Source of the DNA: Candidatus Omnitrophota bacterium
GTDB taxonomy: Bacteria; Omnitrophota; Gorgyraeia; Duberdicusellales; 4484-171
NCBI GenBank assembly: GCA_021735655.1
Contig: JAIPGM010000001.1
Location: forward strand, 192,001-256,000
Direction: 5' to 3'
Length of the DNA: 64,000 nucleotides
Of this stretch, positions 1 through 64,000 are shown one piece after another. Positions within the stretch are counted from its first letter, which is position 1, and every line of letters begins with the position of its first letter. The translations under genes and the position numbers were made by a program. The notes below the pieces were generated by a model. The model saw only the letters and a list, made by a program, of their open reading frames with translations. It did not search any database and was not told the origin of the DNA.

Positions 1-797
1 ATCCAAAAACTAAACAGCCTTATCTTGCCCCGGATAAATTAAAATGGTTTAGTGATGTAAAGTTTAGAAGAGCGGTTGCACACGCTATTGATAAAGAGTC
101 GATAGTTAATATTGTAATGAATGGCCTAGGCGCTCCTCAATATTCGGCGATGAGCCCATCAAGTGGATTTTTCCATAATCCTAATGTAGAAAAGTACGAT
201 TATAGCTTGGCGAAAGCCAAAGAGTTACTTAAAGAAATCGGCATAGTAGACCGCGACGATGATGGTAAAGTTGAAGATTCAAAAGGTAATAAAATCCAGT
301 TCAACCTCTTTACTAATGCCGAGAATACTCAAAGGATAACAATAGCTAATATTATCAAAAAAGATCTTGAGCAGCTTGGCTTTATAATAAATTTTGTACC
401 GCTTAGTTTCAATCAGCTAGCTAGTAAATTTGATTCTACTTACGACTGGGATGCAATAATTTTAGGGTTTACCGGCGGAATCGAACCGCATTTTGGAAGT
501 AATGTTTGGCAGTCAAGTGGGCATCTCCATGCTTGGTATCCAAAACAGAAAAAACCAGCTACAAAGTGGGAAGCTGAAATTGATGATATTTTTAATCAAG
601 GGGTTCAGGAATTAGATCGGGAGAAACGAAAAGTTTTTTATGATCGCTGGCAGGAAATAGTTGCCGAGGAGTTACCGTTGATCTATACAGTACTACCTTC
701 AAGCATATTTGCCGTAAGAAATAAGTTTGGCAATTTAAATCCTACTCCTTATGGAGGAGCTTTTCATAACTTAGAAGAAATCTATATAAAAAAATAA
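1..797 (+). CDS. ABC transporter substrate-binding protein, family 5 (OppA/DppA-like), 5'-partial
   Basis: The open frame runs from nt 3 with no stop and continues into the listed ORF 117..797. The motif FRRAVAHAIDKESIV is typical of SBP_bac_5. It sits immediately upstream of the permease and ATPase genes of an Opp/Dpp-type operon. Confidence 0.75.
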   Translation, partial: PKTKQPYLAPDKLKWFSDVKFRRAVAHAIDKESIVNIVMNGLGAPQYSAMSPSSGFFHNPNVEKYDYSLAKAKELLKEIGIVDRDDDGKVEDSKGNKIQFNLFTNAENTQRITIANIIKKDLEQLGFIINFVPLSFNQLASKFDSTYDWDAIILGFTGGIEPHFGSNVWQSSGHLHAWYPKQKKPATKWEAEIDDIFNQGVQELDREKRKVFYDRWQEIVAEELPLIYTVLPSSIFAVRNKFGNLNPTPYGGAFHNLEEIYIKK

Positions 798-1763
798 ATG
801 ACTGCTTATATTATCCGTCGCCTGCTTCTATTTATCCCATTACTTTTAATAATTACCTTTATCGGCTTTGCTTGTATTAATCTTGCTCCCGGTAATTACT
901 TTGATAGCTTAAAGCAAAATCCCCAAGTATCCGAAGATACAATTAAGCAGTATGAAGCTAAATATCATTTAGACAAGAATGTTTTTATTCAGTATTATTA
1001 TTGGTTAGCTAATGTAGCTCGGCTTGACTTTGGATACTCTTTTACTTATAAGATACCGGTTTTTAAGCTCTTGAAGCTACGGATGTTTAATACAATCATT
1101 TTGTCGCTCTCGGTGCTTATTTTCAGTTGGTTAATTGCTATACCTTTGGGAATTTATTGTGCGGTTAATCAATATAAGTTTAGCGATAAGTTTTTTTCTT
1201 TTCTTTCATTCATCGGTCTTTCAATTCCTAATTTTTTCTTTGCTCTCTTACTTTTATATCTAGCTTCGGTAACTGGAATATTACCTTCAGGCGGAATGCA
1301 TTCCTTGGGTTATGAAAATCTAAGTCGCCTCGGAAAGATTTTTGATGTACTTAAACATTTAATTATTCCAACCTTAGTTATTGGTACGTCAAGTATTGCC
1401 GGACTGCAGCGTCTTATGCGGGGAAATATGCTCGAAGTCCTTAGAGCTCAGTATATTACAACAGCCAGAGCTAAAGGCTTGCCAGAGCGCAGAGTCATCT
1501 ATGTCCATGCAGTAAGAAATGCTATTAATCCGATGGTTACTATGTTTGGCGGAACTTTAGCCGGGCTTTTAAGCGGTGCAGCCTTAACCGAGATAATCTG
1601 CAGCTGGCCGGGGTTGGGTCAGTTGATGCTTGAAGCAGTAAGGAGCCAGGATTTATTTTTATTCGTTGGGGATCTGTTGATGATTAGTTTTCTTTTGATT
1701 ACTGGATATTTAATTGCCGATATATTATTAGCCTGGGTAGATCCGCGAATTCAGTATCAATAG
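798..1763 (+). CDS. Oligopeptide/dipeptide ABC transporter permease (OppB/DppB-like)
   Basis: The N-terminus YIIRRLLLFIPLLLIITFIGF is the classic OppB/DppB start. It is a polytopic membrane protein with a BPD_transp_1-like core. The ATG directly abuts the upstream stop. Confidence 0.85.
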   Translation: MTAYIIRRLLLFIPLLLIITFIGFACINLAPGNYFDSLKQNPQVSEDTIKQYEAKYHLDKNVFIQYYYWLANVARLDFGYSFTYKIPVFKLLKLRMFNTIILSLSVLIFSWLIAIPLGIYCAVNQYKFSDKFFSFLSFIGLSIPNFFFALLLLYLASVTGILPSGGMHSLGYENLSRLGKIFDVLKHLIIPTLVIGTSSIAGLQRLMRGNMLEVLRAQYITTARAKGLPERRVIYVHAVRNAINPMVTMFGGTLAGLLSGAALTEIICSWPGLGQLMLEAVRSQDLFLFVGDLLMISFLLITGYLIADILLAWVDPRIQYQ

Positions 1764-1791
1764 AACGATAAGTTAAGATTGAACAATAAAG

Positions 1792-2886
1792 ATGAAAAAA
1801 GAAAATTCCAGCAATTTAACTAAAGGAATTCGCAAATTAAAAAGACACGGCTTGGCCATGGTTGCCTTTTGGACCATAGTGGCTTTATATCTATCGGCTG
1901 TCTTTGCCGGGTTTATTGCTCCTTATCATTATGATAATGAGGAAAGAACTTTAAGCTATGCTCCGCCGGTAAAAATTCACATTATTGATCAAAGCGGTCG
2001 CTTGCAGAGACCGTTTGTCTATAAAAGAACTTTTGAGTTTGACGAGTTTTATAATCGTGTATATAAGGAAGATAGAGCTAAAATGTATCCGATTAAATTT
2101 TTTACCAAAGGAGATAAATATAGCATTCTTTGGTTAGTTAAGAGCAACCGGCATCTTTTTGGCGTTGAAAATGAGGCGAGAATTTATCTTTGGGGTGCTG
2201 ATTCACGCGGTCGGGATATTTTTTCACGCATATTCTACGGTGGACAAATCTCTCTTTCGATTGGTTTTGTCGGAGTGATCATCGCTTTATTATTGGGTTT
2301 GTTTTTTGGCGGAATTTCCGGTTACTTTAGGGGAAAGACCGATACGATTATCATGCGGGTCTGTGAAGTTATTATGATGATTCCGGGATTTTATTTGATG
2401 CTGTCTTTGCGGAGTATATTTTCCTATTCTTTGACTTCTCTACAGATTTACTTTGCTTTGGTTTGCATAATGTCCTTTATCGGCTGGCCGGGCTTAGCCC
2501 GGGTTATCCGGGGGATGAGTCTTTCTCTGCGTGAGCGGGAGTTTGTTTTGGCGGCTAGGGCTTTGGGAGTTTCTGACTTGAAAATTATTTGGCGCCATAT
2601 TATCCCGCATACCTTTTCTTATTTAGTAGTTGCAGTATCACTCTCAATACCAGGATATATTTTAGGTGAATCAGCGATAAGTTTATTAGGTTTGGGTATT
2701 CAAGATCCTTACGCCAGCTGGGGAAATATGTTAAGTGAGTCAATGGCTATTGCTCAGATTAAATTTCACCCTTGGATATTAATACCGGGTGTATTTATTT
2801 TTATTACCGTAATGGCCTTTAATCTTTTGGGTGATGGTTTGCGTGATGTTTTTGATCCGAAGATGACTATTGGTCGGAAATTTTAG
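1792..2886 (+). CDS. Oligopeptide/dipeptide ABC transporter permease (OppC/DppC-like)
   Basis: It has the OppC-like N-terminal extension and an EAA-like loop region (LAARALGVSDLKIIWRHIIPH). It lies in the operon with OppB/D/F-like genes. Confidence 0.85.
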   Translation: MKKENSSNLTKGIRKLKRHGLAMVAFWTIVALYLSAVFAGFIAPYHYDNEERTLSYAPPVKIHIIDQSGRLQRPFVYKRTFEFDEFYNRVYKEDRAKMYPIKFFTKGDKYSILWLVKSNRHLFGVENEARIYLWGADSRGRDIFSRIFYGGQISLSIGFVGVIIALLLGLFFGGISGYFRGKTDTIIMRVCEVIMMIPGFYLMLSLRSIFSYSLTSLQIYFALVCIMSFIGWPGLARVIRGMSLSLREREFVLAARALGVSDLKIIWRHIIPHTFSYLVVAVSLSIPGYILGESAISLLGLGIQDPYASWGNMLSESMAIAQIKFHPWILIPGVFIFITVMAFNLLGDGLRDVFDPKMTIGRKF

Positions 2887-2901
2887 CTTTTTAATTTTAA
2901 T

Positions 2902-3867
2902 ATGGAAAATATATTAGAGATCAAGAATCTGCACACTTATTTTTACACTGAAGACTCAGTCGTTAAGGCGGTAGAGGGGTTGAACCTTTCGGTGAAGAGG
3001 AACGAGGCTTTGGGCTTGGTCGGTGAATCAGCCTGCGGAAAAAGTGTTACCGCTAGTTCAGTGATGCGCTTGATTCAGCCACCGGGTAAGAGTGTTAACG
3101 GCGAAATTATTTTTGAAGGGAACGATATTCTAAAGCTATTTCAAAATCAGATGCAAAAAATTAGAGGTAAGGATATCGCGATTATCTTTCAAGAGCCGTT
3201 TATGGCATTGAATCCGGTATATCGAATTGGTTTTCAAATTGGCGAGGCTATTGGCTTTCATCAAAAAGGGGTATCAAAGGAGACCAAAGAGAAAAAAGTT
3301 ATTGATCTTTTGAACAAAGTTGGAATTCCTGATCCAAAGTCAAGGCTAAATGATTACCCGCATAATTTAAGTGGCGGCCAAGCTCAAAGAGTAGTAATCG
3401 CAATGAGCCTATCTTGTGAGCCTAAGTTAATTATTGCCGATGAACCAACTACCAGCCTAGATGTAACCATCCAGGCTCAAATAATGGAGCTTTTGCTTAA
3501 GTTAAAAAAAGAGAGTAATTTTACTTTTATTTTAATAACCCACAATCTAGCTCTTTGTTCAGAGGTAGTTGACCGGATAGCAATAATGTATGCTGGCCGG
3601 ATAGTTGAATTGGCTAAAACAGAAGAAATATTTAAAAATCCCTTACATCCTTACACTCAGGCTTTGTTTTCATCTATCCCCAGGGGTGATTGTATTAAAA
3701 AGAAACTAAAAGTTATTGAAGGTTCAGTGGCAGATCCGGCTAGTAAACCTTTAGGCTGTCATTTCAATCCGCGTTGTCCAAAGAAAAAAGATAATTGTCT
3801 AAGCCAGTATCCGGAATATAAAGAGATTAGTCCAGGGCATTGGGTGAGTTGTCACTATGTGAAGTAG
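2902..3867 (+). CDS. ABC transporter ATP-binding protein (OppD/DppD-like)
   Basis: Walker A is GESACGKSVTA, the ABC signature is LSGGQAQRV and Walker B is LIIADEPTTSLD. The Cys-rich OppD-type C-terminal tail (CHFNPRCP) is present. Confidence 0.85.
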   Translation: MENILEIKNLHTYFYTEDSVVKAVEGLNLSVKRNEALGLVGESACGKSVTASSVMRLIQPPGKSVNGEIIFEGNDILKLFQNQMQKIRGKDIAIIFQEPFMALNPVYRIGFQIGEAIGFHQKGVSKETKEKKVIDLLNKVGIPDPKSRLNDYPHNLSGGQAQRVVIAMSLSCEPKLIIADEPTTSLDVTIQAQIMELLLKLKKESNFTFILITHNLALCSEVVDRIAIMYAGRIVELAKTEEIFKNPLHPYTQALFSSIPRGDCIKKKLKVIEGSVADPASKPLGCHFNPRCPKKKDNCLSQYPEYKEISPGHWVSCHYVK

Positions 3868-3873
3868 TAGACT

Positions 3874-4842
3874 ATGAGTGCAATATTAGAAGTTAAAAAT
3901 TTAAAGAAATATTATCCGATCAAAAGAGGTTTGTTTTATAAGACGGTTGGTTGGCTGAAAGCAGTTGATCGGGTGAGTTTTTCTCTTGAGCGGGGGAAAA
4001 CTTTAGCTTTAGTCGGTGAGTCTGGTTGTGGAAAAACCACTCTGGCTAGATCAATAGCTAAGCTAATTGAGCTGGACTCAGGCGAGATTAACTTTCTCGG
4101 TCATCAAATAACTAATATGACCGCAAGCCAGATGAGGCCGTTGCGTCGAGATTTGCAGATTATTTTTCAAGATCCGTTTAACTCTTTAGATCCCCGTTTT
4201 ACGGTAGCTAAAATTATTCAGGAAGGGCTAGCTGCTTTACATAGCGTAAAATCAAAACAGGAGATACTTGATTTATCAAAGAAGATGCTTGATCGGGTGG
4301 GTTTACCAGAGAATTGTTTAACTCTTTATCCGCATGAGTTTAGTGGCGGACAGCGCCAAAGAATTAGTATTGCCCGTTCATTAATTCTTAATCCGCAACT
4401 ACTTATTCTTGATGAACCAGTTTCAAGTTTGGATGTTTCTATCCAGGCCCAGATCATTAATTTATTGCTAGAGTTACAGGAAAGGTTTAAACTTACTTAT
4501 TTATTTATTGCCCATGATTTAAATGTAGTTAGGTGCGTCAGCGATGAGGTATGTGTGATGTATTTAGGAAAAATAGTTGAGCGAGCTCAGTCAAAAGAGT
4601 TGTTTGGGAATCCACTACATCCCTACACTGAGACTTTGCTTGCGGCATCACCGCAGCTAGAGGTTAAGAAAATAAAAAGAGTTCATATTGCTAGTGACAC
4701 TAAGGATCAGCCAAGGTCAAAAGGGTGCTCATTTTATTCTCGTTGCAGTTTTCGTTCTGATGGCTGTCGCAAAAAGCCACCGGAGTTAAGAGAGGTAAGT
4801 AGCGGCCATTGGCTTAGTTGTTTTAGGTCAAGCTTGCCATAA
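3874..4842 (+). CDS. ABC transporter ATP-binding protein (OppF/DppF-like)
   Basis: Walker A is GESGCGKTT, the signature is FSGGQRQRISIAR and Walker B is LLILDEPVSSLD. The C-terminal oligopeptide-ABC tail is CSFYSRC. Confidence 0.85.
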   Translation: MSAILEVKNLKKYYPIKRGLFYKTVGWLKAVDRVSFSLERGKTLALVGESGCGKTTLARSIAKLIELDSGEINFLGHQITNMTASQMRPLRRDLQIIFQDPFNSLDPRFTVAKIIQEGLAALHSVKSKQEILDLSKKMLDRVGLPENCLTLYPHEFSGGQRQRISIARSLILNPQLLILDEPVSSLDVSIQAQIINLLLELQERFKLTYLFIAHDLNVVRCVSDEVCVMYLGKIVERAQSKELFGNPLHPYTETLLAASPQLEVKKIKRVHIASDTKDQPRSKGCSFYSRCSFRSDGCRKKPPELREVSSGHWLSCFRSSLP

Positions 4843-4914
4843 AACCGCGCCTTTTTCAGGACTTTTCTTTTTATTCTATTGATTTTTTTCCTTCGCTATT
4901 GATTTGTAATTTGG

Positions 4915-4942
4915 TTGGAATTCATTGAATTTAATGTATAAT
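4915..4942 (+). promoter_or_regulatory. Candidate sigma70-type promoter (TTGGAA - 16 nt - TATAAT) in the 143-nt gap upstream of the glycan locus
   Basis: TTGGAA at 4915-4920 and a perfect TATAAT at 4937-4942 with 16-nt spacing. This is the only sizeable AT-rich intergenic gap before a >22-kb co-directional gene run. A T-rich run at 4862-4890 may act as a weak terminator for the opp operon. Confidence 0.3.
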
Positions 4943-4985
4943 AATTAAGATAATATCAATAAGGCTTTCTAAAGGGGCCTTTGTC

Positions 4986-6293
4986 TTGAAATTACCAATG
5001 AAAAGAAAGAGAATCCTGATTGTCGGAGGCGGGTTAGCCGGCTTAAGTGCTGCCTATTTTTTGGGTAAGCAGGGCCAAGCGGTATCTGTCTTTGAAAGAG
5101 AGAAAGAATGTGGAGGATTGTGCCGTTCAATAAAAAAGAATGGCTTTACCTTTGATTTTGGAGGTCATCTTCTGCACTTCCGAAGAAAGGATATTTTTCT
5201 GCTGGTCAAGAGACTTCTTAAGGGCAATTTGCTAAAACATAAAAGAAGTGCCTGGGTTGATACTCATCAACGTTTATTGCCTTATCCGTTTCAGGCTAAT
5301 CTTTTCGGTCTGCCTAAAAATATAGCTGCAGAATGCCTTCAAAACTTTATTGAGGTTAATACTAATGGACAAAAAACTGCTAAAACCAATAATTTTCGGG
5401 ATTGGATAGATAGCAATTTTGGTAAAGGGATTGCCAGGCATTTTATGGTTCCTTATAACCTTAAATTTTGGAAAATGCCCTTAGAAAACCTTTCTTATGA
5501 ATGGGCAGAGCGATTCGTAGTTCTTCCTTCGCGTAAAGATGTTGTTGAGGGGGCCATTGGAAGCCGAAGTAATAATTTAGGGTATAATTCCTTTTTTTGG
5601 TACCCTAAGCAAGGCGGAATAGAAGAGTTGATAAAGTCTTTTTCCGGTAGGGTGGATGATATTTTTTTAAATTCCGAAGCAGCAGAAATCGACCTAAAGA
5701 ATAAAGCAGTAAGGTTTAAGAATGGTTCCAAAGAGAAATTTGACATTTTAGTTTCTACCATACCTTTACCCGAGCTTGGCAAAATTATTAAAGGATTGCC
5801 AAAAGATATTTTATCTGAATTTAGAAGATTAAACTGGCTATCTATTTATAATATAAATCTAGGGGTAAAAGGAAATATTAGGCCAGGACAACACTGGATT
5901 TACTTTCCGAGAAAAGATAGTTCCTTTTTTAGAGTCGGATTTTTTAATAACTTTTCATCGCAGCTTGCGCCACGAGGCATGAGCTCTTTATATGCCGAAG
6001 CTTCATATCTCGGTGGTTCTGCGATAAGTAAGTCAAGGCTTGCCACGGCGATAAAAAAAGATTTAGCCAGAGCCGGAATTCTCGGAAAGGATAATTCTAC
6101 TTGTTGCGAATACACGAATGATATAGATTACGCTTATCCGATTTATGATAAGAATTATAGGACAGCCAGGCATAGAATTTTTAAGTTTTTGTCGAAAAAC
6201 AAGGTTGTTTCGGTCGGCCGTTATGGCGGTTGGCAATACCTATCTATGGAGGATGTTATTTTGGAGGCCCAAGCTACGGCTAGGAGTATATAA
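4986..6293 (+). CDS. FAD-dependent oxidoreductase, UDP-galactopyranose mutase (Glf)-like / amine-oxidase fold
   Basis: It has an N-terminal Rossmann dinucleotide motif ILIVGGGLAGLSAAYFL...ERE..GG. FGGHLLHF is comparable to the Glf GxHIFH block. The C-terminus YPIYDKNY...VGRYGGWQYLSMEDVI is comparable to the Glf YP...GRL..YKYYDM block. Confidence 0.5.
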   Translation: MKLPMKRKRILIVGGGLAGLSAAYFLGKQGQAVSVFEREKECGGLCRSIKKNGFTFDFGGHLLHFRRKDIFLLVKRLLKGNLLKHKRSAWVDTHQRLLPYPFQANLFGLPKNIAAECLQNFIEVNTNGQKTAKTNNFRDWIDSNFGKGIARHFMVPYNLKFWKMPLENLSYEWAERFVVLPSRKDVVEGAIGSRSNNLGYNSFFWYPKQGGIEELIKSFSGRVDDIFLNSEAAEIDLKNKAVRFKNGSKEKFDILVSTIPLPELGKIIKGLPKDILSEFRRLNWLSIYNINLGVKGNIRPGQHWIYFPRKDSSFFRVGFFNNFSSQLAPRGMSSLYAEASYLGGSAISKSRLATAIKKDLARAGILGKDNSTCCEYTNDIDYAYPIYDKNYRTARHRIFKFLSKNKVVSVGRYGGWQYLSMEDVILEAQATARSI

Positions 6294-7076
6294 ATGAAGT
6301 TTAGAAAAAGAATAAAAAATGTATTTTTCCATAAATCCATTTTGTGGGAGATGTCGATTAAGCAGCTTAAGGCAAAGTATTCTGGTTCTATGTTGGGTAT
6401 TTGGTGGGCAGTGGCGACCCCTCTTATTCTGGCTGTAAGTATTAATTTTATTTTTACTAATGTATTTAAGGTGGGTATTGAAAATTTTACCTTTTTTGTT
6501 TTATCAGGGATAGTCCCTTGGCTATTGTTCTCTAATGCTATAAACGAAGCCGCCGGGTCTTTTATTGCCAATTTTTCGGTATTAAGGCAGGCCATTTTTC
6601 CTCGAGAGTTTGTTCCAATGACTTCGATTATCTCTAATTTTTTAATTTTTCTGATCGGTTTATTGATTCTGCTTCCTTTTTTTATTGTTTCTAATCCGAG
6701 GGTAATTACGGTTTTGCCGTTTCTGTTGGTAGTTTTATTTTTTTATTTATTTTTTCTTGTCGGGCTTGCTATGATTTTTTCATCTTTAAATGTTTTCTTT
6801 CGTGATGTATCCCATCTTTTAGCTATCGGGTTAATGGTTTGGTTTTGGGTTACGCCTATTTTTTACTCTTTGGATATGTTACCGGCTTCATTTCGCTGGA
6901 TCTGCTTAAGTAATCCAGTTACTTACTATGTAGTTTCTTATAGATTAATTTTGTTTGAAGCGAAGCCGTTATCCCTTCCAATTTTGTTAACTTTATTTTT
7001 TATTTCCTTTACGTCATTCATCGTTGGTTATGCCTTTTTCCTTAAAAATGAAAATAGTTTATTAAAACGAGTATGA
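6294..7076 (+). CDS. ABC-2 type polysaccharide exporter permease (Wzm/TagG-like)
   Basis: ILWEMSIKQLKAKYSGSMLGIWWAVATPLI is the canonical ABC-2 (Wzm) N-terminal motif. It has six predicted TM segments. Its ATGA overlap with the downstream ATPase indicates translational coupling. Confidence 0.8.
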   Translation: MKFRKRIKNVFFHKSILWEMSIKQLKAKYSGSMLGIWWAVATPLILAVSINFIFTNVFKVGIENFTFFVLSGIVPWLLFSNAINEAAGSFIANFSVLRQAIFPREFVPMTSIISNFLIFLIGLLILLPFFIVSNPRVITVLPFLLVVLFFYLFFLVGLAMIFSSLNVFFRDVSHLLAIGLMVWFWVTPIFYSLDMLPASFRWICLSNPVTYYVVSYRLILFEAKPLSLPILLTLFFISFTSFIVGYAFFLKNENSLLKRV

Positions 7077-10000
7077 GGATAATAGAATTTAATAATGTTT
7101 GGGAGAAGTACCGGATTAAATTTGTAAGGGACAGGAAAGTTTCTTGGGAAGAAATTTGGGCTTTAAGCAATATAGACTTTACAGTTAATAAGGGTGAAGT
7201 TATAGGAATAATTGGTGAAAATGGTGCCGGAAAAACTACTTTATTAAAATTAATCGCTGGCATGTTTGCTCCGGATAGAGGAGATATATCTGTTCGAGGA
7301 AAGGTATCGGTATTGATGGAGCTAGGGGCTGGTTTTAATCCTGAGTTTACCGGGAGGGAAAATGTTATTCTTAATGCCCGTATCTACGGGTTAGATACAG
7401 ACATAGTTGAACAGCAAATGGAGAAAATCGTCGAATTTGCTGATATTGGTAAATTTATCGATGCCCCGGTTAAATATTATTCACAGGGCATGTATACCCG
7501 TTTAGCATTTGCTTTGGCTATATTTGTAGAGCCGGATATTCTTTTAATTGATGATATTCTATCGGTAGGCGATGCTGACGCACAAAAGAAATGTATTGAT
7601 AAAGTATTCAAGTTAAAGGAATCGGGAAAGACTATTATTTTAGTAAGTCATGACATGCATATGATAAGTAGGCTGTGCGATCGAGTTATCCTTTTGGATA
7701 AAGGTAAACTTATCGACAGAGGTAATCCCGCTGAGATTATCTATCATTACCTAGAGACTGTTGGGGATAAAAGTGGTATTGCAGTTTTAGAAAAGGATAA
7801 ATTAAGATTAGTATTTAATAATGGGAGAATTACTTTTAGCTACGCAGGAGTGCCCCTTACTAAAGAATTTGGTGGTTATGTGGCTTATTTTGTTTCTTCC
7901 CTTGGTAGTTGGCTTTCTTCTTTTGATTTATTCTGGAAGATAAGCCATTTTTCAGCTAATAAAATTGTTGCTGAGGGAGAATATAAAGGTAGAGGGCCTT
8001 CTCAGGTTTGGGTTTTGGAATTTTCTGAAAGCAGATTATGTTGGCAGGTGAAGATAAAAGACAAAGATGTAAGAGATCCGCATATAGATTTATTGCTTAA
8101 CCCTCAATATAAAAAATGGTTAAATTTAGACCAAGGCGGGGGTTTTCCTTCCTTTATTTCTAAATCTACTTGGCAGAATTTGGGTTTAGCTAATTTTCCC
8201 CAAGCTATGGTCGGTTTAACCGCAGACTTGGAAGTTAAGAGTTGTCCTTCTTTTGTTTTGACCGCAGAGGATAAGGATACTCAGATTAGACTTTTCAATA
8301 CAGGTTATGACCAGGAAGGACGCATTATTCAGTTGGATTTAAAGTTAGCCGGAGACAATCTATTTTTTCTTAAAATATTTCCTGAGAAAAATATATTTGA
8401 AGAGTATATTAAAAAAGAGAAAGATATATTTGAAGAGAGCATTAAAAAAGTAAACCAGCAACTAGCTTTAGAGAAAGAAGCGCAACAGGTCAGATTGCGG
8501 GATTTATCAACTTTTGCTTGGGGCAATTTTAGTCTTTTTGCTGATAAGGAGGAAAAGTCTTTAAAGCTATACTTTAAGAATAAAGAAGTCACCAAAAAAG
8601 AAGGATTCCATATATCTTTTTTGATCAATAATATCTGGTACGATACTACTTCTGCGGATTGGCAGATAACTAAAGAAAAGGAAGTTTTCATAATTAAACT
8701 ATTTTGGAAAGTGTTTGATTTTAAACAAACTTGGAAATTTTCAGTTAAGAATGGGGGGCTTCTTTGGAATTTAAATTCCATCGTAAAGAAAACCTTCAAT
8801 CCAGAGATTATGAAAATCGGTTTACTATTAATAAGTGAGTACAAAACTTTCTTTTGCGGTTATCAGCAGGAAGATTTTCCAGATAAATTCAGCTCTTGGC
8901 AGGATATGTCTCTCAAAGACCCGAAAGCAAGATGTTTTGGTTTAAGAAAACAAACATCGTTACCGGCGATTGCTTTAGATAACAATGAAAGTTTTGATTG
9001 TATTGTACAGAACAGCGATGAAGAAAATTCCTGTCGGGTACTACAGCTAAGCCTTCCCAGGCAAAGTTTTATTCAAAAAAATACATCTTTTGGTGTTCAA
9101 CTTAGCCTGCTTGAAGAGGAAAGTCCCATTGATCATTACCTTAAACAAGAAAGACAGGACCATTTACTTAGGCAACAAGAAGCAAAAAGATTGCTTAGCG
9201 CTAAAAGTACTATATCAAAAGATAATTTTCGTTTTTTTGTTGATAAGGAAGAAAAATCTTTAAGGATATACTTTAAGGACAAAGAGATTACTAAAGGGGC
9301 CGGTCTACATAGTTCATTATGCGTTTTCGGGAAGTGGTTTCATAGGGAGGAAACTAGGTGGCAGACAAAAAAGATTTCCGATGAAGAAGTAGTTTTAATT
9401 TTAAGTTATGACTCACTACCGCTTTTACAAATTTTTTCTCTTAGTTTCAAAAGAAAGGGTATTCTAAGAGTTAAAGTCGAAATGGAAATAAGCGAGCAGA
9501 TTCATTTGTCTGATCATCATCTGAAGCTTGAGCTTCAAGATGACTATAATAATTGGGATACTGGCTATGAGCAAGGCAATTTTTTTATTGATCGATATGT
9601 GGATGAGATCGGTCCGATTAGACTAAAAGATAATAGAATTTCGAATATACTATTGAGATCAAACAATGAAAGTAAAATTCCAAAAATGCTTTTGAAAATT
9701 ATTTCCCAAATTGATAGACGAATTATAAACCTTTATAAGCGAAGAAGTGAAGATGGAGAATGCGTTGGCCTTTGCTCTCCTTTGATTGTATCTAAAAAAG
9801 AAGAACTGGTTAAACCTGGAAAGTATACTTATTTCGAAGGAGAAATCATATTTGGAAAAGAAGCTAAATTAGAAAGAGAAGCTTCTAGGGTAGATATTGT
9901 CGAGCTTAAAAAAGATGATATAAGATTTGTTTTTGATCGTGGCAGAGTTAAAATTTTCTGGAAGGAAGAAGAGTTAACTTCGGAATTAGGAATTTATACC

Positions 10001-10540
10001 TCATTGCGTTCAAAAGGAATCTGGCAGGATTCTTACCAGGCAGCTTGGGAAATAGAGCATAAAGCTAAGGAAAAAATTGTGGCAACTGGAGGTTGGCCTT
10101 ACCTTCCCATTTCTCAAACATGGAAATTAGAGTTGCTCGGCAAGAATTCAATATCTTGGCAAGTTGACATGGAGATTTACGGTGAAGTTAATTTAGAGAT
10201 AGAACAGGCTAGTGTAATGATTTCTTCTAAATACAGGAATTGGGAAATTCCCAGTTTTAACAGCGGTAAATTTCTTGATGTCTATGTTAAGAATCACGAT
10301 ATTCTACCTTTTAGATTTTGGTCTGGGGATGCAAACAAGATAGCTGCTGTTTCAGAATGTTTTCCCTCGATAATTTTTAAAAGCGAAAGACAAGATAAAG
10401 AAATGCAGGCGGTTATAGAAAATACAGGTATTTTATATAGGGCAAGGTTGTTGCAGTATCAAAGTACAAGTAATAATGCAATTTTGCCAGGTAAATATCC
10501 ATACTTTAGGGGGATGATAGAAATTGAGACTAGGAAGTAA
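7073..10540 (+). CDS. ABC-2 exporter ATP-binding protein (Wzt/TagH-like) with ~900-aa C-terminal extension containing four repeats of a ~100-aa module
   Basis: The N-terminal 230 aa form an ABC ATPase (Walker A GENGAGKTT, LSVGD, Walker B ILLIDDILSVGD, H-loop SHD). The remaining sequence contains four related modules beginning near nt 7800, 8540, 9220 and 9900 (for example FADKEEKSLKLYFKNKEV...W...W and FVDKEEKSLRIYFKDKEI...). Confidence 0.8.
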   Translation: MRIIEFNNVWEKYRIKFVRDRKVSWEEIWALSNIDFTVNKGEVIGIIGENGAGKTTLLKLIAGMFAPDRGDISVRGKVSVLMELGAGFNPEFTGRENVILNARIYGLDTDIVEQQMEKIVEFADIGKFIDAPVKYYSQGMYTRLAFALAIFVEPDILLIDDILSVGDADAQKKCIDKVFKLKESGKTIILVSHDMHMISRLCDRVILLDKGKLIDRGNPAEIIYHYLETVGDKSGIAVLEKDKLRLVFNNGRITFSYAGVPLTKEFGGYVAYFVSSLGSWLSSFDLFWKISHFSANKIVAEGEYKGRGPSQVWVLEFSESRLCWQVKIKDKDVRDPHIDLLLNPQYKKWLNLDQGGGFPSFISKSTWQNLGLANFPQAMVGLTADLEVKSCPSFVLTAEDKDTQIRLFNTGYDQEGRIIQLDLKLAGDNLFFLKIFPEKNIFEEYIKKEKDIFEESIKKVNQQLALEKEAQQVRLRDLSTFAWGNFSLFADKEEKSLKLYFKNKEVTKKEGFHISFLINNIWYDTTSADWQITKEKEVFIIKLFWKVFDFKQTWKFSVKNGGLLWNLNSIVKKTFNPEIMKIGLLLISEYKTFFCGYQQEDFPDKFSSWQDMSLKDPKARCFGLRKQTSLPAIALDNNESFDCIVQNSDEENSCRVLQLSLPRQSFIQKNTSFGVQLSLLEEESPIDHYLKQERQDHLLRQQEAKRLLSAKSTISKDNFRFFVDKEEKSLRIYFKDKEITKGAGLHSSLCVFGKWFHREETRWQTKKISDEEVVLILSYDSLPLLQIFSLSFKRKGILRVKVEMEISEQIHLSDHHLKLELQDDYNNWDTGYEQGNFFIDRYVDEIGPIRLKDNRISNILLRSNNESKIPKMLLKIISQIDRRIINLYKRRSEDGECVGLCSPLIVSKKEELVKPGKYTYFEGEIIFGKEAKLEREASRVDIVELKKDDIRFVFDRGRVKIFWKEEELTSELGIYTSLRSKGIWQDSYQAAWEIEHKAKEKIVATGGWPYLPISQTWKLELLGKNSISWQVDMEIYGEVNLEIEQASVMISSKYRNWEIPSFNSGKFLDVYVKNHDILPFRFWSGDANKIAAVSECFPSIIFKSERQDKEMQAVIENTGILYRARLLQYQSTSNNAILPGKYPYFRGMIEIETRK
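7790..10250 (+). repeat. Four tandem in-frame copies of a ~100-120 aa protein module inside the Wzt C-terminal extension
   Basis: Read directly in the translation. Each unit has the shape hxhxF(x)...G-h-x-F/W...W...W-x-h-x-h with conserved Trp spacing. The same module recurs in the B12-rSAM genes at 10524 and 18468. Confidence 0.5.
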
Positions 10541-12890
10541 TTATCAAAAGTTTCGAAATCATCTAAGCGCGGGGGGTTTGATTTATGCTGTCTATAGAGG
10601 TATAAAATATTTTATTTATTTGCCGCAGAGGAGAAATTGTAAGCGTAAACAAAAACAAATAATGCTTATTAACGGCAAGCTAAGAATAGATTATTTGGAT
10701 AAAGGGATTGGCATGTCTTGGAATAATTCCCCAATTACCGAAAATGTACACTTTAATGTCGGGCTTAATACTTTAGGATTATGGACAGATTCTTCAAAGG
10801 CTCATTGGCAAATTATGGATCAAGGAGAAGATTATCTCAAGGTCAAGGTAATTTTCCAGGAGTTACCTTTGAGCCAGAATTGGCTAATAAAGTTAGAGGG
10901 CGACCACCAAATATACTGGAAGATAGATTTAGAAATAGAAGAGCATCTTCATATTGATGAATTCCGGATGGTTTGCGGAGTTAACCGTAAGTATAAAACT
11001 TGGATTAATAGCTTTCAGGAGAAAGTTTTTCCCCGGCTTAATCAATATTGGCAAGATTTATGTCTAGATAATGTTTTTACTTCTTTTGTGGGAGTAAGGT
11101 TTCCTACTGGAAACACTCTCTTGCCTTCATTGGTATTTGAATCTTGCGATGATAGCAGAGTTTTTTCCCCCCTTGTTCAAAATACCCCTTTAGATATTAA
11201 TACCCATATTATAGGATTTAGAAAGATTAATCACGAAGATGAAAGGGATTATCCGCCGGGTTGTTATCAGCTTTTTGCTGGCAGAATAAAATTATACGAA
11301 GACAATTATCTGTTAGATAAGAAAATAGAAGATGTGCGTCAAGATTACTTTAAGTCTACAATGAAACGAGTAAGTGCTATTTCCGAAGCCAAAGAATTAA
11401 AAGTTATGCTAGTAAATCTACCTTGGCAGAATAACGGGGTAGGGGGAGTAAGGGCTGGCTCTCGTTGGCCGCACATGAAAGATTTAAGCGAAGGAAATTA
11501 CTTACCATTTCCTTTTTTTCTTGCTTACGCCACCTCTCTTTTAGAAAAAAACGGTATCAAGGCTGACTTAGTTGATGCTATCGCAGAATGTTTATCCGAA
11601 GATAAGTTTATCGAGCGGCTTTTAGGAGCTAATTGTAATGTTTTAGTTGTTGAGACCTCTGTGCCTTCATTTTACCATGATCTGCAGCTATTAAGGAAGT
11701 TATCAAATTTTGGTTTTACAATAATTTTATGCGGTCCAAATTCTGAAATTTATAAATTTGAATTTTTAAAAGAAAATAGATTCATTAATTATGTTTTATT
11801 CGGAGAATATGAATTTACGCTTTTGGAATTGACGAAGATTATTTCTAAGGGCAAAAAAGATCTTACTTTTGTAAAAGGCCTTATTTGGAGAGATGAAAAA
11901 GGTAATATTATTAAGAATCATCCTCGGGAGCCTTTTGATATAAATTGTTTACCTTGGCCTCACAGGGATAAGCTTCCGATGGAAAAATATTGGGATTTAC
12001 CTGGTGATATTCCTCATCCTTCGGTTCAAATAGTTGCCTCGCGGGGTTGTCCTTTTGGTTGCAGTTTTTGCCTTTGGCCTCAGATTCTTTTTGGCGGAAA
12101 GACCTATAGAGTGAGGGACGTAACTGATTGCATTGATGAAATGGAGTACTTAGTAAGAGAAAAAGGCTTTAAATCAGTCTATTTCGATGATGATACTTTT
12201 AATGTCGGAAAAGCTAGGATGCTTGATTTTTGCAATGAGATTATAAAGAGAAAGCTAGATAATGTCCCCTGGGCAATTATGGCTAAAGCCGACCTTATGG
12301 ATGAGGAGATTTTAGATAAGATGAAGGAGGCTGGGTTACATGCGGTAAAGTATGGAGTAGAGAGTGCTTCGCAAGAGTTAGTGGATAGGTGTGGAAAATG
12401 TCTAGACCTTAAAAAAGCAGAGCAGATGATTAAATATAGCCAACATTTAGGCATAAAGGTTCATTTGACTTTTTCCTTTGGTCTTCCTGGAGAAACTAAG
12501 GAGACAATTAAAAAAACAGTTGATTATGCTTTAAAATTAGATCCACAGTCAGTTCAATTTTCAATTATTACACCTTTTCCAGGCACAACTCTTTTTGAAG
12601 AGCTAGATAAAAAGGAAAAAATTCTTACTAAGAATTGGTCTTTGTATGATGGTCATTATAGTTGTGTTTTCCAGCCGGATAACCTTTCTTTGGGAGATTT
12701 AGAAGAATCAAAACAACATGCTTACAGGTTGTGGCTAGATTATCAAAGGAAAAAAAGAGGATTGCTGGGTGATCTAAAAAGGTTCTATAATTATGCACAA
12801 AAAGATGGTTTAGGCAATGCAGTTAAGAAGACTAAAGATTACTTGAATTATTCTATTTTTCATAGAAAGAAGTTTATCGGTAAGATATGA
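10524..12890 (+). CDS. B12-binding radical SAM (class B) enzyme with N-terminal copy of the Wzt repeat module
   Basis: TTG start at 10524 with AGGGGGA 9 nt upstream. The repeat module spans nt ~10660-10950. The B12-binding-like region is KVMLVNLPWQ...LAYATSLLEKNGIKADLVD. The rSAM CxxxCxxC is ASRGCPFGCSFC at ~12046-12075. Confidence 0.75.
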   Translation: MRLGSNYQKFRNHLSAGGLIYAVYRGIKYFIYLPQRRNCKRKQKQIMLINGKLRIDYLDKGIGMSWNNSPITENVHFNVGLNTLGLWTDSSKAHWQIMDQGEDYLKVKVIFQELPLSQNWLIKLEGDHQIYWKIDLEIEEHLHIDEFRMVCGVNRKYKTWINSFQEKVFPRLNQYWQDLCLDNVFTSFVGVRFPTGNTLLPSLVFESCDDSRVFSPLVQNTPLDINTHIIGFRKINHEDERDYPPGCYQLFAGRIKLYEDNYLLDKKIEDVRQDYFKSTMKRVSAISEAKELKVMLVNLPWQNNGVGGVRAGSRWPHMKDLSEGNYLPFPFFLAYATSLLEKNGIKADLVDAIAECLSEDKFIERLLGANCNVLVVETSVPSFYHDLQLLRKLSNFGFTIILCGPNSEIYKFEFLKENRFINYVLFGEYEFTLLELTKIISKGKKDLTFVKGLIWRDEKGNIIKNHPREPFDINCLPWPHRDKLPMEKYWDLPGDIPHPSVQIVASRGCPFGCSFCLWPQILFGGKTYRVRDVTDCIDEMEYLVREKGFKSVYFDDDTFNVGKARMLDFCNEIIKRKLDNVPWAIMAKADLMDEEILDKMKEAGLHAVKYGVESASQELVDRCGKCLDLKKAEQMIKYSQHLGIKVHLTFSFGLPGETKETIKKTVDYALKLDPQSVQFSIITPFPGTTLFEELDKKEKILTKNWSLYDGHYSCVFQPDNLSLGDLEESKQHAYRLWLDYQRKKRGLLGDLKRFYNYAQKDGLGNAVKKTKDYLNYSIFHRKKFIGKI

Positions 12891-15800
12891 AGAATTATCT
12901 AGTCACCTGGGATAAAATATGTAAGGGTATAACTAAGCAAAAGAAGATATTTTGTGGCCCACACACTGTCCAAATAGATTTAACCGACAAATGCAATAGT
13001 AGCTGCGTTGCTTGTTGGATTCACTCACCTTTAGTTGAGGAAAAAAAATCATTTCCAGAAGGCAAAAAACAACTTTCTTTCGAATTAGTTAAAAGTTTGA
13101 TTAATGATTTGTCTGATTTAGGAACTCAGGAGGTAATTTTATCCGGATCAGGGGAGCCATTTTTATATCCAGAAATAAAAGAGGTTATAAAAAATATAAA
13201 GTCAAAAAATATGTATCTAAATATAATTACCAATGCTTCTCTTATCGATGAGGAAATGGCAGAGCTGTTAGTAAAATGCAAAGTCGATTTAATTACTGCC
13301 AGCATATGGGCCGGTGATGCTGAAACTTACAGCTTAACTCATCCAGGAAAAAGCGAAGCTGATTTCGAAAAAATAAAGAGTAACTTAAAGAAATTGGCTT
13401 TTTATAAGAAGCGGTATGGTTCATTGGAGCCGCATTTAAAATTATATAATGTAATTTGCAGTAAAAATTATAGAAATATTGAGGAAATGGTTGATTTTGC
13501 TAAATCAATGGATGCCGATTCTTTAGAGTTTCAGGTTGTTGATATAATTTCTGGGAAAACAGATCATTTGGCCCTGAAAGATGCCTATAAGAGCGAGATA
13601 GTAAATCAATTGGACAATATAAGAAAGCGAAAAGATTTAATATCTTTTAATACGCCTAAAGAAATGCCGATAGATAGTTTTATTGATGAGGAATTTTTTG
13701 ATTTTGGAAAGATTTGGAAAAATTACAAAAACGGCTTTTGCGTTTCTCAGTGTAGCAGTTCTTTGGTTTGCAAAAAAGATCACGAGATAAAAGATAAGAG
13801 AATTATTGTTTCAGAGTCGACATCAACCAGAGGGACTCGTCCGGTTGCATTTTGGTATAAATTTGAAAATAATATATGTAAAACTTGCGAGGAAAATATT
13901 GAGTGCGTTGACGATGAAAATGCAGTGAGCATAAAATTGTTGAATATGTTGGGTATTGGTTCATTTTTGAGGAGATTATTGCGCTCTGATTTAGAGAGAG
14001 GGATATATGAAAAGCAAATAAATAGCATCCCATGTTATATAGGGTGGTATTATTCTCGTATTTTAGCTAATGGTGATGTTATCCCTTGTTGCAAGGCAGG
14101 TAAGTTATCTTTAGGTAATATTAAGAAAAGAACTTTTTCTAAAATTTGGCATTCCTATCGATATAAAAAGTTTCGGCTTAACGCTAAGAATTTAACTAAG
14201 CATCATAAGTATTTTTCTAACATCAATTGCATCAAGAGTTGCGATAATTGGGGAGTAAATTTAGAAATCGACGGGAGATTGAAGGAATTTGAAAATAAAG
14301 AGAAAAAAAAGGAGCCTTACCTTTTAACTATCAAGAATAGCATTATAAAGGGTAGGGTTGAGGATACGCTTGCAAAAATTACTCGTAATATTAAACCGAA
14401 TAATTTAAAAAAGAGATATTCAGAAATTTTAGGTGTATTTGATGGTGAACATGGTTATAAAGGTCCATTCCACGTTCAGATAGACTTGACTAATGATTGC
14501 AATAACACTTGCATTGCTTGTTGGTGCAATTCACCTCTTTTGAAAGAGAAACGATTATCGGCTGATAAAAAAAATCAATATTTACCTTTAGGAATGGTAA
14601 AGGAATTATTGGATGAGATTACTAATATGGGTGCTACTGAGGTCTATTATTCAGGAAGTGGTGAACCATTTATGCATCCAGCGATTATGGAGATTCTCGA
14701 TTATTCAAAAAAGAAAGGTTTAATCTGTCACGTAAATACTAATTTTACTCTTCTTAATCAAGAAAAGATAGATTGCTTAATCGATATGGAGGTTGACCAT
14801 CTTACGGTGAGTGTTTGGGCGGCTACGGCCGAAACTTATGCAAAAACTCATCCTAATAAAACCGAGGCTGACTTTCAACGGATAAAAGAGAATTTACTAT
14901 ATCTGAACTTACGAAAGAAAAGTAAGCCCTGTATAAAAATTTATAACGTTATTTTTAACATGAATTACCTTGAAGTTGAGAAGATGCTTGATTTTGCCGT
15001 TGAGACTAAATCTGAATCTTTAGAATTTACCCTTGTAGATACTATGCCTGGGGCTACTGATATGCTTGCTTTAAATCAAGGACAGTTGGATGAGCTTAAT
15101 GATTTATGCAGGAAAATAAAATTAAAATTAGATAAAAATTACATAATTAGGAGTAAAAAGGTATTGCTTTTTCAGTTTGAGCAGTTTTTGAGAAGGATTT
15201 CTGTTTCTCAAGATGTCCAGGAGGCAAAATACGATAGAGGTGTTATTGATAGTATGCCTTGTTATATTGGTTGGCTTTTTGCACGAATAATTCCTAACGG
15301 GGAAGTTCATTCTTGTCTTAAGGCGCATAGAATTCCGACCGGTTCTTTGTATAAAGATAGATTTTTCGAAATTTGGAATAGTGCTAAACAGGCACATTTT
15401 CGTAAAAAGACTTTAGTTTGCAGAAAAGATGATCCTTTCTTTAGGTTGATTGGCAACGATCCCAATACAAAGGAGGCCGGTTGTTACAAGAGTTGCGATG
15501 ATATCGGGAGGAACACTTGGATGCATAACAAGATGAATATGTTGACGCCACTGGGAAGGCTGACACTTAAGTACGTAGCTAAAGCCATGAAGCCTCTAAG
15601 GAGGCTTAGGTCCAAAAACGATAATTTTAAGAATTACCACAGTGACCCTTTAATTGCCGGGGTCATCCATGGCCGGAAGGCTTTTTTGGGACCCGAACAA
15701 GTAGTAATTGATCCGACCAATAAGTGTAATTTGCAATGCATTTCTTGTTGGATGTATTCGCCATTATTGAAAAAAAATAAACCAGCTTTGGATTTATTGA

Positions 15801-16741
15801 AACAAGAATTATCTAAAGAGGTACTTATTAAATTAATCGATGATTTAGCTGATTTAGGAACAAAGCGTATTAGGTTCACTGGTGGCGGAGAGCCTTTTAT
15901 GCATAAAGATTTGATGACAGTAATAGAGCATGCCCGAAAAAAGAATATTTTAGTTGCGGTAACTACGAACTTTGGTTTGGTCTCTAGACAGGATATTCTT
16001 AGATTGTGTGATTTGGGATTGGAGGAGTTATGCATAAGCATTTGGGGTTCTTCATCGAGAGTCTACAATTTGGTTCATCCTGGTACCGGTGAGGATTATT
16101 TTAAGAAATTAAAAGAAAATCTTTCTTATTTGAAAGGGCTAAATAAGTATAAACCGCGGACTACCTTTGCTAATGTAATCATGAATAATAATTTCACTGA
16201 TTTTGAAGCAATGTATGATTTTGCTTTAGATCATGGAGCTGATGCAGCCTATTTTACCTTGGTTGATATTATTTCCGGTCAAACCGATAAGTTCTTGTTG
16301 AATAAAGATGAACGAAGCGAATTGCTAAAGAGAGCTCTTATGGTTCAGCAACGAAATAAAGATAACAAGCTGCAGCTTGAATTTTTTGAGAATTTTCTAA
16401 AAAGAGTATCTAGTTTCCAAGGAGACTTTGAAAAAGGAGAATATGATAAATCGAGCATTGATCAATTGCCTTGTTATGCCGGCTGGATTTTTTCAAGAGT
16501 TTTGGCAGACGGAAGCGTTGCGCCCTGCTGCCGGGGGGTTAAAAAAATAATCGGCAACATCAAGACTAAATCTTTTAAAGATATTTGGTTTTCGCCCGAA
16601 TACAATGAGTTTAGAGTTAAAGCAAAGTATTTATCGAAAAGCAACGCTTACTTTAAGGATATAGGCTGTATAAAAGAATGTGATAATTTGATGCATAATC
16701 AGGAGTTTCATAAAAGAATAAATCTAAAAGAAGGAGGTTGA
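12887..16741 (+). CDS. Triple tandem radical SAM/SPASM(twitch)-type fusion protein (three complete rSAM domains in one 1284-aa polypeptide)
   Basis: Three CxxxCxxC motifs are present: DKCNSSCVAC (~12992), NDCNNTCIAC (~14509) and NKCNLQCISC (~15730). Each is followed about 330 aa later by a Cys-rich auxiliary-cluster region of the form PCYIGW...NGDVIPCC...GNI...IW...C..C. The ATGA overlap with the upstream gene indicates coupling. Confidence 0.8.
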   Translation: MKNYLVTWDKICKGITKQKKIFCGPHTVQIDLTDKCNSSCVACWIHSPLVEEKKSFPEGKKQLSFELVKSLINDLSDLGTQEVILSGSGEPFLYPEIKEVIKNIKSKNMYLNIITNASLIDEEMAELLVKCKVDLITASIWAGDAETYSLTHPGKSEADFEKIKSNLKKLAFYKKRYGSLEPHLKLYNVICSKNYRNIEEMVDFAKSMDADSLEFQVVDIISGKTDHLALKDAYKSEIVNQLDNIRKRKDLISFNTPKEMPIDSFIDEEFFDFGKIWKNYKNGFCVSQCSSSLVCKKDHEIKDKRIIVSESTSTRGTRPVAFWYKFENNICKTCEENIECVDDENAVSIKLLNMLGIGSFLRRLLRSDLERGIYEKQINSIPCYIGWYYSRILANGDVIPCCKAGKLSLGNIKKRTFSKIWHSYRYKKFRLNAKNLTKHHKYFSNINCIKSCDNWGVNLEIDGRLKEFENKEKKKEPYLLTIKNSIIKGRVEDTLAKITRNIKPNNLKKRYSEILGVFDGEHGYKGPFHVQIDLTNDCNNTCIACWCNSPLLKEKRLSADKKNQYLPLGMVKELLDEITNMGATEVYYSGSGEPFMHPAIMEILDYSKKKGLICHVNTNFTLLNQEKIDCLIDMEVDHLTVSVWAATAETYAKTHPNKTEADFQRIKENLLYLNLRKKSKPCIKIYNVIFNMNYLEVEKMLDFAVETKSESLEFTLVDTMPGATDMLALNQGQLDELNDLCRKIKLKLDKNYIIRSKKVLLFQFEQFLRRISVSQDVQEAKYDRGVIDSMPCYIGWLFARIIPNGEVHSCLKAHRIPTGSLYKDRFFEIWNSAKQAHFRKKTLVCRKDDPFFRLIGNDPNTKEAGCYKSCDDIGRNTWMHNKMNMLTPLGRLTLKYVAKAMKPLRRLRSKNDNFKNYHSDPLIAGVIHGRKAFLGPEQVVIDPTNKCNLQCISCWMYSPLLKKNKPALDLLKQELSKEVLIKLIDDLADLGTKRIRFTGGGEPFMHKDLMTVIEHARKKNILVAVTTNFGLVSRQDILRLCDLGLEELCISIWGSSSRVYNLVHPGTGEDYFKKLKENLSYLKGLNKYKPRTTFANVIMNNNFTDFEAMYDFALDHGADAAYFTLVDIISGQTDKFLLNKDERSELLKRALMVQQRNKDNKLQLEFFENFLKRVSSFQGDFEKGEYDKSSIDQLPCYAGWIFSRVLADGSVAPCCRGVKKIIGNIKTKSFKDIWFSPEYNEFRVKAKYLSKSNAYFKDIGCIKECDNLMHNQEFHKRINLKEGG

Positions 16742-16747
16742 AGTTAA

Positions 16748-17566
16748 TTGAATATGGCGGGTAAAGTGGGTGCTATCGATTTTCAATTATTTTTAAGAAA
16801 AATCAGCCTTGAGCGTTTTTTTCAAAGTTTTTATTATTTTAAATGGTTGGAATACCCTTTAGTCTACAATAACCTTGAACTAAAAGCAGGTGAACAGTAT
16901 CTCGATATCGGTAGTGGAAAGTCCATTTTTCCTCTATTTGTCGTAGCGAAAAATAACTGTAACGTGCACGTATTTGATGATCAGTCCATTATAAAAGACA
17001 GTATTACTTATTATCAGAGCAATATTAGAAAGATGGGGTTATGCAATATTTCTGGAAAAAATTTCTTGATTCACGAAGCTACAGAGAAAGGACAGCTCGA
17101 TTTTCCTGATAATTACTTTGATAGAGTTTCTTGTATTTCGGTATTAGAGCATATTAAGGGCAATGGTGATAGTGTAATGATGCAGGAAATATCAAGAATT
17201 TTAAAAAAAGGCGGGAGGGCTGTGATAACTTTTCCGTTTAATGGCAAGGATTATATAGAAGAAGATAACCCAGAAGGGGTAGGATATTTCCAGCGGAAGT
17301 ATAGTGTAGCGGCGATTAAAGAGCGGATAATTGATCCAGCCAATTTAAAGGTTAAGAAGGTTATATATTTTGGAGAACGTTATATAAGTTTTGGGGAACA
17401 ATACTTGCAGAATAAATTTAGAAAAATAAATTGGCTCATACCTTTATTCGCGCCTATTTTATGGAGGGTGTGCCATTATTATGAAGGTGAATATCGCAAT
17501 TTTTATGAGCGAGCAATAGATAAAAAAGGTACTGGCGTAGCGTGTATTGTTTTTGATAAGATTTGA
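16748..17566 (+). CDS. Class I SAM-dependent methyltransferase
   Basis: Motif I is YLDIGSGKSIFPL. The post-I acidic residue is VFDDQ and the motif II-like block is RVSCISVLEHI. RBS GAAGGAGG lies at 16732-16739. Confidence 0.7.
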   Translation: MNMAGKVGAIDFQLFLRKISLERFFQSFYYFKWLEYPLVYNNLELKAGEQYLDIGSGKSIFPLFVVAKNNCNVHVFDDQSIIKDSITYYQSNIRKMGLCNISGKNFLIHEATEKGQLDFPDNYFDRVSCISVLEHIKGNGDSVMMQEISRILKKGGRAVITFPFNGKDYIEEDNPEGVGYFQRKYSVAAIKERIIDPANLKVKKVIYFGERYISFGEQYLQNKFRKINWLIPLFAPILWRVCHYYEGEYRNFYERAIDKKGTGVACIVFDKI

Positions 17567-17591
17567 ATAAGCAAAATTGTGAAAATTTAAG

Positions 17592-18464
17592 ATGCTGACT
17601 TTTCCTAAATATCTTTCAATCCAAACTACTTCTCTATGCAATGCTTCTTGTGTATTTTGTCCCTATAAAGATATAAAAGATGTAAGGTTCAAGACAATAA
17701 TGGATAGAGGCCTTTATGAAAAAGTTATTAATGAATGCAGTAACCATAAAGATATTGAATGCATTATAGTTTACATGAATAACGAGCCCTTAACTGATCC
17801 TTGCATAGTTGAGAGAATAAATTATGCCAAAGATAAAGTTCCTTGGGCTAGTGTGCATATCTTGACCAATGGAGCCTTACTTAGCGATGACCTGGCTGAT
17901 AAACTTATTGATTCTCGTCTAGACTGGATCGGGGTAAGCTTTCATGGGATCAGAAAAGAAACTATAGAGCGGGCAATGGGCATTCCTTATGAGATCAGCT
18001 TGAAGAGAATAACCAATTTTATCGAAAAAGCAAAAGCGAAGAAAAATATAAAGAACTATTTTATGCTAACTTTTTTGCGCCATGTATATTTGACTCCTCA
18101 AGAGCGGGAAGAGGCTATTAGTTTTTGGAGAAAACTGGGGATAGAAAGAATAAGCTATTTTGACGGGCCCATATCTCGGGCCAGCAATGTAACTAATTTA
18201 CCAAAAGTCTACCATCAAGGCAAGATCAGTGGATGTAATTCTATCTGGGCTGATGAGATGCTTCATGTGGTAGAGGATGGTAAGGTTATTTTGTGCTGCA
18301 TGGATTGGCGAAGAGAAGTAATTTTAGGCGACCTAAACAAACAAAGCATCCATGAAATATGGAATGGCAAAAGAAGAAAGATTTGGGATATGATTCGTGG
18401 AACAGGAGAGGTTCCTGAAGGATTTTTGTGCCGCAGGTGCGAAGAGGCTAAGCAAGAGATTTAA
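17592..18464 (+). CDS. Radical SAM enzyme with C-terminal SPASM/twitch-like Cys cluster (same family as the triple fusion)
   Basis: The motif is SLCNASCVFC (~17634-17663). The C-terminus SGCNSIWADEM...DGKVILCC...LGDLNKQSIHEIW...CRRCEEA matches the auxiliary-cluster pattern of the 12887 and 39797 proteins. Confidence 0.75.
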   Translation: MLTFPKYLSIQTTSLCNASCVFCPYKDIKDVRFKTIMDRGLYEKVINECSNHKDIECIIVYMNNEPLTDPCIVERINYAKDKVPWASVHILTNGALLSDDLADKLIDSRLDWIGVSFHGIRKETIERAMGIPYEISLKRITNFIEKAKAKKNIKNYFMLTFLRHVYLTPQEREEAISFWRKLGIERISYFDGPISRASNVTNLPKVYHQGKISGCNSIWADEMLHVVEDGKVILCCMDWRREVILGDLNKQSIHEIWNGKRRKIWDMIRGTGEVPEGFLCRRCEEAKQEI

Positions 18465-18467
18465 AGG

Positions 18468-20636
18468 ATGCTCATGAAAAATGAAAATTGCGAATTAATT
18501 TTTGTAATGACTCCGCCTTGGCAGACAAAGATGCCGCCTTTAGGCTTGGCCTATTTAGCCAGTTTTTTGAAGTCAAACAATATTAACGTAGATGTCATAG
18601 ATTTGAATGTGGATCTTTTTAATAATGCTCAAGAATGCCATAAATATTTTTGGGATATAGAAACAATAAGTAATTTTGGTTCGCTTCGGATTGCCCAAGA
18701 TTTTATTAAGGCATTCAATAAAGAACTTGAAAATTTTGTTGATCGAATCTGTAGTCATCCTGCAAAGTTGGTCGGTTTTTCTACTACGGTAGCTAGTATA
18801 AATATCGCCACCTACCTTACTCATCGGATAAAATCAAAAGATCCTTCGAAAATAATTATTTTAGGCGGGCCAGGATGTTTTTTGGATACTTGCAATATAG
18901 ATCCTGAAAGGGTGGTAGATATTTTTGTCATTGGCGACGGAGAGCTGCCTTTATTGGATATAGTTAAAAGATTTAAAGATAAACAGTCTTTGTCTGATTT
19001 GTTGGAGGTTCCTGGGACAATAATTTGTCTAGATAAGAAATATCATGACTTTTCACCGGCGAATCCTGTTAAGCAGATAAACGATATTCCTTTTCCTACT
19101 TTTTCGGAGTTCGAGCTGGATGAATACCATAAAGAACATGTTTACAAACCAATTCCAATTATTACCAGCAGAGGCTGTATAAATAAATGCAGTTTTTGCG
19201 TAGACCATAAGCTCAGTAATCCTTTTAGATTTCGAAATCCGCACAAAATATTTGAAGAGATAAAATACCATGTAGAAAATAATTGTAAAAAAGAGTTTGA
19301 GTATAACGATCTACTATGTAATGGAAATTTAAAGCAATTGGAGCAGCTTTGCGACCTGATCATTGAAAGCGGCCTGTCTATAAAATGGACAAGCTATGCG
19401 GCCATAAGGAAAGGTATGAGTTTAGAGTTATTTCAGAAGATGCAGAAGGCGGGATGCAGATTTTTATGTTATGGTATGGAGTCAGCTTCAGATTTAGTTT
19501 TAGATAAGATGAATAAAAGATATAATTCTCATACGGCAGAGGATGTTATTAGAAAAACCCATTCCTCAGGTATCGAGACAGGAATCAACATTATAGTTGG
19601 CCACCCCGGTGAGTCGAATAAAGAATTTAACCAAACTTATAGATTTATCAAAAGAAACAAAGACTACATTGATCAAATCACAAACCTGTCTACTTGTTTT
19701 TTAATACCGACTTCGGATTTAGCTGAGAATATGAGCAATTTCGGTATTTATTTTTATTCTCCTTTGAAAAGGATGCCAAAATTCTTATTTCGAAATAAAG
19801 AGCTTGAGCCTAATTATGAAAATTTCTGCGCCTATCCTCATAATACTCCTGCGATTAGAGCAAAACGAGCCAGAAAAATTATAACTCTTGCTTCAAAGAT
19901 AGCTATACCGATTACTATTTTGAACTATCAAAAGCAGCACGATATGGGTATGGGGGATTTTCTAGTCCAAACTCAAGAAGCGGAAAAAGTTTTTCGTTGT
20001 AAGAAGTTAAAGATAGACTTTAGTCAAAAAGGAAGCGGTAGGTTATATTATGACAATAAGGCCTTAACTAAAGACGTAGGCCTAAATGCTTCCTTTCATG
20101 CCAATGGGCGATGGTTTGATTCTTCTTCGGCAAAGTGTCGGGTAGCCAGATCCAACAGAGGCTTGGAAATAAGAATGAGTTGGCCGGAGATTTCTTTGTT
20201 TCAATGCTGGACGATAAAAACAGAAGGTGATTCTTCTGTCGAATGGCGGGTAAAAACAGAGTTTAAAAGGTCTTTGGAGCTATCTCAATATAAGATCGGC
20301 ATTATCTTGTCACAGGAATACGATAGTTGCCAAGTTAATGGTGAAGAACACCGATTCTCCGATAATTTTACCGAGAACTGGGAGGAAGCATTGTTTTTGA
20401 AGCTTGATTCGATAAGCATCGGCTCTAAGGGATTTTTACCGATGATGACCCTGAAGGAAGAATCCAAGGGTGGTGTGTTCGTGCAGGTCCATAATACCCC
20501 GCTTCACTTGCATACTCGAATGATTAATTTTTGCCGTTTTGGCGAGAACCTTAAAGATGACCACAGCACTGAATCTTTATTGATCAAAAAAGGTGATGTT
20601 TGGAAAAATAAGCTAAAAATAAAATTAAAGGTTTAA
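18468..20636 (+). CDS. B12-binding radical SAM (class B) enzyme with C-terminal copy of the Wzt repeat module
   Basis: The N-terminal B12-binding-like region is LIFVMTPPWQTKMPPLGLAYLASFLKSNNINVDVIDLN. The rSAM motif is ITSRGCINKCSFC (~19172-19200). The C-terminal segment ~19990-20290 (KKLKIDFSQKGSGRLYY...W...W) matches the Wzt module. Confidence 0.75.
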   Translation: MLMKNENCELIFVMTPPWQTKMPPLGLAYLASFLKSNNINVDVIDLNVDLFNNAQECHKYFWDIETISNFGSLRIAQDFIKAFNKELENFVDRICSHPAKLVGFSTTVASINIATYLTHRIKSKDPSKIIILGGPGCFLDTCNIDPERVVDIFVIGDGELPLLDIVKRFKDKQSLSDLLEVPGTIICLDKKYHDFSPANPVKQINDIPFPTFSEFELDEYHKEHVYKPIPIITSRGCINKCSFCVDHKLSNPFRFRNPHKIFEEIKYHVENNCKKEFEYNDLLCNGNLKQLEQLCDLIIESGLSIKWTSYAAIRKGMSLELFQKMQKAGCRFLCYGMESASDLVLDKMNKRYNSHTAEDVIRKTHSSGIETGINIIVGHPGESNKEFNQTYRFIKRNKDYIDQITNLSTCFLIPTSDLAENMSNFGIYFYSPLKRMPKFLFRNKELEPNYENFCAYPHNTPAIRAKRARKIITLASKIAIPITILNYQKQHDMGMGDFLVQTQEAEKVFRCKKLKIDFSQKGSGRLYYDNKALTKDVGLNASFHANGRWFDSSSAKCRVARSNRGLEIRMSWPEISLFQCWTIKTEGDSSVEWRVKTEFKRSLELSQYKIGIILSQEYDSCQVNGEEHRFSDNFTENWEEALFLKLDSISIGSKGFLPMMTLKEESKGGVFVQVHNTPLHLHTRMINFCRFGENLKDDHSTESLLIKKGDVWKNKLKIKLKV

Positions 20637-20646
20637 AAATTTACAT

Positions 20647-23600
20647 ATGAATCTAACAGATAAAATTTTATTAGTGGGTCTTGCTCCTTGGGGAGTAGAT
20701 ACGCCACCCCTAGCCTTAGCTTGTTTAAGTACCTCTTTGAGGAATGCAAATATTAGCACTGAAGTATTTGATATGAATATTGAGCTTTACAATGCCGTTA
20801 ATGAGCAAAGTAAATATTTGTGGAGTATGAATTATTCTCATTGGTGGCGAGAGCCAGAAAGATATTCTGATATTAGAAAGGAATTAGATGTTTACATAGA
20901 ACCTTTAATAAAGAAAATTTTAAGTTTTAAGCATAAGATAGTTGGCTTTTCACTTTCTACTAATTGCTCTGACCTTTTGTTGGAGGAGATAGTAAAAAGA
21001 ATAAAAACTAGCGATCCCGATAAGGTAATAATTCTAGGTGGTGTTTCAATTTCAATAAATGAGCAGAGAAATGATTTAATTAGGAAGTTAAGGACGCAGA
21101 TAGATTACTGTGTGATTGGAGAAGGAGAAGAGGTACTTGTCGAATTGGTAAAGAAAATAGCTAGCAATAAGCTAGAAGATATAGGTCGATTGCCAGGCAT
21201 AATTAAGAAGGGTGAGTTTGAAGGAGTTAAACAGAGGGCAGAGATCAAAGATTTTAATTCGCTGCCATTTCCTACATTTGAAGAATTCAATTTAAAAAAA
21301 TATAAAGCACCCGTGAGCTTACCTATGGAATTTTCTCGTGGCTGCGTAGGTAGTTGTCCTTTCTGCGATTTTAAAAGCGTTTCTTCTGCCTTTAAGTCAA
21401 AAGCACCTTATTATATTATAAGCCAGATAAAATTCTATAAAGAAAAATACAATATTATTCATATGAGCCTATCTGACCCAGCAGTAAATGGAGATATTAG
21501 GGTTCTTGAGCAAATATGTGATTTATTAATCGAAGCTAACCTTTCTGTAAATATAAATTCTCTGGCAATTCCCCGCAAGGAAATGACCTTAGAACTATTA
21601 GAGAGAATGAAGAAAGCAGGTTTTTATCGTTTGGAGTATGGTCTAGAGAGCGGTTCGAATAAGATTCTCAAAGCAATGAGGAAAATATTTACTGTCGAAA
21701 TTGCCGAGAAAGTTATCCGAGATACTTATCAAGCAGGGATAAAAACATATCTCTATTTAATTGTGGGTTATCCACAGGAGACAGAGGATGATCTCAATCA
21801 GACCAAAGATTTTTTGAATAGAAACCGTCAGTATATTTCCATGATAAAGTCTATCAACCCTCTTTATGTAATGGCCGGTTCAGAGATATTTTGCAATCCC
21901 GATAAATATCAAGTCACATTACCGGCTAAAGATAGTGACAAGAGATGGTTTATTGGTGATAAGAATACATATTCTTTGCGAAAAGCCCGGATATTTGAAC
22001 TTAAAAAAGTAGTTGCTAGTTTAAATATTCCCTTTACCGAAGAGGCGGAATCTTTAGAGTTTACTGGAAACTCTTTAAATAAACAACAAGGAATCGTTGT
22101 AGGTGGAGGCAATCCATACGATAAAGATGAGTCAACTACAGAAAATAAAATTATGTCTAGAGGATATGCAGAACAAAAAACAGATAAATATAGAGATAGT
22201 TTTTTATTAATTAATTTGCCCCCTTGGGGTCAAGAAAATCCTCATATCGGAGTAGGCTATGTGTGTAGCTATCTTCGTCATAAAGGCTTTAAGCCATCGG
22301 TCTTAGACTTGAATAAGAAATTTTATTTGAGTCAGCCAAATTTTCAAATGCTCTGGCATGTAGAAAATAAAAACTTTTGGTCAAATCAAGATTCTTTTCC
22401 TTTGATTTTAAAATTATTTAAGAAGGAAATAGATAAGGCAATAAATGATATTTTGTCTTCAGGTTGCAGCCTATTAGGTTTCTCGGTAGTTGACCCTAAA
22501 GAAAAAATAACTATAGAGTTCATTAGGAGAATAAAACGTAGGGATAAAAGTAAAAAGATAATTTTAGGTGGTCCGGCAACTTCTACTTATGAGCAGAGAA
22601 AGATATTTTTGGATAATGTTGAGGAAGAGATAGATACTTTTGTGATCGGCGAAGGCGAGCAAACTTTGTTTAAGGTAGTAGACCGAATTTTAAAGAAAAA
22701 AGAGCTTAAAGGTATCGAGGGTTGTTGCAGCCGGGATAATGGTAAGTGGGTTTGTCGAGAAAGCGGTGAGATTGTTTCTTTAGATAAGATTCCTTTCCCG
22801 ACCTATGAGGAATTTGATTTGAGTCTATACGGTAAATCTTTCCTTGTTGAATGGTCAAGAGGCTGTAGGAGTAAATGCGCTTTTTGCAAAAATTATCGGC
22901 TTTTTTCTTCTTATCGGTCAAAGTCAGCTGAATCGGTTATGAAGGAATTGAGATATCATAAGCAAAAGTATAATGTAGATGAATTCACTGTAGTCGATAA
23001 TATTTTGAATGGTGATCTAAATACCTTGAATGATATTTGCGACAGGATAATAAAGGAAAATCTTCAAATTAGATGGACTGGGCAAATTGCCCCCCGCAAA
23101 GATATGAATTTTGAATATTTCCAAAAAATGAAGCAGGCCGGATGTTTTAAACTTCAAATTGGCCTTGAGTCTGGTTCGAACAAGGTGTTAAAGTTAATGC
23201 ATAAGAGCTTTACGGCAGAGATTTCTGAAAAAAATATAATTTTTGCTAAGAAAGCAGGCATTGAGACAGAAATTTTTACAATGATTGGTTTTCCCGGGGA
23301 GGCTGAGAAAGATTTTCAAGAAACTTACGATTTTATAAAAAGAAATGCAAAATATCTGGATACCATAAAATCGATAAACACCTTACATCTAATAGCCGGA
23401 ACTGAAATCTATGAGCAGAGAGAGCGTTTTAAAATAAAGCCTTTACCTCAAGAAAACTGGCATTATTTATGGGAAACTTATGAGGGAAATACATACAAGG
23501 TACGGGAAGAAAGAGCTAAGCGTATTCTAGGGTTAGCTTGCGATCTTAAGATTAAAGTTATGGAGACTAATATTATAGAGGGAAAAGAGCAAAAAGTTTT

Positions 23601-23805
23601 GCTTGAAAATCTCGGCTTATTGGAAAAATCCCTGAATTCTTTGCAAGAGTTACCAGAAAAAGAAGAATTTAAGCTAAAAAGAAGAAATATTAATAAATGG
23701 TTAATCCTGATTTTTGTTTCTTTTTACACATTTTTTTATATTATTTATTTTTGGGTATTTATGATTTTTAGAAATAAAGTTCTCTTGGGGGGAAGAAAAA
23801 AGTGA
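20647..23805 (+). CDS. Double B12-binding radical SAM fusion (two complete class-B rSAM units) with C-terminal transmembrane helix
   Basis: Unit 1 has LLVGLAPWGVDTPPLALACL... followed by EFSRGCVGSCPFC (~21331-21369). Unit 2 has LLINLPPWGQENPHIGVGYV... followed by EWSRGCRSKCAFC (~22861-22890). The C-terminus WLILIFVSFYTFFYIIYFWVFMIF is a predicted TM anchor. Confidence 0.75.
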   Translation: MNLTDKILLVGLAPWGVDTPPLALACLSTSLRNANISTEVFDMNIELYNAVNEQSKYLWSMNYSHWWREPERYSDIRKELDVYIEPLIKKILSFKHKIVGFSLSTNCSDLLLEEIVKRIKTSDPDKVIILGGVSISINEQRNDLIRKLRTQIDYCVIGEGEEVLVELVKKIASNKLEDIGRLPGIIKKGEFEGVKQRAEIKDFNSLPFPTFEEFNLKKYKAPVSLPMEFSRGCVGSCPFCDFKSVSSAFKSKAPYYIISQIKFYKEKYNIIHMSLSDPAVNGDIRVLEQICDLLIEANLSVNINSLAIPRKEMTLELLERMKKAGFYRLEYGLESGSNKILKAMRKIFTVEIAEKVIRDTYQAGIKTYLYLIVGYPQETEDDLNQTKDFLNRNRQYISMIKSINPLYVMAGSEIFCNPDKYQVTLPAKDSDKRWFIGDKNTYSLRKARIFELKKVVASLNIPFTEEAESLEFTGNSLNKQQGIVVGGGNPYDKDESTTENKIMSRGYAEQKTDKYRDSFLLINLPPWGQENPHIGVGYVCSYLRHKGFKPSVLDLNKKFYLSQPNFQMLWHVENKNFWSNQDSFPLILKLFKKEIDKAINDILSSGCSLLGFSVVDPKEKITIEFIRRIKRRDKSKKIILGGPATSTYEQRKIFLDNVEEEIDTFVIGEGEQTLFKVVDRILKKKELKGIEGCCSRDNGKWVCRESGEIVSLDKIPFPTYEEFDLSLYGKSFLVEWSRGCRSKCAFCKNYRLFSSYRSKSAESVMKELRYHKQKYNVDEFTVVDNILNGDLNTLNDICDRIIKENLQIRWTGQIAPRKDMNFEYFQKMKQAGCFKLQIGLESGSNKVLKLMHKSFTAEISEKNIIFAKKAGIETEIFTMIGFPGEAEKDFQETYDFIKRNAKYLDTIKSINTLHLIAGTEIYEQRERFKIKPLPQENWHYLWETYEGNTYKVREERAKRILGLACDLKIKVMETNIIEGKEQKVLLENLGLLEKSLNSLQELPEKEEFKLKRRNINKWLILIFVSFYTFFYIIYFWVFMIFRNKVLLGGRKK

Positions 23806-24962
23806 AAATACTAATGGTGCACCCCCATGATTTATTTGATCGGTCTGAACCTTGGACGATAAGAATTAAGAGTATAGCCAGAGAATTTGAGAAAAAGGAT
23901 CACAAGGTTAAATTGTGTTATTTCCCTTTAACTATAAATGAAAAACATTATCCTAAAAATATGGGATCTATAGAACTGATCCCCTTAGATCGAACACCTT
24001 CTCCGAAAGCTTTTATTATAAATATAATTAAACTTATAAAATTGTGTAAATGGGCGAATATCGTCCACTTGCAGAAATGTCATCATTACTCTTCAATCCC
24101 TACGGTAATTGCTGCCTATATTGCCGCTAAGCCTCTTCATTATGACTGGGATGATTGGGAGGAGAAAATTTGGTATGAATCCTGCGGTAGAGGTTTACAT
24201 TCCCGTTTCATCGGTTTTTCATTTAAAGTATTAGAGAGATGGCTTCCGGTTTTAGCTGATTCAACTTCTTGTGCTAGCAAGTGTTTGAGAAACTTAACTT
24301 ATAAGTTTGGAGTAAAAAAAGAATACATATTTGATACTCCGGTAGGAGCTGATCTAGATAAATTTAAGCCTAGCCTAAATGGTCAATGGGTTAAGAAAAA
24401 ATTCAATATTAGTTCAGATTTAGTTTTATATATTGGTCAGTTACACGGAGCCCAATACGTAGATATATTTATAAAAGCGGCCAATATCCTTTCTTCTGAG
24501 CGGCCGGATGTCAAATTTATGATTGTTGGTGAAGGTTTTTCGGAACATTCATTGAAACAGCTTACTTATGATTTAGGCTTAAAAGATAAAGTTATTTTTA
24601 CCGGGAGCATACCTTATGGTGATATTCCCGATTATGTTAATGCTGCATCAGTATGCGTGGCACCCTTTAAAGATACTGAGGTAACTCGTTGCAAGAGTCC
24701 TTTAAAAATTGCAGAGTATTTAGCCAGCGGTAAACCAATAGTGGCAAGTTTAGTAGGTGAAGTAAGAAATATGATCGGCGGCTGTGGAGTTTTAGTCAAG
24801 CCGGGGGATCATCATTCTTTAGCTGAAGGAATTCTGCGCCTAGTTGAAGATAAAGAATTAAGAGGTAAATTATCTAAGCATGCACGTAAGCGGGCTGAGA
24901 GAAAGTATAACTGGACCAACACGGCAGATTCCTTAATTTGCGCCTACAAAAAGATACTGTAA
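23802..24962 (+). CDS. Glycosyltransferase family 4 (GT-B, retaining)
   Basis: The GT4 C-terminal domain has the EX7E-type region EGFSEH...KIAEYLASGKPIVAS. The ATGA overlap with the upstream gene indicates coupling. Confidence 0.8.
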   Translation: MKILMVHPHDLFDRSEPWTIRIKSIAREFEKKDHKVKLCYFPLTINEKHYPKNMGSIELIPLDRTPSPKAFIINIIKLIKLCKWANIVHLQKCHHYSSIPTVIAAYIAAKPLHYDWDDWEEKIWYESCGRGLHSRFIGFSFKVLERWLPVLADSTSCASKCLRNLTYKFGVKKEYIFDTPVGADLDKFKPSLNGQWVKKKFNISSDLVLYIGQLHGAQYVDIFIKAANILSSERPDVKFMIVGEGFSEHSLKQLTYDLGLKDKVIFTGSIPYGDIPDYVNAASVCVAPFKDTEVTRCKSPLKIAEYLASGKPIVASLVGEVRNMIGGCGVLVKPGDHHSLAEGILRLVEDKELRGKLSKHARKRAERKYNWTNTADSLICAYKKIL

Positions 24963-26062
24963 TGAAGTTTGTATTTATAACTCGAGAAGGCCTTGAGAAT
25001 CCGGGAGCCAGAACCCGTTGTTATAGTTTATCGGCTAAACTAAGGCAAAAAGGACTAAGGGCTGATGTTTTTTCTTTTTCCGATAGGTTGGGTGCTAAAT
25101 CAGGAAAAGATGAAATTGATTTTACTTTTTTTGAGAAGTTTAAGCATATTTATAAGGGATTTAAGTTACTCTCAAAAGAAAAAGATAAGCCGATCTTTAT
25201 CGTAAATCGCTTTAATTATCATACAATTCCGGCATGGCTAGTTTCTAAGCTTAAAAAGATACCTTTGGTGTTTGATATGGATGATTGGGAGGCAAGAGAA
25301 GATATAGGGTATTATTTTGGACTATTCCCTAAGTCAAAAGCCGAATACCTTGCTGGTTTATTTGCAAAGAACAGCATGTTTTGTATTGCGGCTAGTAATT
25401 ATTTAAGAGATTATCTTTTGCAGTTTAACAAGAAGGTTTATTATCTGCCCACCGGAGTAGATACTGATAAATTTAAGTCCCTTGGTCGTAAAGACAAGAA
25501 AGATTTTATTTTTTCATGGCATGGTTCGGTGAATAGGATAGAGGTTTTAAAATATATAAAATTTATCATTGATTGCTTTTTGGCTATTCGTAAAAAATAT
25601 CCTTTTATTAAGCTGGTTATTGCCGGAGACGGTATTTTCGGAAATGAATTGCGAAAATTAGTCAAAGCTTCGAGTTCTAACAGTATAATATATGCTGGGT
25701 GGATTAATTATCGGAGTATTCCCAGTCATCTAGATAGTATTGATGTTGGATTGGTACCGCTTTTGGATAAGACCCGGTTTAATTTATCAAAAAGCCCGGT
25801 TAAATTATTTGAATATATGGCTATGGCCAAGCCAACCATCTCTAGTAATATCGGAGAAGCAGCCAGTATTATTGATAATGGCGAGAATGGATTTTTAGCT
25901 GGAACCGAGGAAGAATTTTTAGAAAGGATGGAAGCTCTGATTAAAGATAAAGATTTGGGTAAAAAGATAGGGGATAATGCTCGTAAAACAGTAGAGAAGC
26001 AATACTCTTTAGATGTCGTTAGTGAATCAGCCTATGAAATATTGGCTGGTATCAATGCTTAG
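24962..26062 (+). CDS. Glycosyltransferase family 4
   Basis: TAATG overlap start. The motifs are GDGIFGNELRKL...KLFEYMAMAKPTISS (EX7E-like) and GFLAG. The ORF-track start 24938 would overlap the upstream gene by 25 nt, so the ATG at 24962 is preferred. Confidence 0.8.
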   Translation: MKFVFITREGLENPGARTRCYSLSAKLRQKGLRADVFSFSDRLGAKSGKDEIDFTFFEKFKHIYKGFKLLSKEKDKPIFIVNRFNYHTIPAWLVSKLKKIPLVFDMDDWEAREDIGYYFGLFPKSKAEYLAGLFAKNSMFCIAASNYLRDYLLQFNKKVYYLPTGVDTDKFKSLGRKDKKDFIFSWHGSVNRIEVLKYIKFIIDCFLAIRKKYPFIKLVIAGDGIFGNELRKLVKASSSNSIIYAGWINYRSIPSHLDSIDVGLVPLLDKTRFNLSKSPVKLFEYMAMAKPTISSNIGEAASIIDNGENGFLAGTEEEFLERMEALIKDKDLGKKIGDNARKTVEKQYSLDVVSESAYEILAGINA

Positions 26063-26107
26063 AATTTTCACAGTTGCTATAACTTAAGGAATAAAGGAGA
26101 ATTTGAT

Positions 26108-26785
26108 TTGGGTTATCTTGTTGAGACGCATCAACTAACTAAAATATTTAAGCCACACAAAGGCATTGGTGAGAAGCTTAGAGGCTCAGCAGCTCGAACC
26201 GAGGTAAAGGCTGTAGATAGAGTTAGTTTTTCTTTAGAAGCAGGTTCCACCATGGCTATTATGGGTCCTAATGCTGCCGGAAAAACAACTCTTTTAAAAC
26301 TAATCGCTTCTTTAATTATTCCAACCAGTGGTCGGATTTCGGTTAAAGGTACAATTGGTTTGGTTACCGGGGAAGAGAGGAGTTTTTACTGGCGCTTGAG
26401 CGGTCAGCAGAATTTAGAGTTTTTTGCTGCTTTGTACGGTTTGGGAAAATCCGAAGCCAAGAGGCGAATCCAGCAGTTGGTTGAATTGCTGGGCATCGAG
26501 GATATGAGTGATGTTCTGGTTCAAGAGTATTCCTCGGGATACAAACAGAGGCTGGCTATTGCTAGAGGATTATTGCATGATCCGGATATCTTGCTTTTAG
26601 ATGAACCCACTAAAAATTTGGATTCTTCTCACGCTGAACATTTAAGAATTTTTATAAGAGAAAACTTAGGTAAAGAAAGCAAAAAGACAGTTATTTTTAC
26701 TAGTCATAACTTAGAGGAAGCTTCGTTTTTAGCGAATAAATTAGCAGTAATGGATAAGGGTTGCCTAAGGCAACAGGATAGTTGA
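26108..26785 (+). CDS. ABC transporter ATP-binding protein (ABC-2 exporter type)
   Basis: TTG start with AAGGAG 9 nt upstream. Walker A is GPNAAGKTT, the signature is SSGYKQRLAIARG, Walker B is LLLDEP and the H-loop is TSHN. Confidence 0.8.
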   Translation: MGYLVETHQLTKIFKPHKGIGEKLRGSAARTEVKAVDRVSFSLEAGSTMAIMGPNAAGKTTLLKLIASLIIPTSGRISVKGTIGLVTGEERSFYWRLSGQQNLEFFAALYGLGKSEAKRRIQQLVELLGIEDMSDVLVQEYSSGYKQRLAIARGLLHDPDILLLDEPTKNLDSSHAEHLRIFIRENLGKESKKTVIFTSHNLEEASFLANKLAVMDKGCLRQQDS

Positions 26786-26786
26786 T

Positions 26787-27590
26787 ATGGGAAAAATTAT
26801 AGCATTTATTAAGAAAGATTTTCAAATTTTTTTAAGTTATAAGCTATTTTTCATGTTGCGTTGGGCGGGTATTGTTATACCGGTTGTTACTTTTTATTTT
26901 ATATCTAAGTTTATCGACCAGCAGGGGAATATTGCCTTCAGCGAATATCGAGGAGGGTACTTCCCTTTTGTGGTTATAGGCTTGTCAGTATACGGCTATC
27001 TTCTTGTCTTGTTGCGTTCAGCTTCTGAAGGTATGCGGCAGGAGCAGATGTACGGAACTTTAGAGGTTATTTTTGCTACCCCGGTAAAAAGTAGTATCGT
27101 AGCAATTTCGGCAGGTTTGTGGAATAGTCTTATTGCTTTAGTTGCTATGGTGGTATGTTTGGTAACCGGAATTTTATTGTTTAAGGAGGGCATTGTTGCT
27201 TTGGATTGGTTTGCCTTATTTTTAACTTTAATTATGATTGTCGTTAATTTTTTAAGCATAGGTATATTGGCTGCTGCAGTAATAGTGGTTTGTAAAAGAG
27301 GTGATCCGATTGCTTGGTTTGCTAGTACATTCTTTGCTTTTTTTGGCGGAGTTTATTATCCAGTGAGTGTTTTGCCTAAAGGGTTTCAGAAAATATCTCA
27401 GTTTTTACCGATCACTTATGCTGTCAGGGCTTTGCGTAAAGTTATACTTGCCGGGGCAACATCTGTCGAGATAACTAACGAGTTAGTTGTGTTGTTTATT
27501 TGTGCAGTATGTTTGTTGCCTTTATCTTTAATTATTTTTAGTTATGCTGTGCGGCGAGCTAAGATGAGCGGTAGCTTATCTTATTATTAG
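26787..27590 (+). CDS. ABC-2 family exporter permease
   Basis: It has six predicted TM helices and sits immediately after its ATPase with a 1-nt gap. It has no similarity to importer permeases. Confidence 0.7.
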   Translation: MGKIIAFIKKDFQIFLSYKLFFMLRWAGIVIPVVTFYFISKFIDQQGNIAFSEYRGGYFPFVVIGLSVYGYLLVLLRSASEGMRQEQMYGTLEVIFATPVKSSIVAISAGLWNSLIALVAMVVCLVTGILLFKEGIVALDWFALFLTLIMIVVNFLSIGILAAAVIVVCKRGDPIAWFASTFFAFFGGVYYPVSVLPKGFQKISQFLPITYAVRALRKVILAGATSVEITNELVVLFICAVCLLPLSLIIFSYAVRRAKMSGSLSYY

Positions 27591-27597
27591 GTAATGA

Positions 27598-28944
27598 TTA
27601 TTCACTTAAATTGTTGGTAATATTTTGCTGGGCATAAACTTCATTAACATAAATTCCTAGCCCTTCTGGGGAGAATCGCTTTTTTGGAACAATGCGTATA
27701 CACCCTTTATATTTTTCAATTACATCTTTTCGAATCATTTTTTTAAATGTTTTTAAACTTTTGTTGTAGTCGTGGCTCGGCCAGAAATTGTATTTTTTAT
27801 TTAGGCGGGAGTAATTTAAAAAACGATCCGGGTTAGATATTATTTTTTCCAGATCGCAGTTAAACCGGTCATTGAAATAATCTATATTTATTCCCTCGGG
27901 TAATAGAAGCTGTAGGTAGATAGCACGTAGAAGGCTCCAGTAAAATGGTTTGTCGTTAGAGAGAAGCGCTTTGGTTTGGCTGAGAGGATTTTTGATGTAC
28001 TCTTTGATATTTATTGAATTCATGCCGTCCCAGCCTATGGCTCCGGCGCCAAGGCCCATAAAGGGAACGCAGAAAACAAAGATTAGTTCTGATAGAAACT
28101 CTTTTCCTTTTTTGGCAAAATAAGTATGAAAATAATTAGGATATCCATTGTTAGATAAATAGTCGTAGGCATGGAGGATTAAATCTAAATTGCCCGCTAT
28201 CAAGTTCATTCGGTATGGGTTGAATATTTTTTTTTCGATTATGTTCGTTGATTTATCAAATAAGGGGCCAGGCACCGGGAGTAAGGTGGCATAAGACATG
28301 TGGTCTGGTTCCATGCTAACAGCAATTTTTAAGTCATCTTTGCATTCGGAAAACGTCTGGCCTGGAAAGTTGCATAGCAAGTCAAGGTTTACGTTTTTAA
28401 AACCAACCTTACGTATGCGATCGTAACTAGAATAAATATCCTTTGCTCGGTGGTCGCGGTTTAAGCCTGAGAGGATTTTGTTATTAAAAGTTTGCACCCC
28501 GATACTTATTCGGTTAAACCCTATAGATTTTAAGCCGCGGACTTTTTGGTCAGTTAAAGAATCAGGAGTTGCTTCTATGCTTATTTCTACGATGTCGCTT
28601 CTATTTTGTCCGGAGCAGGAAAGTATTGAAGAAATTATCTTATCCAGTTCTTTTACCGAGAGTAAAGACGGAGTTCCTCCGCCAAAATAAATTGCTTTTA
28701 GCTTTGTTTTTCGGTTTTTTTCGGAACAAAAGCTTTTTACCGCGAGCTCTTTTAAGAGAGCTTTGATGTAAGGGGTTTTTAGTTCTTTTAAGGCTAGAAA
28801 ATCATTATTATACCTGCGGCAGAAACAACAGAAGTGACATTTGTATTTACAAAAAGGGATGTGGACATATACTAGTGATAAGTCATTGGATTGTCGTAAC
28901 TGCGGTATGGTAAGAGTTGCTTTGGATTTTTGTAGATTGCCCAT
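27598..28944 (-). CDS. HemN/HemW-like radical SAM enzyme (class-C rSAM fold; coproporphyrinogen-III-oxidase family)
   Basis: The N-terminus is VYVHIPFCKYKCHFCCF (CxxxCxxC, ~28810-28860 on the - strand). The family-specific YFGGGTPSLL motif is present. Confidence 0.7.
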   Translation of the reverse strand: MGNLQKSKATLTIPQLRQSNDLSLVYVHIPFCKYKCHFCCFCRRYNNDFLALKELKTPYIKALLKELAVKSFCSEKNRKTKLKAIYFGGGTPSLLSVKELDKIISSILSCSGQNRSDIVEISIEATPDSLTDQKVRGLKSIGFNRISIGVQTFNNKILSGLNRDHRAKDIYSSYDRIRKVGFKNVNLDLLCNFPGQTFSECKDDLKIAVSMEPDHMSYATLLPVPGPLFDKSTNIIEKKIFNPYRMNLIAGNLDLILHAYDYLSNNGYPNYFHTYFAKKGKEFLSELIFVFCVPFMGLGAGAIGWDGMNSINIKEYIKNPLSQTKALLSNDKPFYWSLLRAIYLQLLLPEGINIDYFNDRFNCDLEKIISNPDRFLNYSRLNKKYNFWPSHDYNKSLKTFKKMIRKDVIEKYKGCIRIVPKKRFSPEGLGIYVNEVYAQQNITNNLSE

Positions 28945-29064
28945 GATTGGAAGTTATTATATCTCTTGTAACTAAACCGGGCAATGCTTTTCTTGGTGGT
29001 GTTTTACTGATTGGAAGCAAATTCGTGCGATAATTCATGATTTTAGATAATAAACAGCGTATAT

Positions 29065-30204
29065 ATGAGTTGGAAAAAGCTAAATCATAAGACGGTTCCC
29101 GGCAACAAAGACTTAAACCTGACAACATGGAAATTTAGTCCGGTTTCGGGAGACAAACATGGGGTTATTTCTTTGGAGCGAATCAGAGATAAAGCAAGCA
29201 CAAAGGCAAAATCTACTCTTCTTTATTTACCGGGAACCTGGGGAAATTCTACTTTAATTGATTATCGGGAGAACTACGAGTTTCGTATTTATCTTGCTCG
29301 GAACCAGGTAGACATTTTTAGCTTAGATTATCGGACCCACAGTGCTGATATCCAAGACCAAGATAATTTATCGTTTATGGCCGATTGGACTTATGGGGTA
29401 TTTTTGGAAGATATTAAAAAAAGCGTCGATTTTATCAAGAAAATTACCAAAACAGATAAAATATTTATTGCTGGGATGAGCAGAGGTGGGACTCTGGCTT
29501 ATTATTATGCTTGTCGTAATTGGTTTAGCGATCTTGCCGGTTTGATTATCCTCGACGGCTCTCTTTGGTGGGATTATTTTTCCTTTGATCACAAAATTAC
29601 CTTAAAAGAGGCCTTAGATTCTTTTCGTATTCAGGCAGCTTTTCAAGAAGAGACAGCTTCCCGAGAACAATTAATGAATGTTGGACGGTACTCTATTAAT
29701 CTTAATTTTACTAAGCAGCTAATACAGCAAGCGATTGATAACCCCAATGCTCCTAGTCCAGTTGAGGGGCCTAAGAATTTAGCGGAATATATGGCCGAAA
29801 GGATACATAACAGTCGAGGGCCTTGCTGGGGGTCTAAAGGTATAGCTAATCTATTTGAAGGGTATAATAATATTGAAATTTTGCTAGCTTGGCTGCTGTC
29901 TAAGGATCCTTACTGGCCTATTGTTCAGATTGCTGAATCAATATCTTTGCACAGCCAAGGTATAGGGTCTTCTGAGATAACTTATGCAAATCAAATAAAT
30001 GAGGTAGATGTGCCAGTAATTGCTTTTTTCTCTCAATGGTACTATTCTTTAGATGAAAAACTAAAGGCAACAAAATATATAGGCAGTCGCGATGTTACAA
30101 CGCAGATATTAAATAACTGGGGGCATGCTGATATTCTTTTTGGTGAATATGCACATAAAAAAGTCTTTAAGCCAATGTGTAGATGGTTAAAAGAAAAGGT
30201 ATAG
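29065..30204 (+). CDS. Alpha/beta-hydrolase fold protein
   Basis: The nucleophile elbow is IFIAGMSRGGTLA (GxSxG). The C-terminus NWGHADILFG provides an acid/His region. Its function cannot be assigned. Confidence 0.6.
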   Translation: MSWKKLNHKTVPGNKDLNLTTWKFSPVSGDKHGVISLERIRDKASTKAKSTLLYLPGTWGNSTLIDYRENYEFRIYLARNQVDIFSLDYRTHSADIQDQDNLSFMADWTYGVFLEDIKKSVDFIKKITKTDKIFIAGMSRGGTLAYYYACRNWFSDLAGLIILDGSLWWDYFSFDHKITLKEALDSFRIQAAFQEETASREQLMNVGRYSINLNFTKQLIQQAIDNPNAPSPVEGPKNLAEYMAERIHNSRGPCWGSKGIANLFEGYNNIEILLAWLLSKDPYWPIVQIAESISLHSQGIGSSEITYANQINEVDVPVIAFFSQWYYSLDEKLKATKYIGSRDVTTQILNNWGHADILFGEYAHKKVFKPMCRWLKEKV

Positions 30205-30271
30205 ATGTTAAACTGTATTCATGATAAAATAGTTTTCATTTTACTGGAAAGGAAGGGATTAAGGGCAAACA

Positions 30272-31510
30272 ATGAATATATGTATATTAGGTAAATATCC
30301 TCCGATACAAGGAGGGGTTTCAACTTGCAATTATTGGTTGAGCAAGGCTTTAGGGCAACGTGGACATAAGGTTTTTGTTGTAACCAATGCTGAAGAAGCT
30401 GGTTTTGAATATAGAGAGCAGATTTATCCTTCTGATGCCCGTCAGCTTGAGCCAAAAAATGTAAGAGTATTCAGTACGCAGCCTTTGAGTAGGCGTTTTA
30501 TCCCTCAGTATCAGCCGTTTATTGCTAAGCTTGCCAGCATGGCAATAGAAATTGTGAAAAAGAATAAAATAGATGTGCTTTACTCAAATTATCTGCTTCC
30601 TTATGGGGTTGCTGGTCTTTTGGTTAAGCAAGCTACGGGTGTGCCTTGGTTTTTAGATCATGCTGGCAGTGACATTACTAATTTATTTGATGAGCCAGAG
30701 CTTAGGCCTATTTTTCTTGAGCTGTTTAAAAATGCAGATTTGGTAGTTAATTCGCCCCAGGTCAAAAGCCGGTTGGTAGATTCAGGGGTTATCCCTGAAG
30801 ATAAACTATCACCTTCTATTGGAAAGATGTCTTACACTAGGGCTCTAGACGATAGTTTTCACCCTCAAGCAAAACCTTTTGATTTAAGTGATTATTTTGA
30901 TCGGTTTAACAGACGCTTACCAGTTTTTACTTTTCTAGGAAAGATTTCTCCCCTCAAAAAAACTTTTGCCTTTGTTGAAGCTGCAGCTAAATTGCCTAAA
31001 GGTAAGTTTTATCTTTTGTTTGTTACCGAAAAAGGGCGGATGCGGATTCATTTGAGGAATTTAATAAGAGAAAAGGGTTTGTTGCCTTACACTTGCCTGT
31101 TGGATTTTAAGCCGCCTTGGCTGGTACCTTCTATCATTACCGCTTCTACGGCAGTGGTTGCCCCAGAAAGCGAAGAGACTCCTTATTTGCCTGAAGGCAC
31201 TCACGGATCCAAAATAGGTTTAGAGGCAATGCTTTGTGGGCGTTGTGCGGTAATCGGAAAAGGAATGAGTAAGAAAGCTTTTTATTATGGTTGTAAAGAT
31301 AAAGAACACTTTTTGGTGGTTGATCCTCATAATATTAATACTTTTGCTAAAAAACTTAAGCTTATTGTAGATGATCCTGGTTTAGCTTATAAAATTGGAA
31401 AAAAAGCCAGGGCTGTTTGGACTGCCAGACGGAATTTTTTTGAGGCTTCCCTAGACTTGTTTGTTAAAAATTTCAAAATAGCTATCCTAAAGAATTCATG
31501 CCTAAGGTAA
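30272..31510 (+). CDS. Glycosyltransferase, GT4-like (GT-B fold)
   Basis: The N-terminus ICILGKYPPIQGGVSTCNYWLSKALGQRGHKVFVVT resembles the Glyco_transf_4 N-domain. The C-terminal domain is divergent. Confidence 0.55.
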   Translation: MNICILGKYPPIQGGVSTCNYWLSKALGQRGHKVFVVTNAEEAGFEYREQIYPSDARQLEPKNVRVFSTQPLSRRFIPQYQPFIAKLASMAIEIVKKNKIDVLYSNYLLPYGVAGLLVKQATGVPWFLDHAGSDITNLFDEPELRPIFLELFKNADLVVNSPQVKSRLVDSGVIPEDKLSPSIGKMSYTRALDDSFHPQAKPFDLSDYFDRFNRRLPVFTFLGKISPLKKTFAFVEAAAKLPKGKFYLLFVTEKGRMRIHLRNLIREKGLLPYTCLLDFKPPWLVPSIITASTAVVAPESEETPYLPEGTHGSKIGLEAMLCGRCAVIGKGMSKKAFYYGCKDKEHFLVVDPHNINTFAKKLKLIVDDPGLAYKIGKKARAVWTARRNFFEASLDLFVKNFKIAILKNSCLR

Positions 31511-32991
31511 TACTTATAAGTATTGATGGGGCTTGTTGGCCGGCAATGAATCACTTGTTTAAGAAAGGTGATTTACCGGTTTTAAGCCGCTTAGTAGACC
31601 AAGGGGTCAGCGGGACTCTTAATAATATTAATATGCTTGAGGCTGATCTTTGGGAGATTTTTGATATATACCGAGAGTATATCAAGAAGATCCCTCGTTT
31701 AGGGAGCCATTCGGATTTATCGGATTGGTTGACTTCAATGACTGGTTTTTTACCTAAGGTTCATGGAGTTATTTCCTCAACCGAAAAAGATTCACGTGGC
31801 AGAGAAATACCAGCTTCTCGAAGGACCAGGAAACGTCCGGTAGCATGGGAGATCTTGGCAAATAAAGGCAAAACAATAGGGGTAATTGGCTGTATGGGTG
31901 ATTGGCCCCCGATAGCTTTGCCTCATTATAATGTATCTAGATTTTACAATGTTGATGATATTTATTTTCGCAAAGCTAATAAGGATGCTGACAGTGGCTG
32001 GAAGCTAAACTTAGATAATCTGCATTCCCGGTTAACTTACCCGGCTAACTTAGCAAAAGAGCTGCTTAAGTTTAAGCCGGATAGTCAAATAGAGTCATTC
32101 ATTCAGAGAGGTAAGCCTTATATTAGAGGGGCTTTGTCTTATAAATTACGCTACGATAGTTTGTATTGCCAATGGGCTAAATATCTTCTTAAACGTTTTC
32201 CTCAGCCTGATTTTTTTGCCCTTTCTTTGCATGAAATACATTCCTTGTCACATCTTTTCTGGGATTGCCTGCCTCTGGCCAAGAAAAGATTTAAGGGCGC
32301 GGTTCATCGGCGTCGACAAAAAAAGTATGGCGGGATAATTGAGGATTATTATCGTTACATTGATAAAAATATTGGCGAAGTATTGAAACTGAGCGATAGT
32401 GATTCTACGGTTATGATTCTTTCTCACTACGGCATGGTCGATTCACGAATATTTAAGAAGTACATATTTATGGATAAAATTTATCATAAATTAAATTTTT
32501 TCTTTTATGATGACGGTATTGATTGGGATCGAACCAGCGTGTATGATAATGTTAATCCTTGGGGTATATACGCTGTACGAAAGGGTTTTATCCGCGGACG
32601 CAACCCCCAAAAAATATTTTTATCTTTAAGCAGGAAAATGAAAAAGATAATCACCAATAAAGGTGAGCCTTTGTTTTTGGATATATCATTTGAAAAACAA
32701 GATAATTCATTTAAAGTAGTGCCGAATTACAAGGCCATAAACTATTCGACAAAGATATTAATCAAGGGCGAGGAGATACCAGTAAAGGAGTTAGTAGATT
32801 TTAAACCGCATTATTCTATACATAATCCTGAAGGGGTTTTCATTGTCTCAAGTCGCAAGAGACAATCTTTAAAGGTTATCAAGGATAAAGTTGATTTTTT
32901 GGACATTTTGCCTACGATTTTTTCCTTTTATGGGATAAAAAAAGATCCTAAAATGTCCGGTGAGGTATTTGTAGACAGAAAAAGGAGGTAA
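31498..32991 (+). CDS. Alkaline-phosphatase superfamily protein (type I phosphodiesterase/nucleotide pyrophosphatase-like)
   Basis: The N-terminus KVILISIDGACWPAMNHL matches the Phosphodiest (PF01663) start (metal-binding Asp in ISIDG). It has a long C-terminal extension. Confidence 0.6.
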   Translation: MPKVILISIDGACWPAMNHLFKKGDLPVLSRLVDQGVSGTLNNINMLEADLWEIFDIYREYIKKIPRLGSHSDLSDWLTSMTGFLPKVHGVISSTEKDSRGREIPASRRTRKRPVAWEILANKGKTIGVIGCMGDWPPIALPHYNVSRFYNVDDIYFRKANKDADSGWKLNLDNLHSRLTYPANLAKELLKFKPDSQIESFIQRGKPYIRGALSYKLRYDSLYCQWAKYLLKRFPQPDFFALSLHEIHSLSHLFWDCLPLAKKRFKGAVHRRRQKKYGGIIEDYYRYIDKNIGEVLKLSDSDSTVMILSHYGMVDSRIFKKYIFMDKIYHKLNFFFYDDGIDWDRTSVYDNVNPWGIYAVRKGFIRGRNPQKIFLSLSRKMKKIITNKGEPLFLDISFEKQDNSFKVVPNYKAINYSTKILIKGEEIPVKELVDFKPHYSIHNPEGVFIVSSRKRQSLKVIKDKVDFLDILPTIFSFYGIKKDPKMSGEVFVDRKRR

Positions 32992-32994
32992 GTT

Positions 32995-33288
32995 ATGAAA
33001 GCCGACCAGTTAAAGGGCAAGTGCATGACTATTAACGAAGAAATTATTTCTTGGCGAGAGATCGACAAAGAGGTAGTATTTCTTAATAAACAGGAAAAAA
33101 GTTTTTACGAATTAAACAAAACAGCTGAGATCATTTGGCGCCAGTTAGCCAAAGGCGGTAAACTGACTCAGGTAATTTCTCAGGTTCAAAAGAAATATAA
33201 GAAAGTAGGTAAGCAAGACATAGAAAGAGATGTAATTGCTTTTATTGCAGATGGAATTAAGAAAAAAATATTTATTGTTAATAAATAA
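32995..33288 (+). CDS. PqqD-family peptide chaperone / RiPP recognition element (RRE)
   Basis: It is 97 aa. VVFLNKQEKSFYELNKTAEIIWRQLAKGGKLTQVISQV...DVIAFIADGI fits the PqqD/RRE winged-helix consensus (hhLN..t...h.LN.tA..IW..L.G..t...I). RBS AAGGAGG lies at 32982-32988. Its stop overlaps the start of the rSAM/SPASM gene by 1 nt. Confidence 0.7.
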   Translation: MKADQLKGKCMTINEEIISWREIDKEVVFLNKQEKSFYELNKTAEIIWRQLAKGGKLTQVISQVQKKYKKVGKQDIERDVIAFIADGIKKKIFIVNK

Positions 33289-34442
33289 TGGCTAAGAAAA
33301 AACATTTTCTTCAAAATCCATTTTTTATTATCCAATGGCATATAACTGAACGCTGTAATTGGCAGTGTAAGCATTGCTATCAGGACAAGGCGCCGGTGCC
33401 TGAACTGCCTTTTGGCAAGCTAGAAGGGGTTCTTGGCCAATGTATGGAACTGTTTAAGACTCTAAACGTTCCCGCTAAGCAAGCTTACATGCATATAGGG
33501 GGAGGAGAGCCTTTCTTGCGGAAGGATTTTTTTAAATTCTTAAAGTTGCTGAGCGTGCATAATGATTATTTAAGAATTCAGATAATGACTAACGGCTCAT
33601 TACTTACGCAGTCGGTAGTTAAAGAATTAAAAAGAATGAAGGTGAACGCAGTGCAGGTTAGCTTAGAAGGATTTGAGCAAACTAATGATCAAATAAGAGG
33701 TCCGGGAAGTTTTAATAAGGCTTTGCGGGCTATAGAGTTGCTGATAAAGAACAAAATTTCCACCAGAGTTTCGCTTACCTTGACCAGGATGAATTTAAAC
33801 GAAATAGATGATTTAGCTGTGTATCTTAAAAGCCTCGGGGTCAGGTCTTTTGGAATCCGCAGATACTTTCCTGAAGGAGAAGGTGGGCAGCTGAAGGAGT
33901 TCATGCTTTCGCCTTTAGAAATGAAAGAGTATTATCTTAGGCGTGAGGCTTTGAAGAAAAAATTAGATGTACCGGGAAAATTTTGGGTTTCTAAAGTTTG
34001 TGAAGATGCATGCTATCTAAGCAGTCAGGATCAGTCTTGTCCAAGCTGCGGTATTACTAGAGGATGTCATCTAAATATTTTTACCAACGGCGACATTCTC
34101 GCCTGTAGGCGTTGTCCGATAGTAGTTGGTAATGTATTAAAGGATAGGTTGCTTGATGTTTACTTTTCTTCCGATACCTTGTGGGCTTTGCGGAATTTAG
34201 ATAATGTCAATCCAGAATGTAGGAAATGCACCTATTTCGATAGATGCCTCGGTGGTGCTAAGTGCGAGTCTTATTCTTATTTTAATAATCCATTTGCTCC
34301 TGATCCCCAATGTTTTAGGTTATTTACCGATCTCCCGGATCCACAGAGATATAATAGGCAGGCAGAGAAAATGGAAGTACAAAAGGTTAGTGCTTTTAAG
34401 GGAGAAAAAAAGTTTACGGATGAGATTGAAGATGTGATATAA
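33288..34442 (+). CDS. Radical SAM/SPASM-domain enzyme (peptide-modifying maturase type)
   Basis: The motif is ERCNWQCKHC at ~33354-33377. The C-terminal SPASM region has seven or more Cys (CPSCGITRGCHLNIF...CRRCP...CRKCTYFDRCLGGAKC). It is flanked by a PqqD protein and a small Cys-rich ORF. Confidence 0.85.
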   Translation: MAKKKHFLQNPFFIIQWHITERCNWQCKHCYQDKAPVPELPFGKLEGVLGQCMELFKTLNVPAKQAYMHIGGGEPFLRKDFFKFLKLLSVHNDYLRIQIMTNGSLLTQSVVKELKRMKVNAVQVSLEGFEQTNDQIRGPGSFNKALRAIELLIKNKISTRVSLTLTRMNLNEIDDLAVYLKSLGVRSFGIRRYFPEGEGGQLKEFMLSPLEMKEYYLRREALKKKLDVPGKFWVSKVCEDACYLSSQDQSCPSCGITRGCHLNIFTNGDILACRRCPIVVGNVLKDRLLDVYFSSDTLWALRNLDNVNPECRKCTYFDRCLGGAKCESYSYFNNPFAPDPQCFRLFTDLPDPQRYNRQAEKMEVQKVSAFKGEKKFTDEIEDVI

Positions 34443-34479
34443 TTATAGTGATAATATTATAGTAGACAGGAGATTAGCT

Positions 34480-34653
34480 ATGGTTAGCCATTCGAAAAAG
34501 AAAAAAGAGAAAAACCAAGACAAAATTGCCTCTTCAGTTGCTGCGTACGAAAAACCTAAGTTTAAAAAAATTAAACTGCTCGATCCCAAAGAGGCAGGCA
34601 TTGCCGGAACTACGGCTGGCTGCGGCTGCTGCGGTTGTTGCTGTTGTTGGTAA
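34480..34653 (+). CDS. Unannotated 57-aa small ORF, candidate RiPP/cofactor precursor peptide: Lys-rich leader + Cys-rich core GCGCCGCCCCW
   Basis: Absent from the ORF track because it is under 60 aa. ATG at 34480 has AGGAG 6-10 nt upstream (34469-34473). The translation is MVSHSKKKKEKNQDKIASSVAAYEKPKFKKIKLLDPKEAGIAGTTAGCGCCGCCCCW, ending in TAA at 34651-34653. It lies 38 nt after the rSAM/SPASM gene and 16 nt before the kinase gene, on the same strand. Confidence 0.6.
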   Translation: MVSHSKKKKEKNQDKIASSVAAYEKPKFKKIKLLDPKEAGIAGTTAGCGCCGCCCCW

Positions 34654-34668
34654 TTTTCTAACTTTTGT

Positions 34669-35559
34669 ATGAGTAAATACTACAATGTAGGTTACCCTCT
34701 TGCAGGAGATTGTCGTGGAGTTATCCAAATACGTACTAAAAGTAAATACCTGTGGGACCTCTTGTGTGGTAAATATGCTATGCTTTTTGGCCGTAAGGCC
34801 TTAAGTGGAAACAATGCTATCCGACGAGATTTTTTCATAGATTTTAATTTTATCTCTGATTATCAAGGTTTAGCCAAAAAAAACAAATCTAAATCTTTAG
34901 ATTTTTCTTGCCAGTTTGATAAAAAGTCAATAATTTATAACTTGGTTACCCCTAGGGGGTCCTCATTGGAAATAAACTATTTTAAGCGTTACGCCCAAGT
35001 GGGCTTGATTGAAAAAGATCCGATGATAACTTACTTTGTTGACAGGATGATTCTTTTTACCTATTCGTTAGCTAGAATGTTTATGGTCCATGGTGCTTGG
35101 GTAAAAAGAGGTAAATCTTCATTTTTTCTCATTGGTCGCAGTGGGGTAGGTAAAACAACCATAAGTTCTTTGTTAACCAATCAAAGTAAAGATTACAAAC
35201 TTATGGATGATGACAGTCCGTTTATTTTTCAGGCTGATGACACTTTGTTTGCTGCCTCCAGAGATCAGCGGCTAGTTGAATATTCACCAAATTATTTGTT
35301 TTTTATATCGAAGAAACCGCGCTTAAAGAGTGAAGCCTGCCCTTTAAGTTCTAAAGAGTCATTTAAGAGGTTAATTGAACACTCAGACGTAATTTTTAGA
35401 AAAAATGACCCGATGACCGATTATCGTTTGGATGTCTTAAGGAAATTGGCAATGCGTTGTAAATCATATCTATTGATTAACGGCAAAGATTTGATTGGTA
35501 GCAAAGTTTTGGCTTCTACTTTATTTAATGGTATTATCAAAAGGAGAAAAAATGCGTAG
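34669..35559 (+). CDS. HprK-related serine kinase (HPr kinase C-terminal-domain-like P-loop kinase)
   Basis: SSFFLIGRSGVGKTTISSLLTNQSKDYKLMDDDSPFI is comparable to the HprK/P block vLitGdSGvGKSE..LeLi.rGhrLvaDD (P-loop plus the downstream DD). It has no N-terminal HprK domain, so it resembles the stand-alone HprK-related kinases seen in RiPP clusters. Confidence 0.7.
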   Translation: MSKYYNVGYPLAGDCRGVIQIRTKSKYLWDLLCGKYAMLFGRKALSGNNAIRRDFFIDFNFISDYQGLAKKNKSKSLDFSCQFDKKSIIYNLVTPRGSSLEINYFKRYAQVGLIEKDPMITYFVDRMILFTYSLARMFMVHGAWVKRGKSSFFLIGRSGVGKTTISSLLTNQSKDYKLMDDDSPFIFQADDTLFAASRDQRLVEYSPNYLFFISKKPRLKSEACPLSSKESFKRLIEHSDVIFRKNDPMTDYRLDVLRKLAMRCKSYLLINGKDLIGSKVLASTLFNGIIKRRKNA

Positions 35560-36277
35560 TAAAATTATGTTTTATTTAGGGTTAGCGGTATTTAGTATGC
35601 TTGTTAATATAACAGTGTTCGGTGCAGATATTTCATATCAGGATTTGGTTCAGAGTGCTAAAGATAATTTTGCTTACCAGGTTTCAAATATAAAAAGTAT
35701 TGAGTATAAAGTAGTGGTTTCTGATATTGATGCTGAAACTATTTTATATATAGATGTTTGGGCGAAGTCCCCGGGGAGAGTTAAGGTGAAGCGTTTGGAT
35801 GTTCGTCCTGAGGCAAGCGATGATGGTGAATTCATTTTTGATAAAGGCAAAAGTTGGTCTAATTCTTCGATGGTTCCGGTAGAGATGTATATGGGGATGG
35901 TCGAGCAAGCTTTGTCTGGTGACCTAAGAGGTGGGGCGGTTCTAGAAGAGGAGAGCGGCCTAAGAGAAGTTTCTGGTACAACATATGCAGTAGCTACTTT
36001 ATTGTTTTTCGGAAAGTGTAAGGTAAAGGCATATTATAAGATACCTGATTCCCGCCGACCGGATAAATACGAAGTATTTTTGCTTCAGGGAGATAATTGG
36101 AACAAGTTAATGGATCTAAAACCACAGGATTACCAGGAGGTTGAAGGATCAGTATTTCCCCGCAGGACTGTCCAAACTCTTTATGAGCCCGAAGGCCAAG
36201 AGGAAAGGGTTATGGAGTTTTACAAAATAAAGGTTAATCAGGAAATAGATGACAGTATTTTTCAGATTCCTCAATAA
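35552..36277 (+). CDS. Secreted protein of unknown function (Sec signal peptide)
   Basis: The ATG at 35552 has AAGGAG at 35541-35546. The ORF-track start 35495 lies inside the kinase gene. MRSKIMFYLGLAVFSMLVNITVFGADIS has an n-region, h-region and AxA-like cleavage site. Confidence 0.5.
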   Translation: MRSKIMFYLGLAVFSMLVNITVFGADISYQDLVQSAKDNFAYQVSNIKSIEYKVVVSDIDAETILYIDVWAKSPGRVKVKRLDVRPEASDDGEFIFDKGKSWSNSSMVPVEMYMGMVEQALSGDLRGGAVLEEESGLREVSGTTYAVATLLFFGKCKVKAYYKIPDSRRPDKYEVFLLQGDNWNKLMDLKPQDYQEVEGSVFPRRTVQTLYEPEGQEERVMEFYKIKVNQEIDDSIFQIPQ

Positions 36278-36345
36278 ATTTTCTTAACTGCATAGATAGG
36301 ATTTTGTTTATAGCATTATCCTTTTTTTACGTCTTGCCTTTTAAA

Positions 36346-37149
36346 ATGAAGAAAAACTATACAGTATCATTTATCGAAAGCGACAGTATGTGGCCGGTCT
36401 TGAGGCCTTCAGATAAGGTATTGATTAAGGCAGTATCTTCTGCTTCGTTAAGAGTAGGAGATATTATTGTTTATCGGAAAAAAGAATTTTCGGTTGCCCA
36501 CCGGATTGTCCGAGTAGTTAATAATAAGGGGTTTTCCACTTATTGGACCAGAGGTGACTTTAATTATAAGCTCGATCAGGTTTCTACTGAAAATATAATT
36601 GGTAAAATAGCTGGAGTTTATCGTGATGGCCACCTAAAGCCAGTAAGAGGTCCTGGGTGCTGCTGGCTGTTTTTTATTGTGTTTTTAGGGAAAGAGGCTT
36701 CAACCAGGGTTTTGGAAGGAATATATTCTCTTGGGTTTTTTCGTAGTTGGATTAAAAGATTGTTTCCTTTAAAGGTTTCTTATGTCGTGGTGGGGGACAT
36801 AAAAAGCAATGATGATTTTAAAAGCTTTTATCATCGGTCATTTGATTCTTTATGTGAAGGTGGAACTCAGACAGGAATTATGGCTTTGTTTAAGGGTAAG
36901 CCCATAGGTAAACTTTGGATTTTAATTGACAAAGAAGGCAGCTTTTTTTTCTATGGTCCTTATGTAAGGTTGCTTTACCGTGTGAGGGGAGTTGCTGGAG
37001 GATTGATTAAGCAAGCTGTGTGCTATCTTGAAGGCTCTGGTTTAAAAAGGTCTAAAGTGTATGCTTTTACAGGAGGTAGCCGAATCCTGCTCAACTGCTT
37101 TAGCCGAGAGGAAATAGAAGCTAGAGGAGATTTTCCAGATAAACTTTAG
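36346..37149 (+). CDS. ER/SipW-type signal-peptidase-like (S26B) domain fused to a ~150-aa C-terminal domain of unknown function
   Basis: ESDSMWPVLRPSDKVLIK contains the catalytic-Ser box SMxP. GDIIVYRKK...VAHRIVRV is a box-D equivalent with His in place of the bacterial Lys, as in archaeal/ER-type and SipW enzymes. The start is uncertain; a TTG at 36304 is also possible. Confidence 0.5.
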   Translation: MKKNYTVSFIESDSMWPVLRPSDKVLIKAVSSASLRVGDIIVYRKKEFSVAHRIVRVVNNKGFSTYWTRGDFNYKLDQVSTENIIGKIAGVYRDGHLKPVRGPGCCWLFFIVFLGKEASTRVLEGIYSLGFFRSWIKRLFPLKVSYVVVGDIKSNDDFKSFYHRSFDSLCEGGTQTGIMALFKGKPIGKLWILIDKEGSFFFYGPYVRLLYRVRGVAGGLIKQAVCYLEGSGLKRSKVYAFTGGSRILLNCFSREEIEARGDFPDKL

Positions 37150-37160
37150 AAGAATTAAAA

Positions 37161-38594
37161 ATGGAACAATTTGACTGTGTTTTAATCCATCATTCCGGGC
37201 CGGGCCCTAATGCTAAGCATATTGCTCCTAATGTCTCGATGGGTGTATTTGCTTTGGCAGATATTTTGCAGAGAAACGGCTACAGGACTGAAATAATTCA
37301 TTTAGGCATAGAAGAATATCTTGATAATAGTTTTTCTTTGGCCAGATATTTAAGAGTTAAAAAGCCATTATTGGTTGGAGTTACTTTGCATTGGCATTTA
37401 CAATGCTCTAAAACCGTAGGCTTAGTTAGAAGTATAAAAAAAATAGTTCCTGGCGTTAAAGTTATTTTAGGAGGTTATACGGCAAGCTTTTTTGCCGATC
37501 AAATAATGCCTGAAGTTAAGGAAGTTGATTTTATTATTAGAGGTGATGCTGAGAAACCTCTGCTGGAGTTGATGCGACAGTTAAAAGACGGCCATTTTGA
37601 CTTAAGTTCTGTGCCGAATCTTACTTGGCGTAGAGCCAAAAAGGTAATACATAACAAGCAGAGTTATGTAGCAAAAAAGGAGGATCTTGATCAGTTAAAT
37701 TTCTCTAATTTTAAACTTATGAAAAATAGTCAGTTTTATTTAGGTTCATTAGCTAAAATTTACCAGTCAGTGCAGGATACAGAAACATACAATCTTCTTA
37801 AACTGAATCCTTTTTATCTTTCTGTTGGTCGAGGCTGTCGGTTTAATTGTCTGTTTTGCGGTGGATCGGCAATGGCGCAGAAATTAATTAACAACCGAAA
37901 TAATTTAGTTTTTCGTTCTTCCAAAAAAGTCATCTCTACCATTAAAGACGCTTTTCGAGAAGGAGTAGATACTTTTTGTATTTGTTTTGATCCTAATCTT
38001 GACAAATCTTATTATTTTGATTTATTTCAGTCTATCCGCAAAAATAGAATAAAAATTTCAATGATGTTTGATTGTTGGTCTTTGCCATCATTTGAGTTCA
38101 TTGATGCATTTGCTAAGACTTTTCAAGATGGAAAACATAGTAGCTTAGCCTTATCTCCAGAAACCGGTTCTGAGCGCTTACGAAAAAAGTATAAAGGTTC
38201 ATTCCATACTAACCAGGAATACTTTGAGGTATTTCGTTATTTACGGGCAAAAGGCATAAAATGTGTTGTGCAGTTTGGCTATATATTTCCGGGTGAAAGC
38301 ATGGTAGATTTTAAGAAGACTAGTGACTTCATTGAAACCACCAATGAAATTTTTAAAGGACGAGTGCTTGTAATTATAAATAAATGCGTGATTGACCCGG
38401 CTTCTTTGTTTTATATGTTTCCGAAAAAGTATAAAATAACCAGAAAAGCGGTTAGCTTCTCTGATTATTGTAGATTAGATCCCTGGAAGAGCTATTCTTT
38501 TTTTCCCGCCCAGCAAAAGAAAATGAAAGCTGTTTTAAAGATGTGGCAAAAGGTTGAGGCTCTTCAGTTATTGGATATTGCTGATCCGATCTGA
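37161..38594 (+). CDS. B12-binding radical SAM (class B) enzyme
   Basis: The N-terminal B12-binding-like region is CVLIHHSGPGPNAKHIAPNVSMGVFALADILQRNGYRTEIIHLG. The rSAM motif is SVGRGCRFNCLFCGG (~37830-37860). Confidence 0.75.
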   Translation: MEQFDCVLIHHSGPGPNAKHIAPNVSMGVFALADILQRNGYRTEIIHLGIEEYLDNSFSLARYLRVKKPLLVGVTLHWHLQCSKTVGLVRSIKKIVPGVKVILGGYTASFFADQIMPEVKEVDFIIRGDAEKPLLELMRQLKDGHFDLSSVPNLTWRRAKKVIHNKQSYVAKKEDLDQLNFSNFKLMKNSQFYLGSLAKIYQSVQDTETYNLLKLNPFYLSVGRGCRFNCLFCGGSAMAQKLINNRNNLVFRSSKKVISTIKDAFREGVDTFCICFDPNLDKSYYFDLFQSIRKNRIKISMMFDCWSLPSFEFIDAFAKTFQDGKHSSLALSPETGSERLRKKYKGSFHTNQEYFEVFRYLRAKGIKCVVQFGYIFPGESMVDFKKTSDFIETTNEIFKGRVLVIINKCVIDPASLFYMFPKKYKITRKAVSFSDYCRLDPWKSYSFFPAQQKKMKAVLKMWQKVEALQLLDIADPI

Positions 38595-38613
38595 CCGCGT
38601 TTTAAAGGCGCTT

Positions 38614-39774
38614 TTAAAAAATCATCTTGAAAATGTGTTTTATAAGTCTATAGGGTATATAGAAAATTCTTAGGTGGTATTTTCTAGCTGTTGTTACACA
38701 ACGTTGGGGCAGAGAATAATACTTAGCAAATTGTTCCTGTGGTACGGTTAAAATGTATTTTAAGGGGTAGCTTATGGTGTCGTAATAGATAAATTGACAG
38801 AGGGTGTAGATATAAGGTAGATTTTCCATTCTTACTGGGGTGTAGGTAAAGCGCTGCACGATAGAAGATATTAAATATTTTTGCCAACCAGGCACTTTAA
38901 GTTTTTTCAGGAAAAATTTAAGGTCGACATCCAAAACGAATTGCATTTGATATAATAGAAGGTAGAGGCTTGCTTTGGCTTTTTCTTGTTCAGCTGCCTT
39001 TAAGATATATTCCCAGTTAAGATTTTCCTCTTTTAGGATAATCCCCAAGTCACAAATGTATTTTAAATTAAGTATTTTTCCGAACCGTCGCTGATGTAAG
39101 GCAAGGCTTAGAATAGTGTCTTCGGCGCTTAAAGCTCTAAAGGAGTATCCTGGGCCTTGGATTAGGCGCAGGCGATTCCATGCATCAGGCAATACTTTTT
39201 GCTTAAAGCGATTGCAATCTAAAGCCCAGTGCAGTTCGACTAGTGTAGCTTGGCCATTAGTTTCTTTAGTGAAAGAGAGGTGACATTGGTGCTTTCGCCA
39301 GTAAGCTTCGTCAGATCCGAGAAATTCCTTTTTATAGCCCATGGCCAGAAGAAGAAAAGTTGCTTTTTCAAAGTTTTTTTCAGTGGTGAACAGGTCTATG
39401 TCTGATGAAGGACGTATCCCAAAATGCTTGTAGTATTTATCAGGCAAAGAAAAGCCCTTAATCGGAATAATTAGGGTATCGGATTTTTCCGCTTCTTTGA
39501 GTATATTTGATAATTCAATACATAGATTTTCATGGTTAAAAATTTTTAAGCAATAAAACTTTTTATAAAGTTGTTCAAAGCCTTTCGGTATCGGGTATGA
39601 ATTTTCTTTAAGTATAACCTGAAGAAAGTGAGGTAGCTCATGGTAAAAAATAGCATAACCTAGGTTTTTTCCGTGTATGTTTTCTGCTTTGAGGCTTTTT
39701 AGGAGTAGATCACGTTGGTTTCCATAGACTATTTCCTTCGCTAGGTATTTGATTATTTTTTCTTCAGTTTTCAT
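38614..39774 (-). CDS. Nucleotidyltransferase-fold protein (minimal NTase / NTP_transf_5-like)
   Basis: GIRPSSDIDLFTTEKNFEKATFLLLAMGY matches the G[SG]x9-13DhD NTase signature (SDIDL). The ORF track extends to 39882 but would overlap the upstream rSAM gene by 86 nt. The internal start MKTEEK at 39774 is preferred, though it lacks a clear RBS. Confidence 0.5.
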   Translation of the reverse strand: MKTEEKIIKYLAKEIVYGNQRDLLLKSLKAENIHGKNLGYAIFYHELPHFLQVILKENSYPIPKGFEQLYKKFYCLKIFNHENLCIELSNILKEAEKSDTLIIPIKGFSLPDKYYKHFGIRPSSDIDLFTTEKNFEKATFLLLAMGYKKEFLGSDEAYWRKHQCHLSFTKETNGQATLVELHWALDCNRFKQKVLPDAWNRLRLIQGPGYSFRALSAEDTILSLALHQRRFGKILNLKYICDLGIILKEENLNWEYILKAAEQEKAKASLYLLLYQMQFVLDVDLKFFLKKLKVPGWQKYLISSIVQRFTYTPVRMENLPYIYTLCQFIYYDTISYPLKYILTVPQEQFAKYYSLPQRCVTTARKYHLRIFYIPYRLIKHIFKMIF

Positions 39775-39796
39775 CTTGTAGTAATTAAACTTAGTA

Positions 39797-40843
39797 TTAT
39801 AAAAATAAAGGATAAATGGTTTTGCCCGGGCATTCTTCCGGACAGGATTTTCCTTTACGAAAGGTCCGGTATTTTTCTCCATACCATATATCCTTAAAAG
39901 ATAACTTATTTATATTTCCGAGTGATTTTTTTTCGGCATAAACACAACCTAAGACTTCACCTTCTAAAGTTATAACTGATTGAACCCAAGACAGATAGCA
40001 GGGTTTTTGTTTAGTCTGGCTTTGAATTTTCTGAGGTATTTTGTTACCACTGGCAAAATTTAAGAAACTTTTAATATTGTTGGGAATTTTTATCTTACTG
40101 GAAATGCTTGAGATTTTTTCCACGAATTCTTCCTGCTCAGACTCCGGAGGAATAAGTCTTTTATTTAGTTCCGGAGTCATAAGTAGAGGTTTAAACAGCA
40201 GCTTATCTGCCGATAATTTCTGGCTAAGAGCGATCATCTCGGCAGCATTGTGGTAATTAAGATTAGATATTACGTTTACCAGAAACAAGAGAGGGTATCG
40301 TTTTTTGCCTTTTAGGGACTTTATCAGGAAGAGATTGTTTAATAAAGTATTGAAATCTTTTTTGTTTCTGGAGGGCCTGATCCTTTGGAAAGTTTCAGCA
40401 TCCGCGCAATGAAGACTTACCAGAATTTTTTTTACACCCTTTTCTATTAGCTTGGCTATATTAGTTTTATCAAGATAAAAGGCATTGGTCATTAGCTCAA
40501 CATTGATTTTTTGCTCACCGGCTATGCTTATAAGTTTAAACAGATCGGGATGCATTAGTGGTTCACCTTCTCCGGTAAATAAAATAGTGTTTACCTGAAG
40601 GGTTTTTAATTGCTTAACCAGGGCAGAAAATGTATCACAGGAGATATGCTGATCCGGTTTTTTTTTGGATATCGCCCCTGAATGATACCAACACATTTCG
40701 CAAGCCATGTCGCATTTATTGGTTATATCAAGAGTTATCTTAAGCGGTCCGGTAAAAGCTCTGCTTCGGGAAAGTATTCCTAGGAGGCGGAGCATATTGT
40801 GAGAATTTGAAAGATAGTGTAGATTGTTTTTTAACGAAAACAT
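39797..40843 (-). CDS. Radical SAM enzyme with SPASM/twitch-like C-terminal Cys cluster (same family as 12887/17592/62098)
   Basis: The motif is NKCDMACEMC (~40690-40730 on the - strand). The C-terminus is KPCYLSWVQSVITLEGEVLGCVYAEKKSLGNINKLSFKDIW...KSCPEECPG. Confidence 0.8.
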   Translation of the reverse strand: MFSLKNNLHYLSNSHNMLRLLGILSRSRAFTGPLKITLDITNKCDMACEMCWYHSGAISKKKPDQHISCDTFSALVKQLKTLQVNTILFTGEGEPLMHPDLFKLISIAGEQKINVELMTNAFYLDKTNIAKLIEKGVKKILVSLHCADAETFQRIRPSRNKKDFNTLLNNLFLIKSLKGKKRYPLLFLVNVISNLNYHNAAEMIALSQKLSADKLLFKPLLMTPELNKRLIPPESEQEEFVEKISSISSKIKIPNNIKSFLNFASGNKIPQKIQSQTKQKPCYLSWVQSVITLEGEVLGCVYAEKKSLGNINKLSFKDIWYGEKYRTFRKGKSCPEECPGKTIYPLFL

Positions 40844-41059
40844 AAGGTGATGTAATATGAGTACAATTAAAAATTATTATATCATTTTTAGCCCCGTAAA
40901 GACAGGGTTTTGAAGGGGATTTCTAGGCTTAAGACAGGCTATTGTGTTATGGTCATTAAGTATATATAATATATATTCCCAGGTAGATACACTAGTATTT
41001 TTCATAATAGTGCTAATTTTAAAGTTTTTAGTAGAATCTAACAAAGAGCTTGAGTATTT

Positions 41060-41911
41060 ATGAGCAAACCTTTATTATCGGTGATTATCCCAGCTTTTAA
41101 CGCCGAAATTTACATTGAAAAATGTTTGCAACCATTGATTAAGAATCTGTCTGATGGTTTAGAAGTAATTGTTGTCGATAATGGGTCAGTTGATAAAACA
41201 GCAGCTATTGTAACTGAGGGATACCCTCAGGTAACTTTGTTGAAAAATCAGGAAAATCTCGGTGCTTGTAGGGCTAGGAATCAAGCTATCGAAGTCTCAT
41301 CTGGAGAATGGGTTTTGACTCTTGATTGTGATGTGGTTTTGGAAGATGACTTTATTTTAAAAGTATCTCAGTTGATAGATGATCTGCCGTCTGATCGTAT
41401 TGGAATAATCCAGCCAAAAATATTGCAAGCTGACAAAAAAACTATTGATTCCTGTGGAATCCATCTTTCCTGGTTGAGGAGATTCTATGATCTTGGGAAG
41501 GGGAAAACTGACTCCGGCCAATTCAATGAATCTATCTATGTTTTCGGCGCCTGCTCAGCCTGCGCTCTTTATCGGCGGACGATGCTTGAGGATTTAAAAG
41601 AAAGTGGAGAATACTTTGATCAAAAGTTCTTTTTTTTAGTGGAAGATGTGGACTTGGCCTGGCGAGCAAATAATAGGCAGTGGCAATCATTCTTTTTTCC
41701 TTTTATTTCTTGTTGTCATATCGGAAAAAGTTCAGGTTTTCCTAAGAAATTCCGGCAGTATCTTTGTTTTCGCAATCGCTACTACACAATAGCTAAAAAC
41801 GAGGGGTTGGGTAGGTATGCCGGAAAAATTTTACCTGTGATTATATATGATTTTCCTAGGTTGGTTTATTTGGCTTTAACTAATAAATATTTCTGGACTA
41901 GAAAATTGTGA
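41060..41911 (+). CDS. Glycosyltransferase family 2 (GT-A, inverting)
   Basis: The N-terminus LLSVIIPAFNAEIYIEKCL and VVDNGSVDKT are typical of GT2. TLDCDVVL provides a DxD-like motif. Confidence 0.8.
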   Translation: MSKPLLSVIIPAFNAEIYIEKCLQPLIKNLSDGLEVIVVDNGSVDKTAAIVTEGYPQVTLLKNQENLGACRARNQAIEVSSGEWVLTLDCDVVLEDDFILKVSQLIDDLPSDRIGIIQPKILQADKKTIDSCGIHLSWLRRFYDLGKGKTDSGQFNESIYVFGACSACALYRRTMLEDLKESGEYFDQKFFFLVEDVDLAWRANNRQWQSFFFPFISCCHIGKSSGFPKKFRQYLCFRNRYYTIAKNEGLGRYAGKILPVIIYDFPRLVYLALTNKYFWTRKL

Positions 41912-43407
41912 AAACCGAAAACGGAATTACAAACCGGCGTGATTTTTGGATAAAGATTTCTCTGTTCTTTTTTGCTCTTTTTCTGCTTAGGGTATATGGT
42001 CTTAGCCGGCATGAGTTTTGGTATGATGAAATATACTCGGTTGATTTTGCCCGTTCTCCCTTGCTCAGTTGGAACGCCCCTCTTTATTGGATTATTATTC
42101 ATTTTTGGTCAAAGTTATTTGGTTTGTCTGAATTCAGCCTGCGTTTTCCTTCTGCTATTTTTAGTCTGGCTACTTGCGTAGGGACCTATGTTTTGGGAAA
42201 GATGATATTTAGCCGGAGGATCGGGCTTTTGTCAGCTTTGATCATTGGCTTGTCACCTTTCCACCTCTGGTATGCTCAGGAAGCCAGGAATTACAGCCTG
42301 GTAACTTTTTTGGGAATATTTTCTTCTTATTTATTTTTTCGGGCTCTTAATGAGAGAAAAACAATATTTTGGGTTTACTTTGTAGTAATTTCTTTGCTTG
42401 GCGTGTACACAAACTACTTTTATTTGTTTTTGTTGTTTTTTCAAGGGGTCTATTTTGTTTGCTTCCGGGGGGTCAGATTCAAGCTTAAAGAAATATGGCC
42501 TTTTTTAATAGTTCTTGCCGGATTTATGTTTTATTTTCCGGGATTTATCAGTAAGTTTGCTTTTGTAAAATTAGGTTTTTGGGTGCCTAAGCCAGAGCTT
42601 GGGGCACTACTTATTAGTTTTGAGAATTTTCTTTTGGGTTATAGCGGAAACAGATTTTTTTATCTAGTGGCTAGTTTAATAACTTTAGTTTGTATTGGTG
42701 CGTTATTATATAAAGTAATAAAGGATAAGGCTATTTGCCAGGGGGTATTTTTTTGTTTTTGTTTATCGTTTGCTCCGATATTATTGATATTTTTGTTTTC
42801 CAGTATTTTTTTCTCAATTTATTTAGATCGGGGCCTGATGTTGTTCAGTCCTTATTTTTATATTCTTCTTTCTTTGGGATTGTTTTATTTGGTTCGACGC
42901 TGGAGAATCATTGTTTTTATTTCTCTTGTTTTTTTACAGATAGTTGCTATTTTCGGATTTTATCAGGATCGGATGTATCCGCCGCTTAAGCATCATATCG
43001 GAACTTATCTTAAAAAACCGGTTAAACCGGCCATAACTTTTCTTGAGGACAATGTCCGAGAGGGTGATATTGTTGCTTATACTAATCCTTCGGCCATACG
43101 TTCTATGGAATATTATAGCCAGCGGAGATTAGCTGATTTTTATATGTTTTTTGATCCGAGCTTGTCGGAATCATCTTGGCAAAGGCCTATCCAGGAAACA
43201 GCCACTATAGTTCCATATAATAAAATAAGAGGCTTACCTGCTGAACGTATTTGGGTTATTTTTAATGATTGGGGTAGAACCGGTGGCTTGGATGAACATT
43301 CAAAAATAGTAAAGGATTGGATGGATGAAAATCTTACCTTGAAAACTTCCCGGGAATTTGATGGCTTGTGGGTATTGGAGTATACAAAGAAAGTCATTAG
43401 CCCATAG
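41908..43407 (+). CDS. GT-C fold membrane glycosyltransferase, PMT/ArnT-like (GT39/GT83 family)
   Basis: It has more than ten predicted TM helices. The first periplasmic loop carries the family hallmark RHEFWYDEIYSVDFA (DE motif). The ATGA overlap with the upstream gene indicates coupling. Confidence 0.7.
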   Translation: MKTENGITNRRDFWIKISLFFFALFLLRVYGLSRHEFWYDEIYSVDFARSPLLSWNAPLYWIIIHFWSKLFGLSEFSLRFPSAIFSLATCVGTYVLGKMIFSRRIGLLSALIIGLSPFHLWYAQEARNYSLVTFLGIFSSYLFFRALNERKTIFWVYFVVISLLGVYTNYFYLFLLFFQGVYFVCFRGVRFKLKEIWPFLIVLAGFMFYFPGFISKFAFVKLGFWVPKPELGALLISFENFLLGYSGNRFFYLVASLITLVCIGALLYKVIKDKAICQGVFFCFCLSFAPILLIFLFSSIFFSIYLDRGLMLFSPYFYILLSLGLFYLVRRWRIIVFISLVFLQIVAIFGFYQDRMYPPLKHHIGTYLKKPVKPAITFLEDNVREGDIVAYTNPSAIRSMEYYSQRRLADFYMFFDPSLSESSWQRPIQETATIVPYNKIRGLPAERIWVIFNDWGRTGGLDEHSKIVKDWMDENLTLKTSREFDGLWVLEYTKKVISP

Positions 43408-43518
43408 TAGGCCTGTGTTTTGTTGATGATTTAGCTGGGGTTATGATAAAATATGTAGACTAATGAGAATTACTGTATTAAACGAGACTCATTTACAGCA
43501 AAAGCTTAACCGAAAACA

Positions 43519-45081
43519 ATGAAAGCCTTATCTAGCAAGAAGCATTTTATAGTAATTTCATTGATAATGATTTTGTCTTTTCATTTTATAAATAACTTTA
43601 TATGGCTGGCAATTGACGATACTCCGGACGGGGTTGACACTGCTTGGCATTTGATAGAGGCCGCAAAATTCCAGATATTGTTTAGGGGGATATCAGAATC
43701 CAAACAATCGTTATTTAGTAAGATAAAACAAATGTTTTATACGTTTAGAGAAGGGAGCGGCCATATAGCTTGGCCGCCACTTATCTATCTTATTTCTTGG
43801 TTATTGGTCCCTTCTCACTTTTCGCTTTTTTCAATCAGGCTGTATGTAGATTTTTTATTTTTTTCCTTGTTGATAATTTCTGTATATTTTTTAGGGAAGA
43901 AGATTTTTAACAAAAAGACTGGTTTGCTGGCTGCTTTTTTGATAAGTTTTTATCCTTCTGTTTATTTTTCTTCTCGGCAATTTGGACTAGACCTACCGTT
44001 GACAACTTTCACGGCTTTGTGTACTTGTTTTATTTTGTATTCTGAGAGTTTTTCCCGGAGAGGCTACTCTTTGTTGTTTGGCTTAAGTCTGGGCCTCGCG
44101 ACTTGGGCTAAGCTGCAGATAGCTTTTTTCCTGCTGGTGCCATTATGCTGGGAAACTTTTAAAATATTTTCTAAAGCTGTGGAAAAAAAATCCAAATCAT
44201 TGTTTAACTTGATTCTTAGCTTGGCGGTAACATTTATTTTATTTTGGGTATATTGGGGTTCTAAGCTTCAATCAGCCTGGGTAAGCTTTTGTGAGTACGC
44301 TACGTTTCTTTATCCTTCTTTTAAGAACAATTTGTTTATTTTAAGCGAACCGGAAATACCGATATTTAGTATAAGTAATATGTTTTTTTACCCGTCTCAG
44401 ATGCTAAACTACACATCTTGGGTTCTTTTTGCCTTATTCGTAATTGCCTTGATATTATCCTGGCGATACAAAATGAAACGAAGAGGCTTCTTCTTAGCAA
44501 GTTTGATTGTGCCTTATCTTATTTATACTTTTATATCTATGAAATGGGCACGTTACACATTGCCGTTTCTTGTATTCATTGCTTTAATTTCTGCTTGGTC
44601 AATTGATAGTCTTAGGCGTAAATACTTAAAGAAATTTATGTTGAGGGGAATAATTATTTATTGCCTAGGAGTTTTTTTCATAATATCTTGGGTAATTCCT
44701 TACAATAAAACACCTTTTTTCTGCGGAGATTTTTTCGGGTATCATCTTCCTTATTTTCGTCCGCCGGCTTTTGATGCTTACGCTGAAACAGTTAGCGAGA
44801 AAGGAATCATTAACGACATTAAGGGTAAAATCAGCGGTAGCGAGGAAGTAACCATAAGCTATAATAATCACGGAGCCCGCACAGTGCTCGTTTTTTACGA
44901 CATTTTTAGTGACTATATTTTGTCTGGTAAAATAAACTTACGAAGGGACGATGAGCTAAGTTTTTCTGATGCCGACTATATAGTTTTAGGAAATCAGGAT
45001 TGGTTTGAAAAAAAAGATATTCTAAAAAAATATAAGGTTTTGTCTAAGTTGAAAGAAGAAACAGTTTTGTTTAAGGAGTAA
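43519..45081 (+). CDS. GT-C fold membrane glycosyltransferase, PMT/ArnT-like
   Basis: It is a polytopic membrane protein. The first-loop acidic motif is AIDDTPDGVDTAWHL. Its architecture (TM core plus ~130-aa soluble C-terminal domain) matches the neighbouring GT-C paralogs. Confidence 0.6.
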   Translation: MKALSSKKHFIVISLIMILSFHFINNFIWLAIDDTPDGVDTAWHLIEAAKFQILFRGISESKQSLFSKIKQMFYTFREGSGHIAWPPLIYLISWLLVPSHFSLFSIRLYVDFLFFSLLIISVYFLGKKIFNKKTGLLAAFLISFYPSVYFSSRQFGLDLPLTTFTALCTCFILYSESFSRRGYSLLFGLSLGLATWAKLQIAFFLLVPLCWETFKIFSKAVEKKSKSLFNLILSLAVTFILFWVYWGSKLQSAWVSFCEYATFLYPSFKNNLFILSEPEIPIFSISNMFFYPSQMLNYTSWVLFALFVIALILSWRYKMKRRGFFLASLIVPYLIYTFISMKWARYTLPFLVFIALISAWSIDSLRRKYLKKFMLRGIIIYCLGVFFIISWVIPYNKTPFFCGDFFGYHLPYFRPPAFDAYAETVSEKGIINDIKGKISGSEEVTISYNNHGARTVLVFYDIFSDYILSGKINLRRDDELSFSDADYIVLGNQDWFEKKDILKKYKVLSKLKEETVLFKE

Positions 45082-45091
45082 GCAGTAGATT

Positions 45092-46288
45092 ATGTTTTTG
45101 TTTCTTTCGTTGTTGCCTTTAATGGTTGTGTTTTATTGGTTCGGCCTGCCCCGAAAGTGGCGAAGCTTATTTTTATTTGCAATGAGCCTTGTGTTTGCCG
45201 CGTCCATTAGCTTAAGGTATACGTTCTATTTTCTTTTCAATATAGTGATAGTTTATGTCGGCGGAGCCTCAATGCGTAAAACCGACAAAAGAAAAAAAAT
45301 TATTCTTAAATTGTTATTAGTTTGGCTGGTTGGTAATATCTGCTTTTTCAAATACATTGGTCTACTAGCTGTTAGCATGTCGAGGATATCTTGGTTTGCA
45401 TCAATGCCAAAAATACCAATGCCGGGGATAGTTTTACCTTTAGGAATTTCTTATATAATATTCAGGCTCATACATTACATTGTTGAGGTTTATAGAAGGA
45501 ATATGCCCGAGAGTTCCTTTAGTGATTTCGGACTATATATTTTATTCTTTCCGACATTTTTAGCTGGTCCGGTTGAAAGATTTCATAATTTTCATTCCCA
45601 AACTAGAGCCCAGAAAAGTATTTCCGCGGGCACCAGCCTTGGCGATATCAATTACGGATTATTTCGCATTATTTGCGGTATGGTTAAGAAATTCATTATC
45701 GGCGATAGTTTAGCAAGATTGATAATGCCGTTGCTTAATTCACCGCAGAATTATTCGCGTTTGCTGGTGTTGGTGTCTATATACGGTTTAGCTGTACGAA
45801 TCTATATGGATTTCTCAGGTTATACTGACATGGCTATTGGAATAGCTAGATTGTTTGGATACCGGATTGTTGAGAATTTTAAAAAGCCCTTTTTTCAAAA
45901 AAATATAGCTTTATTTTGGAGAAATTGGCATATATCAGTGTATACCTGGATAAGAGATTATTTCTTTTTTCCATTTTTCGGCCATCGGGCTTCCAGTGTA
46001 AAAGTTTATGCTGGCGTGTTTTTTTCTATGCTTGTATTTATGTTATGGCACGGAGGAAACTTTAATTTTTTTATTTTAGGAATTTATCATGGCTTGGGTC
46101 TTTTAACCTGGTATGGGTTTCAGGAGATAAAAAGAAAACATCCTGCGATTCGTCGCTTGACCGTCAAGCCTTATCTGGACCCGTTGGCTATTTTTTTTAC
46201 ATTTAGTTTTGTAAGTTTCGGTTTTATTGTTTTCGCTTTGGACATTAATTGTGCAAAGGCTATTTTACAAAGAGTATTTTTTGTTTAG
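45092..46288 (+). CDS. MBOAT-family membrane O-acyltransferase (DltB/AlgI-like)
   Basis: FWRNWHISVYTWIRDYFFFPF contains the invariant MBOAT His and is comparable to the DltB/AlgI block FWRRWHISLSSWLRDY. A second conserved His lies in LWHGGNFNF. Confidence 0.8.
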   Translation: MFLFLSLLPLMVVFYWFGLPRKWRSLFLFAMSLVFAASISLRYTFYFLFNIVIVYVGGASMRKTDKRKKIILKLLLVWLVGNICFFKYIGLLAVSMSRISWFASMPKIPMPGIVLPLGISYIIFRLIHYIVEVYRRNMPESSFSDFGLYILFFPTFLAGPVERFHNFHSQTRAQKSISAGTSLGDINYGLFRIICGMVKKFIIGDSLARLIMPLLNSPQNYSRLLVLVSIYGLAVRIYMDFSGYTDMAIGIARLFGYRIVENFKKPFFQKNIALFWRNWHISVYTWIRDYFFFPFFGHRASSVKVYAGVFFSMLVFMLWHGGNFNFFILGIYHGLGLLTWYGFQEIKRKHPAIRRLTVKPYLDPLAIFFTFSFVSFGFIVFALDINCAKAILQRVFFV

Positions 46289-46307
46289 CTAAAAAAAGGA
46301 GTCACAA

Positions 46308-46544
46308 TTGAAGGACAAAATAAGAAACTTTATCATTAGCAATTTTATGTTTGATGAGGGTAGTTTAGGAGATGATGATTTACTATTTGAGACAGGGATC
46401 ATAGATTCTATGGGATTTATCAAACTGCTCGCTTTCATTGATAAGACATTTAATCTATCTATGGATATGAGTGAAATAAGCATCGATAATTTTAATACTT
46501 TAAACAATATTGTTAAGAGCTTAGAGCGTAAGATTAATAGGTAA
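46308..46544 (+). CDS. DltC-like acyl/peptidyl carrier protein (78 aa)
   Basis: It is 78 aa. FETGIIDSMGFIKLLAFI is comparable to DltC FEEGIIDSFQTVGLLLEI, which carries the phosphopantetheine-attachment Ser. It lies between the MBOAT and adenylation genes. Confidence 0.7.
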   Translation: MKDKIRNFIISNFMFDEGSLGDDDLLFETGIIDSMGFIKLLAFIDKTFNLSMDMSEISIDNFNTLNNIVKSLERKINR

Positions 46545-46571
46545 TTATTTTATAAAAAGGAGATTCGGAAT

Positions 46572-47717
46572 ATGAATTTTTCCTGGAGTAAAAATCAAGA
46601 AGAACTCAAAAGGGCGGCAACAAAATTTGCGGCGGCCAAACTCAATGATGATATTATTCAAAGGGACAAGAACGGTAAATTTTCCTTAGACGGCTGGAAG
46701 GCCTGCGCTGACTTTGGTCTCCAGGGCATGTTAATGCCCAAAAAGTATGGTGGATTGGGATTTGGGTTACTTGATATAGTAGCTATCTTGGAAGGTATAG
46801 GCTACGGATGTAAAGATAATGGACTTATATTTTCAATCAATGCCCATATTTGGGGGGCAGAGGCGCCGATTTATCATTTTGGTACAGAAACCCAGAAGAA
46901 AAAATTACTTCCCGGTTTTTGTAACGGTAGCTTAATTGGGGCAAATGCAATGACTGAACCCGGTTCAGGTTCGGATGTCTATTCCCTTAGAACTACCGCT
47001 GTTAAAAAGAATAATTATTACACTTTGAACGGAACCAAGATCTTTGTCACCAATGCCCCTTTGGCTGATATATTTATTGTTTACGCTCGTACCGCTAAGT
47101 CTCGAGGATTCTCCGGTTTATCTTGCTTTTTAGTCGAGAAAGGTACCAAGGGATTAGTTATAGGTGAAAATTTCGAAAAAATGGGGCTTAGGACCAGTCC
47201 GATGTCGGAAGTGATTTTTAATAATTGTAAGATACCGAAAAACAATTTAGTCGGTCAAAAAGGTTCAGGAGCCTTGGTTTTTAATGATAGCATGGAATGG
47301 GAAAGGGTTTTTATTTTAGCTAATTGTGTAGGTATTATGGATCGCCAGCTGAAATATTGCATAGAATACGCAAATTCCAGAAAGTTGGATACCAAGCCAA
47401 TCGGTAAATACCAATCCGTAGCCAATAAGATTGTAGATATCCAGTCGAACCTTGAAGTAAGCCGCTTGCTTCTTCATAAGGCCGCTTGGCTTAAGAGCTG
47501 CAAAGAATCGGCATCAATGGCTTCAGCAATGACAAAATTGTATCTTAGCGAAGCTTATATTAAAAGTATTCGCTGTGTCATGGATATCTTTGGTGGATAT
47601 GGATATATGACTGAGTATGAATTGGAGCGCGAATTGAGAGATGCTCTAGCGAGCACTGCCTATTCGGGAACATCGCAGATACAAAAAAATATCATTGCCG
47701 GTCTTAGCGGATTATAA
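46572..47717 (+). CDS. Acyl-CoA dehydrogenase-family flavoenzyme
   Basis: It has the ACAD N-, middle- and C-domain signatures GANAMTEPGSGSDV, GTKIFVTNA and the catalytic-base region DIFGGYGYMTEYELERELRDA. Confidence 0.8.
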   Translation: MNFSWSKNQEELKRAATKFAAAKLNDDIIQRDKNGKFSLDGWKACADFGLQGMLMPKKYGGLGFGLLDIVAILEGIGYGCKDNGLIFSINAHIWGAEAPIYHFGTETQKKKLLPGFCNGSLIGANAMTEPGSGSDVYSLRTTAVKKNNYYTLNGTKIFVTNAPLADIFIVYARTAKSRGFSGLSCFLVEKGTKGLVIGENFEKMGLRTSPMSEVIFNNCKIPKNNLVGQKGSGALVFNDSMEWERVFILANCVGIMDRQLKYCIEYANSRKLDTKPIGKYQSVANKIVDIQSNLEVSRLLLHKAAWLKSCKESASMASAMTKLYLSEAYIKSIRCVMDIFGGYGYMTEYELERELRDALASTAYSGTSQIQKNIIAGLSGL

Positions 47718-47718
47718 T

Positions 47719-49302
47719 ATGGAATACCGATTACCGACATTATTGCGGCAAAGCGCAAAGAGTCAACCTTTTAAAGTTGCCATTAGACAGGGCGAAGAAG
47801 AACTTTCATATGAAGATTTGAATTTGTTGAGTGATAAGTTGGCCTCTTGCTTAGTCGATAAAGGCCTAAAGGTTGGCGACAGAGTAGGAATATATATAGA
47901 TAAATCGATTGATGCTGTTATTGCTATATTTGGTATTTTAAAATCGGGCGGTTGTTATGTTTCTTTGGATCCTTTGGATAATTCCCGGAGGCAGACCTTA
48001 ATTGTTAAGGATTGTTCATTGAAATATTTGATTTCTTCTTCAAAAAAGTTACCATCTCTGGTTAAAATAATACGCGGTATAGATAGTCTAGAGTATATAT
48101 TTGTAGTTGACGCCAACAAAAAAGAAAGTAGCAGGGATTGGTGCGACATTAAGATGGTTTTTAAAAAGGAGATATTTAATTCAGATGTTAGCATTTCCCC
48201 AAGGTCGAGAAGATTAAAAGACAACAACTCGGCATATATACTTTATACTTCTGGTTCAACCGGAAAACCCAGAGGAGTAGAGATTAGTCATCGGGCTTCA
48301 CTTGCTTTCATAAATTGGGCCAATAAGTATTTTAATATTACTAAAGCCGACATTGTGGCGGCTCAGTCTCCGTTTCATTTCGACCTTTCCATTTTTGATA
48401 TTTTCGTCAGCATAAAGGCCGGCGCGACCATTTGTATTGTTCCTCAGTCTTTATCAATTTTTCCTAAATCTTTGGCAGATTTTATCGAGAGCCAGAAAAT
48501 TAGCACTTGGTATTCTACACCTTCGGTTTTAATCAAGCTTCTTTACTACGGTAATCTTCAGAAAAGGAATTTATCAGCCCTAAAAAGAATTATTTTCGCC
48601 GGTGAGGTATTTCCCCCAAAGCATCTGCATAAGCTAATGAAGATATTGCCGGGAGCTAAATACTATAATTTATACGGACCTACCGAAACGAATGTCTGTA
48701 CTTGTTATTTTTTAAAGCGTATTCCTAAGGTAGATAAACCGATCCCGATAGGGTGTCCTTGTCGCGGCCAATATATTTTCATAGTTGATAAGGCTGGCAA
48801 TCTTGTTAAAAACGGTCAATCGGGCGAATTATGTGTTAGCGGACCCACACTTATGCAGGGATACTGGAATAATTCTCAGGCAACCGAGAAAGCTATGATT
48901 AAGCTCAATTTTTTAAATAAAGCCAGTAAGGTATATAGAACTGGTGATTTGGCCAAAATTAGAAAAAACGGAGATATTCTTTATTGTGGCCGTAATGATG
49001 AAATGTTAAAGGTAAGGGGATATCGGGTTGAGCCGGCTGAAATTGAAGCAGTTTTGCATTCATGTCCGGGAATAAAAGAAGCAGCTGTGGTAGGAGTCTC
49101 AGCTGATGCAGCTGGGGACAGAATCAAAGCCGTGATTAGCCTAAAAACTAACTATTCTGTTTCTGAGAGTAAGGTAAAGCTTTTTTGTTCCAGGCAGTTG
49201 CCTTCCTATATGGTTCCTGCGGAAATATTTTTTAAAAAGTCGTTACCTCGGCTTTCTACCGGAAAAATTGATAGGAAGAAATTGAAAACAATTCGAAGAT
49301 GA
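47719..49302 (+). CDS. AMP-dependent adenylation enzyme (DltA-like carrier-protein ligase)
   Basis: Adenylation core motifs are present: YTSGSTGKPRGV (A3), YGPTETN (A5), YRTGDLAKI, GRNDEMLKVRGYRVEPAEIE (A8) and LPRLSTGKIDRKKL (A10). The ATG at 47719 is preferred over the overlapping ORF-track start 47695. Confidence 0.8.
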   Translation: MEYRLPTLLRQSAKSQPFKVAIRQGEEELSYEDLNLLSDKLASCLVDKGLKVGDRVGIYIDKSIDAVIAIFGILKSGGCYVSLDPLDNSRRQTLIVKDCSLKYLISSSKKLPSLVKIIRGIDSLEYIFVVDANKKESSRDWCDIKMVFKKEIFNSDVSISPRSRRLKDNNSAYILYTSGSTGKPRGVEISHRASLAFINWANKYFNITKADIVAAQSPFHFDLSIFDIFVSIKAGATICIVPQSLSIFPKSLADFIESQKISTWYSTPSVLIKLLYYGNLQKRNLSALKRIIFAGEVFPPKHLHKLMKILPGAKYYNLYGPTETNVCTCYFLKRIPKVDKPIPIGCPCRGQYIFIVDKAGNLVKNGQSGELCVSGPTLMQGYWNNSQATEKAMIKLNFLNKASKVYRTGDLAKIRKNGDILYCGRNDEMLKVRGYRVEPAEIEAVLHSCPGIKEAAVVGVSADAAGDRIKAVISLKTNYSVSESKVKLFCSRQLPSYMVPAEIFFKKSLPRLSTGKIDRKKLKTIRR

Positions 49303-49452
49303 AAAAAAACCATAAAACACTCATGGTAACAATTGTTCTCTGTGGTATTATATTTATAATCAGCTATATTTTATATTTTTTTATAAAGCCTCCGCTTGAA
49401 TTTATATATCAACAATTCTAGGATGGCGAATCTTTTTTAAAGGCATGCTATT

Positions 49453-50748
49453 ATGAAGGATTACAATAAGGAGTCTCTTTTTACTGCAGCTGGAAAGTTT
49501 ATTTTTGGCACAGGTATCATCTTTTTACTGCTTTTTTTATTTTATCAGAAGTCATTAATTCTGTCTTTAGATCCTAATCCAAATTTGTCTGAAATTACAG
49601 TTGAGAAAATAAAACTTACCAGGCTTTATTTATTATCGATATCTTTGGTGTTGATTTTCATATCAGGGGCAGCAAAGATGTTGCCGGTTTTTAACCGTTA
49701 TATAAATCGAATAATGGCAATTAAACCAGTGCGGTATTTTTTGTTGATAATGCTGCCGATAGTTATTTTCGAACTATACTTTCAACCTTTAGCTTTGCAA
49801 AAACCGACAATTTTAATGCGGGATGATGATTTAATCTGGAAATTACGGCCAAATAGCGAATCTATATGGGCTGAAGCGATAGTAAAGATAAATTCCAAAG
49901 GCTTAAGGGGTCCCGAGTTAGATTACGCTAAACCGGCTGATACAAAAAGAATCCTTTATTTGGGCGATTCTATAACTTTTGGTTTTAGCTTGAAAAGCTA
50001 CGATCAAACATTTCCCTGTCAGGTTGAGGAAATTTTAGAGGAAGATAATAATAGAAAAGTTGAAACAATAAATGCCGGTGTGGGCGGTTATTCTCCCTGG
50101 CAGGAATATATCTATTTATCAAAAGAAGGTATTAACTATGATCCGGATTTAGTTGTAGTCGCTTTTACCTTAACCGATGTTAGTGAGAAGCTTGGCTTGA
50201 GACGATTCGGCGGCGACAGCGAAGGGGCTCAGCTGGCAGCTTCGGCTATTACGATATTTGATTGGTTAAGTAACAAAAGCCGCATTTTATATTTCATAAA
50301 GGAGGCGGTTACTAACCTAAGATTCAACGGCGATATTGAAAAAATGGTACCGGTTGAAGAAGGGCTTAAAATTACCCAGCTAATAGATGAAGCAAACGAT
50401 CCGGACATTAAAAATGCATGGGAGATTACCTTAAATAATCTTGGTAAAATATTCGATTTTTGTAAAAGTGGAAATGTCCCGGTAATATTAGTTATTTTTC
50501 CGGTAGCGTCTCAATTTGATGATGTTGAGAACATGTCAGGGCCACAACTTTTTGTGAGCAGGTTTGCTAGTAAAAAAAATGTTCTGTCATTGGACTTGCT
50601 GCCTTTGTTATCTCAGAGAGTCAAAAATAAAAAAGTAGACCTAGAAGATTATTTTTTGGGTCCACTTCACTTATCAGCTGAGGGAAATAAGGTAGTTGCT
50701 GAATTAATAGCTGACTTTATTAAGGAAAGTAATATTTTATATTTTTGA
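49453..50748 (+). CDS. SGNH/GDSL-fold hydrolase/acyltransferase with N-terminal membrane anchor (DltD-like role)
   Basis: Two N-terminal TM helices are followed by SGNH block I ILYLGDSITFG, then a GxxG block AGVGG and the C-terminal LGPLHLSAEGN (DxxH-like). Confidence 0.55.
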   Translation: MKDYNKESLFTAAGKFIFGTGIIFLLLFLFYQKSLILSLDPNPNLSEITVEKIKLTRLYLLSISLVLIFISGAAKMLPVFNRYINRIMAIKPVRYFLLIMLPIVIFELYFQPLALQKPTILMRDDDLIWKLRPNSESIWAEAIVKINSKGLRGPELDYAKPADTKRILYLGDSITFGFSLKSYDQTFPCQVEEILEEDNNRKVETINAGVGGYSPWQEYIYLSKEGINYDPDLVVVAFTLTDVSEKLGLRRFGGDSEGAQLAASAITIFDWLSNKSRILYFIKEAVTNLRFNGDIEKMVPVEEGLKITQLIDEANDPDIKNAWEITLNNLGKIFDFCKSGNVPVILVIFPVASQFDDVENMSGPQLFVSRFASKKNVLSLDLLPLLSQRVKNKKVDLEDYFLGPLHLSAEGNKVVAELIADFIKESNILYF

Positions 50749-51620
50749 CTTTTATCAAAATGAGTAAAACCTTAAATATTGAAGATTTGGATAGGGCTGT
50801 ACTTAGGAAATTGGAAACTCTGCAGAGTATTTTTTCTGATATGGGAAGTGCTTTAATAGCCTATTCCGGAGGTGTAGATAGCACGCTTTTAACCAAGGTG
50901 GCCAAGGATGTTCTAAAAAGTAAGGCGGTTGCTGTGACTTCAGAGTCAGAAACTTATCCTTTACGGGAATCAAGGCAGGCTAAGGAATTGGCAAGGCAGC
51001 TGGGAATAAGGCATATTATTATTAATACCCGTGAACTAGATAATGAAGAGTTTTCTAAAAATTCACCTCAAAGATGTTATTTTTGCAAAAAAGAATTGTT
51101 TTCCAGACTTTTGGATTTAGCAAAACAGCATAGTTTAGATTATGTTGTTGAGGGCTCAAATCACGACGATCGGTCTGATTATCGGCCGGGCCTAAAGGCA
51201 ATAGAGGAACTAGGCATAAGAAGTCCTTTAAAAGAAGCCGAGCTAACCAAGAAAGAAATCAGAATACTTTCGAAGATGTTCGGTTTAAGCTCTTGGAATA
51301 AACCGTCTTTTGCCTGCCTATCTTCAAGATTCCCTTACGGAACTAAAATAACCAAAGATGGATTAATAAAGGTTGATCGGGCTGAGGGGGTGTTGCTTAA
51401 ATTTGGCTTTAGCCAGTTAAGAGTAAGAATACATGGGCCAATAGCAAGGATAGAGGTTCCCAAGGAAGATATTTCTTTATTTTTTAAGGCTGGTTTGTCA
51501 GACAGAGTTGTTGAAGAATTTAAAAAAATCGGTTTTTTCTATGTAACTTTAGATTTGGCAGGTTATGAAACTGGCAGTATGAATAAGCTGCTTAAGAGCG
51601 AGGATAAATTTGGATACTAA
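50745..51620 (+). CDS. larE: ATP-dependent sacrificial sulfur transferase LarE (nickel-pincer nucleotide cofactor biosynthesis)
   Basis: The PP-loop is IAYSGGVDSTLL. The C-terminus ...DYRPGLKAIEELGIRSPLKEAELTKKEIRILSKMFGLSSWNKPSFACLSSRFPYG...RVRIHGPIARIEV matches the LarE family consensus, including the sacrificial Cys. Confidence 0.8.
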   Translation: MTFIKMSKTLNIEDLDRAVLRKLETLQSIFSDMGSALIAYSGGVDSTLLTKVAKDVLKSKAVAVTSESETYPLRESRQAKELARQLGIRHIIINTRELDNEEFSKNSPQRCYFCKKELFSRLLDLAKQHSLDYVVEGSNHDDRSDYRPGLKAIEELGIRSPLKEAELTKKEIRILSKMFGLSSWNKPSFACLSSRFPYGTKITKDGLIKVDRAEGVLLKFGFSQLRVRIHGPIARIEVPKEDISLFFKAGLSDRVVEEFKKIGFFYVTLDLAGYETGSMNKLLKSEDKFGY

Positions 51621-52356
51621 AAGACTAAAAAAATTACTTCAGGATATAAAATCGGGCAAAAAAAATGTAGCCTCAGCTATGCGGGCATTAAAGTCTCTAC
51701 CTTTTGAGGATTTAGGTTTTGCTAAGGTGGATACTCATAGAGATTTACGTTGTGGATTCTCAGAAGTCGTATTCTGTCAGGGGAAAACTTTAAACCAAGT
51801 AACAACTATCGTTAAAAAACTTTCCTTGGTTAACTCTTGTGTTTTGGCAACTAAAGCCGATAAAAAGGTTTATAGGGCTATAAAACGAATCAGAAAGAAT
51901 GCTGTTTATTATGAACAGGCAAAAATAGTAGTTATTGGAAAAAATAAAAAGTTAAAGTCAGAAAAAACTATTTTGGTTGTCAGTGCCGGTACTTCGGATA
52001 TTCCAGTAGCCGAAGAAGCCGCGGTTACAGCCATGGTTTTAGGCAATAAAGTTCAAAAGGTATATGATGTGGGGGTCGCCGGTGTACACCGGTTGCTTAA
52101 ACATAAACAAAAACTGTTTAAAGCCAGTGTGATTATAGTTGTTGCCGGAATGGAGGGGGCCTTGGCAAGTATAGTCGGAGGGTTGGTGGATAAGCCGGTT
52201 ATAGCTGTTCCTACCAGTGTGGGTTATGGAGCAAGCTTTAAGGGACTTTCGGCATTACTTACTATGCTTAATTGCTGTGCTCCGGGAATTACAGTGGTAA
52301 ATATAGATAATGGATTTGGGGCAGGGTACGCTGCTAGTATAATAAATCGACAATGA
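51610..52356 (+). CDS. larB: Nickel-pincer cofactor biosynthesis protein LarB (PurE-like carboxylase/hydrolase)
   Basis: It is 248 aa. The N-terminal LarB-specific region contains HRDLRCGFSEVVFCQGKT. The PurE-like core is ILVVSAGTSDIPVAEEA...VAGVHRLL. Confidence 0.75.
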   Translation: MDTKRLKKLLQDIKSGKKNVASAMRALKSLPFEDLGFAKVDTHRDLRCGFSEVVFCQGKTLNQVTTIVKKLSLVNSCVLATKADKKVYRAIKRIRKNAVYYEQAKIVVIGKNKKLKSEKTILVVSAGTSDIPVAEEAAVTAMVLGNKVQKVYDVGVAGVHRLLKHKQKLFKASVIIVVAGMEGALASIVGGLVDKPVIAVPTSVGYGASFKGLSALLTMLNCCAPGITVVNIDNGFGAGYAASIINRQ

Positions 52357-53534
52357 AGATAGCTTATTTTGATTGTTTTTGTGGGATAAGTGGGGATATG
52401 ATTTTGGGGGCATTTTTGGACTGTGGGTTAGATATTGAAGATTTGCGAAAAGAATTGAATAAGTTAAAGTTATCCGATTATCAAATAAAAATTGAGAAAG
52501 TAAAAAAAGGTGTTATCTCAGGTACTAAATTCAGCGTTGACATAAAAAAACAAAAAATCGAGCGTAGCTTAAAAGATATCCTTAAGATTATAGGAGAAAG
52601 TAATTTGGATGCTGATATAAAAAAATCATCCAGAGAGACATTTGAGTTGTTAGCAAAGGTAGAAGCCGAAATACATAATCAAGATATAGAAAAAATACAT
52701 TTTCATGAAGTAGGGGCAGTTGATTCTATAGTAGATATAGTGGGAGCTTTTATAGGAATAAAACTTTTAGGTATTGAATGTATTTATTCGTCAAAGATTC
52801 ATGTCGGGGATGGCTTTGTTAGGTGTCAGCATGGTACTTTGCCTGTTCCTTCGCCGGCCACGATAGCTTTGCTAAAAGGCATTCCGATTTATTCAAAAGG
52901 GATAGACTCTGAATTGGTTACGCCTACTGGAGCTTGCATTATAAGGAAAGTTTCTAAAGGGTTCGGTCTCTTACCAGACATGGAGATAAAAAAAATAGGC
53001 TATGGCGGAGGAAGAAAAGATTTGTCAATTCCTAATCTTTTAAGAATTTTTATAGGGGAAACCGAGGAGGATAATATATACGATAATGATGAAGTAATAC
53101 TTATTGAGACAAACATAGATGATATGAGCCCCGAGGCAGTAGGCTATATTTCAGAAAGATTGCTTAGCCGAGATGCTTTGGATGTTTTCACTACTCCAAT
53201 TTTTATGAAAAAAAACCGGCCGGCAGTAACTTTAAGTATTTTGACCGAACCTAGCAAGCTCGACGACATGCTTTCTTGTTTATTCTCGGAAACAACTACC
53301 TTTGGTATAAGGATGCGTGGTTTTAAGCGGAGAAAACTTTTACGCAAGATTGCTATGATTGATACAAAGTTTGGTCCGATTGCGGTTAAAGTTGGCCGGA
53401 CTAGTGAAGGGATAAAGACTATCGCTCCTGAATATGAATCTTGTAAACAAGTTGCTCAAAAGGAAAATATTCCTTTTAAAAATATATACAGCGAAGTAAA
53501 GAAAATAGCTGATCAAGTTTTAAAAGAAACCTAA
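52353..53534 (+). CDS. larC: Nickel insertion protein LarC (DUF111 family)
   Basis: The N-terminus MKIAYFDCFCGISGDMILGAFLDCG is the LarC/DUF111 signature. At 393 aa it is the right size to contain both the LarC1 and LarC2 parts. Confidence 0.8.
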   Translation: MKIAYFDCFCGISGDMILGAFLDCGLDIEDLRKELNKLKLSDYQIKIEKVKKGVISGTKFSVDIKKQKIERSLKDILKIIGESNLDADIKKSSRETFELLAKVEAEIHNQDIEKIHFHEVGAVDSIVDIVGAFIGIKLLGIECIYSSKIHVGDGFVRCQHGTLPVPSPATIALLKGIPIYSKGIDSELVTPTGACIIRKVSKGFGLLPDMEIKKIGYGGGRKDLSIPNLLRIFIGETEEDNIYDNDEVILIETNIDDMSPEAVGYISERLLSRDALDVFTTPIFMKKNRPAVTLSILTEPSKLDDMLSCLFSETTTFGIRMRGFKRRKLLRKIAMIDTKFGPIAVKVGRTSEGIKTIAPEYESCKQVAQKENIPFKNIYSEVKKIADQVLKET

Positions 53535-53545
53535 AGGCTTAGCTG

Positions 53546-54760
53546 ATGTCGGTGAAACTTAAGCGTCTATTTGGATCATTTGTGAGATTGTGTTCATTTA
53601 TTGTGCTTATCTTTAGGCCTTACGCCGATAACGAGATTCAGGCATCTAGTGAGCCTTTGCCCGGTGAGCATAAAAATATACCGGCACCTTTCTATCCGCC
53701 GAAAAATTCCAAAATTATATCTTTACCACAACAGAAACAAGTGGTTACGACTGAAGTTTCGATAATAAAAGGTTATAATTTATATTCTATTACCAGAGAA
53801 GCTATCGATGCAATCGGTGGTATGAAAAGTATAGTAAAAAAGGGTAATAAAGTATTTATAAAGCCTAACTATGTAAGTGGCGGCCTTAATGGGCATGATC
53901 CAGTTACAACCGGAGAAATTGCTCATCCGGAAGTAGTTGCTTCGGTAGCGGAAGAATGCTTGAAGGCCGGAGCTAAAGAAGTAATAATTGGTGAGTGGGT
54001 CGAGCGTCCTTATAAAATAAACTTTGGTGGCGAGGAAGGAAAAGATGGTGCTCAAGTTAAGCATTTAATCGATTTATTAAATAAAAAATATGGACATAAG
54101 ATTTATTTGATAAATTTAATGGACCATACTACTAATTTTAAATACTTTCCTTCAAGGACTAAATTAGGCTTTTTGGCAATTCCTGACATAGTAGCTGAAG
54201 CAGATGTAATTATCTCGATCCCTTCTCTGAAAACTCATCATAAACCATGCCCGGTAAGTTTAGGTATGAAGAATTTTATGGGTATTATGCCTTCTATTTT
54301 TTATGGCGAGCCGCGGTATAAATTGCATGAAGCTGGAGTTCATCAGGTAATAGTGGACATTAACCAAGCTTTAAAGCCATCTTTAGTTGTTATCGATGGA
54401 AGCTTTGGGATGGAAAAGGGTGGTGCCTCAGTGTTTTTAGGAGGCAAACCAGTAGATGTTAGCAAGCGTATAGGAGGGTTTTTGGTGATTGCCGGGAGAG
54501 ATCCGGTGGCGACAGACGCAACTGCTACTCGGTTGATTACTAAAGATTGGGGGCCGAGACCTGAAGATTCCAATTTGGGTACTCCTTGGTATGTACATCA
54601 TCTTCGGATGGCTAGCGAACAAGGATTGGGGGTTTTGGATGCTTCGCGAATAATTATTAAGGGTGAGAGCTTAAAAAGCGTTGAAATGAATTGGCAGGCT
54701 TCGGATGATGGAGTATATCCTGAAATTAAGAAAGATGAAAATCCTAAAGACAACAATTAA
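53546..54760 (+). CDS. DUF362-family protein, LarA-related (candidate nickel-pincer-nucleotide-dependent enzyme), with N-terminal hydrophobic segment
   Basis: The DUF362 blocks are VFIKPNYVSGG...EVIIGEW and VVIDGSFGMEKGG. IVAEADVIISIPSLKTHHKPCPVSLGMKNFMGIMPS aligns with the LarA catalytic-core segment KVAAEADLLISEGFIESHFFAGFSGGRKSVLPGIAS, with His and Lys preserved. Which LarA catalytic residues these positions correspond to is from memory. Confidence 0.5.
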   Translation: MSVKLKRLFGSFVRLCSFIVLIFRPYADNEIQASSEPLPGEHKNIPAPFYPPKNSKIISLPQQKQVVTTEVSIIKGYNLYSITREAIDAIGGMKSIVKKGNKVFIKPNYVSGGLNGHDPVTTGEIAHPEVVASVAEECLKAGAKEVIIGEWVERPYKINFGGEEGKDGAQVKHLIDLLNKKYGHKIYLINLMDHTTNFKYFPSRTKLGFLAIPDIVAEADVIISIPSLKTHHKPCPVSLGMKNFMGIMPSIFYGEPRYKLHEAGVHQVIVDINQALKPSLVVIDGSFGMEKGGASVFLGGKPVDVSKRIGGFLVIAGRDPVATDATATRLITKDWGPRPEDSNLGTPWYVHHLRMASEQGLGVLDASRIIIKGESLKSVEMNWQASDDGVYPEIKKDENPKDNN

Positions 54761-55676
54761 GTGCATATTTTATTGTTTTCTTTTGATTTATTCTACTGGA
54801 GGAGATGTCCGGTCAGAAACCTCTTTGGTAATCGAAACTAATGATTTACAAGGATATTGGAAACAGGGGGTGGTTGGATCAAGAAAAGTAGTTTTTACCG
54901 ATAAGGCAGATAATTTTTCAGAGATTAGAGCATCTGTGCCTAAAGATGGAAAATATAATTTATTGGTATATCTTCATCATGATTGGAGAAATAGAGAAGC
55001 TTTCCCTGGTATTTATGTTGAAGCGGTTGATTCAAAAGGAATCCAGCATAAAGGGTATCACCTAGTTGAAAATATTTGGTATTTAGATGAAGAAGCCCAA
55101 GGTCGTTGGTTTTTTGTTTCCTTATCAAAAAATCCTTATTGGGTTCTCCCTCAAGGAGAGTTGTATTTAAAATTCTGGGCTGTGGGAAAAACCTTTCCCT
55201 GGGAAGGTCAATCCATTCCTTTAGAAGGTAAGGTTTCGATTAATAGTTTTTTTCTTATGCCGGTATTTAACTCCGATTCTGGTATGTTTTCTTTAGGCAT
55301 AATTAATCCTGAAAGCGGCAAGGGGGATTGGGAGGTTCATAATTATCATCCGTTGCATGCCACCAACTTTATTAAGACCGATAAAAAAAATGCACAATTT
55401 TTGTGTGAAACCGATATTGTGAAGGCAGGGTATTATCAAGCATTCCTTTCAGTTTTTTCGCCTTCAGGTGGTAATTTGGAGTTAAACTTGAAAGGCCAGT
55501 CAGACAATAGGGCAACCGTCATCAGATTAGATTCTAGTAAGGAGTGGTTGTTGATTCCAACCGAAACTATGTATTTAGATAAAGGCTATTATTCGTTGAT
55601 GTTTAAAAATTTAACCTCAAAAGAAGTAATGATTGATTTTGTTTTCTTAGCGCCATCGGAAAAATCTTTTAAATGA
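54735..55676 (+). CDS. Secreted protein of unknown function
   Basis: The ATG at 54735 gives MKILKTTIKCIFYCFLLIYSTGG, a signal peptide. The ORF-track start 54705 would overlap the upstream gene further. The rest of the protein is Trp/Tyr-rich and beta-rich. Confidence 0.4.
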   Translation: MKILKTTIKCIFYCFLLIYSTGGDVRSETSLVIETNDLQGYWKQGVVGSRKVVFTDKADNFSEIRASVPKDGKYNLLVYLHHDWRNREAFPGIYVEAVDSKGIQHKGYHLVENIWYLDEEAQGRWFFVSLSKNPYWVLPQGELYLKFWAVGKTFPWEGQSIPLEGKVSINSFFLMPVFNSDSGMFSLGIINPESGKGDWEVHNYHPLHATNFIKTDKKNAQFLCETDIVKAGYYQAFLSVFSPSGGNLELNLKGQSDNRATVIRLDSSKEWLLIPTETMYLDKGYYSLMFKNLTSKEVMIDFVFLAPSEKSFK

Positions 55677-57244
55677 ATTTAAAAGCAATACCACAAAATA
55701 AAGTTTTAATAATTTTTGCTATTTTAATCGTTGGTTTATTACTGCGTGTATATAAGTTAGATAGTAAGAGTCTTTGGTATGATGAAGCCTGCGCTTTAAG
55801 CTTTACTGAGTATAATTTGAGTGATGTGCCGTCTCACCGTTATATAGCTAAACCGGTATATTTTTTAATTTTAAAACCATGGGTTAGTTTATTTGGATCC
55901 AGTGAATCTGCTGGTCGGTCTTTATCAGTTATTTTTGGGTTAGTTTCAATTTTTTTAATCTATAAACTAGCTAAAATACTTTTTGGCCGGTCAGTAGGAG
56001 CGTGGAGTGCTTTTATCTTGGCTATCTCGCCTTATCATATTTATCATTCCCAGCAGCTAAGAAATTACAGCTTATTTGTTTTGCTGGGTATTTTGTCGAT
56101 GTTTTTATTTGTAAAAAGCCTGGAAAAAACCAAAAATAGTTTATATCTTGTTTTTCATACCTTGATCAATGGCCTTCTTATTTATACGCATCCTTACGGA
56201 ATATTTATAATAATTGCTCAGAGTATAGTTTTATTTGCTCAAAGAAAGAGAGTAAAATTTAAAAGAAGATGGGTTATTTCCCAGATAATAGTTTTATTAT
56301 GCTTTATTTCTTTGGTTTCGGTGATAGTCACAAACCCTAAGACTAATGAAATCGATTATATTCAGAAACCCGATCTTGCTTTGGTGCTTGAAACCTTTGA
56401 GGCTTTCAGCTACGGGGGGCCCAGGCAGGCGCATGGTGGTTTGGGGTTTTGGATTGATTCCCAGCGTTTAGTTGTGCCCAGAATTACTGTTTTTATATTT
56501 TTGATTTTCTGTTTAATGGGATTAATCCCTAAAAAGAAATTCAGGAAAGATTCTGACCTTTCTTCTGATCCCTTAGGCGGAATTATTTTGATTTTGCTCT
56601 GGCTGGTAGTGCCGATTATTTGTGCCTATAGTTTTTCAAAGATTTTTTTTCCGATTTATATAACTAGGTATCTCGTTGCTTCCGCCCCGGCTTTTTATAT
56701 CATTGTTGCTAGGGGAATAAGTCAGATGCCAAGATTAACTCGTCAAACAGTTATTCCAGTAGTTATTATTTTTCTGTCAGTATTTTCTTTAAACATTCTA
56801 TATAATCCGCAGGTAAAAGGCGACTGGCGAGATGGGGCTATTTTCTTAAAAGAACGGATAAAAAAAGAAGATGCTATTGTGTTTGTCCCTTTACAGCAAA
56901 TTGTTCCTTTTTGGTATTACTATAAATACGGCCAAAAGCATGCCTTAAAGAACATAGATAGATTTGGCAGGCTGGTAAACGGAAAGCAGTATCGGGAGTT
57001 TTACGATAAGGCTAATTTTATTACGGGTATAGAATTAGATGCCCGGCAAGAGGATATAGAAAATAACTTTAATAATCTAGCTAAGAACGATGAAGATATC
57101 TGGCTTATTGTTTCTCCGGGGTGGATGTCGCAGAAATCCCTTGAGTTTACGCAGAAGTATCTTGATGAATTTTATGTTTTAAAGAGTAAAAGTTCTTATT
57201 CTTATAATGGTGTGGAAATTTTACAATATAGCGTTAAAAATTAA
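55673..57244 (+). CDS. GT-C fold membrane glycosyltransferase, PMT/ArnT-like (third paralog)
   Basis: The first-loop motif is KSLWYDEACALSFTE. The DE hallmark and TM topology are the same as in the 41908 protein, including the downstream block QQLRNYSL, which is comparable to QEARNYSL. Confidence 0.7.
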   Translation: MNLKAIPQNKVLIIFAILIVGLLLRVYKLDSKSLWYDEACALSFTEYNLSDVPSHRYIAKPVYFLILKPWVSLFGSSESAGRSLSVIFGLVSIFLIYKLAKILFGRSVGAWSAFILAISPYHIYHSQQLRNYSLFVLLGILSMFLFVKSLEKTKNSLYLVFHTLINGLLIYTHPYGIFIIIAQSIVLFAQRKRVKFKRRWVISQIIVLLCFISLVSVIVTNPKTNEIDYIQKPDLALVLETFEAFSYGGPRQAHGGLGFWIDSQRLVVPRITVFIFLIFCLMGLIPKKKFRKDSDLSSDPLGGIILILLWLVVPIICAYSFSKIFFPIYITRYLVASAPAFYIIVARGISQMPRLTRQTVIPVVIIFLSVFSLNILYNPQVKGDWRDGAIFLKERIKKEDAIVFVPLQQIVPFWYYYKYGQKHALKNIDRFGRLVNGKQYREFYDKANFITGIELDARQEDIENNFNNLAKNDEDIWLIVSPGWMSQKSLEFTQKYLDEFYVLKSKSSYSYNGVEILQYSVKN

Positions 57245-57259
57245 AGGTATATATTTAAA

Positions 57260-59194
57260 ATGATTAAGTTTTTATATCAGGAAATGTACCAGCGCAGAAA
57301 TATTATCGCAATTTTAGTCATTATGCTTATTGTCGGAATGTTCTATTTTCCGACGATAAAGGATATCGATTCTACAATTATAAGCGAGGATGACTGGTTT
57401 GGTTTTTATTACTATGCGGGCATATCAAGATTAACAGCCTTGAAATATCATCAGTTGCCGTTGCGTACTCCTTATCTAGGCGGAGGGTACCCTTCGATTG
57501 CTCACCCTTTCGATTATACCCTAAGCCCTTTTTTCTTTTTTATTTTATTGTTTGGGGAAGTAGCAGGATTAAGGTTGATGGTGTACTTTATTTTTATGTT
57601 TGGTTCTTTGGGGATGTTTTACTTTACTAGATATGTTTTGAAATACAATCTCATGGGAGCTATTTTCTCTTGCTTGACTTTTTCTCTCTGCAGTTGGGGG
57701 GCTTTTGAGGTAGTTGACGGAAATATCCCTAAGATATTTTGTTATCTTTTGCCTTGGCTATTTGCTTTTTTGCTGCAATCTAAAAAAGATAAGCGATTCT
57801 TAATCCTTGCTTGTTTAGTTTTGAGTCCGATTCTGACCCTATCTGGTTTATCTTTTATCCCGGTAGTGCTGGCTTTGTTTTTATTAGCCTGCTTTTATGC
57901 CGTCAGTATAAATAAGGGGTTTAAGTTTAAAATCAGAGGATCGTATATAGCTTTTTTTCTGGCCATAATAATCGGAACCTGTCTTTTATTTGCTATTAAA
58001 GTCATTCCGATGTTTGAACTTTATAAAATGCGCACAGAGTATATTCATTTGCCATACGAGAATTCTTATTCTGCGATTTCCCGAGCCACTAAGGCCTTTG
58101 GCGCTTGTTTGGATATGGAATTACTTAAAAAGTCCTTGTTGGATAAGAGCTTTCGTGGATATTCAACAATGTATTTAGGGTATCTTCCACTCGTTTTTAT
58201 GTTTTTATCGATTTTAATCTATGCAAAAAAAAATATGCGCTACATATTGCTTCTGATCGTATTTGCCCTCATTCAGTTTGGATCGAGAAGTCCCCTGGAT
58301 TTATTTAAGATATTTTGGCAGATTCATCCGTCAGTTCATGGGATATGGAGGCTTAATAAATATTTTGGTTTTTTTATTCCCTTTTTTATTTCTATAATTG
58401 CCGGGAGGTTTTTCTTAATTTTTAGACATAAAAAGATAATTAAACCGCTGGTATTTATAATCATCGGGATTAGTGCATATCATATGTATTCGAATAATAG
58501 ATTGATTTTTAGTCCTATGGTTTACGAAAGAAAGCCGTCTTTGGAGGTGTATGATTCGTTTTTTCCGGTTGAGATAGAAAACACTACCATAGAAAGAGCT
58601 TGGCCGGGATTTCATGAGGTTAAAGACATACGGTCCTATCAGCCTTTTTGGTTGCTGTTACGTCAAAATATAGGAGTGGTGAATTTTAATTGGTCGGGGA
58701 ATTTAAACCTTTCTCAATACGCTCAGCCTAAATATATACTTCCTACTGGTAAACAGGTAGGAGAAATTGTCTATGTCCGTGGTTACGAACAGTTATCCCA
58801 AGATATAAATGTACCAATTGATTTAATGACTGTAGCAAGGGACAACCCTCATTATCAAGGAGAAGTATTTTTTTTGAAAAAAAACAACAAGGTGGACTCG
58901 ACATATCTTAGTCCTAATATAGTAAAAGCTGATGTTAGTCTTAGAAGTCCTGATCGGCTTATTATAAATCAGAATTACCACAAGAGTTGGACAGTGGACA
59001 AGGGCAAGCTGATAAATCACAAAGGCTTGCTGGCAGTTGAGCTTGTAGATCAAGGTGTTCATCAGGTGACATTTAGATATGTTCCTCTAGATTTTTATTT
59101 AGGCGCGATTGTAAGTTTTTTTACACTTATAGGTATGTTGGCTTACTTTTGGTTCGTGCCTGGGAAAAAAATTAGTTTCAATAAAGCTAAATAA
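57260..59194 (+). CDS. Polytopic membrane protein with C-terminal soluble domain, GT-C-like architecture (paralog A of a tandem pair)
   Basis: It is 644 aa, with about 12 TM segments over the first ~430 aa. It is clearly paralogous to the next gene over its full length (DWFGFYYYAGISRL...LPLRTPYLGGGYPSIAHPFDY, compared with DWSFYTFYASAYRT...LPIRTHLLAGGYPLIAHPRDW). Confidence 0.45.
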   Translation: MIKFLYQEMYQRRNIIAILVIMLIVGMFYFPTIKDIDSTIISEDDWFGFYYYAGISRLTALKYHQLPLRTPYLGGGYPSIAHPFDYTLSPFFFFILLFGEVAGLRLMVYFIFMFGSLGMFYFTRYVLKYNLMGAIFSCLTFSLCSWGAFEVVDGNIPKIFCYLLPWLFAFLLQSKKDKRFLILACLVLSPILTLSGLSFIPVVLALFLLACFYAVSINKGFKFKIRGSYIAFFLAIIIGTCLLFAIKVIPMFELYKMRTEYIHLPYENSYSAISRATKAFGACLDMELLKKSLLDKSFRGYSTMYLGYLPLVFMFLSILIYAKKNMRYILLLIVFALIQFGSRSPLDLFKIFWQIHPSVHGIWRLNKYFGFFIPFFISIIAGRFFLIFRHKKIIKPLVFIIIGISAYHMYSNNRLIFSPMVYERKPSLEVYDSFFPVEIENTTIERAWPGFHEVKDIRSYQPFWLLLRQNIGVVNFNWSGNLNLSQYAQPKYILPTGKQVGEIVYVRGYEQLSQDINVPIDLMTVARDNPHYQGEVFFLKKNNKVDSTYLSPNIVKADVSLRSPDRLIINQNYHKSWTVDKGKLINHKGLLAVELVDQGVHQVTFRYVPLDFYLGAIVSFFTLIGMLAYFWFVPGKKISFNKAK

Positions 59195-61128
59195 TGAGAG
59201 TAGATAAAAAGTATCTTCTAAGTGTATTACTGATAGTTATTATGGTAGCGATGGCTTATTTTCCTTTATTAAAAAATATAAATTCTATGATCACCAGCGA
59301 CAACGATTGGTCTTTTTATACTTTTTATGCTTCTGCCTATCGCACTAGTGTGCTTGAATATAAACAACTTCCGATACGAACTCATCTCTTAGCCGGAGGT
59401 TATCCTTTGATAGCTCATCCTCGTGATTGGAGCTTGAACCCTTTGGCTTTTTTAATCCTTATATTTGGTGAAATCGCCGGACTAAAGCTAAGCATGTTTA
59501 TTTTATTTCTTTTGGGTGGCCTAGGGATGTTTTATTTGGCTAAGAATGTTTTGGGCTATAACTACCTAGGTGCCTTATTTTCTTCATTTTTATATATATT
59601 TTCTAGTTGGGGAGCTTACCATACTGTTCAGGCAAATTTTAGCGTTCTTTTAAGCTATATGCTCCCTTGGGTGATTGCTTTTTATCTTAAATCTATACAT
59701 AAAAGAAAATTTATTATATACGCTTCATTGGCTTTGGCTATGGTAATTACGCTTGGTTCCCTTCTTGTCATACCGACAATTATTTTCTTTTTCATTTTTT
59801 CCCTTATGAAATCTTTAAGCATTCAGAAGCGGTTGAGGTTGAGGTTTAATTCAGGGTATTTAAAGAATTTTACGATGATAGTTTTATGTGCTGTTTTGTT
59901 GTGTTCGGTTAAAATATTGCCTATGGTTGGATTGTTGAATTCACGAACCGATGTCTATTTTCATGGCGCCGGTGAAGAAACCACTTATGATACGATAGAT
60001 CGAAACCATTTTTTTACTTCCGAAAAACTCATTAAGTCAATTTTTGATAAAGGGTACCAACATCGTTTAAAAATTTACTTTGGCTATATTCCTATAGTTT
60101 TTTTTCTGCTAGCTTTATGTTTTTATGGCAAGAAGATGTTTTCGTTTTTCTTTCCGTTCATATTTTTTACCATAGTTATGTTCGGGCCCTATAGCCATCT
60201 AGATTTATATCGATTATTATGGAATTTACACCCTTTCATTCGAGCGATTGTTGAACAAGATAGGTACTTTTTGCCATTTGTTATTTTTCCGGTTGCCCTT
60301 ATATCGGGTAGCGTTTTTCTTTTACTGAAAAGACTAACGAGATTTCGGCCGTTTTGGGCTATCGCAGTAGGAATACTTATAATCTATAGCTTTTTTGATA
60401 CATTTTTTGTTCAGCAAAATATTATGAAGCGGATAGTATATAAGCCAGTTCCGAATACAGCTTCTTTCATTCGGTCACCAGAATCATTTTTCCAGATTGC
60501 CTTTGATGATCCGATTCAAGATATCGAAGAAGAAAAAGGAGAGTTGTCAGTTTGCAGCTCTTCTAATTCCCCTAAGCCTTGTCGGCCGCAGGACTATGTA
60601 TTAATTAAAGATTATACTAAAATATTTCCCCTGATTCGTCAGAATATCGGCGTGGTAACTTTTTGTGGATATGCTGAAAGCTTAGACATAGCCGAATCAG
60701 CAATTCCTAAATATATCATTAATAAGAATAACTACTATGAGCCATTTAGCAATATACATCAATTTAGGTCTATAGCTGATAAACTTGCCGTTAATCCTAA
60801 TTACCGGGGTGAGGCCTTTGCTTTAGGTAAGGACAATAAAATAGAGATTGTGTCACTGGGGCCGACGCGAATAGAAATAAACGCTAATTTTTTAACGCCT
60901 GATACTCTGATTATAAATCAAAATTACCATAGAAGCTGGAAGTCAAACACAGGATTGATTGCTAATCATCAGGGGCTTTTAGCGGTAGATTTACCCGAAG
61001 GAAGGCATGATATTGTATTGCGATATGTTCCTTTAGATTTTTATTTAGGCGCGGCAATTAGCCTGTTGGCTTTGCTGGGTATTGGTGGTTATATTATTTT
61101 TTTAAAGAATGAGCAGGATGGAGAATAA
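59194..61128 (+). CDS. Polytopic membrane protein, GT-C-like architecture (paralog B of tandem pair)
   Basis: The two paralogs have the same length (644 aa) and collinear similarity, including the C-terminal LIINQNYH[KR]SW...GLLAV[ED]L...RYVPLDFYLGA. TAATG start-stop overlap with paralog A. Confidence 0.45.
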   Translation: MRVDKKYLLSVLLIVIMVAMAYFPLLKNINSMITSDNDWSFYTFYASAYRTSVLEYKQLPIRTHLLAGGYPLIAHPRDWSLNPLAFLILIFGEIAGLKLSMFILFLLGGLGMFYLAKNVLGYNYLGALFSSFLYIFSSWGAYHTVQANFSVLLSYMLPWVIAFYLKSIHKRKFIIYASLALAMVITLGSLLVIPTIIFFFIFSLMKSLSIQKRLRLRFNSGYLKNFTMIVLCAVLLCSVKILPMVGLLNSRTDVYFHGAGEETTYDTIDRNHFFTSEKLIKSIFDKGYQHRLKIYFGYIPIVFFLLALCFYGKKMFSFFFPFIFFTIVMFGPYSHLDLYRLLWNLHPFIRAIVEQDRYFLPFVIFPVALISGSVFLLLKRLTRFRPFWAIAVGILIIYSFFDTFFVQQNIMKRIVYKPVPNTASFIRSPESFFQIAFDDPIQDIEEEKGELSVCSSSNSPKPCRPQDYVLIKDYTKIFPLIRQNIGVVTFCGYAESLDIAESAIPKYIINKNNYYEPFSNIHQFRSIADKLAVNPNYRGEAFALGKDNKIEIVSLGPTRIEINANFLTPDTLIINQNYHRSWKSNTGLIANHQGLLAVDLPEGRHDIVLRYVPLDFYLGAAISLLALLGIGGYIIFLKNEQDGE

Positions 61129-62101
61129 TAAAGGAATTTCGGTGATAGTGCCTTGTTATAACGATCAGGCGACGTTGAAGCTTTGCCTTGATGCAATCGT
61201 TGCTAACCAATATCCCGATTGTGAAATCATTGTGGTAGATGATAACTCTAAAGATTCATCATTAGCAATCGCACGCTCATATGATGCTCAGGTGATCTCA
61301 TCGGGTGAGAATCTTGGCGCAGGCTGGGCAAGGACTCACGGTGCAAGTTTTGCCAGTAAGGACATATTGCTTTTTATCGATGCAGACATAATAATTCCCG
61401 GTGATTTTCTTAGGCGGATAAGCCAAAAGTTTAGCGGGGGAACCTCGGATGTAATTATGGGGGTTATGGATAAGGAACCTTGTAACCGAGGCTTTATGGC
61501 GTCTCTTTTAGCTTTAGAGGCAAATTTTTACCACTCCTGTAAAGATACTGCCATAGATGAGGTGCATACTTTTAGTTTTGCAATAAGAAGGAGCGTGTTC
61601 TCGGCCAGTGGCGGATTTAGTTCTACCTTTAGGGGTGCCGGCGGCGAGGAATACGAATTCGGATATAAACTGACTAATAAAGGTTGCGTTTTAAAAGTAG
61701 ATCCAAAACTTAAGGTCGGGCATTATTTTGATAGTTTTTTTAAAAGAACTGTTAAATTATTCAGAAGGTCTGTTAATTGGTTTTATGTGTTTGCAAAACA
61801 AAGAAGGTTTGGTGTTAAGGGAACAAGTTTAAGGGTAGGGTTAGGTAAAGTATTCGGGTCACTTTTCTTAATAACCCTAGCAATGTCAGCATTAAAGCCG
61901 CAACCGTTTATATATATAAGTTTGATCGTTTTTATAATCGAGCTGTTGTTACTATCGAACTTTTTTTATTTTATTTATAAAGAGAAGGGTACTTGGTTTT
62001 TATTGAGAGCAGTGTTTATTTTACAGTTTTGGTCTTTAGTCGTAGTGGTTGGTGTAATTGTAGGATTTTTACAGATTTTATTTAAGAGTAGGAAATTATG
62101 A
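61109..62101 (+). CDS. Glycosyltransferase family 2 with C-terminal membrane segment
   Basis: GISVIVPCYNDQATLKLCLDAIVANQYPDCEIIVVDDNS is the GT2 N-terminus. The DxD is FIDADI. Three or four C-terminal TM helices are predicted. The ATG at 61118 is an alternative start. Confidence 0.75.
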   Translation: MSRMENNKGISVIVPCYNDQATLKLCLDAIVANQYPDCEIIVVDDNSKDSSLAIARSYDAQVISSGENLGAGWARTHGASFASKDILLFIDADIIIPGDFLRRISQKFSGGTSDVIMGVMDKEPCNRGFMASLLALEANFYHSCKDTAIDEVHTFSFAIRRSVFSASGGFSSTFRGAGGEEYEFGYKLTNKGCVLKVDPKLKVGHYFDSFFKRTVKLFRRSVNWFYVFAKQRRFGVKGTSLRVGLGKVFGSLFLITLAMSALKPQPFIYISLIVFIIELLLLSNFFYFIYKEKGTWFLLRAVFILQFWSLVVVVGVIVGFLQILFKSRKL

Positions 62102-63213
62102 TTGGAAAGTATTTTAAAGCCTTAAAATTTTTATTTTACAATTACCCTACCTATTTAATACTTTTTACTACTGCAAGATGCAATGCTAGATGTCGACACT
62201 GTTTTTACCTTGATTCTATAGATAAGTCTAATGTTGATAGCGAACTTACTTTGGATGAGTATGAAAAAATATCTAAATCTTTGAAACATGTAAAAGCACT
62301 GATTATAACCGGAGGAGAACCTACTCTTAGGGATGATATACCTGAGATTTGCCGTATTTTTTATAAAAATAATGGAGTTCAGTACATAGCAGTACATACT
62401 AACGGTTTTTTTACCGATAAGATAGGGGACATTTCTAAAACGATATTGAATAGCTTACAAGATGCCTATCTGGATGTTAAAATATCCATAGATAATATAG
62501 GCGAAAAACATGATTATATACGTAGCGTAGACGGTATATTTAGTAAAGCGAAAAAGACGATTGGGCTGATAGATAGGATGAGAGAAGATTATCCAAATCT
62601 GGGGTTAGGCGTAGCTACTGTTTTTTCTAGTTATAATTCAAAAGATATACCTGAAGTATTGAATTTTGTAAATGAATTTGAAGTTGATTCTTTTGATTTA
62701 AATTATATGCGCGGCAATGTGGGAATCGAAGCATGCGAAGATATATCGTTAGAGATGTTTGAAAAAGCAATAAATTATGTAAATTTAAATAAAAGGCCTT
62801 CATTGAGGAGCAGCTTGCCGTTGTCGTCTTTTGTCTGGCCAGTGAAAAGCTTGGTATCAAAATATCTCATAGGGGCTTTGCGGAATCGAAAGATGCCTAT
62901 ATCTTGCAGTGTTGCTAAAAAGAAGATGGTTGTTATTTCTGAAGATGGTGAACTGCGGCCTTGTGAGATTTTATCCCAGAGCTACGGTAATTTAAGGAAC
63001 GTTAAGTATGATATATTTAAACTTATCAATTCATCAAAAGCCAAAGAAATTCAGAGGCAGATAGCCAAGGGCGATTGTTATTGTTCTTGGGAGTGCGCTA
63101 TAGTTAACAGCATAGTACACAATTTTAGTACTTACCCTTCAATTTTGAAAGAATGGCTGGCTCAAAGAAAAACTTTTATCAACTTTGTAAAAGAAGAGAC
63201 GAAATTTAAATAA
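62098..63213 (+). CDS. Radical SAM enzyme with SPASM/twitch-like C-terminal Cys cluster
   Basis: The motif is TARCNARCRHC (~62173-62204). The C-terminus is SCSVAKKKMVVISEDGELRPCEI...GNLRNV...GDCYCSWECA. It is in the same family as the 12887, 17592 and 39797 proteins. Confidence 0.8.
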   Translation: MIGKYFKALKFLFYNYPTYLILFTTARCNARCRHCFYLDSIDKSNVDSELTLDEYEKISKSLKHVKALIITGGEPTLRDDIPEICRIFYKNNGVQYIAVHTNGFFTDKIGDISKTILNSLQDAYLDVKISIDNIGEKHDYIRSVDGIFSKAKKTIGLIDRMREDYPNLGLGVATVFSSYNSKDIPEVLNFVNEFEVDSFDLNYMRGNVGIEACEDISLEMFEKAINYVNLNKRPSLRSSLPLSSFVWPVKSLVSKYLIGALRNRKMPISCSVAKKKMVVISEDGELRPCEILSQSYGNLRNVKYDIFKLINSSKAKEIQRQIAKGDCYCSWECAIVNSIVHNFSTYPSILKEWLAQRKTFINFVKEETKFK

Positions 63214-64000
63214 TGAAAATAGCCTTAATACATCCATTGTATCGACATAAAATATTTTCCGAGAATTTACGGGTTGTTGATGAAGAGTTTTGTCAGGCAC
63301 CGCCGATAATTTTGGCTTATGTTGCGTCTATTTTACGCCAAGCTGGTCACAAAGTAATTTTAATAGATGCTTACACCCTTAGGCTTTCAAAAAAGAAGGT
63401 TTTGGGTATTTTGCGTAATTTCAAGCCAGATTTTCTTGGGTTTCGGTTGGAATCTTACCATTTTCATAACACTCTTGACTGGATAAAAACTTTAAAGTCG
63501 GAGTTGGGTATTCCAATCATAGTTGGCGGAATCAATCTAAAATTATATCTTAAAGAGTCACTTTTTTATCAGGAGATAGATTACGGCATCTTGGATGATG
63601 CCCTGGAGAGTTTGCCTAAGCTTCTTCGGGCTTTGGCCGAAAGCAGAGACCTTAGAACTATAGAAGGTCTTGCCTATCGGCATAAGGGAAAACTGATGAT
63701 TAACCCGCCTTCCGATAAAGCCATCGGCTTTGACAATTTTCCTTTTCCGGCCCGGGATTTACTTCCTAACGATAAATATGTTTCTTTTCTTTCAAAGAGA
63801 AAGAATTTTACGATTATGGTTACTAGCCGGGGTTGTCCGTATAATTGTTATTTTTGCGCGATTTCTAACAGCCAGGTTTATGAGGAAAGGTCAGCCCAAA
63901 ACGTCGTTGACGAAATCGAAGAGTGCTACCATAAATATAATATTCGTGAGATAGACTTTTTTGACGCCACATTCTTTTTTAATAAGAAAAGATTTTTCGA
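63213..64000 (+). CDS. B12-binding radical SAM (class B) enzyme, 3'-partial
   Basis: TAATG overlap start at 63213; no stop occurs before the window end. The B12-binding-like N-terminus is IALIHPLYRHK...APPIILAYVASILRQAGHKVILIDAY. The rSAM motif is TSRGCPYNCYFC (~63823-63860). Confidence 0.75.
   Translation, partial: MKIALIHPLYRHKIFSENLRVVDEEFCQAPPIILAYVASILRQAGHKVILIDAYTLRLSKKKVLGILRNFKPDFLGFRLESYHFHNTLDWIKTLKSELGIPIIVGGINLKLYLKESLFYQEIDYGILDDALESLPKLLRALAESRDLRTIEGLAYRHKGKLMINPPSDKAIGFDNFPFPARDLLPNDKYVSFLSKRKNFTIMVTSRGCPYNCYFCAISNSQVYEERSAQNVVDEIEECYHKYNIREIDFFDATFFFNKKRFF

Follow-up and report, generated by a model that had tools for sequence, protein, structure and literature searches.

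Our favored reading, to which we give only about an even chance, is that a co-directional array of envelope-biogenesis genes in a Candidatus Omnitrophota genome brings together two neighboring modules, each conserved on its own. [quoted passage not shown] The second is a conserved triad, in which an exported DUF362 protein is encoded together with ORF323 (a secreted Trp-rich protein) and a GT-C glycosyltransferase. The identities of the genes, the fold, the conserved residues, the synteny counts and the export signals are shown, whereas we infer site of action, substrate and reaction type: most likely, the DUF362 protein would act outside the cytoplasmic membrane as a LarA-like isomerase/epimerase-type enzyme, its substrate being a sugar, lipid-linked or in a polymer, that the adjoining GT-C enzyme handles. 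The genes concerned, within the 64-kb stretch of DNA that we analysed (the window), are:

50745..51620, + strand: larE, ATP-dependent sulfur transferase of NPN biosynthesis, CXXC-C ([4Fe-4S]-type) class (TIGR00268, 327 bits; cut-off 150)
51610..52356, + strand: larB, NaAD carboxylase/hydrolase (PurE-like) of NPN biosynthesis (NF033503, 293 bits; cut-off 175)
52353..53534, + strand: larC, CTP-dependent nickel insertase, full length, LarC1 and LarC2 fused, no frameshift
53546..54760, + strand: DUF362 protein, 404 aa (PF04015)
54705..55676, + strand: ORF323, secreted Trp-rich all-beta protein with a homolog downstream of DUF362 in relatives
55673..57244, + strand: GT-C (PMT_2/ArnT-like) membrane glycosyltransferase (PF13231, 63 bits)

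The larE-larB-larC operon and its setting

All four ORFs from larE to the DUF362 gene are present on the + strand, with profile matches (E-values 1e-30 to 1e-143) far past chance. larE, larB and larC all exceed NCBIfam equivalog cut-offs; the original observation of the lar genes is borne out, and larE-larB-larC is a complete, canonical NPN biosynthesis operon. LarC matches PF01969 (478 bits) over profile positions 1–375 of 375, with its LarC1 domain (TIGR00299, 208 bits; cut-off 90), LarC2 domain (NF052512, 145 bits; cut-off 50) and GISGDM motif (residues 11–16) in place, and LarB carries the PurE-like AIRC domain (PF00731, 48 bits). LarE has its PP-loop SGGVDS at residues 41–46 and exactly three cysteines (C111, C114 and C191). 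Such a CXXC-C tri-cysteine motif defines the [4Fe-4S]-dependent catalytic LarE class (PMC9283937), to which this LarE belongs by motif, with cluster binding predicted, and not to the type with a single sacrificial Cys, as in Lactiplantibacillus plantarum, that had been proposed.

The genes are tightly packed, although the 4-nt overlaps originally described hold only in part: larB/larC overlap by 4 nt, larE/larB by 11 nt (with a larB TTG start), and larC is separated from the DUF362 gene on the same strand by an 11-nt spacer. Upstream, an SGNH gene overlaps larE by 4 nt, assuming the TTG start listed for larE (an alternative ATG lies 15 nt downstream, at 50760). GC content and skew run on unbroken across the lar genes. 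The operon sits in a large locus of glycan and radical-SAM genes, which include GT2, GT4 and four PMT_2-like GT-C genes; the glycan setting had been noted originally.

That the window holds no canonical LarA was also confirmed: PF09861 was absent from every ORF of at least 120 aa, and the sole match of a LarA-family HMM in an unfiltered six-frame scan of the 64 kb was the DUF362 ORF itself (E=0.05). Two other kinds of NPN client, AKR and ornithine cyclodeaminase, were not found within the 64 kb either. In comparison to the larA-larB-larC-larD-larE locus of L. plantarum with its Ni transporter, larB, larC and larE are present and intact and the NPN pathway is complete; the differences are the order E-B-C, LarC as one uninterrupted ORF, the LarE class, and the lack of larA and, adjoining the operon, of larD, a regulator and a dedicated Ni transporter.

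The DUF362 protein and its relation to LarA

To our knowledge, the large DUF362 family is uncharacterised, with no structure solved and no activity or cofactor known. The window protein consists of an N-terminal signal/anchor helix (residues 3–22), a disordered linker (28–58) and a catalytic domain (69–390) with the two-domain alpha/beta LarA fold. PF04015 (106.3 bits; cut-off 24; profile positions 1–199 of 200) was its sole Pfam report at E<=0.01. LarA proteins, the NPN-dependent 2-hydroxyacid racemases/epimerases of DUF2088, consist instead of PF09861 and PF21113, neither of which matched, and a search of PDB sequences with the DUF362 profile retrieved no LarA. The kinship of DUF362 and LarA is nevertheless on record as Pfam clan CL0471 (PMC11770544), and the protein is a true LarA homolog at the level of fold, the level at which its earlier description as LarA-related holds.

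This kinship bears on the strongest alternative, namely that the adjoining larEBC operon supplies NPN to the DUF362 protein as its client. NPN would then sit on K242 (and/or be held by H261), H231/E153 would serve as acid/base while a hydride shuttle epimerises a hydroxyl of a sugar or sugar acid for the envelope polymer, and loading in the cytoplasm would precede export. We regard this as possible, but clearly less probable than the two-module reading. In its favor, and as anticipated for these two positions, the Lys and a His are kept on rigorous alignment: K242 aligns with the NPN-tethering K184 of LarA (hhalign P=1.2e-4; HMMER E=8.8e-6), H231 aligns with the catalytic H174, and each is conserved in 125/125 family members. 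Three other LarA residues, R75, H108 and H200, have no aligned counterpart in this protein. H108 corresponds to E153 (in the family, E in 57, H in 40 and Q in 28), although LarA homologs with a single His are known (PMC12611868). At the Ni ligand H200 the profile alignment has a gap of 11 residues; the near-invariant H261 (124/125) comes 19 residues past the Lys, compared with 16 for H200 in LarA1. The phosphate-binding R75 aligns with G112, a non-conserved column in a loop of low alignment confidence, and the substrate-binding Q295 and K298 are not conserved. The residues that are invariant in DUF362 are K106, N108, K229-T230-H231, K242-N243, R257, H261, D271 and D324, and the polar K106, N108, R257, H261, D271 and D324 among them differ from LarA; K106 and N108 lie on the same strand end as the position aligned with R75.

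Export signals and gene neighborhoods

While LarA is cytoplasmic, the DUF362 protein carries an export signal, as does its family, mostly of the Tat type. When signal peptides were scored for the motif S/T-R-R-x-F-L-K, the canonical RR was found in 57/58 distant homologs and 38/67 clade homologs. The window protein has K-R ('KLKRLFGS') where the twin-arginine is expected, and its nearest relatives have 'MRIFIK'-type N-termini; judging by these sequences, the window's own subclade appears to have lost the motif, making export of a folded, cofactor-loaded protein doubtful. Export itself also makes it harder to load a cofactor that is produced in the cytoplasm. DUF362 also occurs in extracellular dockerin/CBM9 proteins (PMC5742341), a further point against an NPN client. 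In these DUF362-CBM9-dockerin proteins of gut metagenomes the domain stands in an extracellular carbohydrate-binding context, paralleling the pairing of DUF362 with a secreted beta protein here, but the modules are fused and of Gram-positive cellulosome type, with no GT-C partner and no lar genes reported (PMC5742341). A bolder version makes DUF362 an exported second branch of the LarA superfamily: it would take NPN (on K242, with H261 as Ni ligand) out of the cytoplasm and, on the outer side of the membrane, epimerise a lipid-linked or polymeric sugar without NAD and in a redox-neutral way, ahead of transfer by the adjoining GT-C enzyme. In our view this is rather doubtful.

A conserved link between lar and DUF362 finds no support in comparative genomics. 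Genes for larE, larB or larC occurred within 10 kb of 0/90 DUF362 loci, and DUF362 was nearby in only 1/82 LarC loci, where it belonged to another subfamily and lay on the opposite strand; at the level of neighborhoods, DUF362 homologs are thus common without lar genes. Two other Omnitrophota genomes with larC had no DUF362 nearby, and neither was among the best 80 DUF362 loci of a GTDB scan. The only contig larger than 100 kb found in both the DUF362 and the LarC top-120 lists was the window's own (341,261 bp). Together with the unaligned LarA residues and export, these counts weigh against the original view of DUF362 as the probable NPN-dependent enzyme. The conserved partners of the window's DUF362 clade are the secreted Trp-rich protein and the GT-C glycosyltransferase: a homolog of ORF323 (probable start ATG at 54735; no Pfam or NCBIfam match and no known family) lies directly 3' of DUF362 in 29/30 Omnitrophota-clade loci, and a GT-C homolog comes after it in most orthologous loci. 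On present evidence the larEBC-DUF362 juxtaposition is lineage-specific, and it does not establish NPN use by DUF362.

Several observations speak against the two-module reading. For a single locus, it is unlikely that larC would directly adjoin one of the genome's very few LarA-clan genes by chance, on the same strand and with an 11-nt spacer. An NPN enzyme would fit both the Lys that is invariant where LarA tethers NPN and an ancestral Tat signal, which serves export of a folded, cofactor-loaded protein, and the 64 kb offers none of LarA, AKR or ornithine cyclodeaminase as an alternative client. Finally, the missing lar genes beside other DUF362 genes are weak evidence against a functional link, because the lar operons of this lineage never adjoin LarA either (0/82 LarC loci).

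Remaining explanations and significance

Another explanation, which we consider unlikely, is that the lar genes entered the glycan locus recently, are functionally unconnected to the neighbors on both sides and possibly are not even co-expressed with them. The closest relatives of LarC are only ~60% identical and drawn from several phyla, compared to more than 100 Omnitrophota orthologs of DUF362 at 55–78% identity, and the gene ahead of DUF362 in its closest orthologous loci is a GT2 or B12-radical-SAM gene, not lar. However, base composition is continuous through the lar genes, overlapping stops and starts bind them into the array, and each of the three ORFs is intact and has the motifs typical of its family.

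Upstream of larE lies an acylation module, whose matches are all below equivalog cut-offs except that of the adenylation domain:

45092..46288, + strand: DltB-like MBOAT membrane O-acyltransferase (PF03062, 74 bits; TIGR04091, 176 bits, below cut-off)
46308..46544, + strand: DltC-like carrier protein, 78 aa, phosphopantetheine site (PF00550, 27.1 bits, cut-off 20.8; DltC models, 38–44 bits)
46572..47717, + strand: acyl-CoA-dehydrogenase-fold enzyme (ACAD), closest to the L-prolyl-carrier-protein dehydrogenases PigA (NF053553, 418 bits) and RedW (NF045652, 355 bits), both below cut-off
47695..49302, + strand: stand-alone amino-acid adenylation enzyme, DltA-like (TIGR01733, 360 bits, cut-off 317; DltA models, ~305–310 bits)
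49453..50748, + strand: SGNH/GDSL hydrolase-fold protein with N-terminal membrane segment (PF13472, 39.9 bits)

The module shares MBOAT, small carrier, adenylation enzyme and SGNH-fold membrane protein with Dlt D-alanylation, which has no dehydrogenase. A tie of the lar operon to this module, e.g., through an NPN/NPAD enzyme encoded elsewhere that supplies or racemises an acyl donor (proline or hydroxy acid) to be carrier-loaded and esterified onto the glycan, would agree with the SGNH/larE overlap, with the prolyl-type ACAD and with an NPAD-dependent, proline-making ornithine cyclodeaminase known through its citation in PMC13524815. It would also agree with a second Omnitrophota genome (L093), in which larE-larB-larC is again part of a glycan locus, with AMP-ligase, PP-binding, MBOAT and Orn/DAP decarboxylase genes no more than ~8 kb away and no DUF362. 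We consider it the least probable explanation, since no module member resembles a known NPN-binding fold, the window has neither ornithine cyclodeaminase nor AKR, MBOAT or AMP-ligase homologs are near only 1/82 LarC loci, and MBOAT and ligase genes are common in such glycan loci generally.

For the triad of the two-module reading, a functional analogy is offered by polyprenyl-phosphate sugars that are remodelled in the periplasm and then transferred by GT-C enzymes, as in the 2'-epimerisation of decaprenyl-P-ribose by DprE1/DprE2, which goes via transient oxidation with FAD/NADH, and in ArnD/ArnT. The gene logic would be alike, one locus combining a GT2-type synthase with a modifying enzyme and a GT-C transferase, but folds and cofactors are unrelated to DUF362 and the likeness is one of function alone.

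Among sequenced prokaryotes, about 15% produce the nickel-pincer cofactor yet have no LarA (PMC11796402), and which proteins use it there is an active question with first answers from 2025–2026. One is NphT, an experimentally proven, cytoplasmic NPN-dependent hydride transferase with an AKR-fold TIM-barrel, which acts on sugars and binds NPN covalently on a Lys (PMC13524815). It was discovered as a gene with a His/Lys motif that neighbors larBCE in clusters lacking LarA, by a pipeline that deliberately excluded LarA-homologous proteins (PMC13524815); the finding logic is that which points to DUF362 here, although the NphT fold is unrelated to LarA/DUF362. [quoted passage not shown] The analysis shows DUF362 to be a LarA-fold family in which the cofactor-tethering Lys and one catalytic His are invariant and most members are exported by Tat, a pathway for cofactor-loaded proteins, and the window is a natural larEBC-DUF362 'gene fusion of context'. 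The negative synteny result cautions against taking a single adjacency as an operon-level functional link. An exported, NPN-carrying DUF362 would have no precedent, either as an extracytoplasmic NPN enzyme or as one working in envelope glycan assembly. If DUF362 uses NPN, nickel-pincer chemistry would reach the cell envelope and NAD-free glycan epimerisation; if it does not, DUF362 would be a LarA-fold family using something else, and would inform the evolution of the NPN site.

The larE-larB-larC operon and its setting

[quoted passage not shown] These genes and the two that follow are:

50745-51620: larE; TIGR00268, 327 bits (cut-off 150); motif SGGVDS
51610-52356: larB; NF033503, 293 bits (cut-off 175)
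52353-53534: larC; Ni_insertion model covered end to end, 478 bits; LarC1 and LarC2 NCBIfam models matched; motif GISGDM
53546-54760, + strand: DUF362 protein, 404 aa; PF04015, 106 bits
54705-55676, + strand: ORF323, predicted secreted protein
55673-57244, + strand: GT-C glycosyltransferase of the PMT_2 type

The 4-nt overlaps described for the operon hold at two of three junctions (SGNH gene/larE, -4 nt; larE/larB, -11 nt; larB/larC, -4 nt), and an 11-nt spacer separates larC from the DUF362 gene. There is no break in GC content or skew across the lar genes, and a promoter and terminator scan returned background level only, with no signal between larC and the DUF362 gene. LarE had been labeled a sacrificial-Cys enzyme; this is probably wrong because the protein has only three cysteines (C111, C114 and C191) arranged as CXXC-C, a pattern that marks the catalytic, [4Fe-4S]-dependent type of LarE known from Thermotoga maritima, whereas LarE of L. 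plantarum is of the sacrificial single-Cys type (PMC9283937).

Pfam scans of all ORFs of at least 120 aa revealed that the window is a very large envelope locus with nearly all genes co-directional, containing ABC-2 exporters, GT4 and GT2 glycosyltransferases, four PMT_2-type GT-C enzymes, and many B12-binding and SPASM radical-SAM enzymes, some of them fused into proteins of 1052-1284 aa. None of these ORFs matched PF09861 (LarA, lactate racemase), and a LarA-family HMM run unfiltered over all six frames of the window picked out the DUF362 ORF alone (E=0.05). The predicted absence of a canonical LarA is thereby upheld from 50 kb upstream of the lar genes to ~10 kb past them, and the DUF362 protein is the sole LarA-like gene in the window.

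Several other features of the locus were recorded. Unusually large fused proteins are encoded at 7073-16741 and 20647-23805: an ABC ATPase of 1155 aa that bears a long extension, a radical-SAM protein (788 aa), a protein with three radical-SAM/SPASM units (1284 aa) and one with two B12-binding radical-SAM units (1052 aa). Three consecutive ORFs at 34669-37149 (296, 260 and 281 aa), within the glycan/radical-SAM locus, had no Pfam match; tandem paralogous polytopic membrane proteins of 644 aa each, directly after the GT-C gene (57260-59194 and 59194-61128), had no match in Pfam or NCBIfam. An Opp/Dpp/Nik-type ABC importer at 3-4842 (two permeases, two ATPases, and a binding protein truncated by the window edge) may or may not serve nickel supply, as nickel (NikBCDE, Opp2) and oligopeptide models scored alike and all below cut-off.

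The DUF362 protein as a LarA homolog

The DUF362 protein is a genuine LarA homolog. A confident AF2 model built with 67 homologs (pLDDT 88.3, pTM 0.83) starts with a helix (residues 3-22) and runs through a disordered linker (28-58) to a compact alpha/beta domain, and when it was compared with the PDB by Foldseek, the best 18 matches belonged without exception to the LarA family (E 1e-6 to 4e-5). Sequence and profile searches against PDB sequences gave no match, and DUF362 has no solved structure. The "LarA-related" description thus stands, and the relationship had been recorded before: Pfam places PF04015 and PF09861 together in clan CL0471, and DUF362 sequences served Desguin's group as the outgroup of the LarA tree (PMC11770544). 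Several true LarAs also bear precomputed PF04015 matches.

Five residues define LarA1 (PMC11770544): R75 binds phosphate, H108 and H174 act as acid/base, K184 is the thioamide tether and H200 the Ni ligand. Using LarA1 numbering taken from PDB alignments, we compared profiles of 125 DUF362 sequences (32-100% identity) and 15 LarA sequences. Local hhalign with these deepened profiles aligned DUF362 residues 82-372 with LarA1 42-315 over 249 columns (P=1.2e-4), a result that depends on depth and mode, since shallow profiles gave a weak local P=0.008 and global mode a meaningless end-to-end alignment. The correspondences were:

LarA1 H174: DUF362 H231; His in 125/125
LarA1 K184: DUF362 K242; Lys in 125/125
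LarA1 G189: DUF362 G246; 125/125
LarA1 P110: DUF362 P155; 113/125
LarA1 H108: DUF362 E153; column E 57, H 40, Q 28
LarA1 R75: DUF362 G112; column not conserved
LarA1 H200: inside an 11-residue alignment gap; H261 (124/125) lies 19 residues past the Lys, against 16 in LarA1

Searching 124 LarA sequences with a DUF362 HMM (HMMER, independent of hhalign; best E=8.8e-6) reproduced the His and Lys register, with 'ISIPvlKTH...LGlKNF' of DUF362 over 'IPISSIEPH...GGRKSF' of LarA, and the pair is kept in a distant DUF362 protein of another subfamily (locus L098; KTH...K motif). The loss of Lys/His positions on rigorous alignment had been named as grounds for rejecting the prediction: K184 and H174 are retained, but H108, H200 and R75, three of the five signature residues, appear to be lost or to have no clear counterpart in the DUF362 protein. 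Binding of an Fe-S cluster was rejected because C138 is the only conserved cysteine.

Export and genomic partners of DUF362 proteins

Among distant DUF362 homologs, 57/58 carry a canonical twin-arginine signal ('TRRDFLK'), followed in 47 of the 57 by a lipobox-like Cys; RR is found in 38/67 Omnitrophota-clade sequences and is missing from the short N-termini of the window's own subclade ('KLKRLFGS' in the window protein, 'MRIFIK...' in its closest relatives). The signal peptide has thus switched within the family, from Tat lipoprotein-like (RR and Cys) in distant members through RR in part of Omnitrophota to non-RR in the window subclade. From these counts we predict that members of the family are located outside the cytoplasm and ancestrally depended on Tat, as would suit a protein that receives its cofactor or metal before export. 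The apparent loss of RR in the very subclade adjoining larEBC argues against export in a folded, NPN-loaded state, although a degenerate KR motif is possible. Independent support for extracellular carbohydrate contexts comes from DUF362-CBM9-dockerin fusions in gut metagenomes (PMC5742341).

In all six orthologs inspected (59-73% identity), which are set among GT2, GT4 and radical-SAM genes, the DUF362 gene is followed by an unannotated ORF (~310 or 180 aa) and then PMT_2, and no lar gene lies within 8 kb. A scan of GTDB species representatives gave the best 80 loci with 10-kb flanks, for 90 DUF362 loci altogether; a homolog of ORF323 directly follows DUF362 in 29/30 Omnitrophota-clade loci, with PMT_2 next in most, and tblastn with LarE, LarB and LarC of the window matched 0/90. 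Ubiquity of DUF362 without lar genes had been the other ground for rejection, and at the neighborhood level the 0/90 count bears it out. Neither the 91 genes flanking distant homologs (no lar family, no recurrent partner) nor neighbor profiling of 60 distant DUF362 genes revealed a recurrent partner family. ORF323 itself is predicted to be secreted, Trp-rich and all-beta; it matched no family in Pfam or NCBIfam, and its single-sequence AF2 model was unusable (pLDDT 37). Its homologs (loci L001-L030) occur in a short (~187 aa) and a long (~315 aa) form with a common N-terminal module (motifs WYL...GRW...FW).

In the reverse direction, we collected 82 loci (763 kb) around the closest LarC relatives, which share only ~60% identity and are spread over several phyla; the DUF362 protein has >100 Omnitrophota orthologs at 55-78% identity. 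Among the matches listed for the two proteins, the window's own contig was the only one >100 kb in common. The order larE-larB-larC was common in the LarC loci, and such "orphan" NPN operons are numerous in these lineages, with a LarA-family gene within 10 kb in 0/82. A DUF362 match occurred in 1/82, at L098, and was rejected as a second lar-DUF362 arrangement: the gene lies on the opposite strand, ~5 kb from larEBC, in an operon (L098:11746-17283, minus strand) of a Tat-signal DUF362 protein, 4Fe-4S ferredoxin, aldehyde:ferredoxin oxidoreductase and cytochrome b561. Two Omnitrophota lar loci other than that of the window, L092 (larC alone) and L093 (larEBC), have no DUF362 nearby. The lar-DUF362 link is therefore not conserved, and the adjacency in the window is unique among 172 comparable loci. 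Such statistics discriminate poorly, because lar operons of this lineage never adjoin LarA either, and whole-genome co-occurrence would be the decisive test.

Candidate clients of the cofactor

About 15% of genomes encode LarBCE but no LarA (PMC11796402). Two non-LarA client enzymes have been published, an NPAD-dependent ornithine cyclodeaminase (cited in PMC13524815) and the AKR-fold NphT, mined from genes adjoining larBCE with LarA homologs set aside on purpose (PMC13524815). Apart from the clan statement, full-text searching turned up no paper that connects DUF362 with NPN.

We consider it as likely as not that two independent modules adjoin each other by chance in the window, with an NPN client that may be encoded elsewhere in the genome. 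That the DUF362 protein itself uses NPN, as predicted, seems to us rather doubtful: it is truly homologous to LarA, keeps the Lys/His pair and is alone among the window's genes in resembling LarA, but the partners conserved beside it encode a secreted protein and a GT-C glycosyltransferase, its lar adjacency is unique among the loci compared, three of the five LarA signature residues are unmatched and it is predicted to be exported. Other rivals share the remaining probability.

One lead would tie the lar operon to a five-gene acylation set directly upstream (45092-50748), whose last stop overlaps the larE start:

DltB-like MBOAT
46308-46544: DltC-like carrier protein, 78 aa; PF00550, 27 bits (cut-off 20.8); previously unlisted (absent from the 80-aa ORF list)
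ACAD whose nearest models are the L-prolyl-carrier dehydrogenases PigA (418 bits) and RedW (355 bits), both below cut-off
Stand-alone amino-acid adenylation enzyme; TIGR01733, 360 bits (cut-off 317)
SGNH membrane protein

This combination of Dlt-like genes with a pyrrole-type dehydrogenase suggests that an envelope glycan may carry (dehydro)prolyl or pyrrole-2-carboxyl esters. In favor of the tie, the larEBC genes of L093 also have AMP-ligase, PP-binding and MBOAT genes nearby, but such a neighborhood is seen in only 1/82 LarC loci. The L093 locus (8430-20296), from a second Omnitrophota genome, places larE-larB-larC in a glycan locus partly parallel to the acylation set, followed by two PilZ genes, a sensor kinase and regulator, an AMP-ligase, an Orn/DAP decarboxylase, a PP-binding carrier and an MBOAT. 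As for the DUF362 protein, it is a candidate NPN enzyme worth checking by co-expression and mass spectrometry.

Follow-up and report, generated by a model that had tools for sequence, protein, structure and literature searches.

The open reading frame at 53546–54760 encodes a DUF362 protein that profile and structure comparisons show to be homologous to the N-terminal catalytic domain of LarA, and that we judge, from its predicted leader and its neighbors, to be an exported LarA-clan enzyme of an envelope-glycan cluster. Its gene lies directly 3' of larE-larB-larC, the complete pathway to the nickel-pincer nucleotide cofactor (NPN), and this secreted relative of lactate racemase may be the first NPN enzyme outside the cytoplasm. 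Use of NPN by the protein is plausible, if a little short of an even chance. Within the window, that is the whole 64-kb stretch of DNA analyzed, the genes concerned are arranged as follows:

50745..51620, forward strand: larE, NPN sulfur insertase (TIGR00268 LarE, E 7.2e-98)
51610..52356, forward strand: larB, NaAD carboxylase/hydrolase (NF033503 LarB, E 1e-87)
52353..53534, forward strand: larC, nickel insertase, LarC1 and LarC2 fused (PF01969, E 2.6e-143; TIGR00299, NF052512)
53546..54760, forward strand: DUF362 protein of the LarA clan, 404 aa (ORF listing and Pfam)
54705..55676, forward strand: exported partner of ~320 aa, modeled with two CBM-like beta-sandwich domains (AF2, Foldseek)
55673..57244, forward strand: GT-C type (PMT_2, ArnT-like) membrane glycosyltransferase (PF13231, E 3.8e-17)

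The product of 53546..54760 matches Pfam DUF362 (PF04015) with an E-value of 2.7e-30 across residues 103–328, covering profile positions 1–199 of 200 and scoring 106.3 bits against a gathering threshold of 24. The Pfam search returned no match to LarA_N (PF09861) or LarA_C (PF21113) at E ≤ 0.01; true LarAs contain both models. DUF362 and LarA_N (DUF2088) belong to the same Pfam clan, CL0471 (PMC11770544). A match to the NCBIfam Npun_F2552 family, on which a literature search found nothing, reaches 56 bits, stays far under the cutoff of 500 and is taken only as a lead; the family is cyanobacterial, and cyanobacteria possess larBCE and lack LarA. The sequence-only reading had described a DUF362 reading frame with a hydrophobic N-terminus, and this is borne out by the Pfam match and by the presence of MSVKLKRLFGSFVRLCSFIVLIF at the N-terminus exactly as quoted there.

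The same reading had aligned a peptide of the protein, residues 215–250, with residues 157–192 of L. plantarum LarA (checked against PDB 5HUQ). Pairwise BLASTP against LarA returns exactly this segment as its best HSP, with an E-value of 0.32, so the pairwise similarity alone does not rise beyond chance. Profile and structure comparisons bring the similarity to significance: hhalign, run with 109 DUF362 sequences on one side and ~109 diverse LarA homologs on the other, gave P 2.1e-4 and a probability of 46% over 178 columns, compared with 1.8%, too weak to trust, in an earlier run against a low-diversity LarA alignment. A PDB sequence search with the DUF362 profile found no match even at E ≤ 10. 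In a Foldseek search with the DUF362 model, each of the best 19 PDB matches is a LarA-family structure (E 1e-6 to 1e-4), and the protein has the fold of the LarA N-domain. The claimed alignment thus holds at the level of profiles and structure, and not at that of the sequence pair. The positions of interest are:

54002..54010, forward strand: E153-R154-P155, aligned to LarA H108-R109-P110 (hhalign, column counts)
54230..54238, forward strand: K229-T230-H231, in which H231 is the equivalent of LarA catalytic His174 (hhalign)
54269..54274, forward strand: K242-N243, in which K242 matches LarA Lys184, the residue that tethers NPN as a thioamide (hhalign)
54326..54328, forward strand: H261, which may correspond to the LarA nickel ligand His200 (conservation)

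In hhalign, H231 falls exactly on H174 and K242 on K184, and the former pairing is also contained in the BLASTP segment. In LarA, His174 is a catalytic acid/base and Lys184 the thioamide tether (PMC12611868), so that the roles given to the aligned His and Lys in the sequence-only reading are correct. H231 is invariant in 109/109 DUF362 sequences, as is K242, for which the count concerns the sequence position and not the chemistry; the tether Lys is absent in some DUF362 subfamilies, for example in the protein of locus L152, which reads MSNLG. hhalign further pairs ERP153–155 with LarA HRP108–110, placing Glu153 at the position of the second LarA catalytic histidine, His108, a position taken in distant DUF362 relatives by His (23) or Gln (32). 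H261 is kept in 108 of 109 sequences and lies 19 residues past the Lys, compared with 16 in LarA; its register is ambiguous, with hhalign putting LarA His200 inside an insertion and H261 near LarA M216/H217. An invariant K106-P-N108 motif after strand 1 fills the loop that in LarA carries Asp72 (ribose contact) and Arg75 (phosphate contact). In the hhalign alignment, N108 falls one position off D72 and Arg75 has no equivalent.

Ahead of this catalytic domain are two N-terminal segments:

53546..53644, forward strand: export leader, residues 1–33 (inspection, ortholog leaders, AF2 helix)
53645..53746, forward strand: disordered Pro/Lys/Ser-rich linker, residues 34–67, present only in the Sec-like clade

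The n-region of the leader contains K4, K6, R7 and R14, its h-region is LCSFIVLIF, and inspection places a candidate signal-peptidase site between IQA and SS. AF2 models a helix at residues 2–22, with pLDDT below 50 for residues 25–46. An N-terminal export-type leader is found in 110/120 homologs, 60 of Sec-like and 50 of Tat type, which makes export a family trait. The 50 Tat-type orthologs are the more distant ones (35–67% identity) and combine a canonical RR-x-F-[LIV] motif with a weakly hydrophobic h-region, whereas in the 60 others, including the query, a Sec-type n-h-c leader precedes an x-E/Q-A site. The conserved FIKPN motif begins at about residue 95–103 in the Sec-like clade, compared with 71–78 in the Tat clade. 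The TIGR01409 Tat HMM cannot reach its cutoff because of its short length (only 15 bits on ortholog P0104), and the Tat calls are therefore based on motif and hydrophobicity. The query leader reads L-K-R-L-F without an RR pair and has no Tat motif, and its hydrophobicity, a 12-residue Kyte-Doolittle maximum of 2.55 compared with 1.0–2.1 in Tat-type orthologs, equals that of Sec signals. Its other Sec-type features, read by inspection, are the positive n-region, an h-region in the 9–15 residue range and small residues at −3/−1. The KR-L-F of this leader may be a decayed twin-arginine motif. A lipoprotein signal was ruled out, there being no lipobox before Cys16. Taken as a prediction from these leaders, export or membrane association of the protein is well supported.

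Two other accounts of the N-terminus have to be weighed. If the start were mis-called, the hydrophobic segment would be an artefact, removable by a downstream Met as the sequence-only reading had cautioned, and the real protein would be cytosolic. In-frame GTG/TTG codons do occur at positions 3, 13, 15, 20, 38 and 66, but an in-frame stop two codons upstream makes ATG 53546 the first possible start, and an AAAGG Shine-Dalgarno-like element precedes it. The second ATG of the frame, with none earlier, is Met93, which lies within the conserved domain, in a fold that begins at about residue 68, and the leaders recur in the 110 homologs across many assemblies, 50 of them with an unmistakable RR-x-F-L. 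The segment is therefore no artefact, and this account is effectively refuted. In the other account, the N-terminal helix is an uncleaved anchor with the catalytic domain in the cytoplasm (N-out, C-in), where NPN would be loaded normally and inner-leaflet lipid-linked precursors would be the substrate. Such a topology would remove the problem of cofactor delivery, and it agrees with the single AF2 helix at residues 2–22, the long flexible linker that follows and the loss of the RR motif in the query clade. The positive-inside rule nevertheless predicts N-in/C-out, with K4, K6, R7 and R14 ahead of the hydrophobic core and a net charge of −2 over the 13 residues past it (R24, D28, E30, E36). In addition, the uninterrupted core of ~9–12 residues is typical of signal peptides, the A-x-A-like x-E/Q-A site is conserved after it, orthologs with Tat signals put the same domain outside the membrane, and the downstream partner protein has a leader too. 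We consider the cytoplasmic topology quite improbable.

The Tat pathway exports folded, cofactor-loaded proteins, and the Sec pathway exports unfolded chains. The apparent oddity of an exported enzyme with a cofactor made in the cytoplasm, raised by the sequence-only reading, is thus largely gone for the Tat-type orthologs. It stays real in the clade of the query, where the RR pair is lost and the Sec-like leader misfits cytoplasmic cofactor loading. Of the suggestion that this is an exported NPN enzyme, the part concerning export or membrane association is well supported, by the 110 leaders, by the leader of the downstream partner protein and by the GT-C glycosyltransferase gene that comes next, and the part concerning NPN is no more than plausible.

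The DUF362, CBM-like and PMT_2 genes form a conserved module. The partner gene is immediately 3' of DUF362 in 29/29 ortholog loci that retain downstream sequence, and the PMT_2 glycosyltransferase gene is a frequent third member (23/31 loci). The partner protein, whose true start may be Met11 at 54735, has an export leader and no Pfam match. Its AF2 model (pLDDT 69) is of moderate confidence only, since the homolog search gave 3 sequences, and the best Foldseek matches of that model are tandem CBM22, Cry-toxin domains and GH101 CBMs. The wider gene context in the window comprises GT2, PMT_2, MBOAT, GDSL and radical SAM genes. Among the 50 more distant Tat-DUF362 loci no gene partner is conserved, so that these loci give no functional clue.

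On the upstream side, larE shares 4 nt with the GDSL gene before it and 11 nt with larB, and it may encode a [4Fe-4S] type enzyme, given a CxxC motif and a third Cys. The DUF362 gene follows larC after an 11-nt gap with no terminator-like site, a placement that the sequence-only reading had missed. The window encodes no LarA (DUF2088) and no other obvious NPN user, and DUF362 is its sole LarA-clan gene; in ordinary lar clusters, a LarA-family user lies 1–3 genes from larB/larC. The same order, LarB-LarC-DUF362-partner-PMT_2, recurs with overlapping genes in contig L161, where the lar/DUF362 spacing is an 8-nt overlap compared with the 11-nt gap of the query. In the 2.2-kb contig L001, the end of LarC is directly upstream of DUF362 and the partner. 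In Streptomyces sp. NBC_01450, an NRPS cluster contains a DUF362 gene that keeps the K/H/H residues, the K242 equivalent included, at 3.8 kb from its larE-larB-larC genes, with no larA within 24 kb; this pairing is independent of the Omnitrophota one.

The adjacency is otherwise sparse. Among 30 ortholog loci of the genome scan, lar genes occur within the 10-kb flanks only in L001, and among further ortholog contigs only in L161, which confines the arrangement to one sub-lineage, 3 contigs out of ~35 ortholog loci. Upstream of the gene for the sister protein P0013 lies a GT2 gene and not a lar gene, and lar genes are absent from all 50 more distant Tat-DUF362 loci. A LarC-anchored metagenome scan, which asked whether close relatives of the LarC tend to lie beside DUF362, found a DUF362 gene nearby in 1/80 loci (L152) and LarA in 0/80; as no locus had LarA either, the scan is uninformative rather than negative. 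The L152 protein is an Fe-S-type DUF362 that was found by Pfam and missed by the clade-specific HMM, so negatives from that HMM cover the K/H/H-type clade only. Furthermore, 44 of the 47 large ORFs of the window are co-directional and tightly packed, which makes adjacency to lar genes weaker evidence here.

These observations suggest a working model, an extracytoplasmic LarA-clan enzyme of an envelope-glycan module with a Lys242-tethered NPN, that we hold tentatively and rate just under an even chance. The enzyme would be exported by leader cleavage, or tethered through its N-terminal helix and the ~35-residue flexible linker, and would act with the CBM-like glycan-binding partner and the GT-C glycosyltransferase on an envelope glycan or a lipid-linked precursor. 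It would carry NPN made by LarB/LarE/LarC, held on Lys242 as in LarA. The cofactor would serve as a self-contained hydride shuttle, through which a C-H/OH center is oxidized and re-reduced, giving epimerization or redox isomerization, with His231 and Glu153 as putative acid/base. A covalently held hydride carrier would suit a compartment without an NAD(P)H pool. Tat-type orthologs would acquire their fold and cofactor in the cytoplasm and cross the membrane as holo-enzymes.

The main competitor of this model, to which we likewise give somewhat less than an even chance, retains an exported envelope-glycan DUF362 enzyme and dispenses with NPN: His/Lys/His would serve another ligand or metal or plain acid/base chemistry, and the lar genes would be mere neighbors that supply an enzyme elsewhere in the genome. 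The case for NPN use rests on the larE-larB-larC adjacency, the His174/Lys184 equivalents and the near-invariant His261; against it are Glu153 at the His108 position, the missing LarA_N/LarA_C match and the ~30 ortholog loci without lar genes within 10 kb. The competitor also gains from the restriction of the adjacency to one sub-lineage, from universal partners that are the CBM-like protein and PMT_2 and not lar genes, from the almost wholly one-stranded window, from LarC-anchored loci without DUF362 enrichment, and from the Sec-like leader of the query, which speaks against a cofactor loaded in the cytoplasm. It leaves the 64-kb window without an obvious NPN user, however, and sits poorly with a gene spacing that resembles one transcription unit and with the independent pairing in Streptomyces. 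The residues kept are exactly those that in LarA tether NPN and act on the substrate, the Tat signals of orthologs imply cytoplasmic assembly before export, and neither an Fe-S motif nor that of any other known cofactor occurs in the protein. A literature search brought up no biochemical evidence on DUF362 proteins.

About 15% of genomes have larBCE and lack larA, and which NPN users such genomes contain is an explicit question of the field (PMC11796402). Until 2025–26, only LarA-type racemases were known to use NPN; two unrelated scaffolds have since been found through their lar-gene neighbors (PMC13524815). DUF362 had previously served only as an outgroup in phylogenies (PMC11770544), and no published functional link between DUF362 and NPN was found in the literature searched. 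The locus offers a concrete, cheaply testable candidate for an NPN enzyme, which, if confirmed, would bring NPN chemistry to glycans and the cell envelope and explain why a hydride carrier should be tethered where no NAD(P)H is available. More broadly, and in our estimate rather unlikely, K/H/H-type DUF362 proteins could form a second, unrecognized branch of NPN enzymes and the first extracytoplasmic one, acting as NAD-independent hydride-shuttle epimerases/isomerases on envelope or extracellular glycans. Their covalently tethered NPN would be loaded in the cytoplasm and the folded enzyme exported by Tat, or by some other route in the Sec-like clade; such a branch would explain part of the ~15% of NPN-making genomes without LarA.

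Compared with the LarA superfamily (PF09861 + PF21113; PDB 5HUQ, 9EIA, 7S91, 9Q3J), the protein shares the invariant H231/K242 equivalents and the larB/larC/larE adjacency. It differs in its C-terminal half and in Glu153 at His108, and hhalign gives no clear counterpart for Asp72, Arg75 or His200; the genes around it point to envelope-glycan synthesis and not to 2-hydroxy-acid metabolism. The query has an export leader and its orthologs have Tat signals, whereas characterized LarA homologs are not known to have export signals. Closer in one respect are the single-catalytic-histidine LarA homologs (PDB 9Q3J, 9Q3K; PMC12611868), which are among the best structural matches of the DUF362 model and in which, likewise, one catalytic His is replaced and the Lys tether kept. 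These homologs retain the nickel-ligand His and have Asn at the His174 position (PMC12611868), whereas in DUF362 it is the His108 position that is replaced, by Glu. Unlike the query, they are bona fide DUF2088 members and are not known as exported.

The non-LarA NPN enzymes, the AKR-fold NphT and an NPAD-dependent ornithine cyclodeaminase, were found by the same logic, being encoded beside larB/C/E at loci without larA, and NphT, whose substrates are sugars, tethers its cofactor via a Lys and employs a His (PMC13524815). Their folds (TIM barrel, OCD) are unrelated and no export is reported for them, whereas DUF362 is a sister family of LarA. With Tat-exported cofactor enzymes, the DUF362 orthologs share S/T-R-R-x-F-L-K leaders and weakly hydrophobic h-regions, a combination typical of proteins that fold and bind their cofactor before export; the query differs in having KR and not RR and a more hydrophobic leader. 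No Tat substrate is known to carry NPN. An apparent DUF362 match in a paper on the TmAT acyltransferase was discarded as a prefix match to DUF3623. DUF362-CBM9-dockerin proteins, fused cellulosomal proteins of gut Firmicutes-type communities, likewise bring DUF362 together with carbohydrate-binding modules outside the cell (PMC5742341). There the module is fused to DUF362, whereas the CBM-like module of the query is a separate, co-encoded protein.

The query DUF362 protein is encoded by a 404-residue open reading frame (53546..54760, + strand) whose sole Pfam match is PF04015 (DUF362; E 2.7e-30), and a Candidatus Omnitrophica MAG encodes a 'DUF362 domain-containing protein' with 100% identity to it. 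Its confident AlphaFold2 model (pLDDT 89.4, pTM 0.83) comprises an N-terminal helix (residues 2–22), a disordered linker (residues 25–46, pLDDT <50) and a compact alpha/beta domain (residues 68–395).

The sequence-only reading had aligned a segment of this protein with the core of LarA, the lactate racemase that depends on the nickel-pincer nucleotide (NPN). The best HSP in a pairwise BLASTP comparison with L. plantarum LarA is exactly this segment, at E 0.32, and the raw similarity is therefore within chance. The alignment is nevertheless upheld by Foldseek, where LarA-family structures take all of the top 19 PDB places (E 1e-6 to 1e-4), and by an hhalign comparison in which 109 DUF362 sequences were set against 109 diverse LarA homologs (P 2.1e-4, 178 columns). 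In the hhalign register, T230-H231 of the query corresponds to S173-H174 of LarA, K242 to K184, and E153-R154-P155 to H108-R109-P110. The LarA sequence matches PDB 5HUQ, with His108, His174, Lys184 and His200 at the expected positions, all invariant within the LarA alignment. The roles given in the reading for the aligned His and Lys were correct: His174 is a catalytic acid/base and Lys184 tethers NPN through a thioamide (PMC12611868). Across 109 query relatives, with identity down to 35%, H231 and K242 are invariant, as are K106, N108, D324 and E/D150; H261 and D271 are each conserved in 108. H261 is a candidate counterpart of the nickel ligand His200. In contrast to LarA, the query carries Glu in place of His108, a position occupied by Glu in the close clade and by His or Gln in distant relatives. 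DUF362 and LarA_N share one Pfam clan (PMC11770544), and weak precomputed PF04015 matches are present even in some true LarAs. The assignment of the query as a LarA-clan (DUF362) enzyme is well supported.

The hydrophobic N-terminus remarked on in the same reading proved to be real and a family trait, with leaders in 110 of 120 homologs.

Leader types among 120 query homologs (12-residue Kyte-Doolittle hydropathy maximum per leader)
Orthologs at 35–67% identity, n = 50: canonical RR-x-F-[LIV] twin-arginine motif, weakly hydrophobic h-region; maximum 1.0–2.1
Query's clade, n = 60: no RR, more hydrophobic segment followed by a conserved 'x-E/Q-A' site; maximum 2.2–3.7
Remaining homologs, n = 10: truncated or mis-started; hydropathy not applicable

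A mis-called start as the source of this segment is effectively ruled out: an in-frame stop two codons upstream makes ATG 53546 the earliest possible start, with an AAAGG element ahead of it, and the next ATG (Met93) lies within the conserved fold. An additional linker of ~25 residues marks the query's clade, and one homolog, P0104, has a precomputed Pfam TAT_signal match. In the query, K4, K6, R7 and R14 precede the hydrophobic core and the net charge beyond it is negative, so an N-in/C-out topology is predicted. Its leader contains 'K-R-L-F', where the homologs P0003 and P0002 have 'R-R-I-F' and 'K-R-I-F', respectively. This may represent a Tat motif in decay, which leaves the export route of the query uncertain. 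Targeting outside the cytoplasm is a well-supported prediction from these leaders. An exported DUF362 protein is not new in itself, because extracellular DUF362-CBM9-dockerin proteins already exist (PMC5742341).

Adjoining the query on its 5' side, we identified a complete NPN pathway that the sequence-only reading had not noticed.

50745–51620, same strand as the query, upstream: larE (TIGR00268, 7e-98)
Upstream, same strand: larB (NF033503, 1e-87)
Directly upstream, same strand: fused larC (PF01969, 3e-143)

The three lar genes overlap each other, 11 nt separate larC from the DUF362 start, and no terminator-like site was found between 50.7 and 57.8 kb of the window. However, 44 of the 47 window ORFs of >=150 aa lie on the + strand, with very short intergenic gaps and positive GC skew throughout, so that operon inference from adjacency is weak in this genome. 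No LarA-type motif occurs across the 64-kb window. LarE contains a C-x-x-C motif (QRCYFCKK) and a third Cys (FACLSS), resembling the [4Fe-4S]-dependent, non-sacrificial Thermotoga LarE (PMC9283937) and not the single-Cys sacrificial type.

To assess how general this linkage is, we compared 30 ortholog loci from genomes (57–75% identity, 10-kb flanks). A lar gene was present in one, the 2.2-kb contig of the closest relative. Targeted look-ups revealed a fully syntenic locus, L161 (encoding P0003), in which LarB, LarC, DUF362, partner and PMT_2 follow in this order with overlapping genes (72, 60, 72, 47 and 54% identity to the window, respectively), a GT2 gene upstream of the sister P0013, and no lar genes at the P0042, P0026 and P0008 loci. 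When 80 metagenome loci around LarC relatives at 45–61% identity were scanned, DUF362 genes were found in one and a LarA-type gene in none, and for the latter reason the scan speaks neither for nor against a DUF362-lar link. The single positive locus, L152, encodes two DUF362 proteins, at 1–639(+) and 765–1928(+), 8–10 kb 5' of larE-larB-larC (ending at ~11185). In one of these, a 2x[4Fe-4S] ferredoxin domain is inserted and Ser stands in for the Lys242 equivalent ('AMSNLG'), so this Lys is not universal in Pfam DUF362. Recurrent neighbours in these 80 loci (local clusters c7, c8, c4 and c9) include an OYE-like flavin oxidoreductase, SDR proteins and small exported proteins; they could be further candidate NPN users.

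Only two records in the plasmid collection hold a query relative, one of them from Streptomyces sp. NBC_01450 (NZ_CP109481.1, 30000–54000).

8275–9531(-): DUF362 (PF04015, 1e-33)
9528–10349(-): cyclase
about 10214–11791(+): DAHP synthase
11784–13343(+): chorismate-binding enzyme
13347–14297: larE
14287–15087: larB
15088–16380: larC
17053–23952(-): NRPS

This locus is a secondary-metabolite cluster with a full NPN pathway. DUF362 and the cyclase lie 3.8 kb from, and divergent to, the DAHP-synthase/chorismate-binding/LarE/LarB/LarC operon; the cluster adjoins the NRPS, and LarA is absent from the 24 kb. By a post hoc estimate, the chance of a DUF362 gene within ~6 kb of larC in this 2.35-Mb record is roughly 0.5%. 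The protein has no leader and retains K106, N108, E150, H231, K242, N243, H261 and D271 (query numbering); as a second candidate DUF362-type NPN enzyme, independent of the query, it would be cytoplasmic and act in natural-product biosynthesis. In annotated Loktanella and Rhizobium plasmids a LarA-family user lies 1–3 genes from larB/larC, and DUF362 occupies this usual slot in both the window and the Streptomyces cluster. Weak matches to NF052623, the 'Npun_F2552 family' (53–77 bits, cutoff 500), were also obtained for the query, for its orthologs and for the Streptomyces protein; the family takes its name from a Nostoc punctiforme locus tag and goes unmentioned in the literature searched. Cyanobacteria reportedly synthesize NPN although they have no LarA (PMC11796402), and it is worth checking whether this DUF362-like family is their missing NPN user.

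We tentatively hypothesize, at somewhat less than an even chance, that Lys242 of the query tethers NPN and that the enzyme employs it as a self-contained hydride shuttle. Such a tethered carrier would suit a compartment lacking NAD(P)H. The orthologs' Tat signals, as judged from their motifs, imply cytoplasmic assembly, yet no other motif for a cofactor is seen in the protein. Genomes with larBCE and no larA make up about 15% (PMC11796402), and two recent non-LarA NPN users were discovered through the same gene-neighbourhood logic (PMC13524815). Four points count against NPN use by the query: lar genes adjoin DUF362 in a single lineage, the leader of the query itself is of the Sec-like kind, the position of LarA His108 is taken by Glu, and the literature searched yielded no experimental data for any DUF362 protein. 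We found no paper on DUF362 function in the literature searched, and the sole DUF362 paper also naming the nickel-pincer cofactor includes DUF362 sequences as an outgroup (PMC11770544). The query may represent an exported branch within the LarA clan.

The whole region around the query is an envelope-glycan island.

Farther upstream: GT2, two PMT_2, MBOAT, acyl-CoA dehydrogenase, AMP-binding enzyme, GDSL protein
54705..55676 (+), directly 3' of the query: exported partner, ~320 aa, no Pfam match
55673..57244 (+), next: PMT_2 (GT-C) glycosyltransferase
57260–59194 and 59194–61128, after PMT_2: tandem paralogous polytopic membrane proteins, 644 aa each, no Pfam match

The partner model (pLDDT 69) contains two beta-sandwiches resembling tandem CBM22, Cry-toxin domains and GH101 CBMs. 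DUF362 and this CBM-like partner are paired in every ortholog locus retaining downstream sequence, joined by PMT_2 in 23 of 31 loci and surrounded by glycosyltransferase, radical SAM and methyltransferase genes. This pair, often with PMT_2, is the truly conserved unit; no conserved gene partners were found among 50 distant Tat-DUF362 loci. That the query works with the partner and the GT-C transferase in envelope-glycan biosynthesis is well supported.

Nine Tat-type ortholog loci (L018, L021–L026, L028 and L029) share a strikingly conserved array 5' of DUF362. It comprises one methyltransferase gene, three to four PMT_2 (GT-C) paralogs in tandem, one member of the GT1 family and a pair of genes from a mixed GT2/radical-SAM similarity cluster, often with an asparagine-synthase-like gene 3' of DUF362. 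Relatives of the 644-aa membrane proteins recur near the module in L023–L025, L028 and L161. Directly 5' of larE, the MBOAT, acyl-CoA dehydrogenase, AMP-binding (adenylating) and membrane-anchored GDSL/SGNH genes stand in a row (45092–50748); as a set they resemble a system for polymer O-acylation, of the Dlt or alginate-acetylation type, inside the glycan island.
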